Source: Pseudogymnoascus verrucosus
Lineage: Eukaryota
DNA: 64,000 nucleotides
Assembly (NCBI GenBank): GCA_001662655.1
Contig: KV460215.1
Direction: 5' to 3' (one strand)
Part shown: piece by piece, positions 1 to 64,000 of the stretch
Numbering within the stretch: position 1 is the stretch's first letter
Layout of the letters: each line of letters begins with the position of its first letter
Program-made: the position numbers and the translations under genes
The notes under the pieces: model-generated
What the model saw: only the letters and a program-made list of their open reading frames with translations
What the model was told of the DNA's origin: nothing
Database searches by the model: none

Positions 1-206
1 CCGTCCATCCATCCATCTCTTCCAACGCCATCAAATTCCCCCAGCCGAACGCCTAACAAACAAACAACCCATTAAAAAAAAGGCACAAAAAAACACAAAA
101 GCCGTCAGCCTCAGTATAAAGGCGCGACAAGAACGCATATAAACGCAGGACATGCAGAAAAGTGCAGAAAGGCCAGACAGTCTGGGTTGGGGGGGGTATG
201 TTCTCT

Positions 207-1566
207 CTACGCCCACTTCCCCAACACCGCCATCAGACCCGCACCAAGGACCATGCATCCAAACGCCGCCAGGACGACCTTGACGCTACTCCGTCGCATC
301 TCCTGGTTAAACATGAATTCGTGAGCCATCAACTCCACCAACCCCGTGTAAATCAGGATACCCGCTGAAATCGAATCAAACACCCCATTCACGAGGAGCA
401 TCGCGCGACCATCCGTGCTAAGGCTTTCTCTGACACCCAGCCCGACAGCGATGGCGAGGGGAGTGGAGATACCGTAGAGCGCACCGAGAATCCAGGGGAG
501 CCATTCTCTGTCCGCGGGCCAGGGGGTGGTAGCGAGGCGGGAACCGAGACCGAGTCCTTCGAAGGTTTGGTGGAAGACGAGGACGATGTAGAGGACTACG
601 AATTCTTCGCCCGCGACGGCGAGGGTGAGTCCGATGAAGATGGAGTGGAAGATGACGCCGAATTCGAGGATGAAGATTGAGGTCAGCTGCGCGGCGAGGT
701 GCTCGGAGGAGGAGTGGTGGTGCCCGTGGGAGAGGTGGTCGGTGCCGCCGGGGGGGTAGGAGAATTCTTGCGAGCGGGTTGGGGAGGGGGGACAGTCGGC
801 GTGGGGGTCGTCGTGGTGGTGTGTGTCGTCGTGTTTGTGCGATGTTTGAGACGAAGATGAAGAATCGAGTGCAGGCTGGACAGCGGCGGGAACGATGACG
901 TCGGGTGTGGGTGACTTGAGGTCAGAAGTGTGAGTGGCGACAGCGGTGATGGGGATGGGAGGAGGGCGGGCGCATTCGGGGTCGTGGGCGTGGGAGTGGG
1001 CTCCGGGCTTGTTGACGCCGAAGAAGTCGAAGCGCATGGCCATTAGCTCGATGAAGAACATGGCGAAGATGGTCATGAGGACTATGCCTTCGACCCAGGA
1101 GTACTCGGTGATGGGGCCGGTGAGGCATTCGTTGGTGAGGGCTTCGTGGGCGGGGGCGAGGAGCTGGGGGGTGTTAGTGGTGGACGGTGGAGGTGGTAAA
1201 GGGGGAGGAGGGTGGACAGTGGATGAGGGGGAAGGGGGGGGGGAAGGTGGACTTACGTGAATGAATGCTGTGGCGATGATGACACCCGAACCGAAGTATT
1301 TAGCGACGAAGAAGGCCGATTTGGGAACGCGCATACGCTTTGAGCGTGAGGCGATGACAGGGAAGAGAGCACCTAGGTTGGGGTGTTAGTTGATCTTCGA
1401 TGTGATGAGGGTGGAGGCACGTGAGTGAAGTGAGGAAAGGGGGAGGAGTAGACATACCAAGCATTGACCCAAAGCCGATGACGAAGATGGAGGAGATGCG
1501 CAGGCCGATGCGGCCGTCATAGTCGTTTCCGCTGCCGCATTGCGGGAGTGGTTCGAGGTCAGACAT
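207..1566 (-). CDS. ZIP-family zinc/iron permease (Zrt1/Zrt2-like), 3 exons
   Basis: Inferred exons 1566-1458, 1372-1257, 1163-207 with GT-AG introns. ZIP motifs KYFGSGVIIATAFIH, ILEFGVIFHSIFIG, FHQTFEGLGLG and a His-rich loop. Confidence 0.95.
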
Positions 1567-4092
1567 TGTGGGTGGAGGTATGCGGTGATGGAGGAGGTGT
1601 TGTGTGATGATTGATGGTAGTGAGTGATAGATGAAAGAAGGTGAGTGTCGAATCCTTGTGAGAGATATGTATGTGTATATCTTCTCTACTTTCTTTCTTT
1701 CTTTCTTTCTCTCTTCTTTCTCTTCCTCGATCAATCAACCTCGATCAAGCTTTTCCAAACAGACAAATCTCTCGATGACAGCGCTCTCCCGATGATGACA
1801 CTGATCAGCAGAAACAAGAACTCCTGCAGCCGGCTGGGCAAGCTTATGTCTTATACACGCGCGACAGACCGCCGGGTAGCACAGCTGGGACGGCGACGGC
1901 GGGTCGTCTGGTTTGTCTTGTCTTGGTTTCTCCACCGGGGCACGTTGTGGGTTGTGCGTGGAGGTAGGGGTAGGCGGGCTGATGGATGGATGCAGGTATG
2001 TAGGTAACCTTGTTGGTGCGGTGGATGCGTGGATGCGGCAGGTTATGTAGTGGAAGGTGGACGAGGGGGCGGACGTGGGATGTAGTGGCACGTATGTCGG
2101 TGGTAGGTGGGTGGAGGTGGATGAGGTGAGTTTGCTAGTGGTGGTGGTGGAGATGTGCGTGTGTGCGGCGTGTGTAGTAGGAGGTAGTGGTAGTGGTGGT
2201 AGATGGCCGTCTATATGGTATATGGTATATGAGGAAATGAATGAGGCTCTCGGTATGAGGGATTGAGAACAAAGGCGGCGTGGTCGTTGGTGTAGGTATA
2301 GATATATCAGTCGGTCATCAGAGTACGGCGGCAACAATCAATTACGCCCAATTTGCACACTCTTCTTTCTATAGTGACAGCGACGATGATGATGACAGTA
2401 TGAAGGCGGTGATGAGGAATTGACGATATCTACAGTATGTGCAAAAGAAAGAGAGAACCCCCATCCCAGCCCACGCCCACGAAACCATGCAAATCCCCCC
2501 CCACCATCCATCCGCCCCGATGACAACTGCAAAAAAAGATCCTTACGCCTATCCCTCCCAACCCACCTTTGTTTGGAGCTTGTCGCCTCTTAGCGCGGGC
2601 GGGAGCGTCACCTTGGGGGATACCCCTGTGGGTCCTTGTTGAGAGAATACGTCTTGGCGCTGACTTGGCGGGGTTTTTTGTGTGTGAGATGGGACAAAAA
2701 AGCCCTGTCCTGATTGCCGAGTGTCGGCCGGTGGATGACTAAGGAGGGATGAGGAAGATTGGAGGGCTGTGAGTGGCTGGAGAGAGGGGGGAAAGCGAGA
2801 GAGAGGTGTTACCTTGTGGGATAGATGAGGCGTTTGGAGGTAGGGGTACTTTGGGGGGGTACTTTGGGGGGGTACTTTGGAGGAGGGCGGGATGGGGTGG
2901 TGGTTTGGCGGGTTTAGGAAGGAGGGGGATGTAGTTGATGTGCTTAAGTGTACTTTATGATACTTGGGTACTTTTGTATCAGCAATATGGTCAACGGCCA
3001 CCCCCAATCGATCAATCACGTACTTCTTTTTACTGTACGGGCAATTTTAGGAGTACGGTTTTTTTAGTGTATAGACAATTTCTAGAGTACTCTTTTTTAC
3101 TCTACATACAATCCCATCTCAGCCCTGTACCGTATCTTCTTTATCCTCCTCAATGGACATTCAACGTCATCCCTCCTTCCTTCCTCACCCCTCCATCCCA
3201 TCCCACACCGAACAACGCACACAATTATATCATACCATACCACACCACACCACACCTGCGTCTGCACCTCCGATCCACCCACCAAAAAAAACCCCTCAAT
3301 GTCTCACTCCCATACAATCTCTTAAGATTACATATAGTACAACAAACACATACACGCACATATAAGCACACATACACATACACACACAGCAGTAATCTCT
3401 TACCGAGCACAACACACCAAGAAAAATATATATATATATATATATAAATTCTTCGCATAAACACATCATGTCCTCACCCGCTATCCACAGCATATATACG
3501 AGTCCGTCAATCCCCCACCACCACGGGTATACAAACCCGAACGCACAACCAGACGCACAAAAATAATCCTACAGTAACCAAACCACCACATCCCCAAATC
3601 CGTATACTAACAAAGAAAATACATACATACACCAACCCAACTATAACACACACACAAGTACCTCCCCCTCCCCCAATGATACCGCCCGCGGGGCATGTAA
3701 ACTCCTTGGCCCTATCCCCCCGGGTTACGCAAAGACACGCATCAAACGCACATCCCACCCGCTTTCCCACGGACGGACGCCACGGCGGGCGCTACGGGTG
3801 TGTGTGATTTTTTTTTTGTCTTGGGCGGACCACTTCCTCCCTCTCGCTCCTGCTGTTTTCGTCATTTCGTGGTGTGCTGTGTTGTGGGTTGGTGGTTAAG
3901 CCGTGAGAGGGCGTGGGGGAGGAGGGAGGGTGGATTGGGTCTGTATGCGGGAGGAGGACGAGGAAGGTGAGTGAATGTGGGTATGGACGGCATTGTTACC
4001 CGCGGTTCTTTCTATTTCTGCTCTACTAACTATACTGCTATACTACGGGTGGGGATCCATATATATGCTCTACATATGCTCTACAGCTATAT

Positions 4093-4189
4093 CCACACAC
4101 CACAGCTCACAATCAACCTACATCCAATCCACACACACCCCACACACCACAGCTCACAATCAACCTACATCCAATCCACACACACCCCA
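4093..4189. repeat. Exact 47-bp tandem duplication
   Basis: ccacacaccacagctcacaatcaacctacatccaatccacacacacc begins at 4093 and again at 4140. Confidence 0.9.
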
Positions 4190-4936
4190 CAGAAAGGTGT
4201 CTATCCCAACTACACCCCTCCATGTCCAGAATATTTACACACACACCCCTCATACACACCCCTCACACCCTCATACCCTCATACACCACATACACACACA
4301 CCCCTCTACCCTCCCACATCACAATTCGTCACGTTTCTCGCCCTTAACCCGTACACTGTGTGTGCCACATCACGTGTCTCACCCGCCCAACCCAACACGA
4401 GCGAACTGCAAGTCAAGTCAAGTCGCACACCGTGCAACTGCAACGTGCTACCCACGCCTCACCTCCCCTTACCTCACCTCACCGCACCGCACCGTGTCTT
4501 ATCGCTAGGCTGGGTCGGGAGGGGAGGGGATCGCCGCGGGAGTACGAATGTCACTGACTAGGTATTCAGCTCGCGCGCGTGTGGTTGTATGACACTCAGC
4601 GCGAACGGTTGATGTGGGTTGCCGGTTGGGTTTGCGAGTGAACTGCCGAGTTGTGGTGAGGTACAGGTAGTACCATTGGAGTATGGATGGTGGTCGTGGT
4701 GTGTGGTGAGAGGAATGATGTACTCGAGTAGGAGTGTGTGAATGCGTAATGTAATATTACGAGTAGTAGGCATGTTAGGAGGGTTCGGATGGTTAGAAGC
4801 GCTCGAAGTGCAGTAGTACACCCCCCAAGGTGCACCGCATCCCAGCATCATTCCAGCCCAGTTCACACCCTTTCACAACACCCCCTTCCCAACTCCCAGT
4901 CCTCATCCACAGCCACACATCCCAAGTAACACTTCA

Positions 4937-5115
4937 TAGTGCGAAAAGACGGGACAGTCTGGGACTGTAGTGCGAAAACACCCTTCGCAGTCCACAAGGG
5001 ATTGTATCCCTCATTTCCATTCCCCAGTAAACAGTGGGTAGTAGTGCGAAAACACGCAAGCATCGCCAGTTCGTAGTCCACAAAGGGATGGCTTGCTTCC
5101 TCATTTCCCACTTCC
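4937..5115. repeat. Imperfect ~74-bp tandem repeat carrying TAGTGCGAAAA x3
   Basis: TAGTGCGAAAA at 4937, 4968 and 5042. AGTCCACAA(A)GGGAT and CCTCATTTCC each occur twice. Confidence 0.75.
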
Positions 5116-5552
5116 AATCCTGCCACACGCTACCTTGGCGGCCACACCACGGCGAATACACCGGTGAGCGGGGCGGGGACACGGGATGCTGCATCCAGAA
5201 TCCCGTGGGGGTGGTGCGAGGTCGGACGAGCCGAGTTGGGCTGAGGCCAGGGGTTGTCGTTGGTTCGAGACGAGGGTGCTGTTGGTGAGAGAGACGGGCT
5301 GAGACGGTGGTAGTGACGATGACAGTTACCCTCTCTCCAAGAGGACGCTGCTGGGATGAGAGGATCGTGTCGTGGGGATCCTCCCCTTTCCCGTTTGTAA
5401 TACGCCGCTCTGGCTCCAATAGCGCGTGCTGGTCGGGTTATGCCGTTCCCCTTTCCTCTACTCCCACTATTCTCACTCCCTGACACGCCTCTCAGTCCCT
5501 CTCTCCCACGCCGCGCACACACGTATCTCGCACGGCGCACTCACCCACTCAC

Positions 5553-6909
5553 TCACGACGAATACTGCAACTCCACCCCCAAGCTCCTAAACGGCTGATC
5601 CCTCCGTCTCAAATCAAGCGTCGACCCAACACAAACAAGCAGATCCTTCACCCTCCCCTCCCACACCACGCCAACGCGCAACTTCTCATCCACCCTTCCC
5701 TTGAACACCCCCGTCACCTCCCCCCTTTCGTCCTCCTTCCCATTGACTCGTATCCCCATCGGCAGTCCGTCCGCCGATACAGCAGCAGGGGCAGCAGAAG
5801 GGGGAAACATCTCCTCCTCACTCCTCCACGCCAGTTTCGCTGCCATGCTCCTCCCTCCTCCCCGAACGGCGGGTAATTTCACGCTCCGTCGCCAAAGCTC
5901 GCATCCGAGAACGAGTTCGCTTTCGTAGCTGTAGGCGTTGAATTCGAATCTACTACACAGTGCGACGTCCTCCCCGGCTTTAACAGCGTAGGTAGCGCTG
6001 AAATTTCCCATCAGAGGGTTCAAAGTGAGAGTCGCGGTGAGAGGGATGCCGCGGTAGGTAGGGAGGGTGGCGAAGCGGCCGCCGAGACTGACGCCGCCCG
6101 ATTTGTTGAGGGTGCCGTAGTAGGCTTCTGCGCCGGCGGAAAAGCGGCCGTGGATGCGGTCTTCGGTTGGTGGTGTTGCGGATGCTGATACAACTCCAGG
6201 GGACGTTGGTGAAGTACTGCAGGTGGCAGGGACGCGCGGATCAGCACCGAAATTGTACAGCCCCTTGAACCCGAGCAGCCCGCCGTCGGTGGAGTAGAGG
6301 GCTTCGGTGGAGTATTTCCCGACGTCGTGTTGGTGGAGGGCGAGGAGGGTGCCGCCGTTTCGTAGGCGAGAGGAGGAGACGGCGCTGATTTTGATTTGGG
6401 ACGTTGGGGAGAGGCGGCGCAGGTAGAGCGCTTCGAGGGTGCTTTGGGGGAGGTAGAGGCGGCCGTAGAGGAGGGTGGGTGGGCTGACAGCGTCTGTGGA
6501 TGATGGGTCGGAGGATGGAGGTGGCCATGTTGAGGAGGGCGAGGGGAGTTCTTGAATTTGTCGGTAGCCGCGGATTACATCGTGGAGGTTGAGACGGCCG
6601 GCTTGTGCGAAGGCGGAGGTGAGTGGGAGGGAGGTGTAGAGATAGGAGAGGGAGCCATTGACGAGGCCGACGCTTCCGAGGGCGTAGGAGGTCGCGAAGT
6701 TGGGTGAGGAGAGGGAGGAGATGTCGACGCGGAAGCCACGAGGGGTATCGAAGTCGAGGAGAGCTGGAGGGGGTTAGCATAGTCCGCTGGGCGCATAGGT
6801 CATGTAGCTTACCTCTCGACGTGGCCGTCAGGTTCGTGTAGTTATTCTCGTAGCTCCATCGCGACGCATTGTAGAAGGACTGCTGCACAAAATCCATAAA
6901 CTCCAACAT
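5553..6909 (-). CDS. MDM10: Mitochondrial distribution and morphology protein 10 (ERMES/SAM beta-barrel)
   Basis: N-terminus MLEFMDFVQQSFYNASRWSYENNYTNLTATSR. Intron 6812-6764 joins in-frame to LLYGRLYLP...NPLMG...SRFEFNAYSYES...GVELQYSS. Confidence 0.93.
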
Positions 6910-7177
6910 CGCCGCAATCAATCAAACCGCACAAATACAGTTCTTCTCGCCAGCAACGCGTTCGCCAAGAGACAATTGACTCTGAATTCCCCATCTCGGT
7001 CCCCCAGAAACCAAACACCCACACAGCCCGCACCAAGCCCAATGCGGTTAGTGCATCACACCGCCGCGGCAGAAAAGTCTCGATAGTGAAATCGATAGAA
7101 ATCTCACAATCATATTTACGGAAAAACCACCTCCCCAAACCCCACCACCAAACACTCCCATCTCAACCACCGCCAGA

Positions 7178-7956
7178 ATGCCTAAATCCAAGCGCGCCAA
7201 GGTGGTTCACCTGACCCAGGTCGATAAGAAGGGCAAGGAGCTCACGCTCAAGCTCTTCGCCAATGTCCAGGAGAGCATCGACAAGTACAAGTATATCTTC
7301 GTCTTCAGCGTCGACAACATGCGCAACACCTACCTGAAGAAAGTGCGCGCCGACCTCAGCGATTCTCGGTTAGTCCTCCCAATTTCCCCATTCCCCCCTC
7401 GATCGCAAGACTAACACCCCGTAGCCTCTTCTTCGGCAAGACAAAGGTCATGGCCAAAGCCCTGGGCTCCACCCCCGAAACCGCCTACCAGACCAACACG
7501 CACCTCCTCGCGCCCTACCTCGCCGGCAACGTCGGGCTCCTCTTCACCGACCGCAGCCCCGAGGACGTCAGCGCCCACTTCGCCGCCAACACGCCTACTG
7601 ATTTCGCGCGCGCGGGCACCCGCGCCACCCGCCGCTTCGCAATCCCAAAGGGGATCGTGTACTCCCTCGGTGGGGAGGTGGCGGCCGAGAGCGATGTGCC
7701 GATGGCGCATGGGCTGGAGCCGGAGCTGAGGAGGTTGAATGTGCCGACGAGCTTGAGTAAGGGGAAGATCACCCTGCAGAATGAGTATGAGGTGTGTCGC
7801 GAGGGGCAGGTGTTGGATAGTAGGCAGACGAGGTTGTTGAAGCTGTTTGGGGTTGCGACAGCGGAGTTTAGGGTGCGTGTTGTGGCGTATTGGAGTGCGG
7901 AGAGTGGGACGGTGGAGGAGGTGGATGGGGAGGCGCCGGAGGAGATGGAGGAGTAG
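7178..7956 (+). CDS. MRT4: mRNA turnover protein 4 / 60S assembly factor (P0 paralogue)
   Basis: [55 protein letters not shown]. Intron 7369-7424. Divergent from MDM10 across 268 bp. Confidence 0.95.
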
Positions 7957-8379
7957 GGGACGGGCTTGATGGGTTGAGATGTGAATGGCTGGGCTGGCAT
8001 GGGGTGGGATTGCTGTAGCTATAGAGACCTACAGACTCGGCGTTACGGGAGTTGTGATGAGGAAAAGTAATGAAATGACTTCAATACTGGCTTTGAGGTG
8101 TATGTTTTAGTGAGTAGATTATCTATGAATTGATGAGTAGCACACATAGGGCAATATTAAATAAATATTGGGGGCACGATTTGACGATACTGTTTGCAGA
8201 AAATTAATGCATGTGTATCGTCTCTTGAAAATAGAAAATTGTCAAGAAATTGTATTTCAGGGTGTGAAATATCACAAAATACGTTGTGGGGGAAAGTGCA
8301 AATAGGTATAAAAAAAAACAGATCGTAGTTGTTTTTGTTGCCTATATTATGCGTTGTAGGTAGCTCCTTCCATATCAAA

Positions 8380-8460
8380 GGCGTGGTGCCAGAGTGGTTA
8401 ATGGGTATGACTAGAAATCATATGGTTTCGGCCGCGTAGGTTCAAATCCTGCCCACGTCG
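8380..8460 (+). tRNA. tRNA-Ser (anticodon AGA)
   Basis: Acceptor GGCGTGG/CCACGTC plus G discriminator, anticodon arm TATGA-CTAGAAA-TCATA, long variable arm, GGTTCAAATCC T-arm, downstream T-run terminator. Confidence 0.96.
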
Positions 8461-8569
8461 TTTATTCTTTTTGTTTTTTTGCACTAAAAACTCTTACGAG
8501 GGACTATTCGCAGCCTTACACCTAATGGAATTTCTCCTTATGGCTTAATTTTTCAGTAACTAGCATATT

Positions 8570-8850
8570 AAAAGACTCTAACAGTTTCTAAGTTGTTTAG
8601 AGTCTTTAATTAACTTTTGGTTACTATGGTTAACTCAAGCAACAATAGAGTCTATAGTATTGAAAGACTAACAGTTTCTAAGAGTCTTTATTTAACTTTT
8701 AGTTACTATCGTTTACTTTAGCAACAATACAGTCTATAGAGTCTTTATTTAACTTTAAGTTACTATCATTTACTCAAGCAACAATAGAGTCTGTAGGCGT
8801 TATTTTACTTTTTAGTTACTATCATTTACTCAAGCAATAATAGTGTCTGT
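8570..8850. repeat. AT-rich minisatellite, about 4 degenerate copies of a ~58-bp unit
   Basis: Unit approximately agagtctttatttaacttttagttactatcatttactcaagcaacaatagagtct(a/g)t, with aaagact..aacagtttctaag spacers. Confidence 0.85.
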
Positions 8851-9170
8851 TGGCGGTTCTGAGCCTCTTGGTGGGTGTTGGTTGGCTGCACCAGGGCGAT
8901 TGGCTTATCTGCACGTGCGCCGATATTTATTTTGCGATCTACAATCGTTTTGGCAAAGGGTCCTCAAGGTGAAATCAAGTCCTCAACGCCATTAATACCC
9001 ATAAAACACGAATAAGCCAATAAAGCAGGAGCAACTGCACCTCTTTATACCTGCGACACCATAATCTCTCCGATATAACCACCAGTCGACCTACAACAAC
9101 CCGGCACAACCAGTCGCATCGAGAACTCCAACCAGCCAGGCACCGGGCACAACATCCCACAACCTGCACA

Positions 9171-9626
9171 ATGTCCTCTCAAGACTCTCTCCCATCTTCC
9201 CCCGAAACCATCGCGCGCCAGCGCTCCCTACTCCGCTACACCTCCTTCGGCGCGCTCGTCATCTGTCCGCTCCTGATTGCGCTGCCGCCGCGCAAGATGG
9301 ACGTCTACACCATCGCGGCGCTGGCGTCGACGGGGTTGAGCGGGAACTACTTGATGGGAGATTACACAGGGAGGACAATAGTTGACCGGGCGAAGTTTTC
9401 TGCAGCGGGGTTTATGGCTGAGAAGGCGGAGGAGAAGAAGCGGTTACAGGAGAAGATCAGGATGGGAGAGGTGCTGAGGAGTGCGACGGATAGTAGGCCG
9501 AAGGAGGGGTGGAAGGCCCAGAGGGATGAGAGGGAGAAGAAGGCCGCCGAGGAGGGGAAGGGGTATGGGGATTTGATTATGGATCAGATTTGGGATGTGT
9601 GGACTTGGGGAAAGGGAGATAAATAG
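9171..9626 (+). CDS. Small hypothetical membrane protein (151 aa)
   Basis: Clean ORF with good start context (cacaATG). Hydrophobic segments around LPPRKMD, charged region, C-terminal GYGDLIMDQIWDVW. Confidence 0.75.
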   Translation: MSSQDSLPSSPETIARQRSLLRYTSFGALVICPLLIALPPRKMDVYTIAALASTGLSGNYLMGDYTGRTIVDRAKFSAAGFMAEKAEEKKRLQEKIRMGEVLRSATDSRPKEGWKAQRDEREKKAAEEGKGYGDLIMDQIWDVWTWGKGDK

Positions 9627-9856
9627 GTGCTGACAGATGAGGAGCTGTATGATCAGGGTTTACGACGACAATGAGGTGGAAGTGTATATAAGAGTGTAGC
9701 TCGCGATAGGATTATCTGGCAGAGCTTGTAGTAATGTGTACAGTACGGGATATACCCTTCTCTTGGTATCAATCACTCATACACTTCCTATGCGATTATA
9801 TACAGACATTGAAGCCAGGGTATAACTCGCGCCCACTTCCTCGACCAACATTAATT

Positions 9857-10673
9857 TCACGTAACCCTCCTGCGTCTCTTCCTGTCTTCCTTCCCCTCCA
9901 CCTCCGCCTCAGGCGACCCCCTCTTCTTCCCAAAACTCTCCCTCTTAACCCTCTTCTCCCTCTTCCTCTCATCCGCCTCGAGCGTGCTACTCCTCCTCCT
10001 CCTCTTCTTACTCCCCTCTTTCATCTTCAACTTCTCCCTCTCCTTCACTTTCAGCCGCGCCTCCACTTCCGCACGAAGATCATCAACCTCCACCTCCACC
10101 TCCTTCGGAGGCTCCACCCGCTCCACCCTCATCTTCTTCCCTCCTTGTACCGGCAGAGCATGCGATGCAGTCCCGCGCTCCTCTCCACTGGGGCTCGGGC
10201 TCGGGCTCAACAGCTCCGCCTCCTCCTCTTCCGCTGCATTCCTCCGTTTCGCGCCAGGCTCCGTCAAGACCTCCGACCCGCCGCTGCGGCGCCGCTTCGT
10301 GTTGTTTTCCAAGCCGCCTACTTGCCCTAGCATCTCCTTCGTATTTGCCAAGAATTTAGAGATTGTGTCGTGCCGCGCCGAGGCAGGCGGTGAGGTCTTG
10401 AGGATCGCGGAGAGGATGCGTGAATGCGATGTAAGGAGGGTGTGGTGCTGGTGTATAATCTGCGATGATGTTAATTGGGTGTGCTGCGAGGGTTCGGGGA
10501 GGGTAACGCACCTCTGTCCACCAGCCGTCAGAAGTTTCATCTTGAGCTGGCCCCGTCTGCTCGTGCTGGCCAGTCTGTGCATTATCCTGGTCGCTTTTGC
10601 GTTTCCGATGTGCTTTCTTGATTGGGATTATTGGTCGTTGAGGGAGCGCTATGCTAGCCATTGTGTCTGCCAT
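9857..10673 (-). CDS. Hypothetical basic, probably nuclear protein, 2 exons
   Basis: Exon 10673-10512, intron 10511-10460 (GTGCGT...CAG), exon 10459-9857 in frame. Several K/R-rich NLS-like runs. Confidence 0.65.
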
Positions 10674-11646
10674 TTTGGGCGCAGTTTAGAGCAAAGGCAG
10701 GACTTTGTAGGCCGCCAGGGGACAATTCAAGCCTTTGGATGTGGAAACGACGCGGATGGATGGTTGGAGGTTGTCCTCGAGTTTTGTTATCCTTATCGGC
10801 TCTTAATTTGGAAGGAACCAGAGCCATCGGTTGTTCCTTCCCTGACACTTCTCTTGGCACCCAGACCACAACTCACCGGATTGTCCATATCACCAAGTGA
10901 CTGAGATTCCCACCGGGGAACATACGTTTACGGTATTAACTTCTATTTAAAGCTGCTAAATTGATATTTTTGTCATTTTTGCCGCGTAGGAATCAAGGCT
11001 CTAGATGGCAATGTTCAGCCAACATATAAATGAATTTAGTCAATCGACTAAAATATTATCTCCGAAATAAAATCAATTGTATCATAAGAAAAATAATATA
11101 AATCAAAATAATAGTCCTTTAGGATTTTATTTCAATACAAACCAATTTGTCTCTCCTATTGAACAGCTATATCTACTTCTGGGAATTCCATTGGAGATTC
11201 ACTCGCAGGTAAAGCCTCAGATGAATTGGGTTTTTGATAATTCGATCAATATGCTTGCGTCGGAGGTGATACCAGGATAGCAGATTCATGAGCTTCTAGA
11301 GTGACTGTAAGTGATAACTATGGAAGCCTTAAACTCCCCCAAGGAATCTTTGGTTGCAAGTGCCAACCCCTATATATCATTAATTTATAGGAACGGCGGA
11401 CATAAGAACATCTTCATATCTCCGTTATATTCACAAACGAGCGAATACAATGTACCTAAAGACGCATTGAACCAATCGTGTATATAGTTGGCGCGTAAAG
11501 CAGCGAAAATTTAAAGACGAACGGATTTAAGTGGTATGATTAAAATCCGTTGTGTCATAATGGTTGTGTTGGCTGGTGGTGCGGATAAATAACGGCAATC
11601 CTCCAGACACCACCATAGCACTTAACATTTGAAGCCACTGGAAACG

Positions 11647-12668
11647 ATGGTAAAGACTACGGCAATCAGGCAGTGCAATGAGCGCTTTGCCAAAGAGAAA
11701 AATCCTGAACTCGTGTGTGTGTTTGCCGGCGCTACAAGCGGTAGCGGCGCCGGCGCGCTCGAGGCGATGGTTGGTATGCTACGGACATCGACCTTTTATA
11801 TCATTGGAAGATCGTCAGCTCAGTTTGCGAGCCAACGGAAAAAGTTAGAGAAACTAAACCCTGGCTGTAAACTTGTGTTTCTTGAAGCTCAAGTATCATT
11901 GCTCTCCGATGTCGATGCGGTGTGCAAGCAAATCGCAGCTTCTGAAAAGAAGGTGGATTTGTTGTTTATGAGCCCTGGGTGTATTCCTTTCGGGGGACCA
12001 AAGTGTACGTACCTTACATTTTTGAAGGACACGGTACTAATACATGTGTAGATACGAAAGAAGGCCTCGAGACCTGCTTCGCCATTTCTTACTATTCTCG
12101 AATGCGCCTTATACAGAATGTTCTGCCTCTTCTGCGCCAATCTTCGCGGCCACGAGTCCTTACCCTGCTCAATGGCGGCAAGGAGAAACAAATGTTTGAC
12201 GATGACATTGGCCTAGAAACTCAATGGTCTGCAGATGCAGTAATCACCCACACCACCACCATGACGAGCTTGGCGCTCGAGCACCTAGCTAAGGACGACG
12301 AGAGGATTACTTTCCTACATGTGTTCCCTGGGTTAGTAAACTCGGGCAACTTCATTAGAGTGACTGCAGAAGAATCGGCCGGAGTGGTTTGGAGTGTGAT
12401 GCTGGCGGTATTCTGCCGCATGATCACTGTGGTGCAGTTAATTTTTGGAATTACACCAGAGGAATGTGGGGAGAGACAGGCTTACCACCTAACAAGTGAT
12501 CAGTTTGGACCAGGTGCATGGCGAATCGATAACTCAAGCGAAGTAGTGACTGTGCCTGCAGGAGACGTCTTTGAGAAATATAGAGATGGTGGATGGCCGA
12601 AAAAGACTTGGGAGCATACCACAGCTGTTTTCGAACGTGTGGGGGCGACTGGAAATAACGAAGAGTAA
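11647..12668 (+). CDS. Short-chain dehydrogenase/reductase (NAD(P)-binding oxidoreductase)
   Basis: CVFAGATSGSG Rossmann motif, VDLLFMSPG, YYSRMRL, HVFPGLV. Intron 12005-12051. Confidence 0.88.
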
Positions 12669-12856
12669 AGAGAAAACAGTTATGAATGTTTTTTTGCTTA
12701 TAACTGATTTGCCTGTTCTCGTTATTAATCAACTCATCAATTCCTTTTATGCATGGTGCAATTTAAGGAGAAGCGGGATAAGGATATTTGGCAAATGCCT
12801 GTCTTGTGGAGGAGGTATTATGACCTAGCTACTATCCCCTCCCGATATTTTCATAA

Positions 12857-13404
12857 CTAGATAACGGTTAGATTTAAGCTGCGATATAGACGCGGGATTG
12901 TTGCATGCCAATGATAGATTCCGGCTTCGTAGTTTGGGTCGGCAAGGACTTTCGTGATGTTGTTCGCAGAATAGGCATCCTTTCTTTCCTCCTTCACCAT
13001 CCCCACTGATGCAAGGTATCGCAGGATTCGGCCTTGGAAGTTGTCAGCAGGATTCCTCAATAATAGACCAAAATACATGCCCATAAGTTCTGGTGCAGCG
13101 CCAGACAGCTGAGCGAGTTCGCTGGTAGTTAGAGGCTTTCACTCTGAGCAATGGCACCGAAGATCTTAGAATCAGCCCCGATGCGAGCGCCGGCAGTTTG
13201 AAGATGCTACGGGAAAGGCTTTAGCTTTGTTCATTGTTTAACGAGAGAAACGGATCAACAGACTCGAGCCGAAATCCTCAACAGCGTCTCATACGGAGTT
13301 TCTAAGGAATATTGAAGGTTCCGAAGAGAATCTTAGATTTCCACTCGTCCAGCATCGTCAGTCTCATGAGCTAACTCTTGGATTTGAACAATCAGGCCCT
13401 CCAT
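12857..13404 (-). pseudogene. Truncated fungal O-methyltransferase (N-terminal part only)
   Basis: MEGLIVQIQELAHETDDAGRVEI*DSLRNLQYSLETPYETLLR with in-frame TAA at 13335-13333, then PLTTSELAQLSGAAPELM and RILRYLASVGMVKE..YSANNITKVL. No SAM-binding domain follows. Confidence 0.75.
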
Positions 13405-13599
13405 TGTTTGAGAATGGTACAAAAGCAGCCTGAGGTGACTTGATCAAGAGTCGCGAGAAGTATCAAGGTTCTGGTGGTATAACAAAGAATATATTTCGGC
13501 AGAGCCGTGAGTTATTCTCTCTCATGAGCTGGTCCGCCGAACCACGGATTTTGCGACTCACGTTGGGCCGGGGCAACCATGAGATTGAGGTAGCTTTAC

Positions 13600-14110
13600 A
13601 GTATAATTTATAAAATGTATATATCTAAAGATACCTTCTCAATTGTGTGTTTACCACCTAATTTACTAGATATAACCCTTATAATAGGAAGGCATTTTTT
13701 AATTCTTAACATTGTACATTTTATTAAGGTAGTATATATTAGTAAATTATATCTGTTAATAGTGGAAGTAGTAATAGAGGAGAAGTTGTAATAGTCTAAA
13801 TTGGCTTTTAAAATATGTAAAATTACCCTTATCTCATGGTTGGGCTGGCCTATTCGCAAGTTGAAAAACTTGCGGTTCGGCCGGCCCGCGAGGGAGAATA
13901 ACTCACGGCTAGGCGGGAACATATATAATAATCTGTTGAACAATCGAACTAGGTAAAAGTGGTGCGCTACACTTTGGCAGGCCAAAAGCTGGCTTATATT
14001 TTACAAAATAATCTTTACTGTTATAAAAGAGGTACACGTGCTCAGTCGTATTATGTAAGCAGTATGAGCTAATGCTTGTTTGTATTAAGCGTTACTAAGA
14101 ATCACCTAGC
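13600..14110. mobile_element. AT/TpA-rich degenerate segment, probable RIP-eroded transposon relic
   Basis: Abrupt AT-rich, TpA-rich tract with a small GC-rich island at 13838-13895. No recognisable protein. Confidence 0.35.
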
Positions 14111-14666
14111 GCACGGCTTCGGTCTTGTAACCGTCAGGGGGGCAGAAGAACTGGTGGCTTATTGCTCGACAACGTGGTCGTAGATCTTGGTGAATCTCCA
14201 CCATACATAGCCATGCATCTCAGATGTCTACCAATAGATCGTCACGCATTTGGAATGTGCCTGATTGCATCTTTTTTGCACGTTCTTAAAGAAGCCTATT
14301 GATTATCCAACGAGGTAGTTGAAGAAGTAAATATCAGGGTTCGGAACTTCAATCTCTGATTTCCAACTTCTAATGGCCAGCCTCTAATTGGCTCAAGTAT
14401 TAAATCAGTTGGGACCGCTCCACGTGTCCCTGTGCTCGTGGTAACATCCTTGCAATATCATTAGGAGTTTGGAGAGAAGGGCGGGAGAGGATCGTATTTC
14501 GAGAGATACCATTGCACGCATTGCCAAGCCACCGTTGCCCAGAATTCGAAGAGACGGGACACGAAGAATACAAATAGAAGCATGGCCAAGGCCGCAAAGA
14601 TGTCTATAGCAGCCCTCCATCCCAGCTCAAGCTTCAGTGACCCCTCCTTCTTTGACATCCAACACC

Positions 14667-16057
14667 ATGCGTTTCTCTACCGGAATCTACACCGCGGCTC
14701 TAGTTGCTGTGGCTGCTGCTGCGCCAAAGTCATCCTCAACCCCAGCCGCGAACCCTACGGCCACTGACCCGGCCGCCGTCTATGCTGCTCAAGCTACAGC
14801 CAAGACCGAGAGTCCAACGAGCCATGTCAAGGGCAAAGTCTTTGACCGCTTCGTAACAATCTGGTTTGAGAATACAGACTTTCAATCAGCTGCCGCCGAA
14901 GGTAAGTTTCAGCCATAATTCCCTGCAATTCTTGCTTCTCGGTGATAACCCAAGCTAATCTATAGAATTGAAGCAAACTTCGAGTTCTTCGCAAAGAAGG
15001 GCATCACTCTGGAGAACTACTTTGCTGTTACGCATCCCAGTGAGCCTAACTACATGGCCGCCGTTGGCGGTGACTACTTCGGGCTGAACGGCGACCCATT
15101 CATCGCCGTGCCAGAGAATGTTTCCACCGTCGTGGATCTTCTCGAGGACAAGAAGATCAGCTGGGGTGTTTATCAGGAAGATATGCCATACAGTGGATTC
15201 CAAGGCTTCTCATGGGTCAACCAAAAAACTGGCAAGAATGACTATGTTCGCAAACACAAGTAAGTCCTCGACCACATGCATATTGAGTAAAAGACTTACA
15301 ATCCAAAAGCCCAGCAGTCTTGTTTAACTCCGTTGCCAACGACGCAGACCGTCTCTCCAAGATCAAGAATCTTACCATGTTCCAGCAGGACTTGAAAGCT
15401 AACAAGTTGCCACAATGGATGTTCATCACACCAAACATGACCAGCGATGCACATGACGCCCCCATCGGCACGGCTGGTGCCTGGCTCCGAACTTTCCTCG
15501 AGCCTCTTCTCAACGACAAGAACTTCATGCAGAACACCATGGTTCTGATCACCTTCGACGAAAACAGCTCGTACCCCAAGCAGAACCGGGCTTTCTCTGT
15601 CCTTCTCGGCGACGCCATCCCCAAGAACCTTGTCGGCACCACCGACTCCAACTTCTACAACCACTACTCCGAGATTGCTACCGTTGAGGCCAACTGGGAT
15701 ACCCACACTCTCGGCCGCTATGATGTGGGCGCCAATGTCTTCAGCAATGTTGCCAAGCACACGAATGACAAGCTGCGTAGCTGGACAGGCACGCCAGCAC
15801 TCGCCGACACCACCTTCAACGCCAGCTATCCTGGTATCTTCCACTCGACGACGTGGGCGCCGCAGCCAGTTCCCAACACCTTGATCAAGGTCAACGGAAG
15901 AACCGTTCTGCCAAAGATCAGGAAGCAATGGGTTTCCCAGCAGAAGAAGACGGTGTATTGTGGACAACTGGAAATTCCGACCTCTGCGAACCCACCCAAG
16001 GGAACATGTCCGGGGCCCTCGGGCAACGACGGGCACTCCCAGCAGCATCACGGCTAA
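14667..16057 (+). CDS. Secreted acid phosphatase, phosphoesterase family
   Basis: Signal peptide, VKGKVFDRFVTIWFENTD, THPSEPNY, YQEDMPY, RKHNP, LPQWMFITPNM, LITFDEN, YNHYS. Introns 14902-14973 and 15260-15309. Confidence 0.92.
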
Positions 16058-16288
16058 GCCGATAACTGGGTTGGATCCTTCCTCAACCCTCTTGCAAATA
16101 ATCTCTGCGCAAATTTTGTCCTTCGATTAATTAGAAATGACTCGTCTGGTGATGAATGTTTTGGCTCACTTTGACCTAAAATACTAGATGGGACGAACAT
16201 TTTGCATTACTTGTATGTGTGGACTGAGTATAAATATTATTATCAAATCTAGTGGCATCTAAATCTAAATCATCTCGAATGATAGTGT

Positions 16289-17524
16289 TTAAAGTTTTGC
16301 GGTAGCTCTCCTATGTTTCACCAACAAAAACCGGGAAAATAAATCGACCTTGCCTACTGTGCCTCCTTCCTTGAAATCCGCTCCCATAATTGCCTTGTAC
16401 TGATCCGGGCGAAACTCGCTGACCAGCAAGAATCCGCTGCGAATGTAATTGGTGCATATGCCGTTTCCACTTGCGCATTTACCATCCGTTGTACCTGCAT
16501 ACTGGCTGTTCCCGAGTGTCATTACATCGATCAACACATTAGCAAATGGTTTCATTTGCTCTGCCGTAATCGCCCAGTTACCGTCAACATAGGCTCGATA
16601 GAAGCCATTGATATCCAGAGACGCGTGATTAGAATCCTCCACGTTATTCTGGTCCATTGCATAGTTCCAGACGTAAATCGGGTTCCCCTTCTTGCTTTTC
16701 TTGATTGTTGATCCACCACCAGTAAAAAACCATTTCAGATTTGCAGTCATAATATTCTTGTATTTAGATACCAACGCGGGGTTATCGCCCAAAATGGTGT
16801 GGGCTGCAACGAGATTCTGGAAGGCATAGTTGAACATCATCTGTTGGTTCCAAGGGACGGCTTGACCTCCCTTGTAGGGAGAATCTTTGGCGAAATACAT
16901 TTTATTGCCATTGGAGAGGTCGAGTAGTCGAGAGAGGATATGTCCAGACATTACTTTATCGGCCTGAGTAAGATATGTTTTGGCTCGCTCAAGGTATGTC
17001 TTGCCATAGTGATTCTTGTCGCCAATTGTAACAGCCTGGTTGTAAAGTGCTTTAGTCCCAAGTATGAGATTCGCACAGCTTGCTAAATGGCCCACCGGAT
17101 CGCCTTGCTCGCCACCCGTGATGATAACTTTCGTGGATGGATCGTTGGGCCAAACTGGCGCAATATCCCCCGTCCAAATCTTGTGCTGCCCAACAGGTTT
17201 CGCAGCTATGTCGTTTCTCTCGGATAACACTGCATCGCAATAACTAAGCATCTTATCGAGAACGGGCTGTTGGCCAGATATCTGATAGACAACACCCATG
17301 GCCTTTGTCTCTTCTCCGCTGTGGCCTTGTGCCCAGTTATTGCCGACGTTGTCCTTCGCGGGCTGCAACGTAGCAATATAGGTGCTGAAAGAATCAAGCT
17401 CCTCCTTGGTGACAGGGCCATCGAAGCTAGTAACCTTCATAGTAGCTCCAAGTACTAAATGTACATGAAGACAGAACATAAGAGCCACTGCGCTGCCGCA
17501 GCTACGGAGGGATGTGAGCATCAT
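16289..17524 (-). CDS. Secreted intronless protein of unknown function (possible alpha/alpha-toroid, carbohydrate-active)
   Basis: 411-aa single-exon ORF with hydrophobic N-terminus. Motifs GEQGDPVGHLA, PWNQQMM, EDSNHA. Confidence 0.75.
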   Translation of the reverse strand: MMLTSLRSCGSAVALMFCLHVHLVLGATMKVTSFDGPVTKEELDSFSTYIATLQPAKDNVGNNWAQGHSGEETKAMGVVYQISGQQPVLDKMLSYCDAVLSERNDIAAKPVGQHKIWTGDIAPVWPNDPSTKVIITGGEQGDPVGHLASCANLILGTKALYNQAVTIGDKNHYGKTYLERAKTYLTQADKVMSGHILSRLLDLSNGNKMYFAKDSPYKGGQAVPWNQQMMFNYAFQNLVAAHTILGDNPALVSKYKNIMTANLKWFFTGGGSTIKKSKKGNPIYVWNYAMDQNNVEDSNHASLDINGFYRAYVDGNWAITAEQMKPFANVLIDVMTLGNSQYAGTTDGKCASGNGICTNYIRSGFLLVSEFRPDQYKAIMGADFKEGGTVGKVDLFSRFLLVKHRRATAKL

Positions 17525-18583
17525 TGTCGAAATCAAAAAGATGCCAAAATATGAGAGAATAGTAAGAATGACTTCTATGAACTTTGGGCGACTTCGCAGC
17601 CATTTTATATCTATTCGTTGAGAAACCTTTAATATAAATGTGCGAATCTAACGCAGGGTCAATTGTGGGGTTGTACAAGCATTTGTGGACTGTAGATCAC
17701 CGGGCGGGCCGCTGTCTTATGCGATATGGTTTTCGGTGAATGAATGCCGAGTGCCTTCCGCTATTAGACAACGTGCAAAATTCTTAGGGAAACGGCAAGG
17801 GTAATGTGTTGGAGATTCGGGGAAACTGGGGTTTGCCGAAAAATTGGCCCTACTTTGGGCCTTTCCCCGAGACATCTCACATGCGAGAGCTGGTGTGAAG
17901 CCAGCTGACCCAGCCGACCAGAAGACCTGGCAAGACCTACATGTAGGATATTCGGCCACCCTCCAGGAACCTTCCATATACAGTAACTACGTAGGTTATT
18001 TAGATAGTCATATAATTTACTTGATCTTTATATTTCTATATACTGTACATACTGCTTGTAATAGAGAAAACCACGCGGTTTTGGGTGTGGATCCCCGTAT
18101 TCTGTGCCCATCTCAATATTCCACAGTAATCATTCCCGACTTCTCTTCTCTTCTAAAATTGCTAATCTATGAGGAATTATAAATGCCACCTGAGCGAGGT
18201 ATTCTGTACAACCAAACTAATGCCTTGAGTTTCAAACATGACACACCACTTTCCTATTTAGGTTATCTACACCGTGGCTCGTAGCAGGGCACTTTACAAC
18301 CTTATCGAGCTTAAATAGACACATCAAGAATACCACAAATTATCATCATAGCCAAGACTGATCTCACATTAATGAAATCCCTTCCATACACCCTAGGTAC
18401 AAATCCCCTTTGTAAGCTCCATCTCAGTATGCCTATCAGTATAATAGGCGTGTTTTAAGACCATTCGCTCGCTTGATCGAGTTTTAATGCCACAGCTTCT
18501 ACAATAAAAAAAGATATTTATAATCTTGAAGTGAGCCATAGGAGTGGAAACAAGGCCTTATATACAAATGACTATTCTTTGAC

Positions 18584-19629
18584 CTAAACAACAAACTTTG
18601 TTTTATTTTCTTCTCCAGCTTCTCTTGCAATCCTTGCGACTTCTTCTTCTCCAGCCTCGCCAAAAATATCATATCCCCACCTAGCTGGGAAATTAAACCT
18701 CTTATGCCTCTCTAATGCATCCAATTCCTTCATCGCACTCTCTGGCAACAATTTATCTTCAAAGTTGCTCTTAATTCTGCTATCCGTGACACTCTTCGGC
18801 AACACGACGTGTCCTGTTTGGACACCCCAGCTAACAAGCACCTGTCCGGGATCCAATCCCAATCCTTTACCAACCTCATGCACCTTCGCATCATCGACTG
18901 TGCGTGGCTCGCCTGTCTGGTTGTTTCCCAGCGGACTGTAAGCTTCCAGTAGAATGCCCTTGGACTTGCAGAAGGCAGCAAGCTCGGGTTGCTGCAGGTA
19001 AGGGTGTTTCTCGATCTGGTTTACTGACGGAATAACTTTGCAGTCCTTAAGAAGCGTCTCCAAATGCGGGATATTGAAATTTGAAATCCCGATAGCGCGG
19101 ACTTTTTTGGTTTCGAGCAACGCTTCCATCGCAGCGTACGTCTTGGTGAAAGGCGTGTCAGAGAGGCGGAAAACGCCAGTCTTTGGGTCTAGGGGAAAGA
19201 ATTTTGGACCGGCGGCGAAGGCGCATGGCCAGTGCATGAGGTACAGGTCAACATATTCTGTTCCGAGATCTGCGAGCGTCTTATTTAATGCTGATTCGAC
19301 GTCTTTGGGTTCGTGAGATGCGTTCCAGAGCTTAGATGTAATAAAGATTTCCTCGCGCTTCACGCCGCTCTTCTTAATGCCTTCTCCAACTTCGGCTTCG
19401 TTGCGGTAAATCGAAGCGCAGTCGATGTGGCGGTAACCGCAACGCAGAGCGGTTTCCACTGCTTGTTCAACCTCGCGAGGAGCTGCTCTAATGCTGATGT
19501 GTTAGCTTTTTGGACTGTGACAAATTGTTTCTTAACAATATAGGATTGGTTTACTTGCTGCCATGTTCCAAACCCCACGGCCGGGATTTTCGCGCCAGTG
19601 TTTAAAGTGAATGTTCGACCTAGAGACAT
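18584..19629 (-). CDS. Aldo-keto reductase (Gcy1/glycerol dehydrogenase-like)
   Basis: IPAVGFGTWQ, GYRHIDCASIY, ITSKLW, DLYLMHWP, AIGISNF, VNQIE, AYSPLG, VLPKS. One intron 19558-19488 with a GC donor. Confidence 0.95.
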
Positions 19630-19860
19630 TTTTTATTTGTTGTACCGAACGTGAACTTGCAAATCGGGTTTTGCACAAGAAAGGGATTGACATAGTATTT
19701 AAAATAAAAAAAACCCAAACTACCCCGCAGGCTAGAGATCACCCCGCTGGCGAACTAGTTACCTATTTCCGGCTCTGGTATATTCAAAATTCGAATCATA
19801 CATAGTCTGGATTTCAGTTAGGGTTGATTCATTCGAATATGGAACACCCATCGTTTTTTG

Positions 19861-19999
19861 GTGGGGTTTGAAGGCAACTTCGGATATTCGGAAAAGGACA
19901 TTTCCGTCCCGCCCCCGCTCTACGCTAGCAAGAAGGGGTATCCCCGCATTCGTCCCCATATATGTCGGTCCGCCAGTTCAACAGTCTTCCGAATCTCCG
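19861..19999. promoter_or_regulatory. CGG-N5-CGG elements and CreA-type sites in the AKR/TF divergent promoter
   Basis: CGGATATTCGGAAA at 19881-19894, reverse-strand CGGAGATTCGG at 19989-19999, GTGGGG at 19861. Confidence 0.65.
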
Positions 20000-20073
20000 G
20001 CAGAATCATCAATCTCATGATTCCGACCCAAACTTGAGCAGACGGGATAGAGGAAAGTGGCATTGAAGCCAAC

Positions 20074-22677
20074 ATGGGCCCCGCCACAGAACTAGGCACC
20101 ACTACCTTAAATGTTGAGAATAGGAAGAGACGAAGGGTCAGCAAAGCATGTGAGAGCTGTCGCATGTAGGTGTTTTTATTTACAACTCGGAGAATTGAGG
20201 TCTACCTATTAGATCCATATTATGGTTCCATTTTCCCTGTAAATTCAGACATGGATAGAAATTTATGCTTCTAATTCAATGGCTTCATGAACTACTGGAA
20301 AATAAGCATGGCTAACAGATTGAAGGAAGAAAATTTCATGCTCAGTTACAAAGCCCTGCATAAGGTGCTGTGAGGACACCATCGTTTGCGTATATGACGT
20401 CCTTGATGGAAGAAAGACGAGAGCAAAAACGAGGCAGCCGAATTCTCCAAGACAATCAACCACCAATACTGCTGTCTCTGTGGGAATAGAGCTTGAAAAA
20501 GCATCTACATCAAACGGTAGTAGTTCAAGTACCAAAGCTGTCTATGACAGCGGAGATCATTATGTCGGAGCTGCCTCGGGGCTATCTTTCTTACAGCAGG
20601 CTGTACAACATATCGAGAGTCAGAAAGGTTCGAACGATGCTGTCGGCAGTGCCGTAGATGTCGAGTACGCAAGCCCGGCTTCAGCTTCAATTTTCAACAG
20701 TGGGGATATGCCATCTCTGTCGCGACCCACCGACAGATTTGTGATGCCAAGTAAGGACGAATCAGATCGCATGCTGGCACGATACTTTGAATTTGCCACT
20801 CCTACCTATCGTTTCTTTCATCGGCCAACTGTTGAGAGTTGGGCGTGCCAGCTATGCTTGCGTCCAGATACGAGCAATTCTAAACAAAAAGAAAGTAGGC
20901 TTGAGGGTGTGAGAGCGGCGGCTGTATATTTGGTGTGGGCGCAGGCGATTGAATATGAAGACATGACTCAAAGAGGGTCAAAATCAAGGTGAGAAAATGA
21001 CATACAGGTTGAGTAATGCTTACTATTGTAGCGCACCTTATTTCGAGAAGGCAGTCTCAATTCTCGAAACCGAACCAGGGCCCCCACAACTCGAGAGTGT
21101 CCAGGCTCGACTCGCAATGTGTCTTTATCTGCTAAGCACGTTCCGTATCAACGAATGTTGGTACCGCTTTGGTATGACAACACTCATAATCATGGCGATG
21201 GGGCTGCATCGCAAAACCGAAACGTCAAGGAAAGTTGGGCTTGTCGAGCAGGAGTGTCGAAAGCGAGCCTTCTGGAGTTCCTACATTTTGGATCGTTATC
21301 TAAGCGTTATGAAGGGTCGACCACGTATATTCCGCGACGAAGATATTGATCAGGAATATCCGGTGAATGTAGATGACGATGACATGGTATTTACAGACAA
21401 AGACTTAATAGCAGTATTGCCTTTGAGAGGACTTTTGGATGCTTCGATCAACCATGCAAAGTTCGTTAACCGTAAAGAACTTCAACGTATAACAACATCG
21501 CTAACTGATGCAGGCTATCTACCATCATGGGAAATGCCACAGATATGCTCTATCCTCTTAGACCTTTGACCCGTGGAGAACTTCAGACGAAAGCGGGCTT
21601 GGTTACGAAGCTCCTCGACGATTGGGAACAAGGTTTACCTCAATTTTTAAGACCAACACATAGAACCTTCACTGGGAAACGGATGTTTGAACGTAAACAC
21701 TCCATGTCAGTAAATTTTAATTTTAAAACGTTAACACAGTGACAGGTCAGAATAGTGTTCTTAAGCTATCACACGCTCATATGCGGATTTTAATCAATCG
21801 TCAATTCCTACTCTCGAATTTTTCAACGCTGGGCCAGGTAGACAGACCTGACGACGATGATTTGGAACATCAGAAATATGTCCGCGACTGTATCAGTGCA
21901 GCGTATGTCATAATCGACACGGGTACGTCTTATTCTACAACCTTTGTATTATCACTGACCCTATTTAGTGGAAGGTTTTGTGGATGATGGCAATCTGTAG
22001 GTTAATCTGCGGCACAAACCATGGAATCACTAACTAATAGTCCCCCTAATTGCAGTATAAAAGGGTTTTGGTTTACACAATATATCGCCCTGTGTGCCAT
22101 CTCAACACTCTACATCTACATCATCCACCATCGCCTTAACCCGAATTCCTTGGTGTCACCAAGCGGTAAAAGCTATTTCGCAGCAGCTGGCAAGTGCCGC
22201 AATTACATCGAGAACCTAGCACCAGAGGGGAGCCATAGTAAGAGGTATAATACGCTGCTGACGCGGTTGAGAAATAGGGCGATGCGGTCAATGGGAGATG
22301 CTGTGGTTGATTCCGAGGGTGACCGAATGAGATATAATGCCACCGAAGTTAGTGGATTGTTGCCGCATAATCACCCGATTGAGCCAGTGTATAATGGGAA
22401 TTTTTACGGGGAAGGGGGTAATAACGAGCGTGGTGTAGGAATGGAGGCAGGCTTTGAGACAGGGGGTCAGGAAGTGGGTATACAAATTCCAGAATACCCA
22501 GACTCCGGCTCCGGCCTTATAATGGAAAATGATACCCTCCAGCTTACTTGGGGATATCTCGACCAGTTAGGTAGGTATTATGAAAGCTATATTGCCTATT
22601 ATTTACTAACAGAGACTTTAGGTTTGCCCGAACACTTTGATGCCTTTAGCACACAGTATGAGGAAGACTACTTTTAG
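20074..22677 (+). CDS. Zn(II)2Cys6 transcription factor with Fungal_trans middle domain, multi-exon
   Basis: RKRRRVSKACESCR...ISCSVTKPCIRCCEDTIVCVY split by an intron. YFEFATPTYRFFH, GLHR, ECRKRAFWSSYILDRYLS..GRP. Confidence 0.9.
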
Positions 22678-22802
22678 AATAAGCTTAAGAATGGTAGATT
22701 TCCACTAATTGTATTTACTGAAACCTTACCAAGAAGTCTTAAATAAGTAACTTCATATCTAAGATGTGCCTTCTAGTTCAAACTATCCCTATAATTTATA
22801 TT

Positions 22803-25800
22803 TTACAATCCTAGAACACCGAAAACCTCTTCTGCTAAATCCTGCGGCATATTCTTCGCATCCACTGGCAAAATATCAATTTCGTCAACCCGTGGTCCTT
22901 CCAAAATAGCCATTTGTGACTCCACCATATCAGCCTTCATATAATGGCCCGTCCGCATCTCCAGCCTTCTAGCCAACTCAACCTTTTTCTCAACCTGTAG
23001 CATCACAAACACGGTTCTAATCCTCTTCCCTACACCCCTCAGTACATCTCGATATCTGCCCTTCAGCGCGGAGCACGCCAGAACTACCACACCCTTACCA
23101 TTCGTTGAGATCTCGAGCTCGGCCTTAGCTCGTAGACGCGCAAGCCACAACCACCTGTCTTCGTCGTCGAGAGCTTGGCCACTCGCCATCTTAGCCAGGG
23201 CTTGGACATCATGGTGCTGGTCGCCCTCGATAAATGAACAATTCAGCTTACGTGCAATCTCTGTGCCTACAGTGGATTTGCCAGCGCCACATGGCCCAGC
23301 GACGACGATGATGGTGCCTTGGATATTTTCCGTGGTTTTCCATGATGTGGTGATGAAATGACCAACGAACTTGTCAACGAGTTCTTGGCTCAGGATCTCC
23401 GCCATCGCGAGAGCCGGCGATAGGCTTTGTGCACGCTGGGTGTTATATTGTAGGCCTTTGCGTACGATGTTGTCGTTGTCATATTTCTTGGTAAAGAAAT
23501 CGAGGAGCTTGATAGGTGGATTTTGCACTGGATCTGGGTTCGACGCCTTTAGACGCGAGATCCATTCACGTTGACCGAGTTCTTCGAACTGCAAGCTGGC
23601 GGCATGGAGTTTTGGGAGAAGGTCGCGCGTCCAGTGGAAGGATTGCGTAGCTACGACGTTTGTGGTTCCAGCCGGGGAGTCCGAGATAGAGATTTCGGAT
23701 ACCGCTTTCGCAACCACATCAACAGGTAGCCAGAGAGGAGACTCATCAAGTGCAGGGATGGCTCCAATGGTCTTGCCGGCTTGTAGAATCAGAGGTATGG
23801 CTTCGGTTGCGTTCCAGATTCCGTGTTGTGTGTCTGCAACAATTTGGCCCACACGTAAGGTGCGTGCTTTCATTCCGGTCTGACATGCGGCTTGGTGTAC
23901 GATGTTCTCTGTCACAAGTTTAGACTGTGCATAGCCCATGTTTTGTGCATAATCCAAGTTGGGCGGGAGGTCCTCAACAACGGCCTCTCCTGGAGGCGTT
24001 GATGCGACGGCGCTGACGGAGGAGCAGAAATTGAATGCTGCAGGTGATGGTCGACCAGCTGACAAGCAAAGGCCCATGAGATGCTTAGCTCCTGTAAAAT
24101 TGAATGATTAGACAATATTATTAGTTCCCTGACAAATTTCACTTACCTGCAATGCAGTCTTTCTCAAAACTCTGGAGACTTAAATTGAAATTCACAGACC
24201 AGGCGCAATGGATCAAGCACGTAATATTGAGGGCAATCTCAGCATATACTGCCGAGCCAAGTCCTAAGTCCTCTTTTGAGAAATCTGATGGAAGCGCGAC
24301 AATTTTTCTTCGAGCTTCAAGGGGCAACTGATGATAACAGCCTCGGGTGTTCATCGAGGATATAACGCGCGTGATGGCATCGCTTTCTGATTTGGCACGA
24401 ACAAAGCAGTAGACTTGTTTAACGCCAGGGAGCAGTACTATTTGGGCTATGATGTGTGCTCCCAGTGACCCAGTTGCGCCAGTCAAAACCTAAATCTTGT
24501 TAAAAGACGAAAGTCATGCCTCAGACATATATGACTTACAATGTACTGGCCTTCATTGGAATTAGGCTTTGGTATGTGATGTTGAAAGCTTCCATATTTT
24601 TCAATTAATTGAGCCATCTGCTCTTGAACCGGTATTGATTTAGAAGTTTGGCCATCCTGTAACAAAACTAGCTCTCTGGTCAGAGCATTAACTGATGGGA
24701 AATCAAAAACAAAATTCATGGCGAGTACCTTCCCAGACACCGGAAGCTTCTTCAGAATGAGCGAACGCAACTGTAAAGCTTGCAAGGAGTCAAGGCCAAC
24801 GGAGAAAAGATCGGTGTCATCGTCAAGCTCTCCTTGGCCATTCAAGGTGCAGACCTTCTCCTTCAAGAAGGCGCGGATCTCAGGCTCTGTGCTTGGAGCA
24901 TTAGTTGATGGTGATAGCTCAGATGTTGAGTAAACATCCTCTATCTCTTTCTCAAAGAGTTTGTAGAACGCTTGGCGAATAACAGTTCCCTTATCTGTTT
25001 GGGGACTATTAAATGGTTAGGAATAGTAGATAATTAATAGCAGTAATAAACTCACTACGTCGAGCTTGCTGGCAGAAGCTTCAACATCTCCACGGAGACT
25101 CTAGCATATCCTGGGGCTGCCGCATTAGATGACTCTACAACTGGCCAGATATGTTCAAGGATCCGGCTTTCAGGCATGCCGGCTGTCTCTTTGGATGGAA
25201 TAATCATCATGCCTAATTGAGGCCTCCCGTTACCGAAAACTACTGCTTCACGGACGTATTTGTTGTCGCGAATAGCCTGTTCCATGTCAGTTGGGCCAAC
25301 TTTCTCTCCGTTGAGAAGTGCGATTGTATCGTCGAGCCGTGCGCTGTACTTCCAAGCGTTTGGGATGCTGGGGTGAGGTGTGAAAAGGTCTTTCGTCGCA
25401 TAAGAACCATCTGATCTGTTTGTCGCCACTTTGGAAGGCCATCCGTCTAACACAACCAATTCGAAAAGGTCCAGTCCCCGAGATTCCCATCTCAGGAAAG
25501 GGATCAAGGTGGCTGATGGCCGTAGGTAGTTCCAAACTTTATCACTGCGGTCTCTGAATGAGGTCATCAATTGACCAGTCTCCGTACTGTTGCGACATAT
25601 ATTAGCAATTAATCTATTGGAATATGAGTCAAATCGCTGTACTAACGTGCCATAGTGACTGATGAGATTTACCCCAGCGCCGACTAGCCTATCCCCCAGA
25701 CTATCAGGGCACGCAGATCCACCAAACATCACCACTTGCAATTTGACGAGAGCCTTAATTCCTTCCTCGGTCTCTCCAAGTAACTTTAGGGCATACGGTA

Positions 25801-26750
25801 CGCCATAAAGTATTTCGAAACTGTGCTCAGCCATGATACTGAGTAGTGTGTTATGGGTGAGTGGTAGATTCGCATTATACATGTAAATCTTCTTCATCGA
25901 TGTGAAGGCTCGAAAAACGCTGCTAATACCATGTGCATGGAATAGTGGTAACGTGATGAACCCTCGCATATTGAGGTTGTTTTCATAACTAGATTGATGG
26001 TTAGTTGTGGCCATGAACCTAAATTGAAGGAGCTTACTTCGTAAGAGCAGCCCTATGAGTTTGAAAAATTGGTTTTGGCAATCCAGTGGATCCCGATGAA
26101 TGGATAATCCAGCAAATTTTCAGAGCCTCAAGCTCGAGATCGAGATGATAATCCAGGCAAGTATCCTGGTCATTCTCTCGAGTTGTAAATGCGTAAGATG
26201 CCGGTTGGGCAATTGGATAAGCGCTTAAATCAGGCATTGTTTTCCGCAATCGCTCTGCGGTCGTAGAAAACGACTCGTGGATAATTATGTCTCGGCATTG
26301 TGTACTCTCCAACAACGACAGGTACGCAGCATCAGATAACCTTGTTGAGAGGAACATCACTGTGAAACCTGACTTGGTCAGTGCAAGCACTGAAATCAAA
26401 TAATCCAGATTAGATGGCCCAAGCAATGCCACCACCTTTTCTTTCTCAGCGGATGACCGTCTTTGCGTCGTGTGTTGGACATATTGCTGTCCGACACGAT
26501 ATGCAAACACATCAAGTTCCCTGTATGTGTATTCGACGTAGTCTGTATTGTGAACTGGGTATGCAAGGATTGGCTCTTCTGGTTGATGGAAAGCTCGGAG
26601 GCGCATCAACTCATCAATGGTATGTGGGACATGATTTGTTGTAAACGTTCGCTGTCGTCTAGAATAGACTAATGAAGTATCGACTGGTGACAAGAAGCTT
26701 TGTGACGAAATATGCTGGATGGTCGAGGAGTGAGCAATATCAGCCGCCAT
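22803..26750 (-). CDS. NRPS-like A-T-R (carboxylic acid reductase type) enzyme with fused C-terminal gluconokinase-like domain, 6 exons
   Basis: Exons 26750-26038, 25988-25647, 25586-25056, 25005-24540, 24489-24147, 24091-22803. A: HSSGSTGLPKP, YGTTETG, TKDL, RLDD..NGEKV, TDKGTVIR. T: LFSVGLDSL. R: TGATGSLG, GYAQSK. Kinase: GPCGAGKST, EGDQHH, LDDEDRWLWL, ACSALK.RYRD. Confidence 0.93.
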
Positions 26751-26953
26751 CGTTGCCGTAGATTGTTGTTGTGGTATTGGTTTATGGCGTTTGATATTCT
26801 TGACTACGCTCAACGATTTTGGCCCTGTCTTTATAGAAGGAGAAGATTCTATGTGGCCAAATTAAGATAAAAAAGTTTTACTCCAAAGATTTAGTTCATC
26901 TGGCTCGGAGTGGCTCGATGTCAAAAAAATGCGAGGGACTGATGGCTACTGGC

Positions 26954-27003
26954 GTGGGGTATTTCCGGCGTAGCGTTGTTTTCCGGATATTCGGAAATCC
27001 GGA
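26954..27003. promoter_or_regulatory. CGG-N5-CGG element and CreA-type site in the NRPS-like/MFS divergent promoter
   Basis: CGGATATTCGGAAA at 26984-26997, identical to 19881-19894. GTGGGG at 26954 and further CCGG triplets nearby. Confidence 0.65.
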
Positions 27004-27300
27004 CTTGCAAACTTTATACCAATACTCGGAGAAAAGCCTACAAGTGCTTGACATGCCTAGGTCTCCAGCACGCTTATTCTTCTCCGCAATTTCCTAGCGA
27101 AGTACCGACCATCTTCCCCGCAATCCAGTGGTGATGGCAGTGGCACTAGTTGGCTAGACTTCACGGATAACCATATTTCATGTACGCAGTATATAAGGTA
27201 AGGTCTTTGGACCTTATTTTTCCCCGCAATCTTAATTCCAATTGAGCATCTTTCAGTTTCACATACCGATACTTGGCATCAAGTTGCTTTCGTCGCCGAA

Positions 27301-29049
27301 ATGTCTAAGATTGATGTGCATGATGTTCAGTTAGTCGAGACAGTGACAACCACATCGGACGAGAAGCCTCTCGCGGCTGTTGACATTCGGGTCCCTCTAC
27401 CTAGTGAACTTATTCACCTTTCACTAGAGGAGCAGGACATCCTTGAAAAGCATATTGTTAAAAAAATGGACAGAAGACTGATGCCAATCATCATTGTCAT
27501 GTAAGAAACTCGCTCTATATATCACTTTGCGGCATTAACAAGAGTTCCTAGGTTTTGGTTGAATATTCTAGATAGAAATTCTATCGCCAACGCAAAGATT
27601 GCGGGACTCCCAAAAGACCTTAACATGAACAACGCGCAGTACAACACATGCCTTCTTATTTTCTATGTCGTACGTATCCCCATGACACTACTATGATTGC
27701 AAGCTTAAAAATGTACTAACTTCCTTCTAGGGCTATGTTCTCACCCAGCTTCCTAGCAATGCAATCCTGCCAATGGTTCGCCCGTCAATCTATATCCCAC
27801 TTGTCACTTGTGCATGGGGATTAATGAGCATGGCGCAAGGTTTCTTGCATAACTTCCAAAGCATTATGGTCGTGCGATTCTTCATCGGCGTTCTGGAAGG
27901 TCCTTTCTTCCCTGGGGTGATATTCCTTCTGTCTTGCTGGTACAAGAAAGAAGAGCTGGTAAAGCGCATAGCATTTCTCTATGGTACGTCTCATCGAAGA
28001 ACCGATCTATTCAATTCTCAAATACTAATTTGGCATGCAGCCGGAAATATCTTGTCGTCGTGTTTCGGAGGCCTCATCGCAGCTGGCATCATCGGAGGCA
28101 TGGAGGGGGTCGGCGGATATGCTGCCTGGCGTTGGCTATTCATAATTGAAGGTCTTGTGACAGTTGCGGTCGGCATTTTGGCCATGTTTCTGTTTCCCGA
28201 CTACCCAAGAACAACTCGCTGGCTCACTAAAGAGGAAGGACTCTTTGCTGAATGGCGTCTCGCGAATGAAGTTGCTGGTATCGTCGACGAAGACAGCTCT
28301 GGAATCTGGTGGGGAGTGTCACAGGCTCTACGCGACCCTCTTACTTACCTTTTCACCTTTATGCAAATGATGCTAACTACTGGCCAATCGTTCACTTACT
28401 TCTTGCCGTCAATTATCAAGACGCTGGGTTACAATAATACCATCACCCTCCTGCTCACTGCACCTCCTTATGCAGTTGCGTTTCTTGGGTCGGTTGCATT
28501 GGCATATTCGTCGTCTAAGAGGAAGGAGTTCTGCATGCACATCTGCTTTCCGCTTATCATCTCGGTTATTGGAAATATTCTCGCCATGACTGTTAATGGT
28601 ACCGGTGGGCGCTATTTTGCTATATTCTTGATGGCCTTTGGCGTCTACGTGTAAGTTTATTCCTCCAGAACAACACCACTTAATCACAAAAAACAACCTA
28701 ATAAACCCTCAGAGTATATAATGTTAACTACGCCTGGGTCTCATCGTCTATTCCCCGTCCCCGAGCTAAGCGCGCTGCATCATTAGCAATCATCAATTTG
28801 ATGTCCGGAGGTGCAACACACTTTTACACTTCATACCTATTCCCGGACAGTGACGCGCCCCGATACTACATGGGTGGTTCAGCGCTCACTGTTGCAGTGT
28901 TCTTTTGCGCTATGACCGCTATTACGATTCGTTTCTACTTAGCCAGACTAAACAAGAAGATTGAGGCTGCTGGTGGTGATGCGGAAGCTGCGCTCCGAGC
29001 TAACAAGGGACACACAGAGACGATGAAGGCTTTTAAATATCAATTGTAG
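27301..29049 (+). CDS. MFS transporter, allantoate permease / anion:cation symporter (Dal5/Tna1-like) family
   Basis: KMDRRLMP, LDRNSIANAKIAG, RFFIGVLEGPFFPG..LSCWYKKEELVKR, AWRWLFIIEG, LLTAPPY, DAPRY. Several short introns. Confidence 0.92.
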
Positions 29050-29205
29050 TCAGCTTATTAAGGTTTTATGACTAATATACAATATCCCCCGTGATATTTA
29101 CGATATTAAATTATTCTAGATTCTTTGTGGCTGTAGTTAGAATCCGTCATATGTGCATAACGTATTTCCCTTCATCAAAATACTACGAGTTTATGTACTG
29201 ATTTA

Positions 29206-30891
29206 CTAAGCCTGGTCAAATAGAGGCGACTCTTCCAACATGTCTAGAAAGTCTAGCAAGCCTGCTGTGTCTGATGACGGTGGTAGAGAGGTTTCTTGGT
29301 GTATAACTTGTTCCCGAGGGCTCATCAACACCCAGCATACTGTTCCAAAATATGGCATCGTTAGTTCAAGGCCGGCACCACTTTTCTTCATCCACGAATA
29401 GTTGGCGCCGTCAGCAACCTGCTCCTCAATTCCTACTAACTTCTTTAGGATCTCTACCTCGAAGTTTGGCACATGCATCTCTTCCAATAAGCTAAGAACA
29501 TTATTGACAAGTGCCAGGTCTTGAGGTCGCTGGTGTTCTAGCGAATTTGCTTGGCCAAGTCGATATCCGTCAATATGTGCAAGGAGTAATACACACATGG
29601 CCGTACAAGCCTTCTCTTCAAATCCGAAATACGAGCCTCCCCTGTGAAAGCTGCGGATCACGAGGAAGCGCAAGAGAACCTCACGACTCGCCGAGCAAAC
29701 GACCAATTTGCTATAGGAGACATGTTCGTTTGTCGTAGGAGAGACAAGTGATTTTACGATGTAGGGCTGGTGGAGGACCACTATGAGGTAGTGATGGGTT
29801 AGTTGTGCGGAGAGTGTCGAGGTCTTCTCCAGAACATCGGCTGCAGCTAGACCGTGTAGAGAGCTAAATGACCACCAATCGGATGGCAGGGACCGTGCTA
29901 CTTGCTTTAAGGAGTAGTCAATCTTCAGTGTCTCATCGTACTCCGGCTCCCCTTGCCGCTGCATGCGTAGATTTCGTGCGATTATACGCCCTGAGACCAC
30001 GACATGAATGTATTTTAATTTTGACAGTGCATCGCCTCGAGGATCTGAGAAGTTGTTGTCTTCCACGGCAAATGGAAGTCCTAATCTCAACGACATGTAG
30101 CGGTCTGCCATGAGGAGAAGAAACCATATGCCCTCCGCGCGGTCCGTCATCTCGGTCACACCTAGCCCTAACAGCTGGGCGATAGCTAGGGCTCGACGAA
30201 ATCTCAGCCAAGCAACACGCGGGTTTCCGTTGTTGATATGATAGGTTGCTTCCAGAGTCAGCGCTTCCAACCCATCTAGAGAGTTCATTAAGTCGTCTTT
30301 AGACATGACATGCTGTGATGCAATTTCAATATAGCGTGCAGCTTCGTCCACCTGACCATTTGATTGTTGCAAGCAGATTGCGAGTCGTATCAATCTGCGG
30401 GCGAACTGTACTGGATGAGCAGATGGAGGCGGTGGCTCCTGCTGCACAGCACCCACCGCCCGTCCTGTTGGGGTGGGCATCAGGGTAAACTTTCCATGCT
30501 CTATGATTACTGCAGTAGTCGCTGGCGGTGGGAGAATCGAGTACAGGTACCTTCCCACAGAGAAGCTGGAGATTGACTGTGGTACGCTAAGTAGCATTGT
30601 GCGATTTGGCGATTTGTTTTTTTGTTCCTGTTGACCACGCTGTCGTAGCAGCTGGTCAACAAGCGTCTCGACACGGTCAAGATTATTCTCCATCTGTCCA
30701 CGGCTTTCGCTTTCGCCTGCACTTTCGTTATCTACAACGAACTCCTGACTGACGCATAACAGCCCTCGTTGCTGACAGGACAGACACACAGAGCATGGCG
30801 GCGTAACTTCGCAGCGTATCTTGCGGCGTTTGCACTCCCAGCAGCTGAATGTTTTCTTTCGCACCTTTAGCCTCTTGAGTGGTCTTGACAT
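29206..30891 (-). CDS. Zn(II)2Cys6 transcription factor (single exon)
   Basis: RKKTFSCWECKRRKIRC..PCSVCLSCQQRGLLC, AIAQLLGL, DRYMSLRLGLP, LHQPY. Confidence 0.9.
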   Translation of the reverse strand: MSRPLKRLKVRKKTFSCWECKRRKIRCEVTPPCSVCLSCQQRGLLCVSQEFVVDNESAGESESRGQMENNLDRVETLVDQLLRQRGQQEQKNKSPNRTMLLSVPQSISSFSVGRYLYSILPPPATTAVIIEHGKFTLMPTPTGRAVGAVQQEPPPPSAHPVQFARRLIRLAICLQQSNGQVDEAARYIEIASQHVMSKDDLMNSLDGLEALTLEATYHINNGNPRVAWLRFRRALAIAQLLGLGVTEMTDRAEGIWFLLLMADRYMSLRLGLPFAVEDNNFSDPRGDALSKLKYIHVVVSGRIIARNLRMQRQGEPEYDETLKIDYSLKQVARSLPSDWWSFSSLHGLAAADVLEKTSTLSAQLTHHYLIVVLHQPYIVKSLVSPTTNEHVSYSKLVVCSASREVLLRFLVIRSFHRGGSYFGFEEKACTAMCVLLLAHIDGYRLGQANSLEHQRPQDLALVNNVLSLLEEMHVPNFEVEILKKLVGIEEQVADGANYSWMKKSGAGLELTMPYFGTVCWVLMSPREQVIHQETSLPPSSDTAGLLDFLDMLEESPLFDQA

Positions 30892-30945
30892 TGTTTTATT
30901 TGCTGAATTGAAAACTGAACAATTTAACTTATTATGGTTTCTGCT

Positions 30946-31260
30946 TAACGTATTTCACAAGCGAGTGAGCCACGAAAACACTAAAAATTGACTATTGCTA
31001 CTACTACTATTCTACTACCTTACATAATAACCCTTATTCGATTGTAATTAATTTCTAGCGCCTCTTACACGTACGAGCATTATGCCCTATATTACCAAAT
31101 GTGCCACATCGCTGCTGTTAGCCTATAGAACCCACCTGCTGAGTAGTCCTACTTACCACCTCTATATAGAGTCGAGCATTAACCTTAGCACTCTAAAGGA
31201 TATCCTCTCCCACTGTCCAGTTCTCTTTGCCATCTAGCGCGATAAAGCTGAACTCATGGG
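30946..31260 (-). mobile_element. 3' end relic of a Fot1/pogo-type DNA transposon
   Basis: TA followed by ACGTATTTCACAAGCGAGTGAGCCACG resembles Fot1/Pot2-class termini. Minus strand at about 31117-31061 encodes QQRCGTFGNIGHNARTCKR, a degenerate CX2CX4HX4C knuckle as at transposase C-termini, flanked by stops. Confidence 0.75.
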
Positions 31261-31421
31261 TAGGGTGGCGTTAGAAAGTGGTCTTGTTTCTGTCAATCAC
31301 AGGATAGTGGCCGTAGATTCTCACCAAGGGATGTCCTCGAATACCGGTTTAAGATGACTCTATGTGGATCTTGTTCAAAAATTGCCCGAATCTCTACCCT
31401 CCCACATATTAATAATACAAA

Positions 31422-32268
31422 TTAATACATAGCCCATCCTCCACTGGCACTCACAACCTGCCCAGTAACCCATCTACTCCCTTCGCTCGCCATCCACGAC
31501 ACAATCTGCGCAATATCATCGACCGTACCAATCCGATTCTGAACCGGTGTTGACGCCTTCTGCATCTCAACCGTCTCCTTCGGAATATTATCTATTAGCT
31601 GCGTCTGTACTGGGCCTGGGTTAACGCAATTTACTGTGTGTCCCTGAGCTCCGAGCTCGGCCGCCCAGCACCGCGTCAGACCTTCCAGTGCCGCCTTTGA
31701 GGAGCAGTATACGGAGAGGTTCTTGAAACCGGCACGCGCGCCGACGGAGCTGAGATTGATGATGCGACCAGGGGCGCGGAGGTGGGGGAGCACGGCTTGC
31801 GTTAGGAGGAGCGGTGCTCGGACGTTGAGGTCGTAAACGTAGGATAAGTCCGACGCGGTGATGTCTTGAAGGGGTTTGACGAGCTCGACGCCGGCGTTAT
31901 TGACAAGAATGTCGACTTTGGGACCGAATCTAGCGAGGGTAGCTTCAACGATTGCTTGTGCAGCGGATATTTGTCGCAGGTCGGCCTGGATCCCAATTGC
32001 ACTCGCGCCGTTGTCTAGATCGTTGATCTGAGAGATGAGCTCATCTACGCCTTTCGAGCTCCCTGGAGACGTGTATGTTATGACTATCTATTTCCGATGG
32101 GTCAGGATTAAATGTGCGAAGGAGAATATGATTGAAAGTCACCTTCGCACCGTGACGAGCCAGTTCAAGTGCTATTCCTGCCCCGATACCTCGAGATGCA
32201 CCAGTGACTATAGCAATCTTGTTCGCCAAGGATAGGGGGTTCGTCTCGTGCCTTGTATTAGAAGCCAT
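31422..32268 (-). CDS. Classical short-chain dehydrogenase/reductase (FabG-like)
   Basis: [51 protein letters not shown]. Intron 32142-32088. Confidence 0.93.
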
Positions 32269-32919
32269 GATATCGATGCTTTCGCTGGCGTAGCGTTGAG
32301 GATACAATATTCAATTCTTCGAGCTTTAAACTTGATTATAAAATGAATTGCAGCCCATGATGCTTCAGCCTCCATATATACTGTTGGTTCTGTAGTCGGA
32401 TTTTCGGGTTTGCACCTTATCTCCAGAACTCTGCTTTATCTCAGAGGTCCTCCTGGGCGCAAAGACCACAGCCTGGGCCCACATGACGTAGTGTGGCGTC
32501 GCTAGCGCCGCCAGGCATAACGGTACCGATTGCCAAGACAATAGTGTTCCAGATACCACGAAGTCCATCAACGAAACGGCGAATAAAACGAATTTAATCT
32601 GATGCACGAAATACGGACATACTGCGAATATCGGGAATACCGCAAATATCGGGAATTTTCGTCCGTATTGTACATGAGTAGGATTGTTTCACGAGAAACA
32701 TGTAAGGATAATAGCACTACACGCAGCAGACGAAGCGTGAACAATTACTATCACCGAGCAATCGGACTTTGCATGCACTATATAGATGCATGACTATGCC
32801 ACCTTCTTTAAATCCTAACTTCAAGAGCAATAATAACTGCAGTAGACGACACACCAATATCAGTATCAGCAATCAAACCTCAAATCATCTTCCTGCCCAT
32901 TAGGTCAATCTTCCTCACC

Positions 32920-33427
32920 ATGTCAATCTACGTAGTCGCAATCATCACCCCGGCGCCAGGCAAAGAAGAGTTGGTACGCCGTCCATTCTCCTAGGGGTCT
33001 TCTAACACTTAATTTCACCCTTCGTGGCTTACGTCCCCAACCTGAGAACTAACAATTCATGCTTACGAATAGGTCAAATCGCTCCTCGCCGACTTCGCCA
33101 ACACCGTTAAAACCAACGAGCCAAATGCAGTGAGATATCTTGTGTTGGAGCAATACGACGGTCACGAGGGTGAATTATGCAAGCTCGTTGTGCAGGAGAC
33201 TTGTATGTAATATCTTACTACAGCATAGATGATTATCGAATCATGGGATGCGGTCCAAGGTAACTGAAACTGATCTGAATACAGATCATACACAAGAAGC
33301 CTTCGATGAACATTTCAAGACAGAGCATTTCGCCGCGCTAGGGAAGTTGATTGGTGAGGGTGGGTTGCTAGCCAGGCCGCTGGATATCAAGAAGGTGAGG
33401 CCGTTTGGAGGATTTGAAAGCCGATAG
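32920..33427 (+). CDS. ABM (antibiotic biosynthesis monooxygenase / dimeric alpha-beta barrel) protein, 3 exons, absent from the ORF track
   Basis: Exons 32920-32973, 33073-33202, 33285-33427 give MSIYVVAIITPAPGKEELVKSLL..VKTNEPNAVRY..VVQETYHTQEAFDEHFKTEHF..GGFESR. Confidence 0.85.
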
Positions 33428-33429
33428 AC

Positions 33430-33690
33430 AAATTGGAGGCGAGGTGTGCGGCCGAGAAAGCACGAGATAGGAATCTCAGCGCCCCTTCGGTTCTTGCGCA
33501 GGGTGATGACATCTTTGCTATTCCAGGCACGACCAAGATCCATCGTCTGGCAGAAAATTTGGGCAGTATGTCAATTTCTTTGTCCTCGGAAGAGGAGAAA
33601 GCAGTCCGCGAGTTAGCTAAAGGTGTTATGGGAGGCCGAGTTCAAAAACTAATGGGCCATACTTTTGCTGATACACCGCAATTGGAAAAA
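33430..33690 (+). pseudogene. C-terminal fragment of an aldo-keto reductase (YakC-like)
   Basis: VLAQGDDIFAIPGTTKIHRLAENLGSMSISLSSEE...FADTPQL. The N-terminal barrel is absent and there is no ATG start. Confidence 0.75.
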
Positions 33691-34269
33691 GTGTGGGGAT
33701 GCACCTTAAGGTTTTGCAGAAGTAATCCTACCCTGCCATTTCATCCATAGTCTTAGTTATGAAGATATTTACATCCTCGGCAATTTAAAGTTACATTAAC
33801 TATGCTGTTAGTAGTATTGTTTATTATCACTTCCAACACTTTAATCACGTGGTTACGTAGCGAAAAGGTGTGGTTTCCGAGCGCGAACCAAACTTGTAGA
33901 ATTCTATGGGGCTACGGCCTTTACTTATGCCGTGGCCCCTAAGCTACTCTACCGTACGAAACCATGCCCGTACACATAAGGTTTCAGGAAGTTGGTGCCT
34001 TAGGGGCCTGATTCCTAGGGCCGGAATTACAAAGGGTGCCATATGCGCCAATTGCTAACATACCTCGGGAATTATGAGTACTCGGGAATTACCCCTGTAG
34101 CACTTCCCCCCCGCACAAATGCGGGGAGCCAAGGTGACTTAACTCCATTCCCGCGGCAGACCAGGATGTCATCCACCCCGACTCGATTGATATAATGATG
34201 TGCTACCCGCGGCAAGGTAAGCTAAATACAAATCCTCCTACAATCTCAACAAAACCTTGAATCGCCACG

Positions 34270-35618
34270 ATGAACTTTGATATTCCCCCCGATCTCAAAG
34301 AGTTCCTCTCTTCTCTGGACAGCTTCATAGAGAGAGAAATAGCTCCGCTTCAAGCTCAGGACGACAACGAGCGCTTCTTCGACCATCGTCGGGAACATAG
34401 CCGTACTGATTGGGAAAATGATGGCCTTCCGCGCCCAGAATGGGAGGCATTGCTCACTGAAGCCCGGCGCCGAGCTGACAAAGCTGGCTTCTACAGATTA
34501 TCACTTCCGGTCGAGTACGGCGGGCAAAATAAAGGCAATCTCTGGATGAGCGTCATAAGAGAACATCTGGCAGCGAAAGGTCTAGGCCTATTCAATGACT
34601 TGCAAAACGAGCACTCCGTCGTAGGCAACTTCCCCACCATTGTCATGCTTCTTAGCTTCGGCAATGAGGCTCAGAGGAAGGAGTTTATTCCAGGCCAGCT
34701 TGCCGGCAAAGTGATCATGACATTCGGCCTGACAGAGCCAGACCATGGTTCTGATGCCACGCATCTCGAGACTGTGGCGAAACCAGAAACTAGAAACGGT
34801 GTGAAAGGTTTCGTTCTCAATGGTCGAAAGAAATGGCAAACCGGCATGCATGTTGCAACGCATTGCATTCTCTTCGCGCGGACCTCTGGGCGTGCTGGCT
34901 CGACTAACGGCATTACGGCATTTATCGTGCCTGCTAAAACCCCAGGCATCAAAGTCGAGAGCTATGAGTGGACTTTCAATATGCCAACAGACCACGCAAC
35001 CATCTCACTAAACGATGTATGGGTGCCATCGACGGCAATCTTCGGGCCACCAACATCGGGCCTCAGCGTTGCCCAGGCATTCCTCCACGATAACAGGATC
35101 AGACAGGCGGCGAGTAGTCTTGGTGCCGCGACATTCTGTATCCAGGAGTCCATTAAGTACGCTAAGGAGAGGAAGCCGTTTGGAAAGGCGTTAGCGTGGA
35201 ACCAAGGGATCCAGTTTCCGCTCGTGGAGCTGCTGACGCAGACGGAGATGCTGAGGTTGCTGATCCGCAAGACAGCGAATGATATGGATAGTATGCCACA
35301 CAGGGACGTGGAGAAGAAGTTGACGGACAAGGTGAGCATGTGTAATTATTGGGCGAATAGGCTGTGCTGCGAGAGTGCAGACCGTGCTATACAGGTAAGT
35401 TCTCTCAGTCTGGGATAATGATATAGGGGCTGATTGAATGAAAGGTTCATGGCGGTGTCGGCTACAGCAGGCATAAACCCTTTGAGCATATTTACCGGCA
35501 CCATAGGCGCTACCGTATTACCGAGGGTTCTGAGGAGGTTCAGATACGGAAGGTGGCATTTAAAGTCTTTGGGCTCTCGGAGTTAGCGAAGGCCCAGAAA
35601 CAGGCCGCAAAGCTGTAA
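34270..35618 (+). CDS. Acyl-CoA dehydrogenase with peroxisomal PTS1 (-AKL)
   Basis: FGLTEPDHGSDA, LNGRKKW, ERKPFGK, QGIQF. Intron 35394-35444, then VHGGVGYS...YRITEGSEEVQ...QAAKL*. FarA-type CCTCGG at 34063. Confidence 0.92.
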
Positions 35619-37001
35619 GTTTGGAAACTATGCAACATTGTATGTCTTGAATATATATAGAATTATGATAAGTTACAATGATGTACGATGAAATTAATCG
35701 AGGTGAAATGAGGTATAGAGCTCGGGTATTTATTGATGTGGGGTAGATGTGACAATGCCTGGCTAGGGAAATCCCATACAATCCTAAGGACAATGCTTCC
35801 CAACCATCATTTTAAGCTTTGATAGCCTGAAACAGAGTGTAAAGATAACTATACCATATCGATTGAAGAGTTATATCGCATCTCGAGCTATGCGCCTTTT
35901 GTCGTATAATACCAAGGGTAAGCTGGAAGCAAATTAATAACACGGCCCCCCTACCCTTGCTAATCCATTTTTGGATAGTACGCTGTCAAATGTGCATCTA
36001 TTCGTACTTGGCAGGTTAAGACAGGGAACAAGCTGGATGTAGGTCCCCCCCCAAACCTCGGGTGACCCAGAAATGCTCCACTTATTAAGTAGGGGGGTCA
36101 GCCGGCCTCTGCCAAGACCATATTACTAACATGACATAGTTAGGTTAGGTTAGAACTACTATATAATAGAGCGTAATTCTAGTAAAGTTGTAAAGTATGC
36201 ATTCTAATAGTAATTATAGTAGTGTTCTTTGCAGTATTCGGTTTACAAGTACGATGCAGACTATGCCTACCTATGCTATCTTCTCAACCTAAGCAACATA
36301 GCTATGTCGAGTCGCGGGACATCTATCTATGGAACTGATTTGAAAAGGAATATATTCAATGAGGGTGGTGCCACCGGCACACCCGTTACAGTGGCTCTGA
36401 TTACTTATCGCAAATAAATGTCTCAAAACAAACAATAGGAACATACAACAGTGGAGCCTACTTAAGCAAGTTAATGTAAAAGACGGTGGTTGCAGTGTAG
36501 CACCCATGTCTATGGATTGATAATCGCTTTTGAAGCGTAAATCGGCTTGGCACACTCTCCGTAGGGGTGCCGAATGCTTAAGTAGAGATTAAATTCATAT
36601 CTACTTGACAGGCTACACTTGGCAGGGCCCAATTTGCCAGTAATCTGCCGTGTTTCACCGAGTTTCCCGAGTTTAGTTACTTTGCACTACATAAGCACTA
36701 CATGAGTTTAGGGTCACAATTGTGACGTTATGTAAGAAATTTTCATTTGTCAGCACCTCGTCTTTACAAATCACATACCGGATTGAGCACCTTATGACGA
36801 TATGAGAACTACTATCTCATCATTAGAAGCTTCATATCTGGTTATGGCCTTGTCTAAGTATATATGTTATCTCAAATACGGTAGGTACGACGTGTTCCAC
36901 AAAGTCTCTTGCCATCTCGCACATATCCAATTTCAACCATCTGGCTCTCACATTGACAGTGCGTCTTACCATTGATATTTTACATCCAATCCATTATAGT
37001 C

Positions 37002-38061
37002 ATGTCGAAGATCATCGCTGTCATCGGCGCCACAGGCGCACAAGGTGGATCTGTTATTTCCACACTCCTAGCGGACGGCACCTACAAGATTAGGGGTGTC
37101 ACTAGAAATGTTACGAGCGCTAAGTCTCAAGCCCTGACTGCGCAAGGGGTCGAAATGATACAAGCAGATTTGGACGATGAGCAAGCTTTAATCAAAGCAT
37201 TCAAGGTCTGTCCCTGACATTGTGCAGGTATGGTGCCAACTAGCAGTCTAACATTATGATAGGGAGTCTCCGCAATCTATGCGGTGACCGATTTCATTCA
37301 GCCATTCGGCAAGTACGGTCCAGAAGTCGCACTCAAGGGAGAGGTTGCTCAAGGCATTAACCTTGCGAATGCTGCCTCCAAAACGTCAACTCTGGAACAC
37401 TACATCTGGAGCACATTACCAAATGGCAAAGAGCTCTCGGGTGGGAAGCACATCGTTCCCCACTTTGAGGGAAAGAACCAGATCGATGCGTATATTAAGA
37501 ACAACGCCAAACTCCTTGCCAAGACAACATTCTTGTGGAATACGTTTTATGCTAGCAACCTAACGTTTCCCCCATTCACCCCAAACTTATTAGTGAGTAT
37601 TCTTGTCTTTGATTAGATTACAACAGCTGACTGTAATTGAGAAATCCTCCGGCAAATATGTCTGGCTCCAGCCAACTCCAGCCTCTACTCCAGTGACGAT
37701 GCTCGGAGATGCGGATGCAAACATTGGGCCTTTCGTGAGTAGCATTCTAAAAAGACCAGATCTCACTTTACCAGGCAAATTCGTTGTCGCAGCCGTAGAG
37801 GAGATGACGCATGGTGAGGTCCTCGCAACCTGGGGTCGGGCTACCGGTAAGGAGACGGAATATGTTGAAGTTACCCTCGATGACTTTGATCGCTTGTGGC
37901 CTGGGTGGGGTAAAGAGATGGGTATGATGATGCAGATGTGGGGAGACTTAGGCCATAATAGCTGGGGCGGAGAGAAGGTTCTGACAAAGGAGGACTTGGG
38001 GATCACCCAGCCTCTCATCAGCACCGAAGCTTGGTTCAAGGCTGCTGACTGGGGGTTGTAA
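37002..38061 (+). CDS. NmrA-like NAD(P)-binding family protein
   Basis: IIAVIGATGAQGGSV, RGVTRN, QGINLANAA, HYIWSTL, VPHFEGK. Two introns. Confidence 0.9.
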
Positions 38062-38370
38062 TGAAAAAGCCCACTAATTAATTTGTGTTAATTCAATTCA
38101 ACGGTATATTCTCAAGAGTCAAACTGCAGGCTTTCTAGTGAATGGTACTTGCACATGCTTATATAAATGGCGTGGCACGTGTTCTAACTTCTCACTCAAC
38201 TCATCTCACTACTGAGCTCTAAACCTCCACTTCGTAGAGCGTACTCGGTCCAAGGCGTCTAGCAATTAGCACAAGAAACAAGCTAAACGCAAAGCTTCGT
38301 TAGAATATCCTAGAATGCTACAACCATGTTTTGATCAGTTTTATGCTGAATCACTGTTAAGCGGAGCCAG

Positions 38371-40247
38371 TCAATGTCCAACGAACCCCATGTCGCTATA
38401 ACTAGACGTTAGGACCGAGCATCGATATATACGGCTCGAAGAGGAACTGGTCCTAGCCCAACCCCTAGTCCAAATTTGGCAGGGCAGTGTTGGTCTCGGA
38501 TTCCTAGTGCGCCTAGAAGGATTGAAAGCTCCCGTCGACAGCTTCCAGCTGGGCAAGCTCCTTTCGCTTCCTTACTACGTTAAGACCGAGTAGATGCTGC
38601 GTAATCAACAATGCCTCACGGTTCAGCCCTGTATCGGCGGCTTGGACGAGATTCTCTAAGCCCCTAAATGCAGCGGCGATGTGGACGGAGGAGGCAGGTG
38701 TGTCGATCGCCAACAAGACGCAGGTATAGTGGAAGACGCTACTGATGACATTCTAGAACAAATGGCCCTTGCTGACTAGCTGCTCGGCCGCCTGAACTGC
38801 GGCCTTATCGCTTTTAATAACGAGGTTAAATATCTCGTCTGATATGTCCATCTTAAGCTGGTAAATCCGTCGATAGGAGCAAAACGCGAGGTCCGCCTTA
38901 GTCACTAAGGAACGGATGGACGACTTGGAGCTTATCTAAGGCTTTAAGACGCTCGAATAGCTCCTCCCTCGGAGTTGGAGGCTGGCATTCGAGATGGAAC
39001 GGCGAGTTGGGCGCTAGGATGATCTAGGCTATTTGCGCAAACTAGTCGGCAACGGACCCTAATACTAGGATGATATCCCGACAACTTACGGCCCGAAATT
39101 GTATAGACGAGCGATTAAACTCATACGACAGCAAGTTATGCCTAGCCCACGAGATCTAGAAAATCCGCCTCAGCCGGTCCGCATCATGTCCTGCGACAGC
39201 AGCGCCGGCAACAGACGCCATCTTCCTGATGGTTTCTTCCTCGTGCAGCCCTACCGCTTCGCAGAGGTGCATGACGGTGCAAGACGCAATCTAGGCATTG
39301 TTGGGACGGGTCGTGGCGCGTAGGTAAAACGTTCGCATGGCCTATGCGATGACGTGGTCGACGCCCAGCACGCGCATGGAGGCCAGATCATCAAGAATGG
39401 CTTTGGCGTACTGCACTAGGTCAGACTCTCGTGGGTGTCTGTCGGGGGATAGGAACCACCTAAGGGCGGCGACGCTAGCGGCCACGGTGGTAAAGGCGAT
39501 CGCGGTGCTGCCGGACCCCCAGTAGTAATCCCGACATCGCTAGGCATAGATTCTCGCGTCCATGTAGTCGGCAATAGGGGCAATTGCCGAGTAAAAAATG
39601 CCCGAGAATGTGCCAAGGTCGTACTCCGAGATGAGATCACCTAGCAAGCCATGAGGGTTAGAAGCCTCTTCGGGGCGGATGCTAAAGTTGTAGGCGAACG
39701 AGCGCATCTTAGGAGGGCTGTCGGAGCCTAGAGCCACGCCTAGGACATGCGGGAATGCCATGGCGGCCGATGCCCCGGCGTATCTGGACTTGTGCTCGTC
39801 GAATATGCTGGCAGGCGTAGTGGAGGCCGCAGACGCGCCGGCCGGACTCATCCCGTCGGCTTCGCGGTGTCCTCGCTCTACATGAGCCGGCTTGGCGGGA
39901 CTCGGCGATGTGGAGGCGGCGGCCCGGCCCATCATCCTAATTCCGCCGAGGAGGCAGGCGCGCATGTCTCGGGGCGGCGAAGAATGTACGTCGCCGCCCG
40001 GAGTGTCAGTGGTGTCGTCGACGTCCGGGCCCATCATCCTATATCCGCTGAAGAAGCTGCGGCGCTTACGGGGCGCAGCATGTACGCCGTCGCTCGTAGT
40101 GCCAGTGGTGTCATCGGCATACCTGCAGTTGTATTCGTAGGTTGCGCACATGCCACAGGGGTACTCGGCGTCGCATTTCAGCTTGCGCTGATGGCAAGGG
40201 ATACATGTTTTCCTCGCGCGCTTGCGGATGCTGGTTGTTGTCGACAT
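38371..40247 (-). pseudogene. Zn(II)2Cys6 transcription factor (Rdr1-like) inactivated by multiple TAG stops
   Basis: RKRARKTCIPCHQRKLKCDAEYPCGMC..YNC and ASAAMAFP. The frame continues past 39540 with at least six TAGs where Gln/Trp fit (YA*RC, VIA*AM, NNA*IA, IF*IS, AD*FA, IA*II). Confidence 0.85.
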
Positions 40248-40448
40248 GACTGCTAAGAGGGTATGAGCATTCCTAGCTACAGTTGCTGTCAGTGGTTGTG
40301 AGGTTGGTTTTCTGATCCAACTATCCCGGAGGGAGAGTTAAATTACGGGATAAAGCCACAGCGAAGATTTTTCTGTTCGCCGGTGATTATGCGCGTATAT
40401 CTAGTGTGCGCCATGGGGAATCGGTAGTCTCAGACCGCCGGTTTGACA

Positions 40449-40484
40449 GATTTCCAACCCAGACCGCGGTCTGGGTTGGAAATC
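40449..40484. repeat. Perfect 36-bp palindrome
   Basis: GATTTCCAACCCAGACCG is followed immediately by its reverse complement CGGTCTGGGTTGGAAATC. Confidence 0.95.
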
Positions 40485-40942
40485 CAGAGTAAACCGCTGA
40501 GACCGGTGTACCCCAGCGGTTTCTTGGCAGACCGGTCACTTGATAAAAATATTAGGTGCTTGATAAATTGTTACTAAATAGTAAAAAAGGGAGGGGGGAA
40601 GTGTATTTTTGATAGCAATAGGTGAATATTAATTGATATTTAAATACAGTTAACTTATGATAAAATGGTGTCTTTAGTCGTGGTTGTCGTGTGGGAGACC
40701 CTTATATTTACGTCCCTGGCACGGACCCTGTCCAGACTTTAGGTGGAGGGCACCTTCTACCTCACTAAACAATTAGGGAGGCACGTCTGCCTGAAAACAT
40801 CAGTGATGTTGGAGCACCACCATTTACCGCCATGGGCTCATTAAAACCACCTCACATCCGCGTCTATTGCTGATCGCAGAAACCATCATACTCCCTATCA
40901 CAGTAACCATCCTACCCCCAATCCCAATTACAGGAGCCATCC

Positions 40943-42426
40943 ATGGATTCCCCATCCCTCGTCCGAGAAATGCCCCTCGAGGTCTTCCTCCAAGTCTCAT
41001 CCTACCTCACCACCCCCGACCTCTGCGCGCTGCGCCGCACCTGCAAACGCACCGAAGCCTGGCTCTTCGACACCTTCTCCCTCGAGTTCTTCACCCGGAA
41101 GCAGTTCATGCTCACCGAGACAAGCCTGCAGGCCTTAATCGACATATCGAACCACCCCACCCTATCCCAGTGCCTCCGTCACGTTATCATCGGCCTAGAC
41201 AACTACGACTACAGCGGCCGCCCCCTCCCCCATTTCAGCCAAGACGCCCATGCAAACCGCTACCGCGCCGGCCTCGCCGATCAGTTTACCCTGCTGAGCA
41301 CCGGCCAGGACCGGGACATGCTAGCCTGCGCCTTCAGGAATCTGCCTAACCTCCAGACCGTAGGCTTGCGCGACTACAGCTCGGGCGGCCGCATCCGCGA
41401 TAGTGGACAGTGGCATAGCTACGGCGCGACCACTATCTTTGAGGAGACGGGCGTCCGCTTGGCGGGCGGGTACAGGCAGGGCGCCATCGATACGGACCTA
41501 CGCTATGCCTCTCGCGCGTTCTCGTCCGTGCTCTATGCACTCGGGCAGTCCGGTGCCAGGCCGGCAGCCTTCGAGGTGCTGTTGAAGAAACGCGGCTTTG
41601 GGCTGCGGGATTACGCATTTAACATCCCCAATTTCCTCGAGCCTTCGGTCGTGCCTGTGCTAGCCTCTCTCAAGACTCTGCTACTGGGCGTCAGTCTAGC
41701 GAATGAGAGTATATTCGACACCCCAGGGGCGAACAACTCTCCAGACCTAGAGAGTCGTGATTTCCGCTTCAGACAGTTCTTCCATCACACGCCCAACCTC
41801 ACTCACCTCCGCCTTAACTTCCAGAACGTAGAGACCTCGAACGACGAAGACTTCCTGGTCTGGCTGAGCCGTCCCGCGCTGCACCCCGCCTCACCAGCCC
41901 CCATCGTGCTCTCCCAGCTCCGACGTCTGGACATCGGGATGCTCTCCGTAGCGCCGCACGTGCTGCTCGATGTCATCCGCAAGTTCCAGCCGATGCTGCG
42001 GGAGCTCAGTCTGTGGAAGATCACGCTCAAGTCTACGGACCAGGACCGGCGGCGCGGGAAGAGGGTTAATGTGTGGGCCAAGTTCTTCGCGAAGCTGTCG
42101 GACCTGGATCATCTCTCTGTGGGCTGTCTTTCGCAGCTGTCGCAGCAGGAGCAGCAGCAGGTCGGGTTTAGGCCTGTCGATAGCCAGGAGGACGCATGGG
42201 GGATTTCAAGGGACTACTCGAGGGACGACATGTTGGACTTTCCGTATAATCTGGTGCGAGATGTGCTTCTTGAGTGGCCAGAAGGTGGCGACGGTGAGGA
42301 TGGTATGTTTTGCCCGTCCTGCGTGAAGTCTTCGAAGTGCAGTACTGATTAAATTTACTAGAATCCATGTCGGATGATACCAGTGATGATTATGACAACG
42401 ATACTGACATGGATGATGACGAATGA
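40943..42426 (+). CDS. F-box domain protein with acidic tail
   Basis: N-terminal MPLEVFLQVSSYLTTPDLCALRRTCK and LRR-like LTHLRL/LRRLDI/LRELSL. Intron 42303-42361, then ESMSDDTSDDYDNDTDMDDDE*. Confidence 0.82.
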
Positions 42427-42592
42427 AAAACAATTCTCTTGAAGACTATGATGTTTGGGAGCCATTTGCATTGAAACCCCCAGTGATGGGCTAGCTAGTA
42501 GACTAGTAAGAGTGCGCGCATGGTATATTCATTATGTTGCTGAACCTCGCGAACAAAGTTAAGGACAACCTCCAGAATTAGCTTAGAGCAAG

Positions 42593-42845
42593 GATTTGGA
42601 GCAGAGCAACATTATAATGTTGGAGCTACTGATAGTTTAGAATAAAGTTGGGCGTTTCGCCTCCCCCGACTCCCCATTCAACAAATATTCCCACCAAAGT
42701 TCTCCTCTTGGAATCTTGCTTTGGAACAGAGCAACACTGCAATGTTGGGGTTACAGATTAGAATAAGCTCGGGTGTTTCGCCTTCCCCAACTCCTCATTC
42801 GATTTCCACTAATATTCTCCTCTTCACATCTTGATTTGGAACAGA
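42593..42845. repeat. Degenerate ~125-bp tandem repeat (2 copies plus a partial)
   Basis: tttggaRcagagcaaca..aatgttgg..ttagaataa..ggg.gtttcgcct.ccc..actcc.cattc..ttctcctctt..atcttg repeated. Confidence 0.75.
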
Positions 42846-43451
42846 TATCGAAGTCGAACCTGGGCAACATCATAGCAGATATACTCGTTGTAATAAAGGC
42901 AGCCACTTTGGGAATCAACATCAGTAGGTGCCGGCTCGACCGTCGTATCAGGCTGCAGAGGGCCAGGAGTTAGTCTGAAGAGTAACCAAAAAAGACGGAG
43001 AAAGGAAAAAAAAACGGTTGACAGTCACTTCTACACATGCCGACCTCATTCGGCCCGGAGCGCGTATGAGGAGCCGAAGAAGTCTGATAGCAGGATGAAC
43101 TCGCTCCGGAAGTCGTCACTGATGAGCCTCCACAGCCACCAAATCAACAGTATTTTCCGCAGCCATCACCCCCACAGACCGAGCTTGATTCGCGCCCTAT
43201 TAATCCAATATATTCTCAACAACCCTACGTACCTGGCCAGCAGCCTCCACAGCTGAGAAATGGCTTGACGGTATATGAGGCTCCTTAATGCTACGAGTAG
43301 ATGGGCGACTATTTGTTTTACGGGGTTTGGGCTATATACCAATGTACGATTAAATATGAATGAGGTATCGCGACCTTTTTTTAGTTGTCACTAGTTGTGG
43401 TAAAGATTGGAACTGTGCTCTGACATTTAAAAAATTGTATTTATTCACAGC

Positions 43452-44681
43452 TTAGTAATTATTGAAATAGATGTTCCCCACTTGACATTGATCAGGAGCC
43501 CCATCGCAAATCCAGTACCCCAACCCACTATCAGGATCAAGCTCCTTCCAAAAGCGAATATTATACGGATTATAAATATCCTGCTTGAGGTCTTGGCCGT
43601 ACAATTCTAGCTTCTCCATGAACAAGATGTGAAAAACCGTCTGCTGGATAGCGATGCATACTTCTCGTCCAGGTCCTAGAGCTCGTACCATGTCTTCAAT
43701 AGGGCCCAGAAAGACAGTTTCTATGCCACCTAAATCGATAACTGTGCTGTGGGTATCTGGCCTTAGTCTCAATTCGCCAAGGATGTTTATGTCGAGTTGG
43801 CGAACGCGGGGAAATAATTCTGGGACCATCCGGCACAGCTCATGTAGCGCCGAGTCTTTCGTCGTAGGGTCATTCCAAAGAACGTTCAATGGTTTGTCCG
43901 TTGTCGCTGTAGGTCTAAAAGTCCAGGAAACTTCCATAGATTCGATGCTTCGTAATCTCTGGGGCAGAATTAAGCGTGGAAGGTGTAGTAGCAGGTCGAA
44001 ATTATCCATGTGGAAATTATTCGTTGAGAACAGAATATCAACACCATCAGCATACCTATTTAAACCATTATTATATTCCTTTACCATACCGAGTAGGACA
44101 GGGTTTAATAATGAAATAACCCACGCTTGTCTGCACGCCAAAATCCATCCCATAGCGTTAACGCGGCACCTCAGAGGTTGTTTGTCGTCCACCTCCGGCC
44201 CACACTCTCTATGATTCCGCCCATCTTTGCATCCACCAGCACATGGAAGTTTCCTCTGATTCGTGATCCATCGTTCCTCGCCGAAGTTTCTGCGGGGGAT
44301 GCCATCCGGCAACAAACTATCAGTCTGGTGGCACTCGCAAGAGTACCACCCCCAGGTTTTGCTTTTCGCATACGCATAAGCCCCATCTTTTCCAATCATA
44401 TATTTTCCTTTCTTACGGACAGGTCGATTGAGATATGTTAGGTCCACGTGCAAGGTGCGCCCGCCAAGCGCCTCGGTAAGGATCTGCCGACGTATTTCAT
44501 ATGGGAGATGCTGGAAGTAGCCATAGCTATCCATTGATGACGCGAGGTTCTCCTTCGATGGCGACGGTGTTAAAATACTCGGTCTTTCAACAGGAAGGAA
44601 TGGAAGAGGATCTAGGACTGGCTCTGCCTGAGTAGAACTCCACGACAGGTTGTTTCGGAGCCATCTTTTGAGACTCGGCAT
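43452..44681 (-). CDS. Fungal hypothetical protein (DUF7730-like)
   Basis: FQHLPYEIRRQIL..ALGGRTLHV and GWILACRQA/YADGVDILFSTNNF after removing a probable in-frame intron at about 44123-44056. Confidence 0.7.
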   Translation of the reverse strand: MPSLKRWLRNNLSWSSTQAEPVLDPLPFLPVERPSILTPSPSKENLASSMDSYGYFQHLPYEIRRQILTEALGGRTLHVDLTYLNRPVRKKGKYMIGKDGAYAYAKSKTWGWYSCECHQTDSLLPDGIPRRNFGEERWITNQRKLPCAGGCKDGRNHRECGPEVDDKQPLRCRVNAMGWILACRQAWVISLLNPVLLGMVKEYNNGLNRYADGVDILFSTNNFHMDNFDLLLHLPRLILPQRLRSIESMEVSWTFRPTATTDKPLNVLWNDPTTKDSALHELCRMVPELFPRVRQLDINILGELRLRPDTHSTVIDLGGIETVFLGPIEDMVRALGPGREVCIAIQQTVFHILFMEKLELYGQDLKQDIYNPYNIRFWKELDPDSGLGYWICDGAPDQCQVGNIYFNNY

Positions 44682-44999
44682 GGGTGGGAGAGCTGGAGGA
44701 ACAGACCGCTGACGTTGATATTCCGATATGCCTATCGTATGTACAACAAATCATTTATAACTTCTCGTAGACCTAAAATACAGCCCTTGTTGGTTGGTAA
44801 GTGGGAAGTAAATGAGGGGGTGGTGATGATCGTCGTGGTCGTCGTGACAGCGGCAAGTGGGGCGCGTTAAGGCTGCGACAGGGGCTAAGGTCTCACAGAA
44901 TAGCCCACTCCTCGAAATAATACAGTAAATCCTGGGCCATACCCACGCCGGTATTGTCGTTTGAGATAGACGTTCAATATTTCCCAAGGTAGGAAGGAG

Positions 45000-45110
45000 C
45001 GTTCCTTCCCTCTAGAGTCAGTCGTTCTTTCCATATCAAGATACTCAAGGATCGTTCCTTCGCTATTTGCCAGGCCGTTCCTTCCTTACTTACTTGGTCG
45101 TTCCTTCCCT
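45000..45110. repeat. Five spaced copies of CGTTC(C/T)TTC
   Basis: Copies near 45000, 45023, 45053, 45076 and 45099. An inverted AGGAAGGAGCG overlaps the first. Confidence 0.75.
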
Positions 45111-45330
45111 ATTTAACCCCCTTAAGAAAGAAATAGTGCGGCGACGAGTCATTCACAGGCACTATTTCAAAGACACCATAGAGTATAATCCGTCTCATTC
45201 ATTATTCTCTTCTTGGCGCCAGAGATATATTATCTAGATAACACTGTATCATCCGCACTAGTAACTCCCTCTCCATCTCTTCCATATGCATACATTGCCC
45301 AATCCCAAAAAACAATGCACTATCCCTCTC

Positions 45331-48300
45331 TTACCAGGCCGCAGCATCCTTATCAAACCGCGCCAACTCCTTCCCCGCATCCTCCACATCCTTCTTCGCC
45401 TTCATGCGCATGTAAAAGATGGGACAATCCTTACTACTGCAAATAACTTCGCAGTGCATACTCTCCTGGCACCGCTGGCACTGCGTCCACAGCCTGCCAA
45501 ACCGCACCTCAAGATCGCTCACCTTCGTCAGCGTCTTCGTGTACAGCTCGCCCATACGCGGCGCGCAGTTCTTGCACACCGCGTTCCCGCTCTCCTCCTT
45601 CCCAACCAGCGGCTTCTTGCACCCCATGCACGTACTCGTCTTCTTTGCGAACTTCATCAGCCCACCGACACTAGGCGCCGCAATAGCCACGCTGCGCGTA
45701 TGTGCTCCCGTCAACAAACTGCGCGCCCGCGTCTCCCCGAGCATGGGCTCGAAAATTCGGCCGAGGGGCTTGGCTAGTTGGTTGTCTAGGTAGTACTTCG
45801 TGTCAATGGGGACATTATGCTCGAGCACGTAGAGCGGATCCTCGGAGCGCTCAAAGTTCTTGGCGCCTGCTGCGCCCTTGATGATGACATATGCCACTCG
45901 ATCGCCTAGAGTTGGGGCTGAGCCGGCGTCGCGCTTCCTCATGCGCTCAGCGAGCTCGACGTGCGCTTGCTTGTTGGCGTAATCGGCCTTGGCAAGCGCC
46001 TTGGTGATGACAAGCTTGGCCATGTCGACTTTATTCTGAAGCAGGTCCGAAATAGTGTCTTTAACGTAGCTGGATGGCTGTTAGTGAGTTATGATTACAT
46101 GGGAATGTTGAACTTACTCTTGGGCGCCTTGGACATCTTGGTCGATAAGAATCATGCGGAGGACCGTCTCGATAGTGGTTTGCACTAACCGACAGTTGTC
46201 TCTCCTGACGGTTTCGATACCTTTGGTGTCCATCTTGTCGTATTTGTCCGGATTCGTCCAGTACAGTCCAGCGTATCTCTTCTTGTTGATGAGAAGGTAC
46301 GGGAAGTAGACCTTTTCGAACTCCAACTTGATAGGCTTGACAAACTTTGATGATACGTATCGTGCAGCTTCTTCACCAAGCTTCATCGACTCGGCCAACT
46401 CTTTTGTGCCAAACTTCACCATGACTGAGTCAGTATCACCATAGATGACCTGTGCGTCGTGTGCATAGCCATTCGCAATTGTGTATTTTGCCTCCACTTC
46501 GGCCTTTGTCTTCTCAATCATTTGACGTCCATAACTGGTTGTGCTACCTGCAATTTCTAAGCAGGGCAACTTTCCAACAGTGGCACCTGTCAGTCCATAG
46601 ACGGAGTTGGCGCTAATCTTCAGCGCCAACTGTCTACCGTTCAGCACAGCCTTCTTAAAAGGGTCTGTCTCAACAGCCAGCTCCCTCTTGGCTTGCTTTC
46701 TTGCAGTAAGCAATTCGTCCAGAATTTGGGTCAGAAGACCTTTCCGTTGCTTTGCTGTGCAGAACATATCGCCATTCGGGGTAACAATATAGTCTTCGTC
46801 TTTCTTCAAGCCGAGTTTGTCAATGCTGGCCTTGTTCAATAAGGTGGTGTAACACAGGTTATGAGCCTGGATAATACTTGGATACAGAGAAGCAAAATCA
46901 AGGGTCGCAATTGGCACGTCATAATACCCTCGCGTAGGCTCGATAACTGTCGCTCCTTCGTACTGCTCGCCAGAGGCTTCCGTCCGCTGATTCGGTATAA
47001 CTAACTTCTGTTCGAGCGCTTTCCTGAATAGTTGACTGACGAATTTCACCTGTTGTCCGCGAGAAAGCAGAAAATTGAACGGGACACCAGTAACCCTAGC
47101 CATCTCGGTATAATTTTCAAGGCAGGAGAGCTTCTCCAAAAGTCGTTGTGGTAGGTACGCATCCTTCAGACAGTACACTGCCAACCTTCTTCGTGATTCA
47201 GGGGTTCCATTGAACAGCTCGGTGATCATGGTGTGGTGAACATCTTCCTTTTGCTCGCCGAGAAACTGAGCAGATACAGAATTCAACGTATAACTTCGCA
47301 GTTGGTGATCTCTCTGGACAAGTTGTAGTAAATCCAGTTGAAGTCGTCCGTTTGTATTTGTTGCCTTCGTATCTCTGTTCCCCATCTGTTTGCTGGAAAA
47401 GTTCGACTCCTTCGCCACCGACTTTATACTATGAAGACGAGACCAGTAGTCGAAACCGCCAAGCTTAAGATGCTTTGCACGGTCCAGTAGGTACGGGAAG
47501 TCAAAATTGGATATGTTGTATCCGATGATGATATCAGGATCAACCTTTTCGAGGAAGTCTCTCCATGCCATCAGCATCTTCTCTTCCCTTTGAAATTCGA
47601 AGATTTGAGTATTGACGATGAGGCTGGTGGTATCCAGACAGAAAACATTCCGGACGAATGGCTTCTTCTCACCATACCTGGTGACAACGTTCGCAATCTG
47701 GATGACTTGATCGTGGTTTGCCTCTGGGAAGATACCTTTGCGGCCAGCACACTCGATATCAAAGGACAGGATGCGAAGCGGGGCCATCTTGGACCATTCT
47801 CCCTCCGGTTTGTGGGCGATAAGGTCCCGGTATCCAATCTCTGCCTCGATTTGACAGTTTGACTGCCGTTCATTGGCGTTGATCATCTTGTAACTCGAAG
47901 CACGAGCTTCCACCCATGACATACCGGCCATTTTTGTGTCGACCATGAACCTCAACACATATTGGATGCTGTCGAACGTCAAAATCCCGCCGTCCGCTCC
48001 CTTCCACATCCCTTTCCAGTTCGCATTTCCGCCTTCAATGGTTGTCCTGACCCTGTTGATGAACTTCGGATCCGTAACTGTAATCTTCAGGTAGGGGCTC
48101 TGTTGATTGCCTTGGAACCCGTATAAGTTCTCTCTCATCACAATCTGTACTGAGTGGATTGCGGGTTGGTGTTGTGCTACTTGGCTTTCGAGGAAGACTT
48201 TAAAGCTCTCGCAGTCGGTTCTCACGAACGATACTGGCGCTGCAACATAGAGGTAGTGTAGAAAATCCGTAACGTGCAACATCACTGAATGTCCCGTCTG

Positions 48301-48742
48301 CAATAAGTCATCATCAGTATACGCTCTCCGTGGAGATGCTCGGAACACAAACCTCTGTGACACCAAACAGCTTCACCGTCGCCTTCCCACCATGAAGTGT
48401 GCCCTCCTCAGCCTCTATTTGCTGAAAGATCAGGTTGTCGGTCTCGGAGTTGAAATCGACCAGGGTCGGCCTGTCCCACTGTTGGTCCTTCTCTGAATTC
48501 TTATTCTTCAATCCTGTCATATCCTGCGTCAACTTCTCCAACACCTCCGACTCGAAATGACTCGGCTGGCTGGAGCCGGGCTTGCCCTTCGGTCCATTCT
48601 GTGACGACTTAAGTCGCGAAATGGGAGTCTCTACGCCTTCGAGCTTGCGTTTCTTCATCGAGGCGGGGGAGGAGTCGATATTTCGGCGGGCGCTCGACGC
48701 CTCACCGAATACCCGCTTCTGGGGTAAAAGTGCGCCGACCAT
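45331..48742 (-). CDS. POL3: DNA polymerase delta catalytic subunit
   Basis: [52 protein letters not shown]-terminal CysA/CysB. Introns 48352-48298 and 46117-46070. Confidence 0.98.
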
Positions 48743-48885
48743 GATTAACTGCGGTAAGGGGTATATTGGTAATAATTAGGAGCAACAGATGGAAGGACAA
48801 TTCATAGTTTGGCAGCAACGAAGATGTCGAGTTGATGTTGACTTGACATTTCACGTTTGGGCCATGCCAGGGATCCTGAGAGGTA

Positions 48886-48911
48886 ACGCGTCTAACGCGA
48901 GAGTGACGCGA
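48886..48911. promoter_or_regulatory. MCB-type cell-cycle boxes upstream of POL3
   Basis: ACGCGT at 48886, ACGCGA at 48895 and 48906, about 150 bp upstream of the ATG. Confidence 0.7.
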
Positions 48912-50161
48912 TTTCAATTAAGCAGGAGCGCTACGCTATTTTGGGAAGGCATGGCACGTGACCATGATACAATGGTTGCCATCACGTGACAGTTTATAAA
49001 TATAGAACCGGGGCATCCCGCATGTCTGTTCCTGTTCCTGGATGGAACTATCGATTTATTTACTTCTTTTGTATTTGCATCAGTATCTTTTGATGTTACG
49101 GAATGGCGAATAAAGACCCCCAGTACGACAAATGAGGTAAAAATGGAAGGCGCAACCGGCTACTATAGCACAGCATATTGTGTTAACCCGATGCACGTAA
49201 GCACTTGATAGCAAATAGCGGCAGCCACGGCTGGATTTGCGACAAGCGTGAAGAGACTCTACTGCGTCGAGAATCTATGAAGAAAGACTTAGGAAACGAA
49301 AGAGAAGCATCTTACTGTATCTCACTGACTTCTAACTGCCATCTTACCGCATATCTGTCCATCTGCCGCGGCCTACTGTGGCGCGTAGATCGTGGATACC
49401 ATCTTGCTACATATCGTGATACGAATAACTCTCCAGGTACTGAACTGAATGGAATATTACCAAATATTCCCATTCACAAGTGAGAGTGAATCCAATCGAA
49501 CTCTAACTTGCTCACAATATTACAGTCCTCATCCAACTGCCGCGCGTATTTAGCGCACATGTATAAACATTCATACAAAAATCATTCTTTCTATCTTCCC
49601 ATCTTTCCACCTTCTATATTTATATCGACACATACGTAGGTCTATGCGCCCCCTTCGTGTTCCCCAATGAAGAATCTTGGCGGGTTTACAGCCTGTTTCA
49701 GCTTTGCATTGGTGGCGCTGTCTGCACTAACAGCCACCACACACGACTTCACAGCCAAAGATCGACGCCCCGACGAGGCCCCGACTCCACCCCAGACGCG
49801 CAACTCTTACCGTCGTCCTACCGTCCCGGTACTAGATTTCTACGAATCCATTTGACCCATCTACAACTCCACTTCCAAGCCTCATTCTTCACGGCTTGTT
49901 CTGTTATTTTGTCCCTTTATCAACACTCTCTCTTATACCCCGTTCTGTTCTTGTTTGTGAACGACTTCATGACCTGCAATCTATCTCATTTACCCTCTTA
50001 TTATCAACAGCCTGTCGCTTATCCAACGCGCGCATCCGAACCATTCACCCCCTTACGAAACGATTCACATCGAGAGACACAAGAGGGTCCAATACACCAT
50101 CAAGGCGACACGTCCTCCATATCATTGCCGCTGTCGCCCTAGAGGCTGAGGCAGGGCCATA

Positions 50162-51780
50162 ATGGCGTACAACAACTCACAGCCATATCACAGCGGCGGG
50201 GCGCAAAACCAACAACCCTATTACAGCAGCTACGACGACAACCGCGAACTCCCAAGACTACCCTCATATTCACCGCAGCCAGGCCAACCCATAGTACCAC
50301 AGCCCTCAAGTTCACCCTTCGTCGGCCCCTTCGACGACCACGTATACCCTGCGAGCCACAAGGGAAGCAACGCAAGCCTGGCGGGGAACTCGCCATACTA
50401 CGGGCAAGGAGAGGCTACCCCAGGAACCTCCAACGACTTCATACCCCTACAAGACCAACAGAGGCAAAAGACCCTACCAATGCGCCACCAATATCCCTCG
50501 CAAGACCATATATACGATGCGGGACCCCCAGAGGACCCCCCGAAGCCGAGACGCAGAGGGTTGGGCATGTTCAAGGGCGAGCCGGGTGTGAGGACGGCGT
50601 GGGTGGTCTGGTTCTTTACCACCATCCAGATTGCCGTCTTCATTGCTGAGCTTGTCAAATCTGGTCAGTTCTCCCATTGGTATACATAGTTATTAGACAT
50701 CATGCTGACCCTTCACAGGCCAGCTTACCGGCCTCCCGATCCAAGTCAAGCCGACGTTCAACCCCATGATCGGCCCCTCCCCCTACGTCCTCATCAGCAT
50801 GGGCACCCGCTACACGCCGTGCATGCGCCGCATGGACGCGATCCAGAACACCACCGAGATTACCTGGCCCTGTCCCTACTCCACCTCGACCGACCCCGAC
50901 GCTGCCGAAAACGCCTGCACGCTTTCCCAGGCATGCGGCTTCTACGGTGTTCCCGAGCCAGCCTACGAAAAGGGCCAGGCCGCGCCCAACCAGTGGTTCC
51001 GCTTCATCACCCCGATGTTCCTGCACGCGGGTCTTATCCATATCGGTTTCAACCTTCTCCTCCAGGTCACCATCGGCCGCGAGATGGAGCAGTCCATTGG
51101 CCCTATCCGCTTCGCCCTCGTGTACCTCTCCTCGGGGATCTTCGGCTTTGTCCTCGGTGGTAATTTTGCTGCATCGGGAATATCCTCCACCGGTGCTTCC
51201 GGCTCCCTCTTTGGCATCATCGCCCTCATGCTCCTGGAGCTCCTCTACACGTGGTCCGAGCGCCCCAACCCCTGGAGAGATCTTGCCTTCGTCGCCCTCG
51301 ACATCATCATCTCATTCGTTCTCGGTCTCCTTCCCGGCCTGGACAACTTCTCCCACATTGGTGGTTTCCTGATGGGCCTCGCCATTGGCATCTGCATCCT
51401 TCATTCCCCTACTTCACTGAGCCGCAAGATTGGCGCCGACGAGCCGCCGTACGAGACTGTTGGCAAGCGCGGGACCGGACCTAGTGAGGTGTCCCGCTTT
51501 GTGAAGGCACCGCTTGGGTTCTTTAAGGCGCGCAAGCCGTTGTGGTGGGTGTGGTGGCTTATTCGCGCTGCGGCGCTGATCCTCATCCTGGTGCTGTTCA
51601 TTGTGCTCCTTAACAACTTCTATAAATACCAGAAGGAGTGCTCGTGGTGCAAGTACCTGAGTTGTCTGGTAAGTCCCATTGATATTGTCCATCTATTGTA
51701 ACCCCGCTAACCCTCCCATGCAGCCCGTGAAGGATTGGTGCGAACAGGGCGATCTTAATTTCCAGAGTAAGGCAGGCTGA
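50162..51780 (+). CDS. Rhomboid-family intramembrane serine protease, 3 exons
   Basis: FNPMIGP, QWFRFITPMFLHAGLIHIGFN, catalytic GASG and HIGG. Introns 50664-50718 and 51669-51723. Confidence 0.93.
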
Positions 51781-52387
51781 ACCGTCGACATCATTGTCGA
51801 GGTCGATGCCGACGGCGACGCCTTGATGGTGTCGCGGTAATTCGCATGGCTACGGTGCATCCTTATGTAGGCAGCGCGCGATTTGGCGATTGCTTATGGG
51901 GATTTGGGACGGGGTGTCACCTTCCTACCATATTACATAGCTTCGGAGAGGACGAAAAAGCATAGGGACGGCGTTGCGTTGCCAGGCTTTCCGAGCACAT
52001 GGCTAAATTAATCCCATACCATGGTGGCATTTCGCTTCTCATGTAGTGTACAGCTAAGCAGACAGGAGTCGATAGACTCTCAAGTGGAGAAAGGCAGACC
52101 GGTGGGGAATAAACTGCTCCTCACGAAACAACGTTAATTTTTGTACTGTATCTCCATGATCTTGCCCGTCCCGTCTAGTTTTGTGTGCTTCGATATGTGA
52201 CATCCTGGCCATCATATGTAGTGCATCGATATATCCCACCCCATTCCTGATATCTACGAGTAATCAAACCCCCCACCGCATCCAAGCCATTAGAAACTCC
52301 CCCTTCCCCCAACCCGCCAGCCCCGCTCAAAAACACACAGCACAGTACTCAAACACCCCATCCCAACAACGCCTCAAGAAACCCCCA

Positions 52388-55255
52388 TTAACCCTTCGAC
52401 CCCTCACTCCCCCTATCGCTCTTCCACCACCCTCCCCCTCCCCCACCACCGCCACTCCCACCCCCCCTCGCAAGCTTCAAACTAAAGCTCGGCGTCGGCA
52501 ACAGCCCCCCCGGCGCAGGTTCCGTGTTCCTCCCCGGCGCCAAACTGGCCCCCGGCCCCGCCCTCTCCCTCCTCACAACCCCGGGACTAACACTCCGTTC
52601 ACTCCGCACACTCGGCGTATCCGCCCCAACCGTCGTCCCCGTCCCCGTCGTCGCAGTCCGCATACTCCTAATACTCCCCAGCCCATCCGCCTCCGACGAA
52701 GCAGGCGTCTGGATCTCACTCGCCCACTGCATGATCTCCTCCGACTGCTCCCTCTCCTCCGTCAACCCCGTCCCAGTCCGCACACGCAGCCCAGTTCCAC
52801 TCTCCGTTGATTTCCTCCCTATGTGCCCCCTACCGCGACGGCGCGAGGAGAGCATACTCCCCGTCTCCCACACCTCCGCGCGGCGCTTCCCCCCCGCGCA
52901 ATCCTGGCGGAACACCTTGATCCCCCCGCCCAAGTCGGCAGTAATAACAATATTCCCCTCCTTATGCGCACTATGCCTCCCCCCCGGCCCCGTCGGCCTC
53001 CTCGTCCCCTCTGCCCGACTCCTCAGCGTCACAGGCGGCGGATCGCAAATATCATACACCGGATCCCCACTCATAGCCAACAACGCCCTCGTCCCCGCCG
53101 GCGCCAGCACGCTCGTCGTCACCGCCCCCGCATGACTAGCGAAGAACTCGACCGGGGCGCGCGCCCCCTCCTCGCCAGCGCCGGTGCTCCAGATGTACGT
53201 GCGGCGGTCCTCGGAGGCGCAGATGACGTAGCGGCCGTCGTCGGAGAAGGAGGCGCGGATCTGGGAGACGGCGTTGACGTGGCCGCGGAACTTGGCGGCG
53301 AGGGATTTATCGCGCAGGGCGTACAGGCGCACGCGGCTGTCGTTGGAGGAGACGAGGATCTGGACGTCGCCGTCTGGGGTGGTGGCTGTGCGAATGCCGG
53401 TGATTTTGGAGCCCTTGGCGTTGCGGCCGCGGGAGGAGCGCACGTGGATCTGGGTATGGTATTTTAGGCCCTCGGTTTCGTAGAAGAGGCAGAGACCGGA
53501 GAGGACGCCGGCCATGGCGGTGCGGCCGTCGGGGGTGAAGGCGACGGCGGTGATGAGGTCGGGGAGCTGGTTCCAGAAGGCGACGGCTTTGTCGGGGATG
53601 CTCCACAGGCGGAGTACGGAGTCGAGGGAGCCGGCGAGGAAGAAGCGGTCGTCGCGCGGGTGGAAGGCGATGCTGGTTACGAAGTCGCGGTGCTTGAAGG
53701 TGCAGAGGCATTCGGCGCGGCTGACGTGCCAGAGACGCACGGTCTTGTCCATAGACGAGGAGAGGAGGAAGTTGTTCTTGCTCCAGCTTAGGTCGAGGAC
53801 TGTGGCGCCGTGGCCCTCGAATTCGCGGACGGGCTTGCTGCGGAAGACCGGCGCGCTGAGGGGGGCGCCGTGGCCTTCGCTTTGTTCCTCTTCGGCTTCG
53901 TGCGCGGCGCGCTCACCGGCTGTTGCGATCACAGACCACACTCGCACGACGGTGTCTTGGCCAGCGGCGGCGAGATACTTGCCATCAAGACTAAACTCAG
54001 TAGTCCACACCGCGCCACCATGCTGCTCGCGTGACGTCGGGCGTGACCCAGGAGGCACATCAGGAACCGTCTTCTCCTTCTCCTCCCCCGCCGCCACCGG
54101 GTTCTTCGTTCCACACAACTCCTGCGCCAGGAACATCCGATTAAACTCCCTCTCCCTCTTATACCTCGCCCTAACCTTAATATACCTCGGTGGTTCCTTA
54201 TGCTGCGGCATGAACCCGCTCGCCGAGCGCGCAGCACCCGCATACGCCTGGGCGTTCATACCCTCGGTGCGGAGATCGCCCTGCTCGCTCTCGTCGTCGT
54301 CGTCGTCGTCCGCGTCCGCGTCCATGCCTTTCTTCTTGCCGATGCTGAAGCGGCTGAGGAATGAGACTTTTCTATATGTTTTAGACCGGGTTAGCTGGGG
54401 CTCGGGCACGGGGACGGGGATGCGCTGCGCCGACGGGGGACAGGGGTGCGTGCACCACCACCGCCGCGCGGCGCAGTGGGTGGGACGTCAATGGCGGACC
54501 GTGATAAGTGACAGAATGCGGTGCGGGTTCGGGTAAAGGGAAATGAATGTATGTGCAATTGGGGGCTTAATTGGGAAGTTATGGTTGGGGGGGGTATGCC
54601 GAATTGGAATCCACCTACTTCTTCTCCCTCTGCGGCGCGCCTTCCTCCCTCGACCCCTCCGTCGCAGCGCTCCTTGCCGTGCCGCCCCCAGCACCCGTCT
54701 CGCTCGCCGGCGTCACAACCTCGTTCTTCGGGCTATCCGCCACGTTCGCGGTGCGCATGCGATGCGGGATCGTGTTCTCGGTGTTCGTGCGCTTGAGGAT
54801 ATGCTGTTTGCGGCAACGGTCTGGTCAGCGCTGTTGCCTTGAGGAGGAGAAGGGGGGGGGGATTCAATGCAATGCAATGCGCGCAGGAAGGAAGAGGGAA
54901 GGGAGGTACGTACGTGTGACAGCGGATCAATAGCCGCAGACGACGTCTTCCCCCCAGCAGCCGCGCTCTTCGTATTCCCCGAGCGTATAGTCGGGCTTCT
55001 CATGGCCTTGCTGCCGATGCTTGGCGACTTTCGAGACGCCGCGTTGCCTATACACGTCAGCTTCTAAAATATAAAAATATCTCGGTGCATATCCCCCCTC
55101 CCCCTTCCCCACTCCCCGCAGGTATAGAAAGAATAACACACAAACACACCTTCACTCCCACTACTCGCCCCCCCCACGCCGCCCTTCACGCTTCCCCCCC
55201 CGCCCTCCTCTCCCCGTCCATCTAGAACCCGAATCACTGGCACCGCATCAGCCAT
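52388..55255 (-). CDS. WD40-repeat protein (WDR44/Laf1-Dgr2-like)
   Basis: AIDPLSH-HILKRTN, REFNRMFLAQEL, FSLDGKYLAAAGQD, LDLSWSKNNFLLSSSMDKTVRLW, FHPRDDRFFLAGSLD. 5' exons inferred and less certain. Confidence 0.88.
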
Positions 55256-57325
55256 GTCACACACCTCTGACGCGCGCACGCCCTCCCTTCGTATCTCGTT
55301 CCTTCCGCGTATAACACAGAGATCGGCAGGCAGCCGCAATTCAACCCAGTCAGTAGCAGCCCCAGTCCCCTTCGCGCACGTATGTATGTATGCCCCCTTT
55401 CGCACTCACAAAGGCCCGCGCAGCTTCGGATTCGCTTCCCTGGCGGGTTATCTCGGATTCGCGCTTCGACCCTCTAAGAGGCAGGTAGCTAGTATCGTGG
55501 CTTCGGCTTCGGATTCGCATTCGCTTTCCCTCCCTCTCAATCCGCGTCGTTTCGTTTCGTGTCGTGCGCCCCGTCCGTACCTATCCCGGCGCCCCGAACC
55601 CTCAAAAAAAAAGCCCCTCCCCCAGTAGTAGCAGACAGTACACGCGCCTTATTTCGCCTTCCAGTTCTTCAACAAAAATACCAAATCGCTTTTGCCTACC
55701 GCCGTCGCTACCGTCGTGGAATTGTTGCTTGTCGATCTCTGCAATGTGTAAGTCGCAGGAATCGCCCTCGTATAAATTACCCTATCCGTGCATGCGTCCG
55801 TCGGGCGCGCGGTGCTCACAACGTCTAGTCGCATGTACGTACGTCACCGGACGCTCCCGGCGGTTGGTCGCGAGACTGACTGGCGGGAGTGGGATCCAGC
55901 CACACACAAGACCCGGAGAATAGAGGACCCGCACGCTTCCCCTATTATTATTTTTGGGATGGGCCTCCTGACACTGATAGACGGGGCTAGATGGGGAGAT
56001 TTTTATTTTATTTTAGGGGTTTGAGGCACGTGCTTATTTGTTAGAGGAGGAGGTGGAAAAGGGTTATGTGAAGGGTGGTTATGTCTGTATAATACAAGTG
56101 AAGAGTGAACGAGTGAGATGTGCACAGGGTTAGTTAGACAAAGCAGTGCCGTCTTGGAAAGGCAGCTTAGCTCACTAAGAGCCGTGCTAATACAACAACA
56201 TATACTACAGACGCAGTATCTATACGCGTATCCCGATTTACCTTCTGCTCGTGTGCCTAACTAACTGTCTATGGTTTAAATACGTGTACTACACAACATG
56301 CATGATTTACTCGTCCATAAAACAGACCAAAGCGTCGTGAAGTCCTGCTTCATACGCTGTGACCTCTTCCGGAGTATCCGCCCTAAAATAGAAAGGGCCG
56401 GGCGGCTCCTCTTCTTCGGCTTCATACATACGTCCTCTTCCGGTGCATCCGCAAGGCATAAAATGTCCTCGTCTTCGGCTTTCCACGTGTGAAAAAGAGA
56501 AGAAATTTCACCACCTCAAAATGTCAGTGTGGAACGGGCGGAGACGAGGGTCATGGAATATTCACAATCGTGCAGTTATACATACACATACACAACCGCC
56601 CTGGGACCCATTTGTCCAAGCAACACACAAAACATCACATCAACACACCCACGAAGACAGCCATTATTAACCAAAGACAAGCTCATCCCATTAAAGTAAC
56701 AAGCTCTCCTCCCCTACTCTCCTCCGTCCCCATCCATCTAATCATCCATCCCCCATCATCCATCCACATTAAACAACCCGTCATCTAATTATATTCCTCC
56801 CAAAAATATCCCCTCCCAATCCCCCATCCACCCGACCTGTCACACCTACTCAACACAGACACAACACATCATAAACACCACTCCCACACACCCACCAAAC
56901 ACCCAATCCCGCCTTTCCCTCATCCGCCCAAAACACCATCTTCCAGCACCCGACACACCTGAAGTAAAAAAAAAAAAGGAGCCACGCAGAACAAGACAAA
57001 TCCGCAGCGAATGTAGGGCCCAAAAGTCTAATAGTATCATTTCGAAGAAGTAAAAAGGCGTCCCTGTCCAGAAGGGGCGCACGAGCTTGCTCCGGGGTTC
57101 CACGTAGCGTCCCTAACCCCACGTCTGCATGCCCCCGCTCAGAAGAGAGAGAGCAAGAAGGCAGCGACAGGAAGGGTGGGAATGCCGGAACCATGCAGCG
57201 CTCACTCGCGCAAGAAGCGAAGATAGATATCCGAACGATTGTGGTATTTGTACAAAAAAAATTAACATCACAAAACGCAAGCCTATGCATCAAAAACAAA
57301 GCTAGTTTCGGGCAAGCCCGATCGT

Positions 57326-59377
57326 TTATCTCAGAGGGTTTTTGACATCATTGACGCCATTCGCGACGACCTCGCGCAGGCCCCAGCGCGGCGGCTTGAC
57401 GACGGCCTTCGCGCCATTCGCCTTGAGCCACTCGCGCTCCATCTCGGGGGTGACGCCATCAGCGAGGTTCTCCGCGCCACCAGCGACGCCGCTCGAGAAC
57501 TTGAGCTGGAGGACGTTTCCGACCTCGTCGCAGGCGGCGAGGATGCGGTCCATGTCGTCCTTGTTGTGGGCGGCGGAGACGCAGAAGCGAGCACGCGAGG
57601 ATATGAGCGGGGTGGCGGGGTAGGCGACGATAACGACAGAGATCTTGCGACGGAGCATTTCGTGCGAGAAGGCGGGCATCTTGGCGGGGTTGTACAGGAG
57701 CACGGGGATGATGGGGGAGTCGTCGTGGCCGTAGACAATGAAGCCGAGGCGCTTCAATCCTAAGCGGAGGTAGCGAGAGTTGAATGCGATACGCTGGAGA
57801 CGCTCCTCGCCCTGGCCAGGTACGAGCTCACCAGTGATGATACGGAGTGCGCTGAGAATCTGCGTCAGGACAGGTGGAGAGGGAGATTCTCCGTAGATTG
57901 TGGCAGAGTTGGTCGCGCGGAGCTTGGCGATGATGTTCTTCTCACCAGCGATGTATCCACCGTTGGCGCCGAAGGACTTGGTCAATGTACCCATGAGAAT
58001 ATCAATCTCGGCAGGATCGATACCAAAGAAGTCGCAGACACCGCGTCCCTTTGGTCCGAGAGCACCGATAGAGTGAGCCTCATCGACAAACAGGTTGTAC
58101 TTGTAGCGCTTCTTCAGTTTCAGGAGACCAGGCAGGTTGCACATGGTTCCCTCCATCGAGTAGAGACCCTCGACAACGACGAGAATCTTCTTCCACGGGC
58201 GGTGAGTCCTTGGCTGTCCTTGAGAGATAACTTCGCGAAGTAGGCGTTCCAGATCCTTCATGTCGTTGTGCTTGAAGCTGCTAATCATGGCACCCGAAAG
58301 GCGAGCGCCAATACGGATAGATGCGTGGTTGAGCTCGTCCGAGATGATCAGGCAGCCCTTGCCAACCAAAGCCGGGAAAGTCGTGGCATTCGTGCTGAAT
58401 CCCATAGAGAAAACCATCGCGTCTGGCTTGCCAACAAACTTCGCAATCTCGCGTTCGACTTCGATGACCAAGTCAGACGTTCCAGCATCTGCTCTTGGAC
58501 TGGCGACGCTGATTCCGTACTTCTTGACAGTCTCCTCGACGGCATCCGCACAGGGGCCCTCAGACTGGGCAAAACCAAGATAATTGTAGGAACTCATGTT
58601 CAACGTCTCGGTGAATGTTCCGGTGAACTGGAAGGTCTGGTTGAAGTCGTCCGACTTGCGGTCGATCAGAGTGATGTAACGGCCCGGAACTCCAGTGGTT
58701 GGGCGAGAGAAACAGTCGTTAATACGCATCTTCAGACGGCGCACATAGAAGTTGTCGAAATCGCTGTTGAGGGCAGCGTAACCGTTGGCAGACTTGAGGT
58801 GCTTGTAATGGAGCGGGCGGAAGCGCTTTCCGAAGAAATCCCGGACGTGTCCAAAGACGATGAGAATTAAGTAACTGAGATATGTGGTAAGGAGGTAGTA
58901 GTACGGCGGCTCGTCCATCACTGGCTCTTCCAGCTCTTCGCCCATATGCTGGCTGACATATCTATGCGATTGGTGGACGAGCGGACCGAACTGGGCTTCG
59001 ACACGAGCCTGACGCTTGGCTTCCGCGGCCGACGGCGGCTGGAATAATGTGGTTGCTGGCTCCTCCATTGTGGCTTCTTCGTCCTCGACTGCGGATAGAG
59101 AGATTGTCGGTAGGGAGACGTTCGAGGCGTTGATGGAAGGTGACGGGTTGTTCAGGAGGTACTGTTGTTGCGCAGCTGCTGCAGCCAACAAGGCGGACTG
59201 AGCGGATTGTTGCTCCTTGCTCTTGGGGGTGCCCGAGAAGAAATGTGTTAATCTCGACGCCTTCGCGAAGGAGTTTCTTCGTGCGGCCGGCTTCTCAGCT
59301 GCTGCTGGGGCCGTAACCGTCGAAGTGGCAGTGCTCGCAAATGGATTTTTAATACCCTGACGAGGCATTGTGGTCAT
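57326..59377 (-). CDS. LCB2: Serine palmitoyltransferase subunit 2
   Basis: LNMSSYNYLGFAQ, SDELNHASI, VEGLYSMEG, DEAHSIGA, PLP lysine GTLTKSFG, RARFCVSAAH. Confidence 0.97.
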   Translation of the reverse strand: MTTMPRQGIKNPFASTATSTVTAPAAAEKPAARRNSFAKASRLTHFFSGTPKSKEQQSAQSALLAAAAAQQQYLLNNPSPSINASNVSLPTISLSAVEDEEATMEEPATTLFQPPSAAEAKRQARVEAQFGPLVHQSHRYVSQHMGEELEEPVMDEPPYYYLLTTYLSYLILIVFGHVRDFFGKRFRPLHYKHLKSANGYAALNSDFDNFYVRRLKMRINDCFSRPTTGVPGRYITLIDRKSDDFNQTFQFTGTFTETLNMSSYNYLGFAQSEGPCADAVEETVKKYGISVASPRADAGTSDLVIEVEREIAKFVGKPDAMVFSMGFSTNATTFPALVGKGCLIISDELNHASIRIGARLSGAMISSFKHNDMKDLERLLREVISQGQPRTHRPWKKILVVVEGLYSMEGTMCNLPGLLKLKKRYKYNLFVDEAHSIGALGPKGRGVCDFFGIDPAEIDILMGTLTKSFGANGGYIAGEKNIIAKLRATNSATIYGESPSPPVLTQILSALRIITGELVPGQGEERLQRIAFNSRYLRLGLKRLGFIVYGHDDSPIIPVLLYNPAKMPAFSHEMLRRKISVVIVAYPATPLISSRARFCVSAAHNKDDMDRILAACDEVGNVLQLKFSSGVAGGAENLADGVTPEMEREWLKANGAKAVVKPPRWGLREVVANGVNDVKNPLR

Positions 59378-61373
59378 GGGTGAGGTGATTTTGCGGTGTT
59401 TAGGGCAGCCTTAATTGAATAAGGTCTGACGGGACGGATTGTAGTTGTGAGGGTGTATTAGAACCTCGATTGTAGTTCGAGATTTGGAAACCGACGTCAA
59501 CGTAGTGGCGCAGGTGGTGTTGGGGCCAAGAGAGACGCGTAGAGGATCAATCTGCGGGATGAGCGGGTAATGTCAGCCAAGGACCTGGAGAGAAGGCTCG
59601 TGCGTGATAGCCACCTGCAGGATAGAGAAGGTGTTTTAGGAAGGAAGAGATGCTTGGTATGTAGGCAGAGACAGGGTAGTGTCTTCAGCCACAGGTGTGT
59701 AGGTATTCGAAGTATGAGGTAGGGTAATAGGAGTTTGGCGATAGGGTAGAGAGGGAGTTTTGACATACCGAATCGAGTCCGTGATGGGGTGAAAGGAATG
59801 AGAGATCGGAGTCGTAGATACCCCGTGTGAACTTCTGCGTCGTCGAGGTTTCGAGGAAGGCGCAGAGGGGGGCGGACAAGAGTAAAGAGCTAAAATGGCC
59901 GTGGATTGAGACTGGTCATTGACACTCGTTCGGTCTCCTTCCTTTTGTTCCTTTTCCCGTCGGTCGCGAGCTACGACGTGACGACCCTTCACAGCGGCAT
60001 AAACCACGAGAGAGGAAGGTTTGACAGGAGGTCGACGACGTGGGTTTGGCAGGTGAAGTCGAGCTGAGGAGGGGGGGAGGTAAGAGGAGTAGAAGTTGTC
60101 GGGAGGTGGGAGAAGACCGGTAGAGATAGGACGGGGGGATCGAGATGAAAGGGATAGCGAGGTGCAAGGACCCAGCTCGATAATTGTGGAGTAGGAAGGA
60201 AGAAGTAAGGCAGCCAGATGCAGAATGAGGCCAAGAAAAGGGAGGGAATAGAGGAATAGAGAGGATATGAAGGATAGCTTGTCATTTATGAACGGAAATG
60301 AAGGCAGCCAGGCAGGTTATGAAAGGGTAGGGGTGTGGGAAGGGGCTTGTTGGGATGAAGAAGTAGAGTTTTGGTGTATTGACAGTATAAAAGGTACTTG
60401 AGTGGCCACGGATTGCCGGGAGTGATGGAGATGATGGAAGAGCGAGGGCTAGGATTGGCAGGATTAGAGAGCAGTTTCTCGCTTAGACTACCTGATTAGG
60501 CAATTATGTACGATTAGTACGATTAGTACGATTAGCGCTTTTTGTACAGTTTTTCGGCTTTTATTGTACATTTTACAGTCCCACCAGCGAGAAACCAGCG
60601 ACGGAGACCACGAAGACCAACGATCACCGGCGGATCCGAGTCAAATAGCTTGGCAGGATTGACAATCATCGGAGTTTGTGATGTGATGGATGTGTACGGA
60701 GTATCATGTTTGTTCATTACCTTCTCTCTTCTGCTTATGTTAACTGAAAGTACACTTTGACCAAAGGACACCAGCAAGTCGGTACATTTCTGTCGAAGAG
60801 TACTTAACAACATATATCATGATGTCATGTCATCTGCTCGGGCAGTGGTGATTCACCATGACTAACTACACTGTAGAACTCCAAAACTATAACATGCTGT
60901 CCTCTTCACCCCCTATTAAAATCCAGAGCCCTCCTGTCTCGAACTCAGACAAAATAATATCCCGCTATGGAGCACACACGCATTAAAGCACAATCACAAT
61001 CACACCACAAAGTGGCACTACAGTATAAAAGTACACCACTTTATGCTCACTCAGTACAGTCAGATCACGTGCTCCTAACTATTCAGCCCACTCGGAATCC
61101 ACTCCACGCGCTGCCGGGAGATTACAGGACAAAAACCCTTCACCAACGCCCATGCTCCCGCACTCTGATTGGTCTCACAACAGCTCTAGCTCCCCCCACC
61201 TTGCCCCATCAGGTCGTAGCGCGTGCATTAGCCAGGTACGGGAGCGAAAAAAAACCGAGGCAGCGGGCGCGGATGTGTAGTTGGATCGAGTCTAGGTGGA
61301 GTGGAGTGGTGAGTGGTGGGTGGGGGGTGGTGGATCTGCCTGTCCTTTCCATCCTCCCTTTTCTCTCCGTATA

Positions 61374-61465
61374 CACGTGAAAGAAAAGATGCTATTTTAT
61401 ATCACGTGCCTTTCTTTTCATCACGTGACTCTATATTCATCACGTGGCTGGTATTGTATCACGTG
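61374..61465. promoter_or_regulatory. Array of CACGTG E-boxes
   Basis: CACGTG at 61374, 61403, 61422, 61441 and 61460. The last four are all ATCACGTG and exactly 19 bp apart. Confidence 0.8.
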
Positions 61466-61906
61466 AGTATTCGTGCCCCAAAAAATGAAACTAATAGGGG
61501 GGAGCGGCAAAACTAAAACCCAGAGTCCCCACTCGCTAAACCCCTAGTCCCCCTCCCCGCCCCCCTTCCCGCTCCGCCCCGCCCCGCCAATCCCCAACCA
61601 CCCCCCAAGCCAAGGGCAAAGCTGACAAGGCGTGCGGTGTGTATCACTAAAAAGAGCGTGGGATCCCCGTTTTGCTGAGAAGCCAGCACATACCTACATA
61701 CTCCACCCTTTTGCATCGAATTATATCCAAACGGCGCATTACGACCTCATCTTTCGGCCTACCTACCCAACGAGGAGTGAAGACAAGCACTGTTGTTGTT
61801 GTTGCCTGACGCCCCACTTGCGCCAACGATTCGACACGGACAAGCTGCACAGCATCGCACAGCGACCAAACAGACGACGTTTAACGAATAACCAACAAGC
61901 GCAAAA

Positions 61907-62604
61907 ATGGGCTGGTTCGACGGCGCCTCAGAGGTAGCATCCTCCTACATCCTCGACGGCTACGGCTACGGCGGCCGCGCAGCGAGTCCGAGCCGCAGTA
62001 GTCGCCATGGAGGGCACAAGAAACATAAGTCGCATAAGTCGAAGACGGAGACGGGGAGTGCGTTTGGGGATTGGGCGGCGGGGGTGAGTGGTGGGGGGGT
62101 GCCGAGGGGGGGAAATAGGAGTACAACGAGTTTTTTTAGTGTTGGTGAGTTTATGTCCTTTCCTTGGGGGTTGGTGGATTGATGGGGGGGGTGAGGGATG
62201 AAAGATTGGGATTGGGATGGTCGTTAACAAGTGCCATAGGATCCGGCGCACGCTCAGCAACATCCTCCTACCGCCGCTCCCCCCGCCGCGGCCTCCTTTC
62301 CAGGACTTACTCCCGGCTCCGCCACCTCCTCCGCAAACTCCTCCATTTCCTCAAAACCCACCCCCTAAAAGTATTCATGCTCGTCATTATGCCCCTCATC
62401 ACCGGTGGCGCTTTGACGGGGCTGCTCGCGAGGTTTGGGATTAGACTTCCTGCGGGGTTGGGGAAGTTGGCGAAGATGGCGGGGGTGGGTGGTGGTGGGG
62501 GAGGGGTGAAGGGGGGGAGAGGGGGGTTGGAGGCGTTGGGAGGGGTGGGGGGGATGATGGATGGGTTGGGGGGGGTGATGAGTGTGGCGAAGTTGTTTAT
62601 TTGA
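61907..62604 (+). CDS. Small Gly/Ser/Arg-rich hypothetical protein with a hydrophobic segment, 2 exons
   Basis: aaaATG start, intron 62145-62239, HPLKVFMLVIMPLITGGALTGLLARFGIRLP. Confidence 0.75.
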
Positions 62605-63180
62605 TGGGTCTGAGGGCTTGATAGGAGGGAGGGGGAAGAGAGAAAGTGTTTTGATATCCGGGAAGGGGAGGGAGGGAGGGAGGATTTTATTTGCGTGCTT
62701 TTTATGGGAATGGGGTTTGGGAATGTGATGTGATGTGATGTGCTATACGATTCTCTTTTTAGCTTAGACTTGCTTCGTTGGGTTTGGAATTGATATATGA
62801 TTATACCTCATCACAGCTTTTCAATGCGAATAATTCGCACGCACGTGCACGACACACAGAAGTAGTCGCCGTCATCCGTGAAGGAAATATAAGACTCACC
62901 AAAACCGGACGGTGGTAAATGTAAACGGATTATAGAGGTAAATAGAGTTACAGAAGAAATACCTAGCACCACCACCTTAACAGGTAAAAAATGCAAGATC
63001 CCCCCCCCCCTCCCATTTCCCATCTATGCAAAAAAACATTTTATCCATCTTTTTCCCCCTATTTACACTCGAATCCCCTCCCCCACCCTTCAACCATTTC
63101 CCTCCACCACCACCACCCAAAGCCTACACTTAAAAACACCCAACAACAGCGAAGCGGAAAAACAGACATCTCACATCCGT

Positions 63181-64000
63181 CTATTTCCGTCCACCCTTCC
63201 TGCCGCGCACCTTCTTCACACCCCTAGAGCGCGTAGCACCGCTCGTCTCGCCGGCAGTGTCGTTCTCAGACGTGAAGTCGTCGCCCTCGTCGTAGTCGGA
63301 GTCGGAGTCCGCGGCGGGGGCGGGGGAGAGGAAGCGGCCTGCGGTCTTGGCGTAGATCCAGACGGGGAGGCGGATGAGGGCTGTGTCGCGGAGGCGGGGG
63401 GATTGGAGCTCAGCAGGCTATGTGGTGTTAGCGGCAAGGTTTGCATTTGAGGGGAGAGTTGATAGGGGGACTTACATCAAGCAAAAGCTCCTGCATCTCA
63501 CCATCATCATTACGCTGCTCGAGATACACATTTCCCACAGCATCAACAACGAGGATCTTCCCATTCTCAGCCACAACGCGCTTCTTCGGCCCCGTAACAC
63601 CAGTCGGCGTATCAGCTGGGGAAACCTTCGCCTTAGGCGCCTTAACCTTCTTCTCCGGCTTCTCCTTGCGCGAATCCTTCTCCTGCATGCGTCTCTGCCT
63701 ACGGTTCATAGGTTGCATAGCAGCCTCCGCATCGCTATCCGTCGCCGGTGGTGTCTCGGCGCCTGCATCAATACCGGGGATGGTGAGATTCGCGCTCCCC
63801 GCCGCGCGGCGCGCGAACTTAACATAGCGGCCTACGAATTCCTGCTGTCTCTTCCAGCCGAGGTACAAGGCGAAGTAGTGTCCCGCGCCGCCGACGAAGA
63901 TGAACAATCCCAGAAGCACAGTGCCGAAGCCAGGGCGAAAACGCGCGTAGTAGTATCCAGTCCCCTTCCAGACGGGGAAGCCATTAGCGAGGAAATGATC
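63181..64000 (-). CDS. ER DnaJ-domain membrane protein (Erj5-like), 3' part; starts beyond the window
   Basis: DHFLANGFPVWKGTGYYYARFRPGFGTVL, a TM segment, KKRVVAENGKILVVD..GNVYL. Intron about 63475-63418. The J-domain itself is outside the window. Confidence 0.75.

Follow-up and report, generated by a model that had tools for sequence, protein, structure and literature searches.

An A-T-R logic that turns acids into aldehydes in primary metabolism is found in Lys2 and in ATRR, an NRPS-like enzyme that reduces an acid to an alcohol in two steps by means of a second reductase fused at its end. The fungal D-glucuronate pathway ends in gluconate and 6-phosphogluconate (PMC6353982) and the bacterial glucarate/galactarate dehydratase route takes aldarates to 2-keto-3-deoxy acids; unlike the module proposed below, neither reduces a carboxylate as a carrier-bound thioester. 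Fungal galactaric acid catabolism has been stated as not known, and in A. niger the top induced enzymes on galactarate are 39114, which is AMP-dependent and A-T-R-sized, and the aldo-keto reductase (AKR) 1090836 (PMC5153877). Deletion in this system blocks or lowers galactarate use, and loss of 39114 abolishes it (PMC5153877). The key gene 39114 could not be assayed (PMC5153877); the assay lists no ATP, and its failure may reflect the lack of ATP or of phosphopantetheinylation.

Clusters related to the locus described here have been listed among orphan secondary-metabolite clusters, and no substrate given for them, in A. niger (NRRL3_02852, the same A-T-R-Ki backbone with an AKR and a transcription factor (TF) alongside, plus an extra DUF7703 gene and a formamidase-like hydrolase), A. 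nidulans (the AN1680 cluster, AN1678-AN1681, also with AKR and TF), A. flavus (cluster 18, AFLA_054270, the same backbone as A-T-R-gntK) and Phialocephala subalpina (PAC_02202, the same backbone as A-T-R-Kinase, 1227 aa). In contrast, the present cluster is read as catabolic and very probably serves the breakdown of sugar acids. The literature search found no function or pathway assigned to the cluster and no description of a fungal glucarate pathway or of a sugar-acid kinase built into an NRPS-like enzyme. The proposal in the sequence-only reading that the system is undescribed thus stands for the pathway, but not for the architecture and cluster, which appear in genome papers, nor for the AKR, which has been assayed in A. 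niger as SrdA.

The window analysed is a 64,000-nucleotide stretch of Pseudogymnoascus verrucosus contig KV460215.1, in which the following features were placed:

18584..19629, minus strand: aldo-keto reductase, 324 aa (PF00248); exons 19629-19559 and 19487-18584, one GC-AG intron
19881..19894, plus strand: exact 14-mer CGGATATTCGGAAA (CGG-N5-CGG), a candidate Zn2Cys6 site between the divergent AKR and TF genes
19986-19999, minus strand: copy of CGGATATTCGGAAA with 2 mismatches, AKR/TF promoter
20074..22677, plus strand: Zn2Cys6/Fungal_trans factor, 716-719 aa, 8 exons (PF04082; open model)
22803..26750, minus strand: NRPS-like A-T-R-gluconokinase, 1227 aa, 6 exons (domain matches and spliced model); exons 26750-26038, 25988-25647, 25586-25056, 25005-24540, 24489-24147 and 24091-22803, introns all GT-AG
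22803..23312, minus strand: GntK/IdnK-type gluconokinase domain at the C terminus, residues ~1059-1227, joined to the reductase domain in frame inside a single exon
26984..26997, plus strand: second exact CGGATATTCGGAAA, a candidate Zn2Cys6 site between the divergent NRPS-like and MFS genes
26992-27003: CGGAAATCCGGA, after the second CGGATATTCGGAAA
27301..29049, plus strand: MFS permease, 505 aa from 5 exons, putatively anion:cation symporter-like (PF07690, spliced model)

The AKR and TF genes (19629-18584 and 20074-22677) diverge across a gap of 444 bp, the NRPS-like and MFS genes (26750-22803 and 27301-29049) diverge across 550 bp, and 125 bp lie between the ends of the TF and NRPS-like genes, with no interloper gene in the block 18584-29049. 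All four genes are real, and coordinates, spliced open frames and domains (AMP-binding, PP-binding, NAD_binding_4, kinase, Aldo_ket_red, Fungal_trans and MFS_1 in Pfam) agree with the two intact head-to-head pairs in 10.5 kb that had been recognised earlier. A second TF, an SDR and an acyl-CoA dehydrogenase on the right side were excluded as members because matching genes are absent from locus L001, in which both head-to-head pairs are present.

The NRPS-like protein aligns without gaps to homologue P0001 at 98.6% identity, and its last intron (55 nt) is spliced out in one contig of depth 2.8 from run X1, a run taken by guess to be RNA and whose contigs cannot rank expression. Its domain order is A, T, R with no condensation domain, the arrangement of an A-T-R carboxylic acid reductase. 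The A domain carries SSGSTGLPK (P-loop), HYGTTE (YGxTE) and the catalytic K534 (95/95 homologues); DSL, with the T-domain serine, is present in 120/120 homologues, and the R domain has the glycine motif TGATGSLG and GYAQSK (YxxxK), the G, Y and K of the latter also in 120/120. At positions that we take from NRPS numbering to line the A-domain pocket, the residues are polar and conserved: H255 (95/95), H257 (90/95), Y299 (90/95), H349 (93/95), Q357 (93/95) and K534 (95/95). The fusion is thus a predicted ATP/NADPH-dependent acid-to-aldehyde reductase. Identity with the aminoadipate reductase Lys2 was rejected, as exon pieces reached 39-44 bits against the TIGR03443 cut-off of 1030 and the A-domain exons gave no match; identity with ATRR, the glycine betaine reductase, was likewise rejected, the C-terminal domain being a kinase and not a second YdfG-like reductase, so that here the second reductase is the separate AKR. 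Solved structures gave no match to the A-domain exon and profile matches were distant, ESM Atlas matches were limited to generic A-T-R and 'gluconokinase' clusters, and single-sequence fold prediction was useless (mean pLDDT 35).

The kinase domain scores 160 bits against the TIGR01313 gluconokinase model (cut-off 113.75), falls below the cut-offs of the stricter E. coli equivalog models and matches E. coli gluconate kinase 1KNQ with an E of 1.5e-25. The 120 fused domains, like E. coli GntK, retain the positions that are near-invariant in 79 kinase-only matches (GK, D1089, H1092, M1100, R1111, W1114, CSAL, R1146, R1174, R1178, H1181 and Q1191), two motifs being conserved by selection since the kinase-only set was retrieved with query-derived peptides. 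Human gluconokinase acts on gluconate and its lactone alone among 122 compounds and is inactive on hexoses, pentoses and polyols (PMC4045858). By this family specificity the fused kinase would act on D-gluconate at C6. The order first suggested for the locus, in which reduction of a sugar monoacid gives an aldose and next a polyol, destined either for phosphorylation or for retention as an osmolyte, is therefore highly improbable, even though SrdA is a proven aldose reductase and ATRR is an NRPS-like precedent for two-step reduction of an acid to an alcohol: the reductase would have to compete with the kinase if gluconate were the substrate, glucose is not reduced by SrdA and the inducer seen is a diacid. 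No evidence was found for an osmolyte role. If the substrate is itself a diacid, the carboxylate needed by the kinase stays.

The window AKR, whose start codon agrees with that of homologue P0121, is 68% identical over 324 aa to A. niger SrdA (NRRL3_02854, An01g14880) and A. nidulans AN1679, and identity together with synteny with the fusion identifies it as the SrdA orthologue. The N-terminus of P0212, MSLPSH, is that encoded by the published NRRL3_2854 primer. In C2-C4 configuration D-lyxose corresponds to the L-gulo sugars and D-xylose to the D-gluco sugars. SrdA has been assayed as an NADPH aldose reductase with highest activity on D-lyxose (118.9 U/mg), D-xylose the lowest among the active pentoses (12.4) and none on D-glucose, and binds L-arabinose, which has the D-galacturonate pattern, well (Km 4.7 mM); the available text leaves its physiological substrate open and does not mention the neighbouring fusion gene (PMC10744612). 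These preferences would favour L-guluronate over D-glucuronate; D-lyxose is also a good substrate for LarA, SrdC and SrdE, and the lyxose preference is therefore not specific to SrdA. The AKR paired with the fusion is proposed to be a uronate reductase.

Taken together, a logic of aldarate to uronate to aldonate to phosphate is likely, and an inducible catabolic module leading from D-glucarate to 6-phosphogluconate is somewhat favoured as its specific form. As predicted in its substrates, regiochemistry, transport and factor binding, the module would begin with import of the sugar diacid by the MFS permease. The A domain would adenylate one carboxylate, the T domain would carry the thioester and the R domain, with NADPH, would free the aldehyde, such that reduction at C6 of glucarate would give L-guluronate. 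The AKR and NADPH would convert this to D-gluconate, which the fused gluconokinase would phosphorylate to 6-phosphogluconate for the pentose phosphate pathway, while the Zn2Cys6 factor and an inducer would switch on both divergent promoters via CGGATATTCGGAAA.

Functional data come from Aspergillus orthologues rather than from the window genome. By gene order and lengths, ATCC 1015 genes 1082594 (3794 bp, chr_202) and 1082229 correspond to NRRL3_02852 (A-T-R-Ki, CDS 3732) and NRRL3_02854, respectively. On galactaric acid, a published RNA-seq table gives the A. niger fusion 0.016, 50.5 and 60.4 FPKM at 0, 5 and 18 h, row 5 of a sheet apparently sorted by fold, and the AKR (SrdA) 0.25, 22.2 and 44.6 FPKM (88-fold), where the fold is taken from a near-zero baseline with rich medium at 0 h and the table shows no replicates. 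The neighbouring MFS and TF genes are barely induced (2.2x and 1.6x), so the expected co-expression was borne out for the fusion and AKR but did not extend to all four genes; the joint induction of these two enzymes upholds a nutritional sugar-acid role over secondary metabolism. In the rlog sheet the fusion reads +0.9/-0.1 under 'Ga', +1.0/+3.3 under 'Gl' and +7.7/+8.1 under 'Ma', the first two columns being read here as galacturonate and glucuronate. The four genes of the A. nidulans AN1680 cluster all rise on arabinogalactan and starvation (PMC8780418), although the rise on carbon starvation may be plain derepression.

In the A. niger data, which cover galactarate and the columns read as galacturonate and glucuronate, the strong inducer seen for the fusion is galactarate, which counts against D-glucarate as the substrate. 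The same chemistry could act on another diacid or reach another end, whether galactarate in a secondary role, mannarate, a C5 aldarate, tartrate, or glucarate that reduction at C1 turns into D-glucuronate, which the known GaaA-GluC-GluF route would take to gluconate. Galactarate is the sole strong inducer seen, SrdA takes D-galacto and D-manno patterns, and the fungal glucuronate route likewise ends at gluconate and gluconokinase (PMC6353982). Against this, deletion of 39114 alone blocks galactarate use despite an intact fusion gene, galactonate or mannonate would require a re-specified kinase whereas the conserved residues match gluconokinases, and the gluco/xylo pattern that D-glucuronate presents suits SrdA poorly; this alternative is unlikely. 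On galactarate the fusion is also expressed ~100-fold below 39114 (50 vs 5497 FPKM). 39114 was rejected as the fusion orthologue: it lies on chr_701, unlinked to AKR 1090836 (chr_502), and at 3246 bp is too short for a kinase, whereas 1082594 is on chr_202. Its kinship to the fusion subfamily is weak, resting on size and a 5/6 peptide match from a primer. There is an even chance that filamentous ascomycetes have a family of NRPS-derived aldarate reductases, in which the fusion, as a single chain, would open and close a three-step route from D-glucarate to 6-phosphogluconate, the AKR would supply the middle step, and kinase-less siblings such as 39114 would serve galactarate.

Fungi probably have a separate gluconokinase. 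This, the low absolute expression and a kinase-less sibling of the fusion (P0454, 50% identical) would accord with the fused kinase being a gluconate sensor or a repair or detoxification module instead of the last catabolic step, but its catalytic residues are all conserved in 117-120 of 120 homologues and in the tree a branch with support 93/87 has the fused kinases together on one side, making such a role quite improbable. A true secondary-metabolite cluster, yielding a phosphorylated or reduced small molecule, is very improbable: the catalogue entries, the near-silence of the cluster on rich media and an altered mycelial colour on overexpression of the A. nidulans factor AN1678 are set against a core free of tailoring enzymes, carbon-source-specific induction alongside catabolic genes, conservation over four classes at 45-57% identity, and a product that goes unnamed in the available text of the literature on the cluster, including the AN1678 report.

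Within the catabolic module the Zn2Cys6 factor is proposed to be an inducer-dependent activator. Its zinc cluster is intact (CX2CX6CX5CX2CX6C), its exon ends are model choices, and its nearest relatives among the matches listed adjoin an AKR in Tricladium and Xylariales PMI_506. In A. nidulans, the promoter of AN1678 is bound by the AN1678 protein itself (PMC10714999). The exact 14-mer CGGATATTCGGAAA is common to both divergent promoters, a sharing reached by 5/2000 shuffled pairs, and the looser pattern CGGANNNNCGGA has 6 matches in the window against 2.19 expected and 1 in L001 against 0.35; the latter enrichment is weak and the shared motif is known from this genome alone. Overexpression to 4019 of the A. 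niger TF that neighbours the fusion, a candidate orthologue of the window TF, gave no induction (fusion 0.07, AKR 0.28). The permease, proposed to import the sugar acid, has a D-galactonate transporter model as its best NCBIfam match, below its cut-off, and a 307-aa piece best matches TIGR00893 and HpaX, also below cut-off; many homologues carry the name allantoate permease.

Among filamentous ascomycetes the fusion occurs widely, and it lies 1-4 gene numbers from the AKR in 11/11 species outside the genus for which both have numbers. Because the linkage recurs in four ascomycete classes, it is more than chance. The anticipated conservation holds for the fusion and AKR, and for both pairs in L001, but only loosely for the permease, which is the least conserved member and has close homologues unlinked to the cluster in several species. 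Of 80 kept metagenome matches, one is a fungal full-length locus and the other 79 match the kinase part only, and a prokaryotic scan with the A-domain exon confirmed 0/75 candidates.

The cluster provides a scheme for how fungi could use aldarates that is complete and open to testing, with genes named in two laboratory moulds, A. niger and A. nidulans. If true, a widely catalogued orphan 'secondary-metabolite' cluster would shift to carbon catabolism, SrdA would gain a physiological substrate and polyhydroxy diacids would join the substrates of carboxylic acid reductases. Furthermore, the scheme would mark a gene for deletion in fungi engineered for glucaric acid production.

The sequence-only reading of four intact genes in two divergent pairs was borne out: the pairs stand tail to tail and each gene gives an open spliced model.

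18584..19629 (-): aldo-keto reductase (AKR)
20074..22677 (+): Zn2Cys6 factor
22803..26750 (-): NRPS-like A-T-R-gluconokinase fusion
27301..29049 (+): MFS permease

The window is fungal and, among the matches listed, the closest proteins to the cluster products are from Pseudogymnoascus. The fusion product (1227 aa) is an A-T-R protein with a C-terminal kinase, which is encoded by the exon in which the reductase domain ends. The kinase scores above the cut-off of the gluconokinase model TIGR01313, and among solved structures it matches E. coli gluconate kinase best. The last fusion intron is skipped in one low-depth contig of X1, a sequencing run guessed to be RNA. The AKR intron (19488-19558, -) is GC-AG, and mis-called donors are probably behind the varying lengths of Pseudogymnoascus AKR entries in public records (316, 319 and 324 aa). 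The cluster lies inside a lower-GC accessory block, with GC of 44-50% at 8001-40000 versus mostly 50-63% in flanks with housekeeping genes. Nearby, 16289-17647 (-) encodes, without introns, a protein of 410 aa that is probably secreted and matches no Pfam family; its ESM Atlas hits (0.94-0.96) are clusters of mainly bacterial proteins whose automatic names are glycosyl hydrolase or alpha-1,2-mannosidase, a naming that is a lead only. A phosphoesterase-family gene (PF04185; 14610-16057, +) lies two genes from the AKR and, in the accessible A. niger data, a phosphoesterase likewise lies a few genes past the cluster, which may be chance. A small gene at about 32950-33750 (+) has an ABM/YgiN-type look by eye, and a short remnant of an AKR C terminus (PF00248, E 0.003) overlaps its end.

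The four-gene cluster is real and conserved, and on gene order its core is the fusion and the AKR, usually with the Zn2Cys6 factor; the initial proposal of four-gene linkage held for these and failed for the permease in several species. By gene or accession numbers, the AKR lies 1-4 genes from the fusion in 11/11 species outside the genus: Cadophora sp. M221, Rhexocercosporidium, Coleophoma cylindrospora, Corynespora, Elsinoe, Cryomyces, Neophaeococcomyces, Verticillium albo-atrum, Xylariales PMI_506, Fusarium solani and A. niger. Only species with both numbers from one strain were counted, leaving aside Lachnellula, Hortaea and Aureobasidium, where entries were fragmented or came from more than one strain, and the count is biased upward because four pairs (Rhexocercosporidium, Coleophoma, Corynespora, Xylariales) were chosen on a prior hint. 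In both Tricladium and Xylariales PMI_506 the factor is the AKR's direct neighbour. Linkage of the permease holds in Pseudogymnoascus, Cadophora M221 and Leptodophora; in Coleophoma crateriformis, Sphaceloma, Knufia, Zopfia and Xylariales its close homologues lie on separate contigs or at a distance. A metagenome locus, L001, has both head-to-head pairs (AKR/factor and MFS/fusion), with a cyclase-family hydrolase adjoining the AKR. Its second module (12040-20528), adjoining the fusion, looks like further sugar-acid catabolism, with an MFS, a YdfG-like SDR, a related factor, a DHDPS-family aldolase and a protein with no family match that we take to resemble glycerate kinase.

With the reductase-kinase exon as query, 694 long proteins were found at E<=1e-20 among 8000 candidates scored. 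The 120 listed (at least 1100 aa in 95) include named homologues from Leotiomycetes, Dothideomycetes, Eurotiomycetes and Sordariomycetes, and among them the catalytic motifs hardly vary in any of the four domains. In a tree of 30/120 fused and 26/79 kinase-only domains, fused kinases form one side of a branch (support 93/87). The Aspergillus egyptiacus protein P0454, a 1788-aa model, joins a factor of the cluster factor's family to an A-T-R that lacks the kinase and shares 50% identity with the fusion, and probably represents two neighbouring genes merged in annotation; it is a candidate relative of 39114, an A. niger galactarate gene.

The 14-mer CGGATATTCGGAAA (CGG-N5-CGG), the cluster's longest perfect direct repeat, occurs in both divergent promoters (AKR/factor and fusion/MFS), with no further exact copies across the whole 64 kb window; a shared word of at least 14 arose by chance in 5/2000 shuffled pairs and 5/1951 random window pairs. 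Zn2Cys6 factors typically bind CGG repeats, and the four genes are probably co-regulated. Beyond the permease (29206-32310, -), another Zn2Cys6 factor and an SDR have no nearby 14-mer and no close L001 match. The A. nidulans counterpart of the AKR, AN1679, belongs in the curated records available to the cluster AN1678-AN1681, and AN1678 is described in the accessible text as binding and activating its own promoter (PMC10714999). In the A. niger data available, overexpression of NRRL3_02857 induced neither fusion nor AKR, which counts against simple control and fits an inducer-requiring or a non-cognate factor.

The A. niger order, in the portions of the sources available, is fusion, hypothetical (813 bp), AKR, formamidase-like, MFS, factor and peptidase M24 (NRRL3_02852-02858), equalled in gene order and lengths on ATCC 1015 chr_202 (RNA-seq supplement, PMC5153877). 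In the accessible part of that supplement, galactaric acid raised the fusion about 3000-fold, to 50-60 FPKM; the rise was 88-fold for the AKR, 17-fold for the formamidase-like hydrolase, 2.2-fold for the MFS and 1.6-fold for the factor. The fusion was flat in columns taken as galacturonate and rose less in those taken as glucuronate. The main text of PMC5153877 does not discuss the fusion gene. Deletion of 39114, an AMP-dependent reductase-type gene that is shorter than the fusion and not linked to it, abolished galactarate use and deletion of the AKR 1090836 lowered it (PMC5153877); therefore, a reductase and AKR pair serves a sugar diacid. The fusion cluster is co-induced on galactarate at a lower level and is no substitute for 39114.

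Fusion architecture and cluster are already printed as table entries in the parts of the literature available. Full texts, a scope short of most subscription journals and all patents, gave no substrate or pathway for the fusion cluster and no fungal glucarate route, and the pathway may have been described earlier. Accessible portions of PMC12368960, PMC5148876, PMC4073137, PMC3689640, PMC12511407, PMC8780418, PMC6353982, PMC4870679, PMC6419801, PMC4274970 and 10.1101/559534 were also drawn on. Compared with NRPS-like reductases of primary metabolism, the fusion is a variant of the same kind.

Human gluconokinase, in the accessible text, accepts just two of 122 compounds, gluconate and its lactone (PMC4045858), and by analogy the fused kinase would call for an aldonate, obtained where a diacid is reduced twice at one end. 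Of three hexarates checked, only D-glucarate gives D-gluconate, via C6 reduction through L-guluronate. SrdA, the A. niger AKR orthologue, is reported in the available text to act best on D-lyxose, also favoured by other reductases, and to work poorly or not at all on the gluco pattern (PMC10744612); D-lyxose at C2-C4 has the L-gulo pattern. The A-domain pocket is polar, as in the kinase-less P0454 A-T-R, which adjoins a related factor. Kinase specificity, hexarate geometry, SrdA preference and the polar pocket thus lead us to propose a D-glucarate route. Plant tissue contains glucarate. The acid would first be imported, D-glucarate would be reduced to L-guluronate and this to D-gluconate, and phosphorylation would give 6-phosphogluconate, so that each cluster gene would be used once and the product would enter central metabolism.

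Follow-up and report, generated by a model that had tools for sequence, protein, structure and literature searches.

CGG-N5-CGG repeats in two divergent promoters of a reductase–gluconokinase cluster of Pseudogymnoascus verrucosus: a candidate upstream element for the cluster's own Zn2Cys6 factor

Introduction

Among the Zn2Cys6 regulators of filamentous fungi, the closest described parallel to the element treated here is TerR, the activator specific to the terrein cluster of Aspergillus terreus. TerR carries a basic stretch in front of its zinc cluster, reads a CGG-N5-CGG direct repeat of which several copies are placed in a bidirectional promoter, and binds by way of one monomer that occupies the first half-site and recruits the second (PMC4360782). 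Other CGG-reading members of this protein class regulate the use of carbon sources, such as RhaR/PDR-1 (CGG-X11-CCG), CLR-1 (CGGN5CGGNCCG) and AmyR (CGGN8(C/A)GG).

Clusters with a related gene content are known from Aspergillus: in A. nidulans AN1678-AN1681, the A. niger An01g14850 region (1082594) and A. flavus cluster 18 (AFLA_054270), an enzyme composed of A, T, R and gluconokinase domains (A-T-R-GntK) neighbours aldo-keto reductase (AKR), MFS and Zn2Cys6 genes. They differ from the cluster described below in gene order, and their enzyme belongs to a different subclade; in the literature searched, no binding motif, substrate or product was found for them. In the AN1680 cluster the factor AN1678 acts positively on its own expression and binds its own promoter in ChIP (PMC10714999), and all four A. 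nidulans cluster genes are up on carbon starvation and on arabinogalactan when compared with glucose (PMC8780418). Galactarate catabolism in A. niger likewise requires an adenylation/reductase enzyme (39114) and an AKR (1090836) for the use of a sugar diacid, and deletion of 39114, a gene distinct from 1082594, blocks galactarate use. In contrast to the clustered genes, 39114 (3.2 kb) and AKR 1090836 are unlinked, with 39114 on another chromosome; the authors did not demonstrate the activity of 39114, and the yeast-extract assay is described without mention of added ATP (PMC5153877). According to a 2019 review, no galactarate pathway had yet been described from fungi (PMC6353982).

The cluster and its proteins

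The window is a 64,000-nucleotide stretch of the Pseudogymnoascus verrucosus genome, and contains a group of four genes (AKR, Zn2Cys6 factor, A-T-R-GntK and MFS) that is present across filamentous ascomycetes:

18584..19629, minus strand: AKR gene with a single intron close to its 5' end (Pfam PF00248, E 6.5e-43)
19630..20073: promoter 1, 444 nt, divergent between the AKR and factor genes, fully covered by run X18
20074..22677, plus strand: Zn2Cys6 + Fungal_trans factor gene, about 712 aa
22803..26750, minus strand: gene of the A-T-R-GntK enzyme (1227 aa), an NRPS-like carboxylate reductase to which a gluconokinase is fused, assigned by Pfam
26751..27300: promoter 2, 550 nt, divergent between the A-T-R-GntK and MFS genes
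27301..29049, plus strand: gene of an anion:cation symporter-type MFS transporter (Pfam MFS_1), 3' end read by eye

Promoter 1 is thus bounded by the AKR ATG at 19629 (minus strand) and the factor ATG at 20074 (plus strand), and promoter 2 by the A-T-R-kinase ATG at 26750 (minus strand) and the MFS ATG at 27301 (plus strand). The AKR retains the motifs that surround its catalytic residues D, Y, K and H, and its closest solved structures are AKR1A-type aldehyde reductases. In the fused enzyme (TIGR01746, 170 bits) the A, T and R domains have intact motifs, and the GntK domain scores 154 bits against TIGR01313 (cut-off 113.75) and matches 1knq at E 1e-25; the P-loop and the arginines of the kinase do not vary in any of 35 homologues. 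The kinase domain is missing in several family members (e.g., at loci L028, L029, L031 and L048), and a separate gluconokinase-like gene lies elsewhere in the Pseudogymnoascus genome. For the transporter, the top NCBIfam model is the D-galactonate transporter TIGR00893, at E 4.5e-35 and under that model's cut-off. The ESM Atlas returned generic family names only.

A repeated CGG element in both promoters

The sites considered in the two promoters are the following:

19723..19947: five CreA-type SYGGRG sites (19723, 19742, 19861, 19913, 19942)
19764..19773, minus strand: lone half-site, reading TATTTCCGGC on the plus strand, a word also found in promoter 2
19880..19894, plus strand: site A, T-CGG-ATATT-CGG-AAA, fitting the TerR consensus TCGGHHWYHCGGH
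19899..19906, minus strand: lone half-site CGGAAATG, the top enriched 8-mer of homologous promoters
19986..19999, minus strand: site C, CGG-AGATT-CGG-AAG, alternatively CCG-N6-CGG, 75 nt upstream of the factor ATG
26954..26969, plus strand: GTGGGG (CreA type) followed directly by the half-site word TATTTCCGGC
26980..27003, plus strand: site B, a CGG-N5-CGG-N5-CGG triple repeat at 26984-27002, with a TerR consensus match at 26991
27063..27227, minus strand: four more SYGGRG sites (27063, 27082, 27116, 27222)

A sequence-only reading of this DNA had reported an identical 14-mer in both divergent promoters, and CGGATATTCGGAAA is indeed found exactly at 19881-19894 and 26984-26997, on the plus strand both times. 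The minus-strand variant that it described is likewise present and extends over 19986-19999 (CGGAGATTCGGAAG); at up to two mismatches there are 4 matches where 0.45 are expected, a count reached by 1 of 100 shuffles. The GTGGGG that it placed upstream of both 14-mers starts 20 and 30 nt before them, leaving gaps of 14 and 24 nt. Three features were absent from that reading. The second 14-mer copy is overlapped by a fourth repeat (CGGAAATCCGGA at 26992), which turns it into the triple array of site B; this same copy can also be read as an everted palindrome, TTTCCG-N6-CGGAAA; and a second word, TATTTCCGGC, is common to both promoters. In total, four CGGA-N4-CGGA repeats are spread across the two promoters, two of them in promoter 1, together with two lone half-sites, and two overlapping ones in promoter 2, together with further half-sites; every cluster gene has CGG triplets in its promoter.

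The scan of the 30.2 Mb Pseudogymnoascus genome that had been proposed as a check shows the element to be rare: both exact copies of the 14-mer lie in the cluster promoters. With one mismatch, 15 copies are found (8 for the reversed control). CGGANATTCGGAAR has six genomic copies, three of them in the cluster (control 0), the others falling within an ORF, within the start of a Gtr1/RagA gene, and within degenerate sequence; CGGANATYCGGA, a pattern chosen after the fact, has 28, with four in the cluster. In a search for unlinked regulon members, neither the 13 copies with one mismatch nor one further copy showed a matching promoter cluster. When compared with 122 non-coding-like windows of 450 nt from the same genome, which are not annotated promoters, the CGG-N5-CGG count of the cluster promoters is reached by none.

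Taken by itself, the common 14-mer is modest evidence, because one is shared by 29 of 7381 pairs (0.4%) drawn at random from non-coding-like windows, and many pairs are available in 64 kb. On these grounds the two copies could be a coincidence or the functionless relic of a small duplication. Against this, none of those 29 shared words contains two CGG/CCG triplets, identity ends at 14 nt with flanks devoid of homology, and four repeats are present instead of one pair; considered together with the conservation and half-site enrichment reported below, such an origin appears very improbable.

The resemblance to TerR can be made specific: its consensus TCGGHHWYHCGGH has one match in each window promoter (19880 and 26991) and 191 copies genome-wide, which corresponds to about 0.003 expected per promoter. 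The strict consensus is missed by the site B copy at 26984 and by site C. Compared with TerR, the window element belongs to a different cluster and chemistry, its repeat is extended by AAA and its spacing is not conserved in the factor family.

Motif bases of promoter 1 in a relative

Run X18, from a relative, differs from promoter 1 at 45 of 442 places (about 10%), and none of these changes falls on the 71 motif bases (P 2e-4), a footprint drawn from one run and covering promoter 1 only. The dyad bases (0/28, P 0.045, likewise from one run and promoter 1 only) and the SYGGRG bases (0/36, P 0.018) are unchanged, as are the upstream CGG halves alone (0/16, P 0.17, not significant); a 58-nt block of promoter 1 without listed motifs is equally unchanged. 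Site A is identical in runs X18 and X16, and site C in X18, where the base at 19764 is the family-consensus base. The half-site CGGAAATG at 19899-19906 is also identical in X18, at a distance from site A that is one base longer, and an inverted CGG-N12-CCG pairing of this half-site with site A was rejected on account of that shift in spacing.

The half-site in homologous promoters

The sequence-only reading had staked its proposal on conservation of CGG-N5-CGG in orthologous promoters; the repeat is not kept there, but the half-site is. Among 45 homologous promoters, related by descent, CGG-N5-CGG occurs in 11 versus 9.7 in shuffles, which rules it out as a family-wide motif, and CGGANATTCGG and the TerR consensus TCGGHHWYHCGGH each occur in 0 of 45. 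The half-site CGGAAA, in contrast, is found in 31 of 45 versus 8 of 74 non-coding-like control windows, with CGGAAA(N)G as the conserved unit, and CGGAAANG in 23 of 45 versus 1 of 74. Of the trimers that follow CGG, AAA ranks first (70 of 724, the next reaching 27; 8 of 609 in controls), CGGAAA sites per window amount to 1.56 versus 0.18 in 33 GC-matched controls, and their positions peak 300-500 nt upstream of the matched coding start. Fourteen of the 45 lack CGGAAA, and they include those scored for L024 and L029, whose factors are the most closely related to that of the window. Of the loci that have no nearby factor, L028, L031 and L035 lack it as well but L044 carries three copies, so that this natural control points both ways.

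At L029, whose factor falls in the clade of the window factor (SH-aLRT 98, quick tree), the two promoters share CAGTTCCGACGGAA, an identical 14-mer of their own with another geometry; across loci, 0 of 132 promoter pairs reach 14 nt of identity. As candidates for a family dyad, CGG-N6-CGG and CCG-N7-CGG seemed enriched (25/45 and 18/45), and were not adopted because four everted matches of the CCG-N7-CGG scan fall in the AKR first exon and strong half-sites show no dominant spacing over the 45 promoters. The conserved unit is therefore the half-site, and its spacing varies by lineage.

The same observation lends some weight to another geometry for the same factor, in which it would bind as an everted CCG-N6-CGG dimer or as independent monomers on single half-sites, CGG-N5-CGG being a by-product of overlapping CCGG words. 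Sites B and C both contain CCG-N6-CGG, with site B as the palindrome given above, and everted pairs occur in both promoters of two homologous loci, N1 at L029 and N7 at L030. Site A, in contrast, has TCG where CCG would be required, all four repeats fit CGGA-N4-CGGA, site B runs on into a third direct copy, and CCG-N6-CGG reaches its cluster count in 3 of the 122 background windows versus 0 for the direct repeat. The everted or independent arrangement is thus rated as rather doubtful, and direct geometry with monomer-wise binding as having slightly better than an even chance.

The factor as the probable reader

The factor, whose DNA-binding domain takes up about residues 14-110 and whose closest relatives outside the genus are those of Halenospora and Tricladium (quick tree), has a basic stretch preceding its zinc cluster and keeps both CGG-contacting lysines; no conserved heptad repeat after the zinc cluster was seen by eye in alignment A1. 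Its identification as RhaR was discarded, since the Arg-Lys pair of RhaR is Lys-Lys here and the RhaR site is absent. Members of its family lie at the same locus as the A-T-R gene in 28 of 52 cases, and in 20 of 24 when only loci of at least 13 kb are counted, and factor and enzyme have adjacent locus tags in Fonsecaea, Cladophialophora, Coleophoma, Cadophora, Pseudogymnoascus and Penicillium.

A different Zn2Cys6 protein might instead read the sites, be it a wide-domain sugar regulator of the AmyR/COL-26 or CLR-1 type, a TerR-like one, or the product of the second such gene at 29206-30891, which adjoins the MFS gene. CGG half-sites are common to many factors, the Pseudogymnoascus genome encodes dozens of related ones, and AmyR also binds CGGAAATTTAA while CLR-1 binds CGGN5CGGNCCG (PMC5468973). 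The full sites of these regulators are, in contrast, absent from the window promoters or at background: the CLR-1 site has no match there and in 0 of 45 homologues, the RhaR/PDR-1 site no match there and 6 of 45, and the AmyR dyad one match there and 25 of 45, close to a background rate of 374 per 400 kb. The second factor has no match in the 52 homologous loci, many of which are short, and the extended motif is confined to the cluster, its three other genomic copies being coding or degenerate. Another reader is accordingly judged improbable.

The proposal of the sequence-only reading that CGG-N5-CGG is the site of the 20074-22677 factor thus stands as regards a cluster-specific Zn2Cys6-type CGG element, present in four copies, with a precedent in TerR and unchanged in X18, but not as a site general to the homologues. 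Judged from sequence, the sites are quite probably docking sites of the cluster's own factor, and the 14-mer is likely to belong to the upstream activating sequence through which four genes are controlled as a self-contained cluster. This factor would recognise a half-site (T)CGGA(AA), several per promoter, which in Pseudogymnoascus would be stacked as CGG-N5-CGG direct repeats with an 8-bp period, similar to TerR; as in TerR, one monomer would take the first half-site and a second would then be recruited. One set of sites between divergent genes would serve both, so that two promoters would switch on all four genes, and the inclusion of the factor's own gene among the targets would, by analogy with AN1678, create positive feedback.

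A possible sugar-acid pathway

The kinase-bearing homologue of A. niger (170633 = 1082594) rises on galactarate from 0.016 FPKM at 0 h to 50.5 at 5 h and 60.4 at 18 h, and its neighbouring AKR from 0.25 to 22 and 45, whereas the cluster factor (5.8, 9.4, 6.5) and the MFS gene (7.5, 16.8, 17.4) barely respond. On other acids the rlog values of the homologue are 3.7/4.6/3.6 (galacturonate) and 4.7/7.0 (glucuronate) (PMC5153877 Table S1). The window enzyme is at best a putative orthologue of the Aspergillus proteins, because identity is 47-48%, the window enzyme falls in a different subclade (midpoint-rooted FastTree, 28 rows) and the family has paralogues. Orthology to A. niger 39114 was rejected, since that 3.2-kb gene is too short to include the kinase, its AKR and factor are unlinked, and the kinase-bearing homologue is 1082594.

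By analogy, the cluster would import a sugar acid, A-T-R would reduce one carboxyl to an aldehyde, the AKR would reduce the aldehyde and the GntK domain would phosphorylate the resulting aldonate, which would enter the pentose phosphate pathway. The route D-glucarate > L-guluronate > D-gluconate > 6-phosphogluconate is favoured because its stereochemistry ends on the normal gluconokinase substrate. A role in sugar-acid catabolism is moderately likely, and glucarate as the substrate is a tentative choice.

Alternatively, the genes may form a secondary-metabolite or detoxification unit in which an aromatic or aliphatic acid is reduced and then phosphorylated. Prediction tools list A. flavus cluster 18 (A-T-R-gntK) and the AN1680 cluster as secondary metabolism, the R domain comes closest to the solved structure 8aep, taken here to be that of the broad-range Neurospora CAR, over-expression of AN1678 altered mycelial colour, and some loci are flanked by hydrolase and cyclase-family genes. 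Contrary to such a role, galactarate but not galacturonate strongly induces the A. niger homologue, the gluconokinase domain is intact, the transporter is of the anion-symporter type, lactonase-family neighbours occur at L028 and L031, and no conserved synthase or tailoring genes were found in the loci scanned; the pocket is predicted to be polar and devoid of the amino-acid-binding Asp (motif alignment, positions assigned by us). The secondary-metabolite or detoxification role is considered unlikely.

The cis-element itself is of a familiar kind and leaves a specialist unsurprised, although it is, as far as the literature search reaches, the first motif candidate for the regulator of this conserved orphan cluster. 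The main value lies in the pathway lead, which ties a cluster usually filed as silent secondary metabolism to sugar diacids, given that glucarate and galactarate are platform chemicals whose fungal production is limited by host breakdown. If true, it would provide a target to knock out in glucarate producers, a carboxylate reductase acting on sugar acids, a bidirectional promoter inducible by aldarate and a natural series for how a Zn2Cys6 family alters half-site spacing. Only speculatively can both strands be joined, as an undescribed reductive aldaric-acid pathway under an aldarate-responsive factor family that keeps CGGAAA and rearranges its geometry by lineage, with direct N5 in Pseudogymnoascus and everted N1 and N7 elsewhere, alongside an altered linker behind the zinc cluster.

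CreA-type sites

CreA also acts on gene sets other than those of carbon utilisation. SYGGRG sites alone therefore do not support such a function, for which the sequence-only reading had used them; better support comes from the response of the A. niger homologue to galactarate. In this cluster, the interspersed sites would allow CreA to hold the genes off in glucose, a repression that is probable by analogy with the A. nidulans cluster. CreA/Cre1 sites are described as functional when paired at close spacing (PMC5468973), and such pairs are only partly present in the window promoters. That several such sites lie in both intergenic regions was correctly observed: a sixth in promoter 1, at 19995, overlaps site C, and the counts of six and five (promoters 1 and 2) compare with a mean of 1.47 in the 122 background windows, being reached by 1 and 3 of them, respectively. 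Many sites in both promoters are thus accompanied by conservation in a relative and by enrichment in homologous promoters, which is 3.1-fold, and 2.1-fold after GC matching.

The cluster and its divergent promoters

The window is fungal, with encoded proteins matching named Pseudogymnoascus proteins at 98-100%. The cluster consists of the following genes:

18584-19629, minus strand: aldo-keto reductase (AKR) gene, from domain and structure matches
20074-22677, plus strand: Zn2Cys6/Fungal_trans factor gene, from domain matches
22803-26750, minus strand: gene for an NRPS-like A-T-R enzyme that ends in a gluconokinase domain (A-T-R-GntK), from domain matches
27301 to ~29049, plus strand: MFS transporter gene, best model a D-galactonate transporter family, below the cut-off

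Both intergenic regions are divergent promoters, of 444 nt (AKR/factor, promoter 1) and 550 nt (A-T-R-GntK/MFS, promoter 2). As the sequence-only reading had it, they share an identical 14-mer, CGGATATTCGGAAA, present exactly at 19881-19894 and 26984-26997, with GTGGGG starting 20 and 30 nt upstream of the two copies; the minus-strand variant that it placed at 19989-19999 is CGGAGATTCGGAAG, at 19986-19999. The exact 14-mer is not common, as both of its copies in the 30.2-Mb genome lie in these promoters; at one mismatch there are 15 genome-wide versus 8 for the reversed control. Sharing of some 14-mer is as such only moderately rare, being seen in 29 of 7381 pairs of background windows (122 windows of 450 nt, non-coding-like, drawn from 400 kb of the same genome), and none of those 29 words holds two CGG/CCG triplets. 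Four repeats CGGA-N-AT-Y-CGGA start at 19881, 19988, 26984 and 26992, the last two together forming CGG-N5-CGG-N5-CGG, and TATTTCCGGC is a second word common to both promoters. Each promoter holds three CGGAAA words, whereas background windows average 0.23 and none of them (0/122) reaches three. The several CreA-type sites reported earlier are likewise there, with 6 and 5 SYGGRG matches in promoters 1 and 2 against a mean of 1.47. The pattern CGGANATYCGGA, picked after the sites were seen, has 28 matches genome-wide (control 23), 4 of them in the cluster promoters. Altogether, the element is best described as a putative cluster-specific Zn2Cys6 site with CreA-type sites, a kind already known.

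Comparison with close relatives and homologous loci

Of four sequencing runs compared, for promoter 1 only, X18 covers the whole promoter and X16 covers 181 nt, with no coverage in X10 and X20. X16 shows two changes, both outside the motifs. X18 differs at 45 of 442 positions, and none of its 71 motif bases is changed (P 2e-4), which holds separately for the SYGGRG (0/36, P 0.018), dyad (0/28, P 0.045) and half-site core bases (0/24, P 0.07); the upstream CGG halves by themselves (0/16, P 0.17) are non-significant, and a 58-nt block without any listed motif is likewise unchanged.

At longer range, a profile from 35 enzyme homologues, across which the kinase residues of A-T-R-GntK are invariant, identified 52 metagenome loci, of which 28 carry a same-family factor, 19 the AKR and 26 an MFS gene. 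For the 24 loci spanning at least 13 kb, the corresponding counts are 20, 15 and 18, and 13 have the complete four-gene set; the factor-enzyme link is also seen as adjacent locus tags in named Leotiomycetes and Eurotiomycetes genomes. Scoring was done on 45 homologous promoters (27 enzyme, 12 AKR, 6 factor), leaving out too-short upstream regions, uncertain starts and 32 duplicates (near-identical loci, or one divergent region counted from both sides).

In this set the expected conservation of CGG-N5-CGG did not hold: it occurs in 11 of 45 promoters versus 9.7 in shuffles, which is chance level, and CGGANATTCGG in none of the 45. Enrichment was instead found for CGGAAA (31/45 versus 8/74 control windows of the same loci), CGGAAANG (23/45 versus 1/74) and CGGAAATG (15/45 versus 0/74), the control windows not being annotated promoters and the 45 promoters sharing descent. 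An unbiased word count ranks CGGAAATG as top 8-mer and CCCCGC and CGGAAA as top 6-mers, and CGG is most often followed by AAA (70/724, the next trimer 27), versus 8/609 in controls. The CGGAAA excess persists with 33 GC-matched controls (1.56 versus 0.18 per window), and SYGGRG is 3.1-fold enriched, or 2.1-fold after GC matching; 14 of the 45 promoters have no CGGAAA. Judged from sequence, the family-wide trait is the half-site, not the N5 spacing. Hence, of the proposal that CGG-N5-CGG is a Zn2Cys6 site, the cluster-specific CGG element with CreA-type sites is supported, but the spacing is not a family trait.

Half-site geometry appears to differ between lineages. Locus L029, whose factor groups with the window factor (SH-aLRT 98, quick tree), carries a 14-mer of its own, CAGTTCCGACGGAA, identical between its two promoters and made up of everted half-sites separated by a single base. 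In 10 of 12 loci tested only 9-11 nt are common to a locus's own two promoters, and no cross-locus promoter pair (0/132) reaches 14 nt. Everted pairs instead of a direct repeat occur with N1 spacing in L029, L024 and L030, and with N7 in both promoters of L030. The linker after the sixth cysteine of the factor differs between these clades, and in Gal4-type proteins spacing is set by the linker (PMC4245848); we infer that factor linker and half-site spacing are tied here.

A stray motif copy in locus L015 (~1240-1560) lies in what, by eye, looks like the degenerate remnant of a protein kinase, behind an NRPS condensation domain.

The candidate regulator

The factor encoded at 20074-22677 is the candidate reader of the site on three grounds: it co-locates with the enzyme, its own promoter contains the half-site, and the A. 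nidulans cluster offers a parallel. There, AN1680 is an A-T-R-GntK homologue, and AN1678, the factor of that cluster, drives expression of its own gene and was found by ChIP at its own promoter (PMC10714999). The same profile also recovers a Penicillium factor that adjoins such an enzyme and shares 31% identity with the window factor. The A. niger cluster factor barely changes on galactarate (PMC5153877), which speaks against strong autoregulation.

A useful comparison is TerR of the terrein cluster, whose site TCGGHHWYHCGGH is a direct repeat of the form CGG-N5-CGG. TerR binds it mostly as a monomer that contacts the first half-site, and requires a basic N-terminal stretch; inverted or 4-nt-spaced pairs showed no TerR binding (PMC4360782). 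Each window promoter has one match to this consensus (19880 and 26991; 191 genome-wide), and the window factor carries RKRRR ahead of its zinc cluster and both triplet-contacting lysines. Since consensus and factor features match, whereas CLR-1 and RhaR sites are absent from the window promoters and the AmyR dyad is near background, the cluster site is predicted to work like that of TerR.

Start-codon turnover is apparent in the factor gene (20047-20076), with ATA in the window versus ATG in X18 at 20047, and ATG versus CTG at 20074; relatives' factor proteins begin MEES or MEET, nine codons before the window's start.

Cluster function

A. niger ASPNIDRAFT_170633, 47% identical to the window enzyme, is gene 1082594 of a galactarate RNA-seq study, and its neighbours are AKR, MFS and Zn2Cys6 genes (PMC5153877). 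On galactarate, its FPKM at 0, 5 and 18 h is 0.016, 50.5 and 60.4, and that of the neighbouring AKR 0.25, 22 and 45; the normalised table gives 1082594 3.6-4.6 on galacturonate, up to 7.0 on glucuronate and 11.4-11.8 on galactarate. In the same study, 1082594 is outside the seven genes deleted, and the gene essential for galactarate use is 39114, a shorter, unlinked adenylation enzyme. Relative to glucose, the A. nidulans cluster has 4/4 genes up on carbon starvation and arabinogalactan, and 1/4 on lactose (PMC8780418).

The architecture is already on record as A-T-R-gntK in A. flavus cluster 18, and PFICI_12508 as a listed member without biochemical study; in the literature covered, which includes only a minority of subscription journals, neither a binding motif nor a substrate or product of the cluster was found. 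Reducing D-glucarate at its C6 carboxyl yields L-guluronate, and a further reduction turns this into D-gluconate, the GntK substrate. A pathway from D-glucarate through L-guluronate and D-gluconate to the GntK step would use all four genes, and galactarate would then be a cross-inducing epimer of the true substrate. We regard this glucarate version of a sugar-diacid pathway as possible but rather unlikely: the window enzyme and its Aspergillus homologues fall in different subclades of the gene tree, several relatives of the enzyme have no kinase, the genome has a separate gluconokinase-like gene, and catalogues list the cluster under secondary metabolism. The site itself is unsurprising; its value is that it points to a pathway by which fungi may break down sugar diacids, and which can be tested.

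Neighbouring genes

Directly after the MFS gene lies a second Zn2Cys6 gene (29206-30891, minus strand) with no match in any of the 52 homologous loci, which may be part of the adjoining SDR/acyl-CoA dehydrogenase group. Another repeated CGG motif is a candidate site for this second factor: at 32627-32656, the divergent region preceding the SDR gene holds two copies of AATATCGGGAAT spaced 18 nt apart, and at 34064-34091 two copies of CTCGGGAATTA, spaced 17 nt apart, precede the acyl-CoA dehydrogenase gene. At ~33430-33690 there is, by eye, an apparent C-terminal remnant of another AKR gene, its 5' part missing. On the other side, an ORF of ~414 aa (16289-17533, minus strand), which begins like a signal peptide and matches no Pfam family, adjoins the cluster, and a phosphoesterase-family gene is found nearby in the window (14668-16057), in A. 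niger (1118174) and in L057, through microsynteny or chance.

Recurring accessory neighbours in other fungi include a PF04199 cyclase-family gene (L026, L027, L045, L065), an SMP-30/gluconolactonase gene beside kinase-less enzymes (L028, L031) and alpha/beta hydrolases (L037, L038, L066). Two such clusters are present in Aspergillus egyptiacus, and in one of them the enzyme lacks the kinase. Finally, the database gene models P0408, P0290 and P0160, which join the factor or AKR to the A-T-R enzyme, are probably merged neighbouring genes.

Follow-up and report, generated by a model that had tools for sequence, protein, structure and literature searches.

The window, which is the whole 64,000-nt stretch of DNA analysed here, carries a gene encoding an adenylation (A), a thiolation or carrier (T) and a thioester-reductase (R) domain followed by a gluconokinase-type (GntK) tail. 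This A-T-R-GntK gene is accompanied by genes for an aldo-keto reductase (AKR), a transcription factor and a transporter of the major facilitator type (MFS), and by copies of a CGG-repeat element (Table 1). Its five introns are all bounded by GT..AG and measure 49, 60, 50, 50 and 55 nt. We observed that the deduced product aligned without a gap, end to end, with P0001, an independently annotated protein of 1227 aa (NCBI name 'NRPS-like protein [Pseudogymnoascus sp. 24MN13]'), at 98.6% identity with 17 substitutions.

Table 1. Features of the A-T-R-GntK locus, in positions of the window
Feature	Position	Strand	Details
AKR gene	18584..19629	minus	two exons; start MSLGRTF...; closest to AKR1A1 aldehyde reductase
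CGG-repeat element, two copies	19881..19999	none	promoter common to AKR and transcription factor
Zn2Cys6 / fungal-specific transcription factor gene	20074..22677 (approximate)	plus	several exons; convergent with A-T-R-GntK
A-T-R-GntK gene	22803..26750	minus	CDS of six exons; product 1227 aa
A-T-R-GntK exons 1-3	26750-26038, 25988-25647, 25586-25056	minus	
A-T-R-GntK exons 4-6	25005-24540, 24489-24147, 24091-22803	minus	stop included
Adenylation domain	24921..26588	minus	AMP-binding, residues 55-368; AMP-binding_C_3, residues 437-557
Thiolation (carrier) domain	24675..24866	minus	residues 576-639; PF00550
Thioester-reductase domain	23340..24486	minus	residues 686-1049; PF07993 (NAD_binding_4)
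GntK/IdnK-type gluconokinase domain	22824..23312	minus	residues 1059-1221; same exon and frame as reductase end
CGG-repeat element TTTCCGGATATTCGGAAA	26980..26997	none	near-palindromic; promoter common to A-T-R-GntK and MFS
MFS transporter gene	27301..29049 (approximate)	plus	anion:cation symporter type, D-galactonate-transporter subfamily; divergent from A-T-R-GntK

The last exon is open throughout (reading frame 22803..24107): it enters in the second half of the reductase and reaches the stop codon, and the junction between reductase and kinase lies within it. Splicing of intron 5 is documented by a contig of run X1 which omits exactly its 55 nt, and a DNA contig of run X4 spans the whole stretch of the gene unbroken. 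The junction was bridged by no contig in runs X1-X3; two 151-nt contigs of run X3 map inside the kinase region. Metagenome loci with both reductase and kinase parts held them in one stop-free frame in 36 of 37 cases, and the kinase is C-terminal in 196 of 197 long proteins. Among the matches listed, all 120 homologues carry the kinase (90 of these of at least 1150 aa), and the same architecture recurs in hundreds of database proteins from four classes of Pezizomycotina. The family does include merged gene models, such as P0334, which carries an AKR domain, and a misassembly or a model fusing two genes could in principle be suspected here too. No evidence of either was found at this locus: the exon open through the junction, the undivided X4 contig, the gapless alignment with P0001, the independent metagenome loci and the constant C-terminal position of the kinase together leave such an artefact virtually ruled out. 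A-T-R-GntK is thus a real, widely conserved fungal fusion protein.

The adenylation domain is of the ANL type (PF00501, PF23562) and displays the core motifs SSGSTGLPK (residues 218-226), YGTTE (350-354), NGEKV (444-448) and TDKGT (532-536), nearly invariant in an alignment of 22 family members. The carrier domain possesses the phosphopantetheine-attachment serine in GLDSL (599-603). The terminal reductase shows TGATGSLG (687-694) and YAQSK (852-856) and ends in the conserved ..FVGHFITTSW; its best solved match was 8aep (E = 2.8e-30), and the half-domain tested against TIGR01746 scored 80.6 bits, under the cut-off of 213. The adenylation domain had a sole match in the Protein Data Bank, a benzoate-CoA ligase with E = 0.0087, and no specificity code was derivable from solved structures.

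The tail carries the P-loop GPCGAGKST (1064-1072), EGDQHH (1087-1092), KMASG...DEDRWLWL (1099-1115), ACSALK..YRD (1137-1147), RTGHYM (1178-1183) and MVESQ (1187-1191). Pfam assigned it to P-loop kinase families; the NCBIfam model TIGR01313 (gluconokinase, GntK/IdnK type) gave 159.6 bits for a curated cut-off of 113.75, and E. coli gluconate kinase 1knq matched with E = 2.9e-26, well outside what chance would produce. The equivalog cut-offs of the E. coli enzymes were not reached (NF008583, GntK, 117.1 versus 265; NF007336, IdnK, 99.5 versus 304), and the profile scores place the tail in GntK/IdnK at the subfamily level only. We examined every column at least 80% conserved in 117 stand-alone gluconokinases and found all of them retained in the window protein and in 91 fused tails: the P-loop G..G.GK, D1089, H1092, M1100, D1110-R1111, W1114, C1138-S-A-L, R1146, R1174, R1178, H1181, Q1191 and E1196. 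Conservation of this kind cannot discriminate gluconate from its epimers. In a tree the fused kinases form one clade. The fold was predicted with pLDDT 75-90 across the domain, and a Foldseek search with this model retrieved 3t61, 1knq and 4eun with target TM of 0.82-0.90, consistent with a gluconokinase fold. The sub-threshold equivalog scores, like the dispensability of the tail in several lineages, would suit a tail which is not a gluconokinase here. It would then be either a regulatory sensor of sugar acids or nucleotides, or a kinase whose target has shifted to what the reductase makes, an alcohol or aldehyde. We hold this very unlikely, as it is opposed by the complete conservation of catalytic and family-invariant residues over the 91 fusions, by the passed subfamily cut-off and by the match of the predicted fold.

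An earlier note, made from the DNA letters, had described intact A, T (GLDS) and R motifs and GntK/IdnK hallmarks on one polypeptide, with the kinase in the reductase exon and neither stop nor intron between them. This description was borne out. Every motif it quoted was located in the six-exon model, and the last exon runs as a single open frame through the junction. Pfam recognised AMP-binding, AMP-binding_C_3, PP-binding and NAD_binding_4 in the product, besides the kinase families of the tail.

Orthologues are about 50% identical across the four classes. Several syntenic orthologues lack the kinase and end 6-8 residues past the equivalent 'TSW'. Kinase-less relatives of about 1040-1055 aa were found in Pezizomycetes and many Aspergillus by a homologue search with a Tuber-like kinase-less locus as query; none of the 120 matches listed in that search was an A. 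niger protein. The tail was lost repeatedly, in several lineages. A. cavernicola possesses a stand-alone gluconokinase besides the fusion. Both the repeated loss and this additional enzyme fit a kinase acting on a free metabolite which a housekeeping enzyme could also manage, and the kinase-less syntenic orthologues speak against a kinase that must be coupled to a tethered intermediate. Absence of the fusion in orthologues, which the earlier note had named as speaking against its proposal, was therefore encountered in part: the kinase is missing in several syntenic orthologues and the fusion is kept in hundreds of proteins.

We then considered the gene neighbourhood in 19 loci whose flanks reached 6 kb or more upstream and 2.5 kb or more downstream. 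The AKR was present in 17, the transcription factor in 18 and the MFS in 12; since these loci include three near-duplicate sets, they represent about 14 distinct loci, with the AKR in 12. The AKR, which also resembles aldose reductases, is 60-78% identical across syntenic loci. The genes for A-T-R-GntK, the AKR1A-like reductase, the Zn2Cys6 regulator and the organic-anion MFS make up a conserved cluster. In the promoter common to AKR and transcription factor, the CGG-repeat element occurs as an exact 14-mer (19881-19894) and as a copy with 2 mismatches (19986-19999). All four matches of the 64-kb window fall within the two intergenic regions concerned, for a chance expectation of 0.45. The exact 11-mer was found in 0 of 80 loci of other species, and a relaxed TCCG-N6-CGGA, sought in the 900 nt upstream, in 2 of 29; as a conserved element it is at most a candidate.

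The A. niger member of the family offers expression data. At 90% identity ASPNIDRAFT_170633 clusters with an A. niger A-T-R-GntK protein (P0274, 1243 aa), in a cluster among the top matches of the family, and corresponds to gene 1082594 in the supplement of an RNA-seq study of strain ATCC 1015 (PMC5153877). In that supplement its FPKM on galactaric acid rises from 0.016 to 50.5 and 60.4, which ranks it fourth in the table for fold induction, and that of the neighbouring AKR gene (1082229) from 0.25 to 22 and 45. According to the same study, expression of another A-T-R-like gene, 39114, and of the AKR gene 1090836 rises several thousand-fold on galactaric acid, and galactarate use requires both; deletion of 39114 alone abolishes it, and the A-T-R-GntK gene is expressed about 100-fold below 39114. 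A-T-R-GntK therefore cannot perform the first step at its own, roughly 100-fold lower expression, and its induction may be a cross-induction or indirect. The A. niger orthologue of the window's gene is 170633/1082594, on chr_202, and not 39114, which lies on chr_701, the two being compared by gene position and transcript. The 39114/1090836 pair is a genetic precedent for a reductase-plus-AKR logic on aldarates. The regulator next to the A. niger fusion gene (NRRL3_02857) is without induction by galactarate (PMC5153877); overexpressed to 4019 TPM, it left the fusion gene, NRRL3_02852, at 0.07 TPM. Both observations count against the scheme favoured below.

Under standard conditions the A. niger and A. 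flavus orthologues stay silent. This silence, together with the listing of the orthologues as NRPS-like backbone genes by SMURF and in curated clusters with a transcription factor nearby, would agree with a secondary-metabolite backbone, an NRPS-like reductase freeing an aldehyde for a natural product, the kinase modifying the product or its precursor. We judge this quite unlikely in view of a single-module family with about 50% identity over four classes, whose conserved neighbours amount to one AKR, one regulator and one anion transporter, of the induction by a carbon source, and of a kinase of unmodified primary-metabolism type; neither tailoring enzymes nor a patchy, lineage-restricted distribution was observed. 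On the best reading A-T-R-GntK is probably an enzyme of sugar-acid catabolism and not of secondary metabolism. That it takes part in the breakdown of sugar acids, its gluconate-type kinase being active, seems to us about as likely as not.

A sugar-acid substrate fits the two conserved neighbours, aldehyde reductase and organic-anion MFS, and also an A. niger orthologue that is induced by galactaric acid. Intact domains, a conserved fusion and cluster, a gluconokinase signature and the induction of the A. niger gene with its AKR are observed and form the core of the explanation that we favour. In this scheme, the organic-anion MFS, the AKR1A-like reductase and the Zn2Cys6 regulator would work jointly with A-T-R-GntK. 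A hexaric (aldaric) acid, D-glucarate being the best fit, would be imported; one of its carboxylates would be adenylated by the A domain and loaded onto the T domain; the R domain would use NADPH to convert the thioester to a uronic aldehyde (L-guluronate from D-glucarate), which the adjoining AKR would reduce to an aldonate (D-gluconate); and the fused kinase would yield 6-phosphogluconate for the pentose phosphate pathway. As written, from D-glucarate through uronate and D-gluconate to 6-phosphogluconate, the route is tentative and in our view less likely than not, as we infer all its substrates and the order of its steps. The induction data concern galactaric acid, and D-glucarate is a presumed substrate. 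Against the route count the tendency of activated polyhydroxy acids to lactonise, on chemical reasoning, and the adenylation of such acids, for which we know of no precedent. The two activities of the fused protein would catalyse non-consecutive steps, which likewise counts against it.

Consecutive steps, the usual ground for a fusion, would result if the kinase took an aldonate, gluconate or one of its epimers such as galactonate, before A-T-R came into play. A-T-R would then reduce the carboxylate at C1, either in the 6-phospho-aldonate or in the unphosphorylated acid, to give the aldose 6-phosphate or the aldose. In A. niger the 39114/AKR pair would first make galactonate from galactarate, with this reduction as the second reductive step. 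Such an order agrees with the presumed binding of aldonates by a kinase of this family, with the co-induction of two reductase-plus-AKR pairs on galactarate in A. niger, and with the likeness of the AKR to aldose reductases. However, it would be wasteful for gluconate, since 6-phosphogluconate is already a central metabolite; a sugar-phosphate product needs no aldehyde-reducing partner, and the AKR counted as the best-conserved neighbour; moreover, the kinase is absent from several orthologues. We therefore regard this order as unlikely and retain the aldarate scheme. The earlier note had inferred that reduction of an aldonic or other polyhydroxy acid is coupled to phosphorylation of its substrate or product: a sugar acid is in keeping with the neighbours and the induction, and the kinase-less orthologues speak against an obligatory coupling.

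How fungi degrade aldaric acids is a recognised gap: one group noted in a study of 2016, and again in a review of 2019, that no fungal galactarate pathway had been described. Filamentous ascomycetes may, though this is doubtful at present, possess a reductive aldarate pathway of which A-T-R-GntK would be the missing core, galactarate being handled by presumed paralogues such as 39114. Galactaric and glucaric acids are wanted bio-based chemicals, and their catabolism must be removed from production strains; the cluster of reductase, aldehyde reductase, kinase and transporter provides a concrete, testable hypothesis and deletion targets. If such a pathway is real, an adenylating reductase would for the first time be shown to use a sugar acid in primary carbon catabolism, and an entire class of 'NRPS-like secondary metabolite clusters' would be mis-filed. 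Carboxylate reductases able to take polyhydroxy acids would be novel as biocatalysts. Cluster-mining tools place a probable catabolic enzyme among secondary-metabolite backbones in this case.

The novelty of the architecture, implied in the earlier note, did not survive. Three genome surveys already list it, in A. flavus (AFLA_054270, 'A-T-R-gntK', 1251 aa; PMC4073137), P. subalpina (PAC_02202, 'A-T-R-Kinase', 1227 aa; PMC5148876) and A. niger (NRRL3_02852, 'A-T-R-Ki', CDS of 3732 nt; PMC12368960), which rules out an undescribed arrangement, and hundreds of database proteins share it. These three have the four domains and the length of the window gene and belong to the same family; they are table entries filed as secondary-metabolite backbones, function, substrate and pathway not being given there. 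Beyond such tables and the A. niger galactarate work, we found no biochemically characterised member in the literature searched, subscription journals aside, in agreement with the earlier note, which knew of no characterised A-T-R with a sugar-acid kinase tail.

Known carboxylic acid reductases act on aromatic or aliphatic acids. Fungal and bacterial enzymes such as those of N. crassa (reductase domain, 8aep) and Segniliparus (5mso) share the A-T-R logic and the NADPH-dependent release of an aldehyde but have no kinase, and the A domain of the window protein is barely similar to any solved structure. E. coli GntK (1knq) and the stand-alone fungal gluconokinases are about 35-49% identical to the tail, with the same invariant residues and fold; they stand alone, whereas the kinase of A-T-R-GntK forms the C-terminal domain of a polypeptide of 1227 aa. 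ThrA (aspartokinase-homoserine dehydrogenase) likewise joins a kinase to a reductase, and the two catalyse non-consecutive steps of one pathway, although its folds and chemistry are unrelated to those of A-T-R-GntK. The reductase-plus-AKR logic proposed here is that of A. niger 39114 and AKR 1090836 (PMC5153877); 39114, however, has a 3.2-kb transcript, hence no kinase tail, and is not clustered with the AKR gene. Finally, the fungal glycine betaine reductase ATRR (A-T-R1-R2), described as conserved across fungi and belonging to primary metabolism (10.1101/559534), is like the window protein an NRPS-like reductase with an extra C-terminal catalytic domain, which in ATRR is a second short-chain reductase and in the window protein a P-loop kinase.

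The A-T-R-GntK gene consists of six exons and five GT..AG introns of 49-60 nt, and its reading frame of 3684 nt encodes a protein of 1227 aa. The gene model aligned without gaps to the database protein P0001 (named 'NRPS-like protein [Pseudogymnoascus sp. 24MN13]' at NCBI; 98.6% identity, 17 substitutions), and therefore an independent annotation shares the exon structure. A contig of sequencing run X1 aligned on the window lacked precisely the 55-nt intron 5, indicating that a spliced form exists. Searching P0001 and the translated exons with Pfam gave the domain series listed in the table. The C-terminal kinase domain (tail) passed the NCBIfam model TIGR01313 of the GntK/IdnK gluconokinase subfamily (159.6 bits, cut-off 113.75), scored under the cut-offs of both equivalog models, E. 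coli GntK and IdnK, and matched E. coli gluconate kinase 1knq (E = 2.9e-26). The reductase matched 8aep, the reductase domain of N. crassa carboxylate reductase (E = 2.8e-30). The A domain had no informative relative among known structures, which counts against the catabolic role proposed below. When the last exon was modelled with AlphaFold (mean pLDDT 81), the top structure matches were gluconokinases (target TM 0.82-0.90), followed by thioester reductases. All motifs quoted in the earlier note were found at their places; its reading of the sequence was correct and, by domains and motifs, the A-T-R-gluconokinase feature is real.

Features of the window (nucleotide positions) and domains of the A-T-R-GntK protein (residues)
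Feature	Position	Strand	Remark
Aldo-keto reductase (AKR)	18584-19629	-
CGG element matches	19881-19894, 19986-19999, 26980-26993, 26984-26997		exact 14-mer and two copies with 2 mismatches
Zn2Cys6 / fungal-specific transcription factor	about 20074-22677	+
A-T-R-GntK gene	26750 to 22803	-
AMP-binding	residues 55-368
AMP-binding_C_3	residues 437-557
PP-binding	residues 576-639
NAD_binding_4	residues 686-929
P-loop kinase families	residues 1060-1221
MFS transporter	about 27301-29049	+	divergent from A-T-R-GntK
Second Zn2Cys6 factor	29206-30954	-	beyond MFS gene
Short-chain dehydrogenase	31425-32087	-	beyond MFS gene
Acyl-CoA dehydrogenase	34261-35415	+	beyond MFS gene
DNA polymerase family B gene	46117-48372	-	POL3-like (delta catalytic subunit) N-terminal domain; ordinary housekeeping
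G+C-rich region	50000-56000		G+C 0.57-0.63 (about 0.45-0.50 around A-T-R-GntK); many long, overlapping open frames on both strands

When the last exon was searched against longer proteins, 580 matches were obtained, and all 120 listed carried a gluconokinase domain, as called by an HMM built from stand-alone kinases only; 90 of these were at least 1150 aa long. The sources of the fusion included Leotiomycetes, Dothideomycetes, Eurotiomycetes and Sordariomycetes species, and the domain was C-terminal in 196 of 197 domain-bearing proteins of at least 1000 aa. A family alignment was used to retrieve 80 metagenome loci; 37 of them contained both the reductase end and the kinase, in 36 cases in one frame without a stop codon. 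This count, and a DNA contig of run X4 spanning the whole A-T-R-GntK stretch in one piece, leave an artefact with hardly any probability. Twenty-two aligned members shared about 50% identity, with all catalytic motifs nearly invariant. These results mark the fusion as genuine, ancient and widespread. In some Aspergillus gene models A-T-R is joined with Zn_clus and Fungal_trans domains (about 1700-1830 aa), and in P0334 (1354 aa) with an aldo-keto reductase domain; in these merged models (P0334, P0384, P0394, P0400, P0402, P0408, P0410, P0413, P0424 and P0436) either the annotation ran on into the conserved neighbours or there are true additional fusions. Other gluconokinase fusions among the relatives combined GntK with an MFS transporter (P0238, 769 aa), a lactate-racemase N-terminal domain (P0209, 612 aa) or an RmlD-like reductase (P0157, 426 aa).

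The columns conserved in 117 stand-alone gluconokinases were all conserved in 91 fused tails, and the tail shared 40-50% identity with bacterial and fungal stand-alone kinases. From these alignments the fused kinase looks functional, and we regard a non-catalytic or retargeted kinase as quite improbable. The 91 fused tails formed one clade (FastTree support 0.991), indicating a single origin; five short proteins grouping inside it, several on contigs of about 1 kb, may be fragments. The tail is not universal: relatives in Pezizomycetes (Tuber, Morchella, Pyronema; about 1040 aa) lack the kinase, and in the kinase-less metagenome orthologues L021-L024, L027-L030 and L047 the frame ends 6-8 residues past '..TSW', the conserved end of the reductase domain. 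In another, L001 (positions 3399-3500), '..TSW' is followed by about 26 residues similar to the very C-terminal end of the kinase (..IDETDVIPIDV..), which look like the relic of an internal kinase deletion. In the reductase-segment tree, kinase-less rows branched from within kinase-bearing ones at several points; therefore the tail was lost more than once.

We counted neighbours in 19 related loci with long flanks (about 14 distinct once near-duplicates were removed). The AKR was present in 17 of the 19 (12 of the distinct loci) with 60-78% identity, better conserved than the A-T-R-GntK reductase, the regulator in 18 and the MFS transporter in 12. The AKR most resembled the aldehyde reductase AKR1A1 (E = 3e-68), a glucuronate reductase; the transporter fell in the D-galactonate-transporter (anion:cation symporter) subfamily with a score below that model's cut-off. 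The second Zn2Cys6 factor and the short-chain dehydrogenase recurred in none of 54 related loci and hence probably lie outside the cluster. The AKR/transcription-factor and A-T-R-GntK/MFS promoters, both divergent, had one exact 14-mer in common, which contains two CGG triplets. Allowing up to two mismatches, all four matches in the window fell in these two intergenic regions (chance expectation 0.45), which makes the element a putative target of the Zn2Cys6 regulator in the cluster; its conservation in other species was looked for and could not be demonstrated.

A strongly conserved, carbon-source-induced cluster of anion importer, carboxylate reductase and aldehyde reductase, in which the carboxylate reductase also carries an unmodified gluconokinase, fits sugar-acid carbon catabolism over natural-product synthesis; a secondary-metabolite role accordingly seems improbable. 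The chances are about even that A-T-R-GntK serves the catabolism of a sugar acid and that its gluconate-type kinase is active. We propose a route using every conserved part: a hexarate would enter through the anion importer, A-T-R would reduce one carboxylate to give a uronic aldehyde, the AKR would convert this to an aldonate and the tail would phosphorylate the latter. This aldarate route, with all its substrates putative, is tentative. The fused reductase and kinase would catalyze non-consecutive steps, which counts against it; an aldonate-first route is, for its part, rather unlikely. Against the catabolic role in general, activated polyhydroxy acids should, by chemical reasoning, readily lactonise, and residue conservation cannot separate gluconate from its epimers. 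In the aldarate route, D-glucarate reduced at one end would yield first L-guluronate and next D-gluconate, which is what the kinase family phosphorylates; reduced at the other end it would yield D-glucuronate, for which the known fungal pathway likewise ends in D-gluconate and gluconokinase, as outlined in a 2019 review. Tail loss in some lineages and the stand-alone gluconokinase (P0138) beside the fusion (P0313) in at least one species, A. cavernicola, fit a kinase acting on a free metabolite.

In A. niger, galactaric acid induces the A-T-R-like gene 39114 (3.2-kb transcript, chr_701) and the AKR gene 1090836 about 8000-fold, and deletion of either impairs galactarate use; activity of the 39114 enzyme could not be demonstrated, the accessible text naming nicotinamide cofactors only and no ATP or phosphopantetheinyl transferase (PMC5153877). 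Ranked by fold induction, gene 1082594 ('Anig5 ID' 170633, chr_202, 3794 nt; FPKM 0.016, 50.5 and 60.4 in turn) takes the fourth row of that paper's table, and its AKR neighbour 1082229 is up 88-fold; neither is discussed or deleted in the accessible text (PMC5153877). ASPNIDRAFT_170633 clusters at 90% identity with the A. niger A-T-R-GntK protein; the 1243 aa of that protein fit the 3732-nt CDS of NRRL3_02852, and gene order and lengths around 1082594 agree with NRRL3_02852 to 02857. Also on galactaric acid, 1183117 (isocitrate/isopropylmalate dehydrogenase family) is about 7400-fold up at 5 h and at baseline at 18 h (Supplement 1, FPKM sheet, row 4); sugar transporter 1084943 adjoins it on chr_302, and neither is among the deleted genes reported there (PMC5153877).

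Against the proposed role, galactarate use stops when 39114 alone is lost, and expression of the fusion is about 100-fold below that of 39114 (PMC5153877), so induction of the fusion may be cross-induction. Moreover, NRRL3_02852 is silent in all strains of the PMC12368960 supplement, staying off even when the neighbouring regulator is overexpressed. According to the 2019 review, no pathway for galactarate had yet been described in fungi, and our literature search with 'galactarate reductase', 'glucarate reductase' and similar terms found no paper. The assembled context connects the A-T-R-GntK family with the unsolved question of how fungi degrade aldaric acids, and makes this question testable.

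The earlier note knew of no characterised A-T-R enzyme with a sugar-acid kinase tail; the novelty of the architecture that this implied fails, because the architecture is already catalogued in tables of three genome papers: A. flavus AFLA_054270 (1251 aa) as 'A-T-R-gntK' (PMC4073137), P. subalpina PAC_02202 (1227 aa) as 'A-T-R-Kinase' (PMC5148876) and A. niger NRRL3_02852 as 'A-T-R-Ki' (PMC12368960), with a function given in none of these tables. The window gene is thus a further case of a catalogued but uncharacterised architecture, and it differs from A. niger 39114, which, from its published description, is not the kinase fusion.
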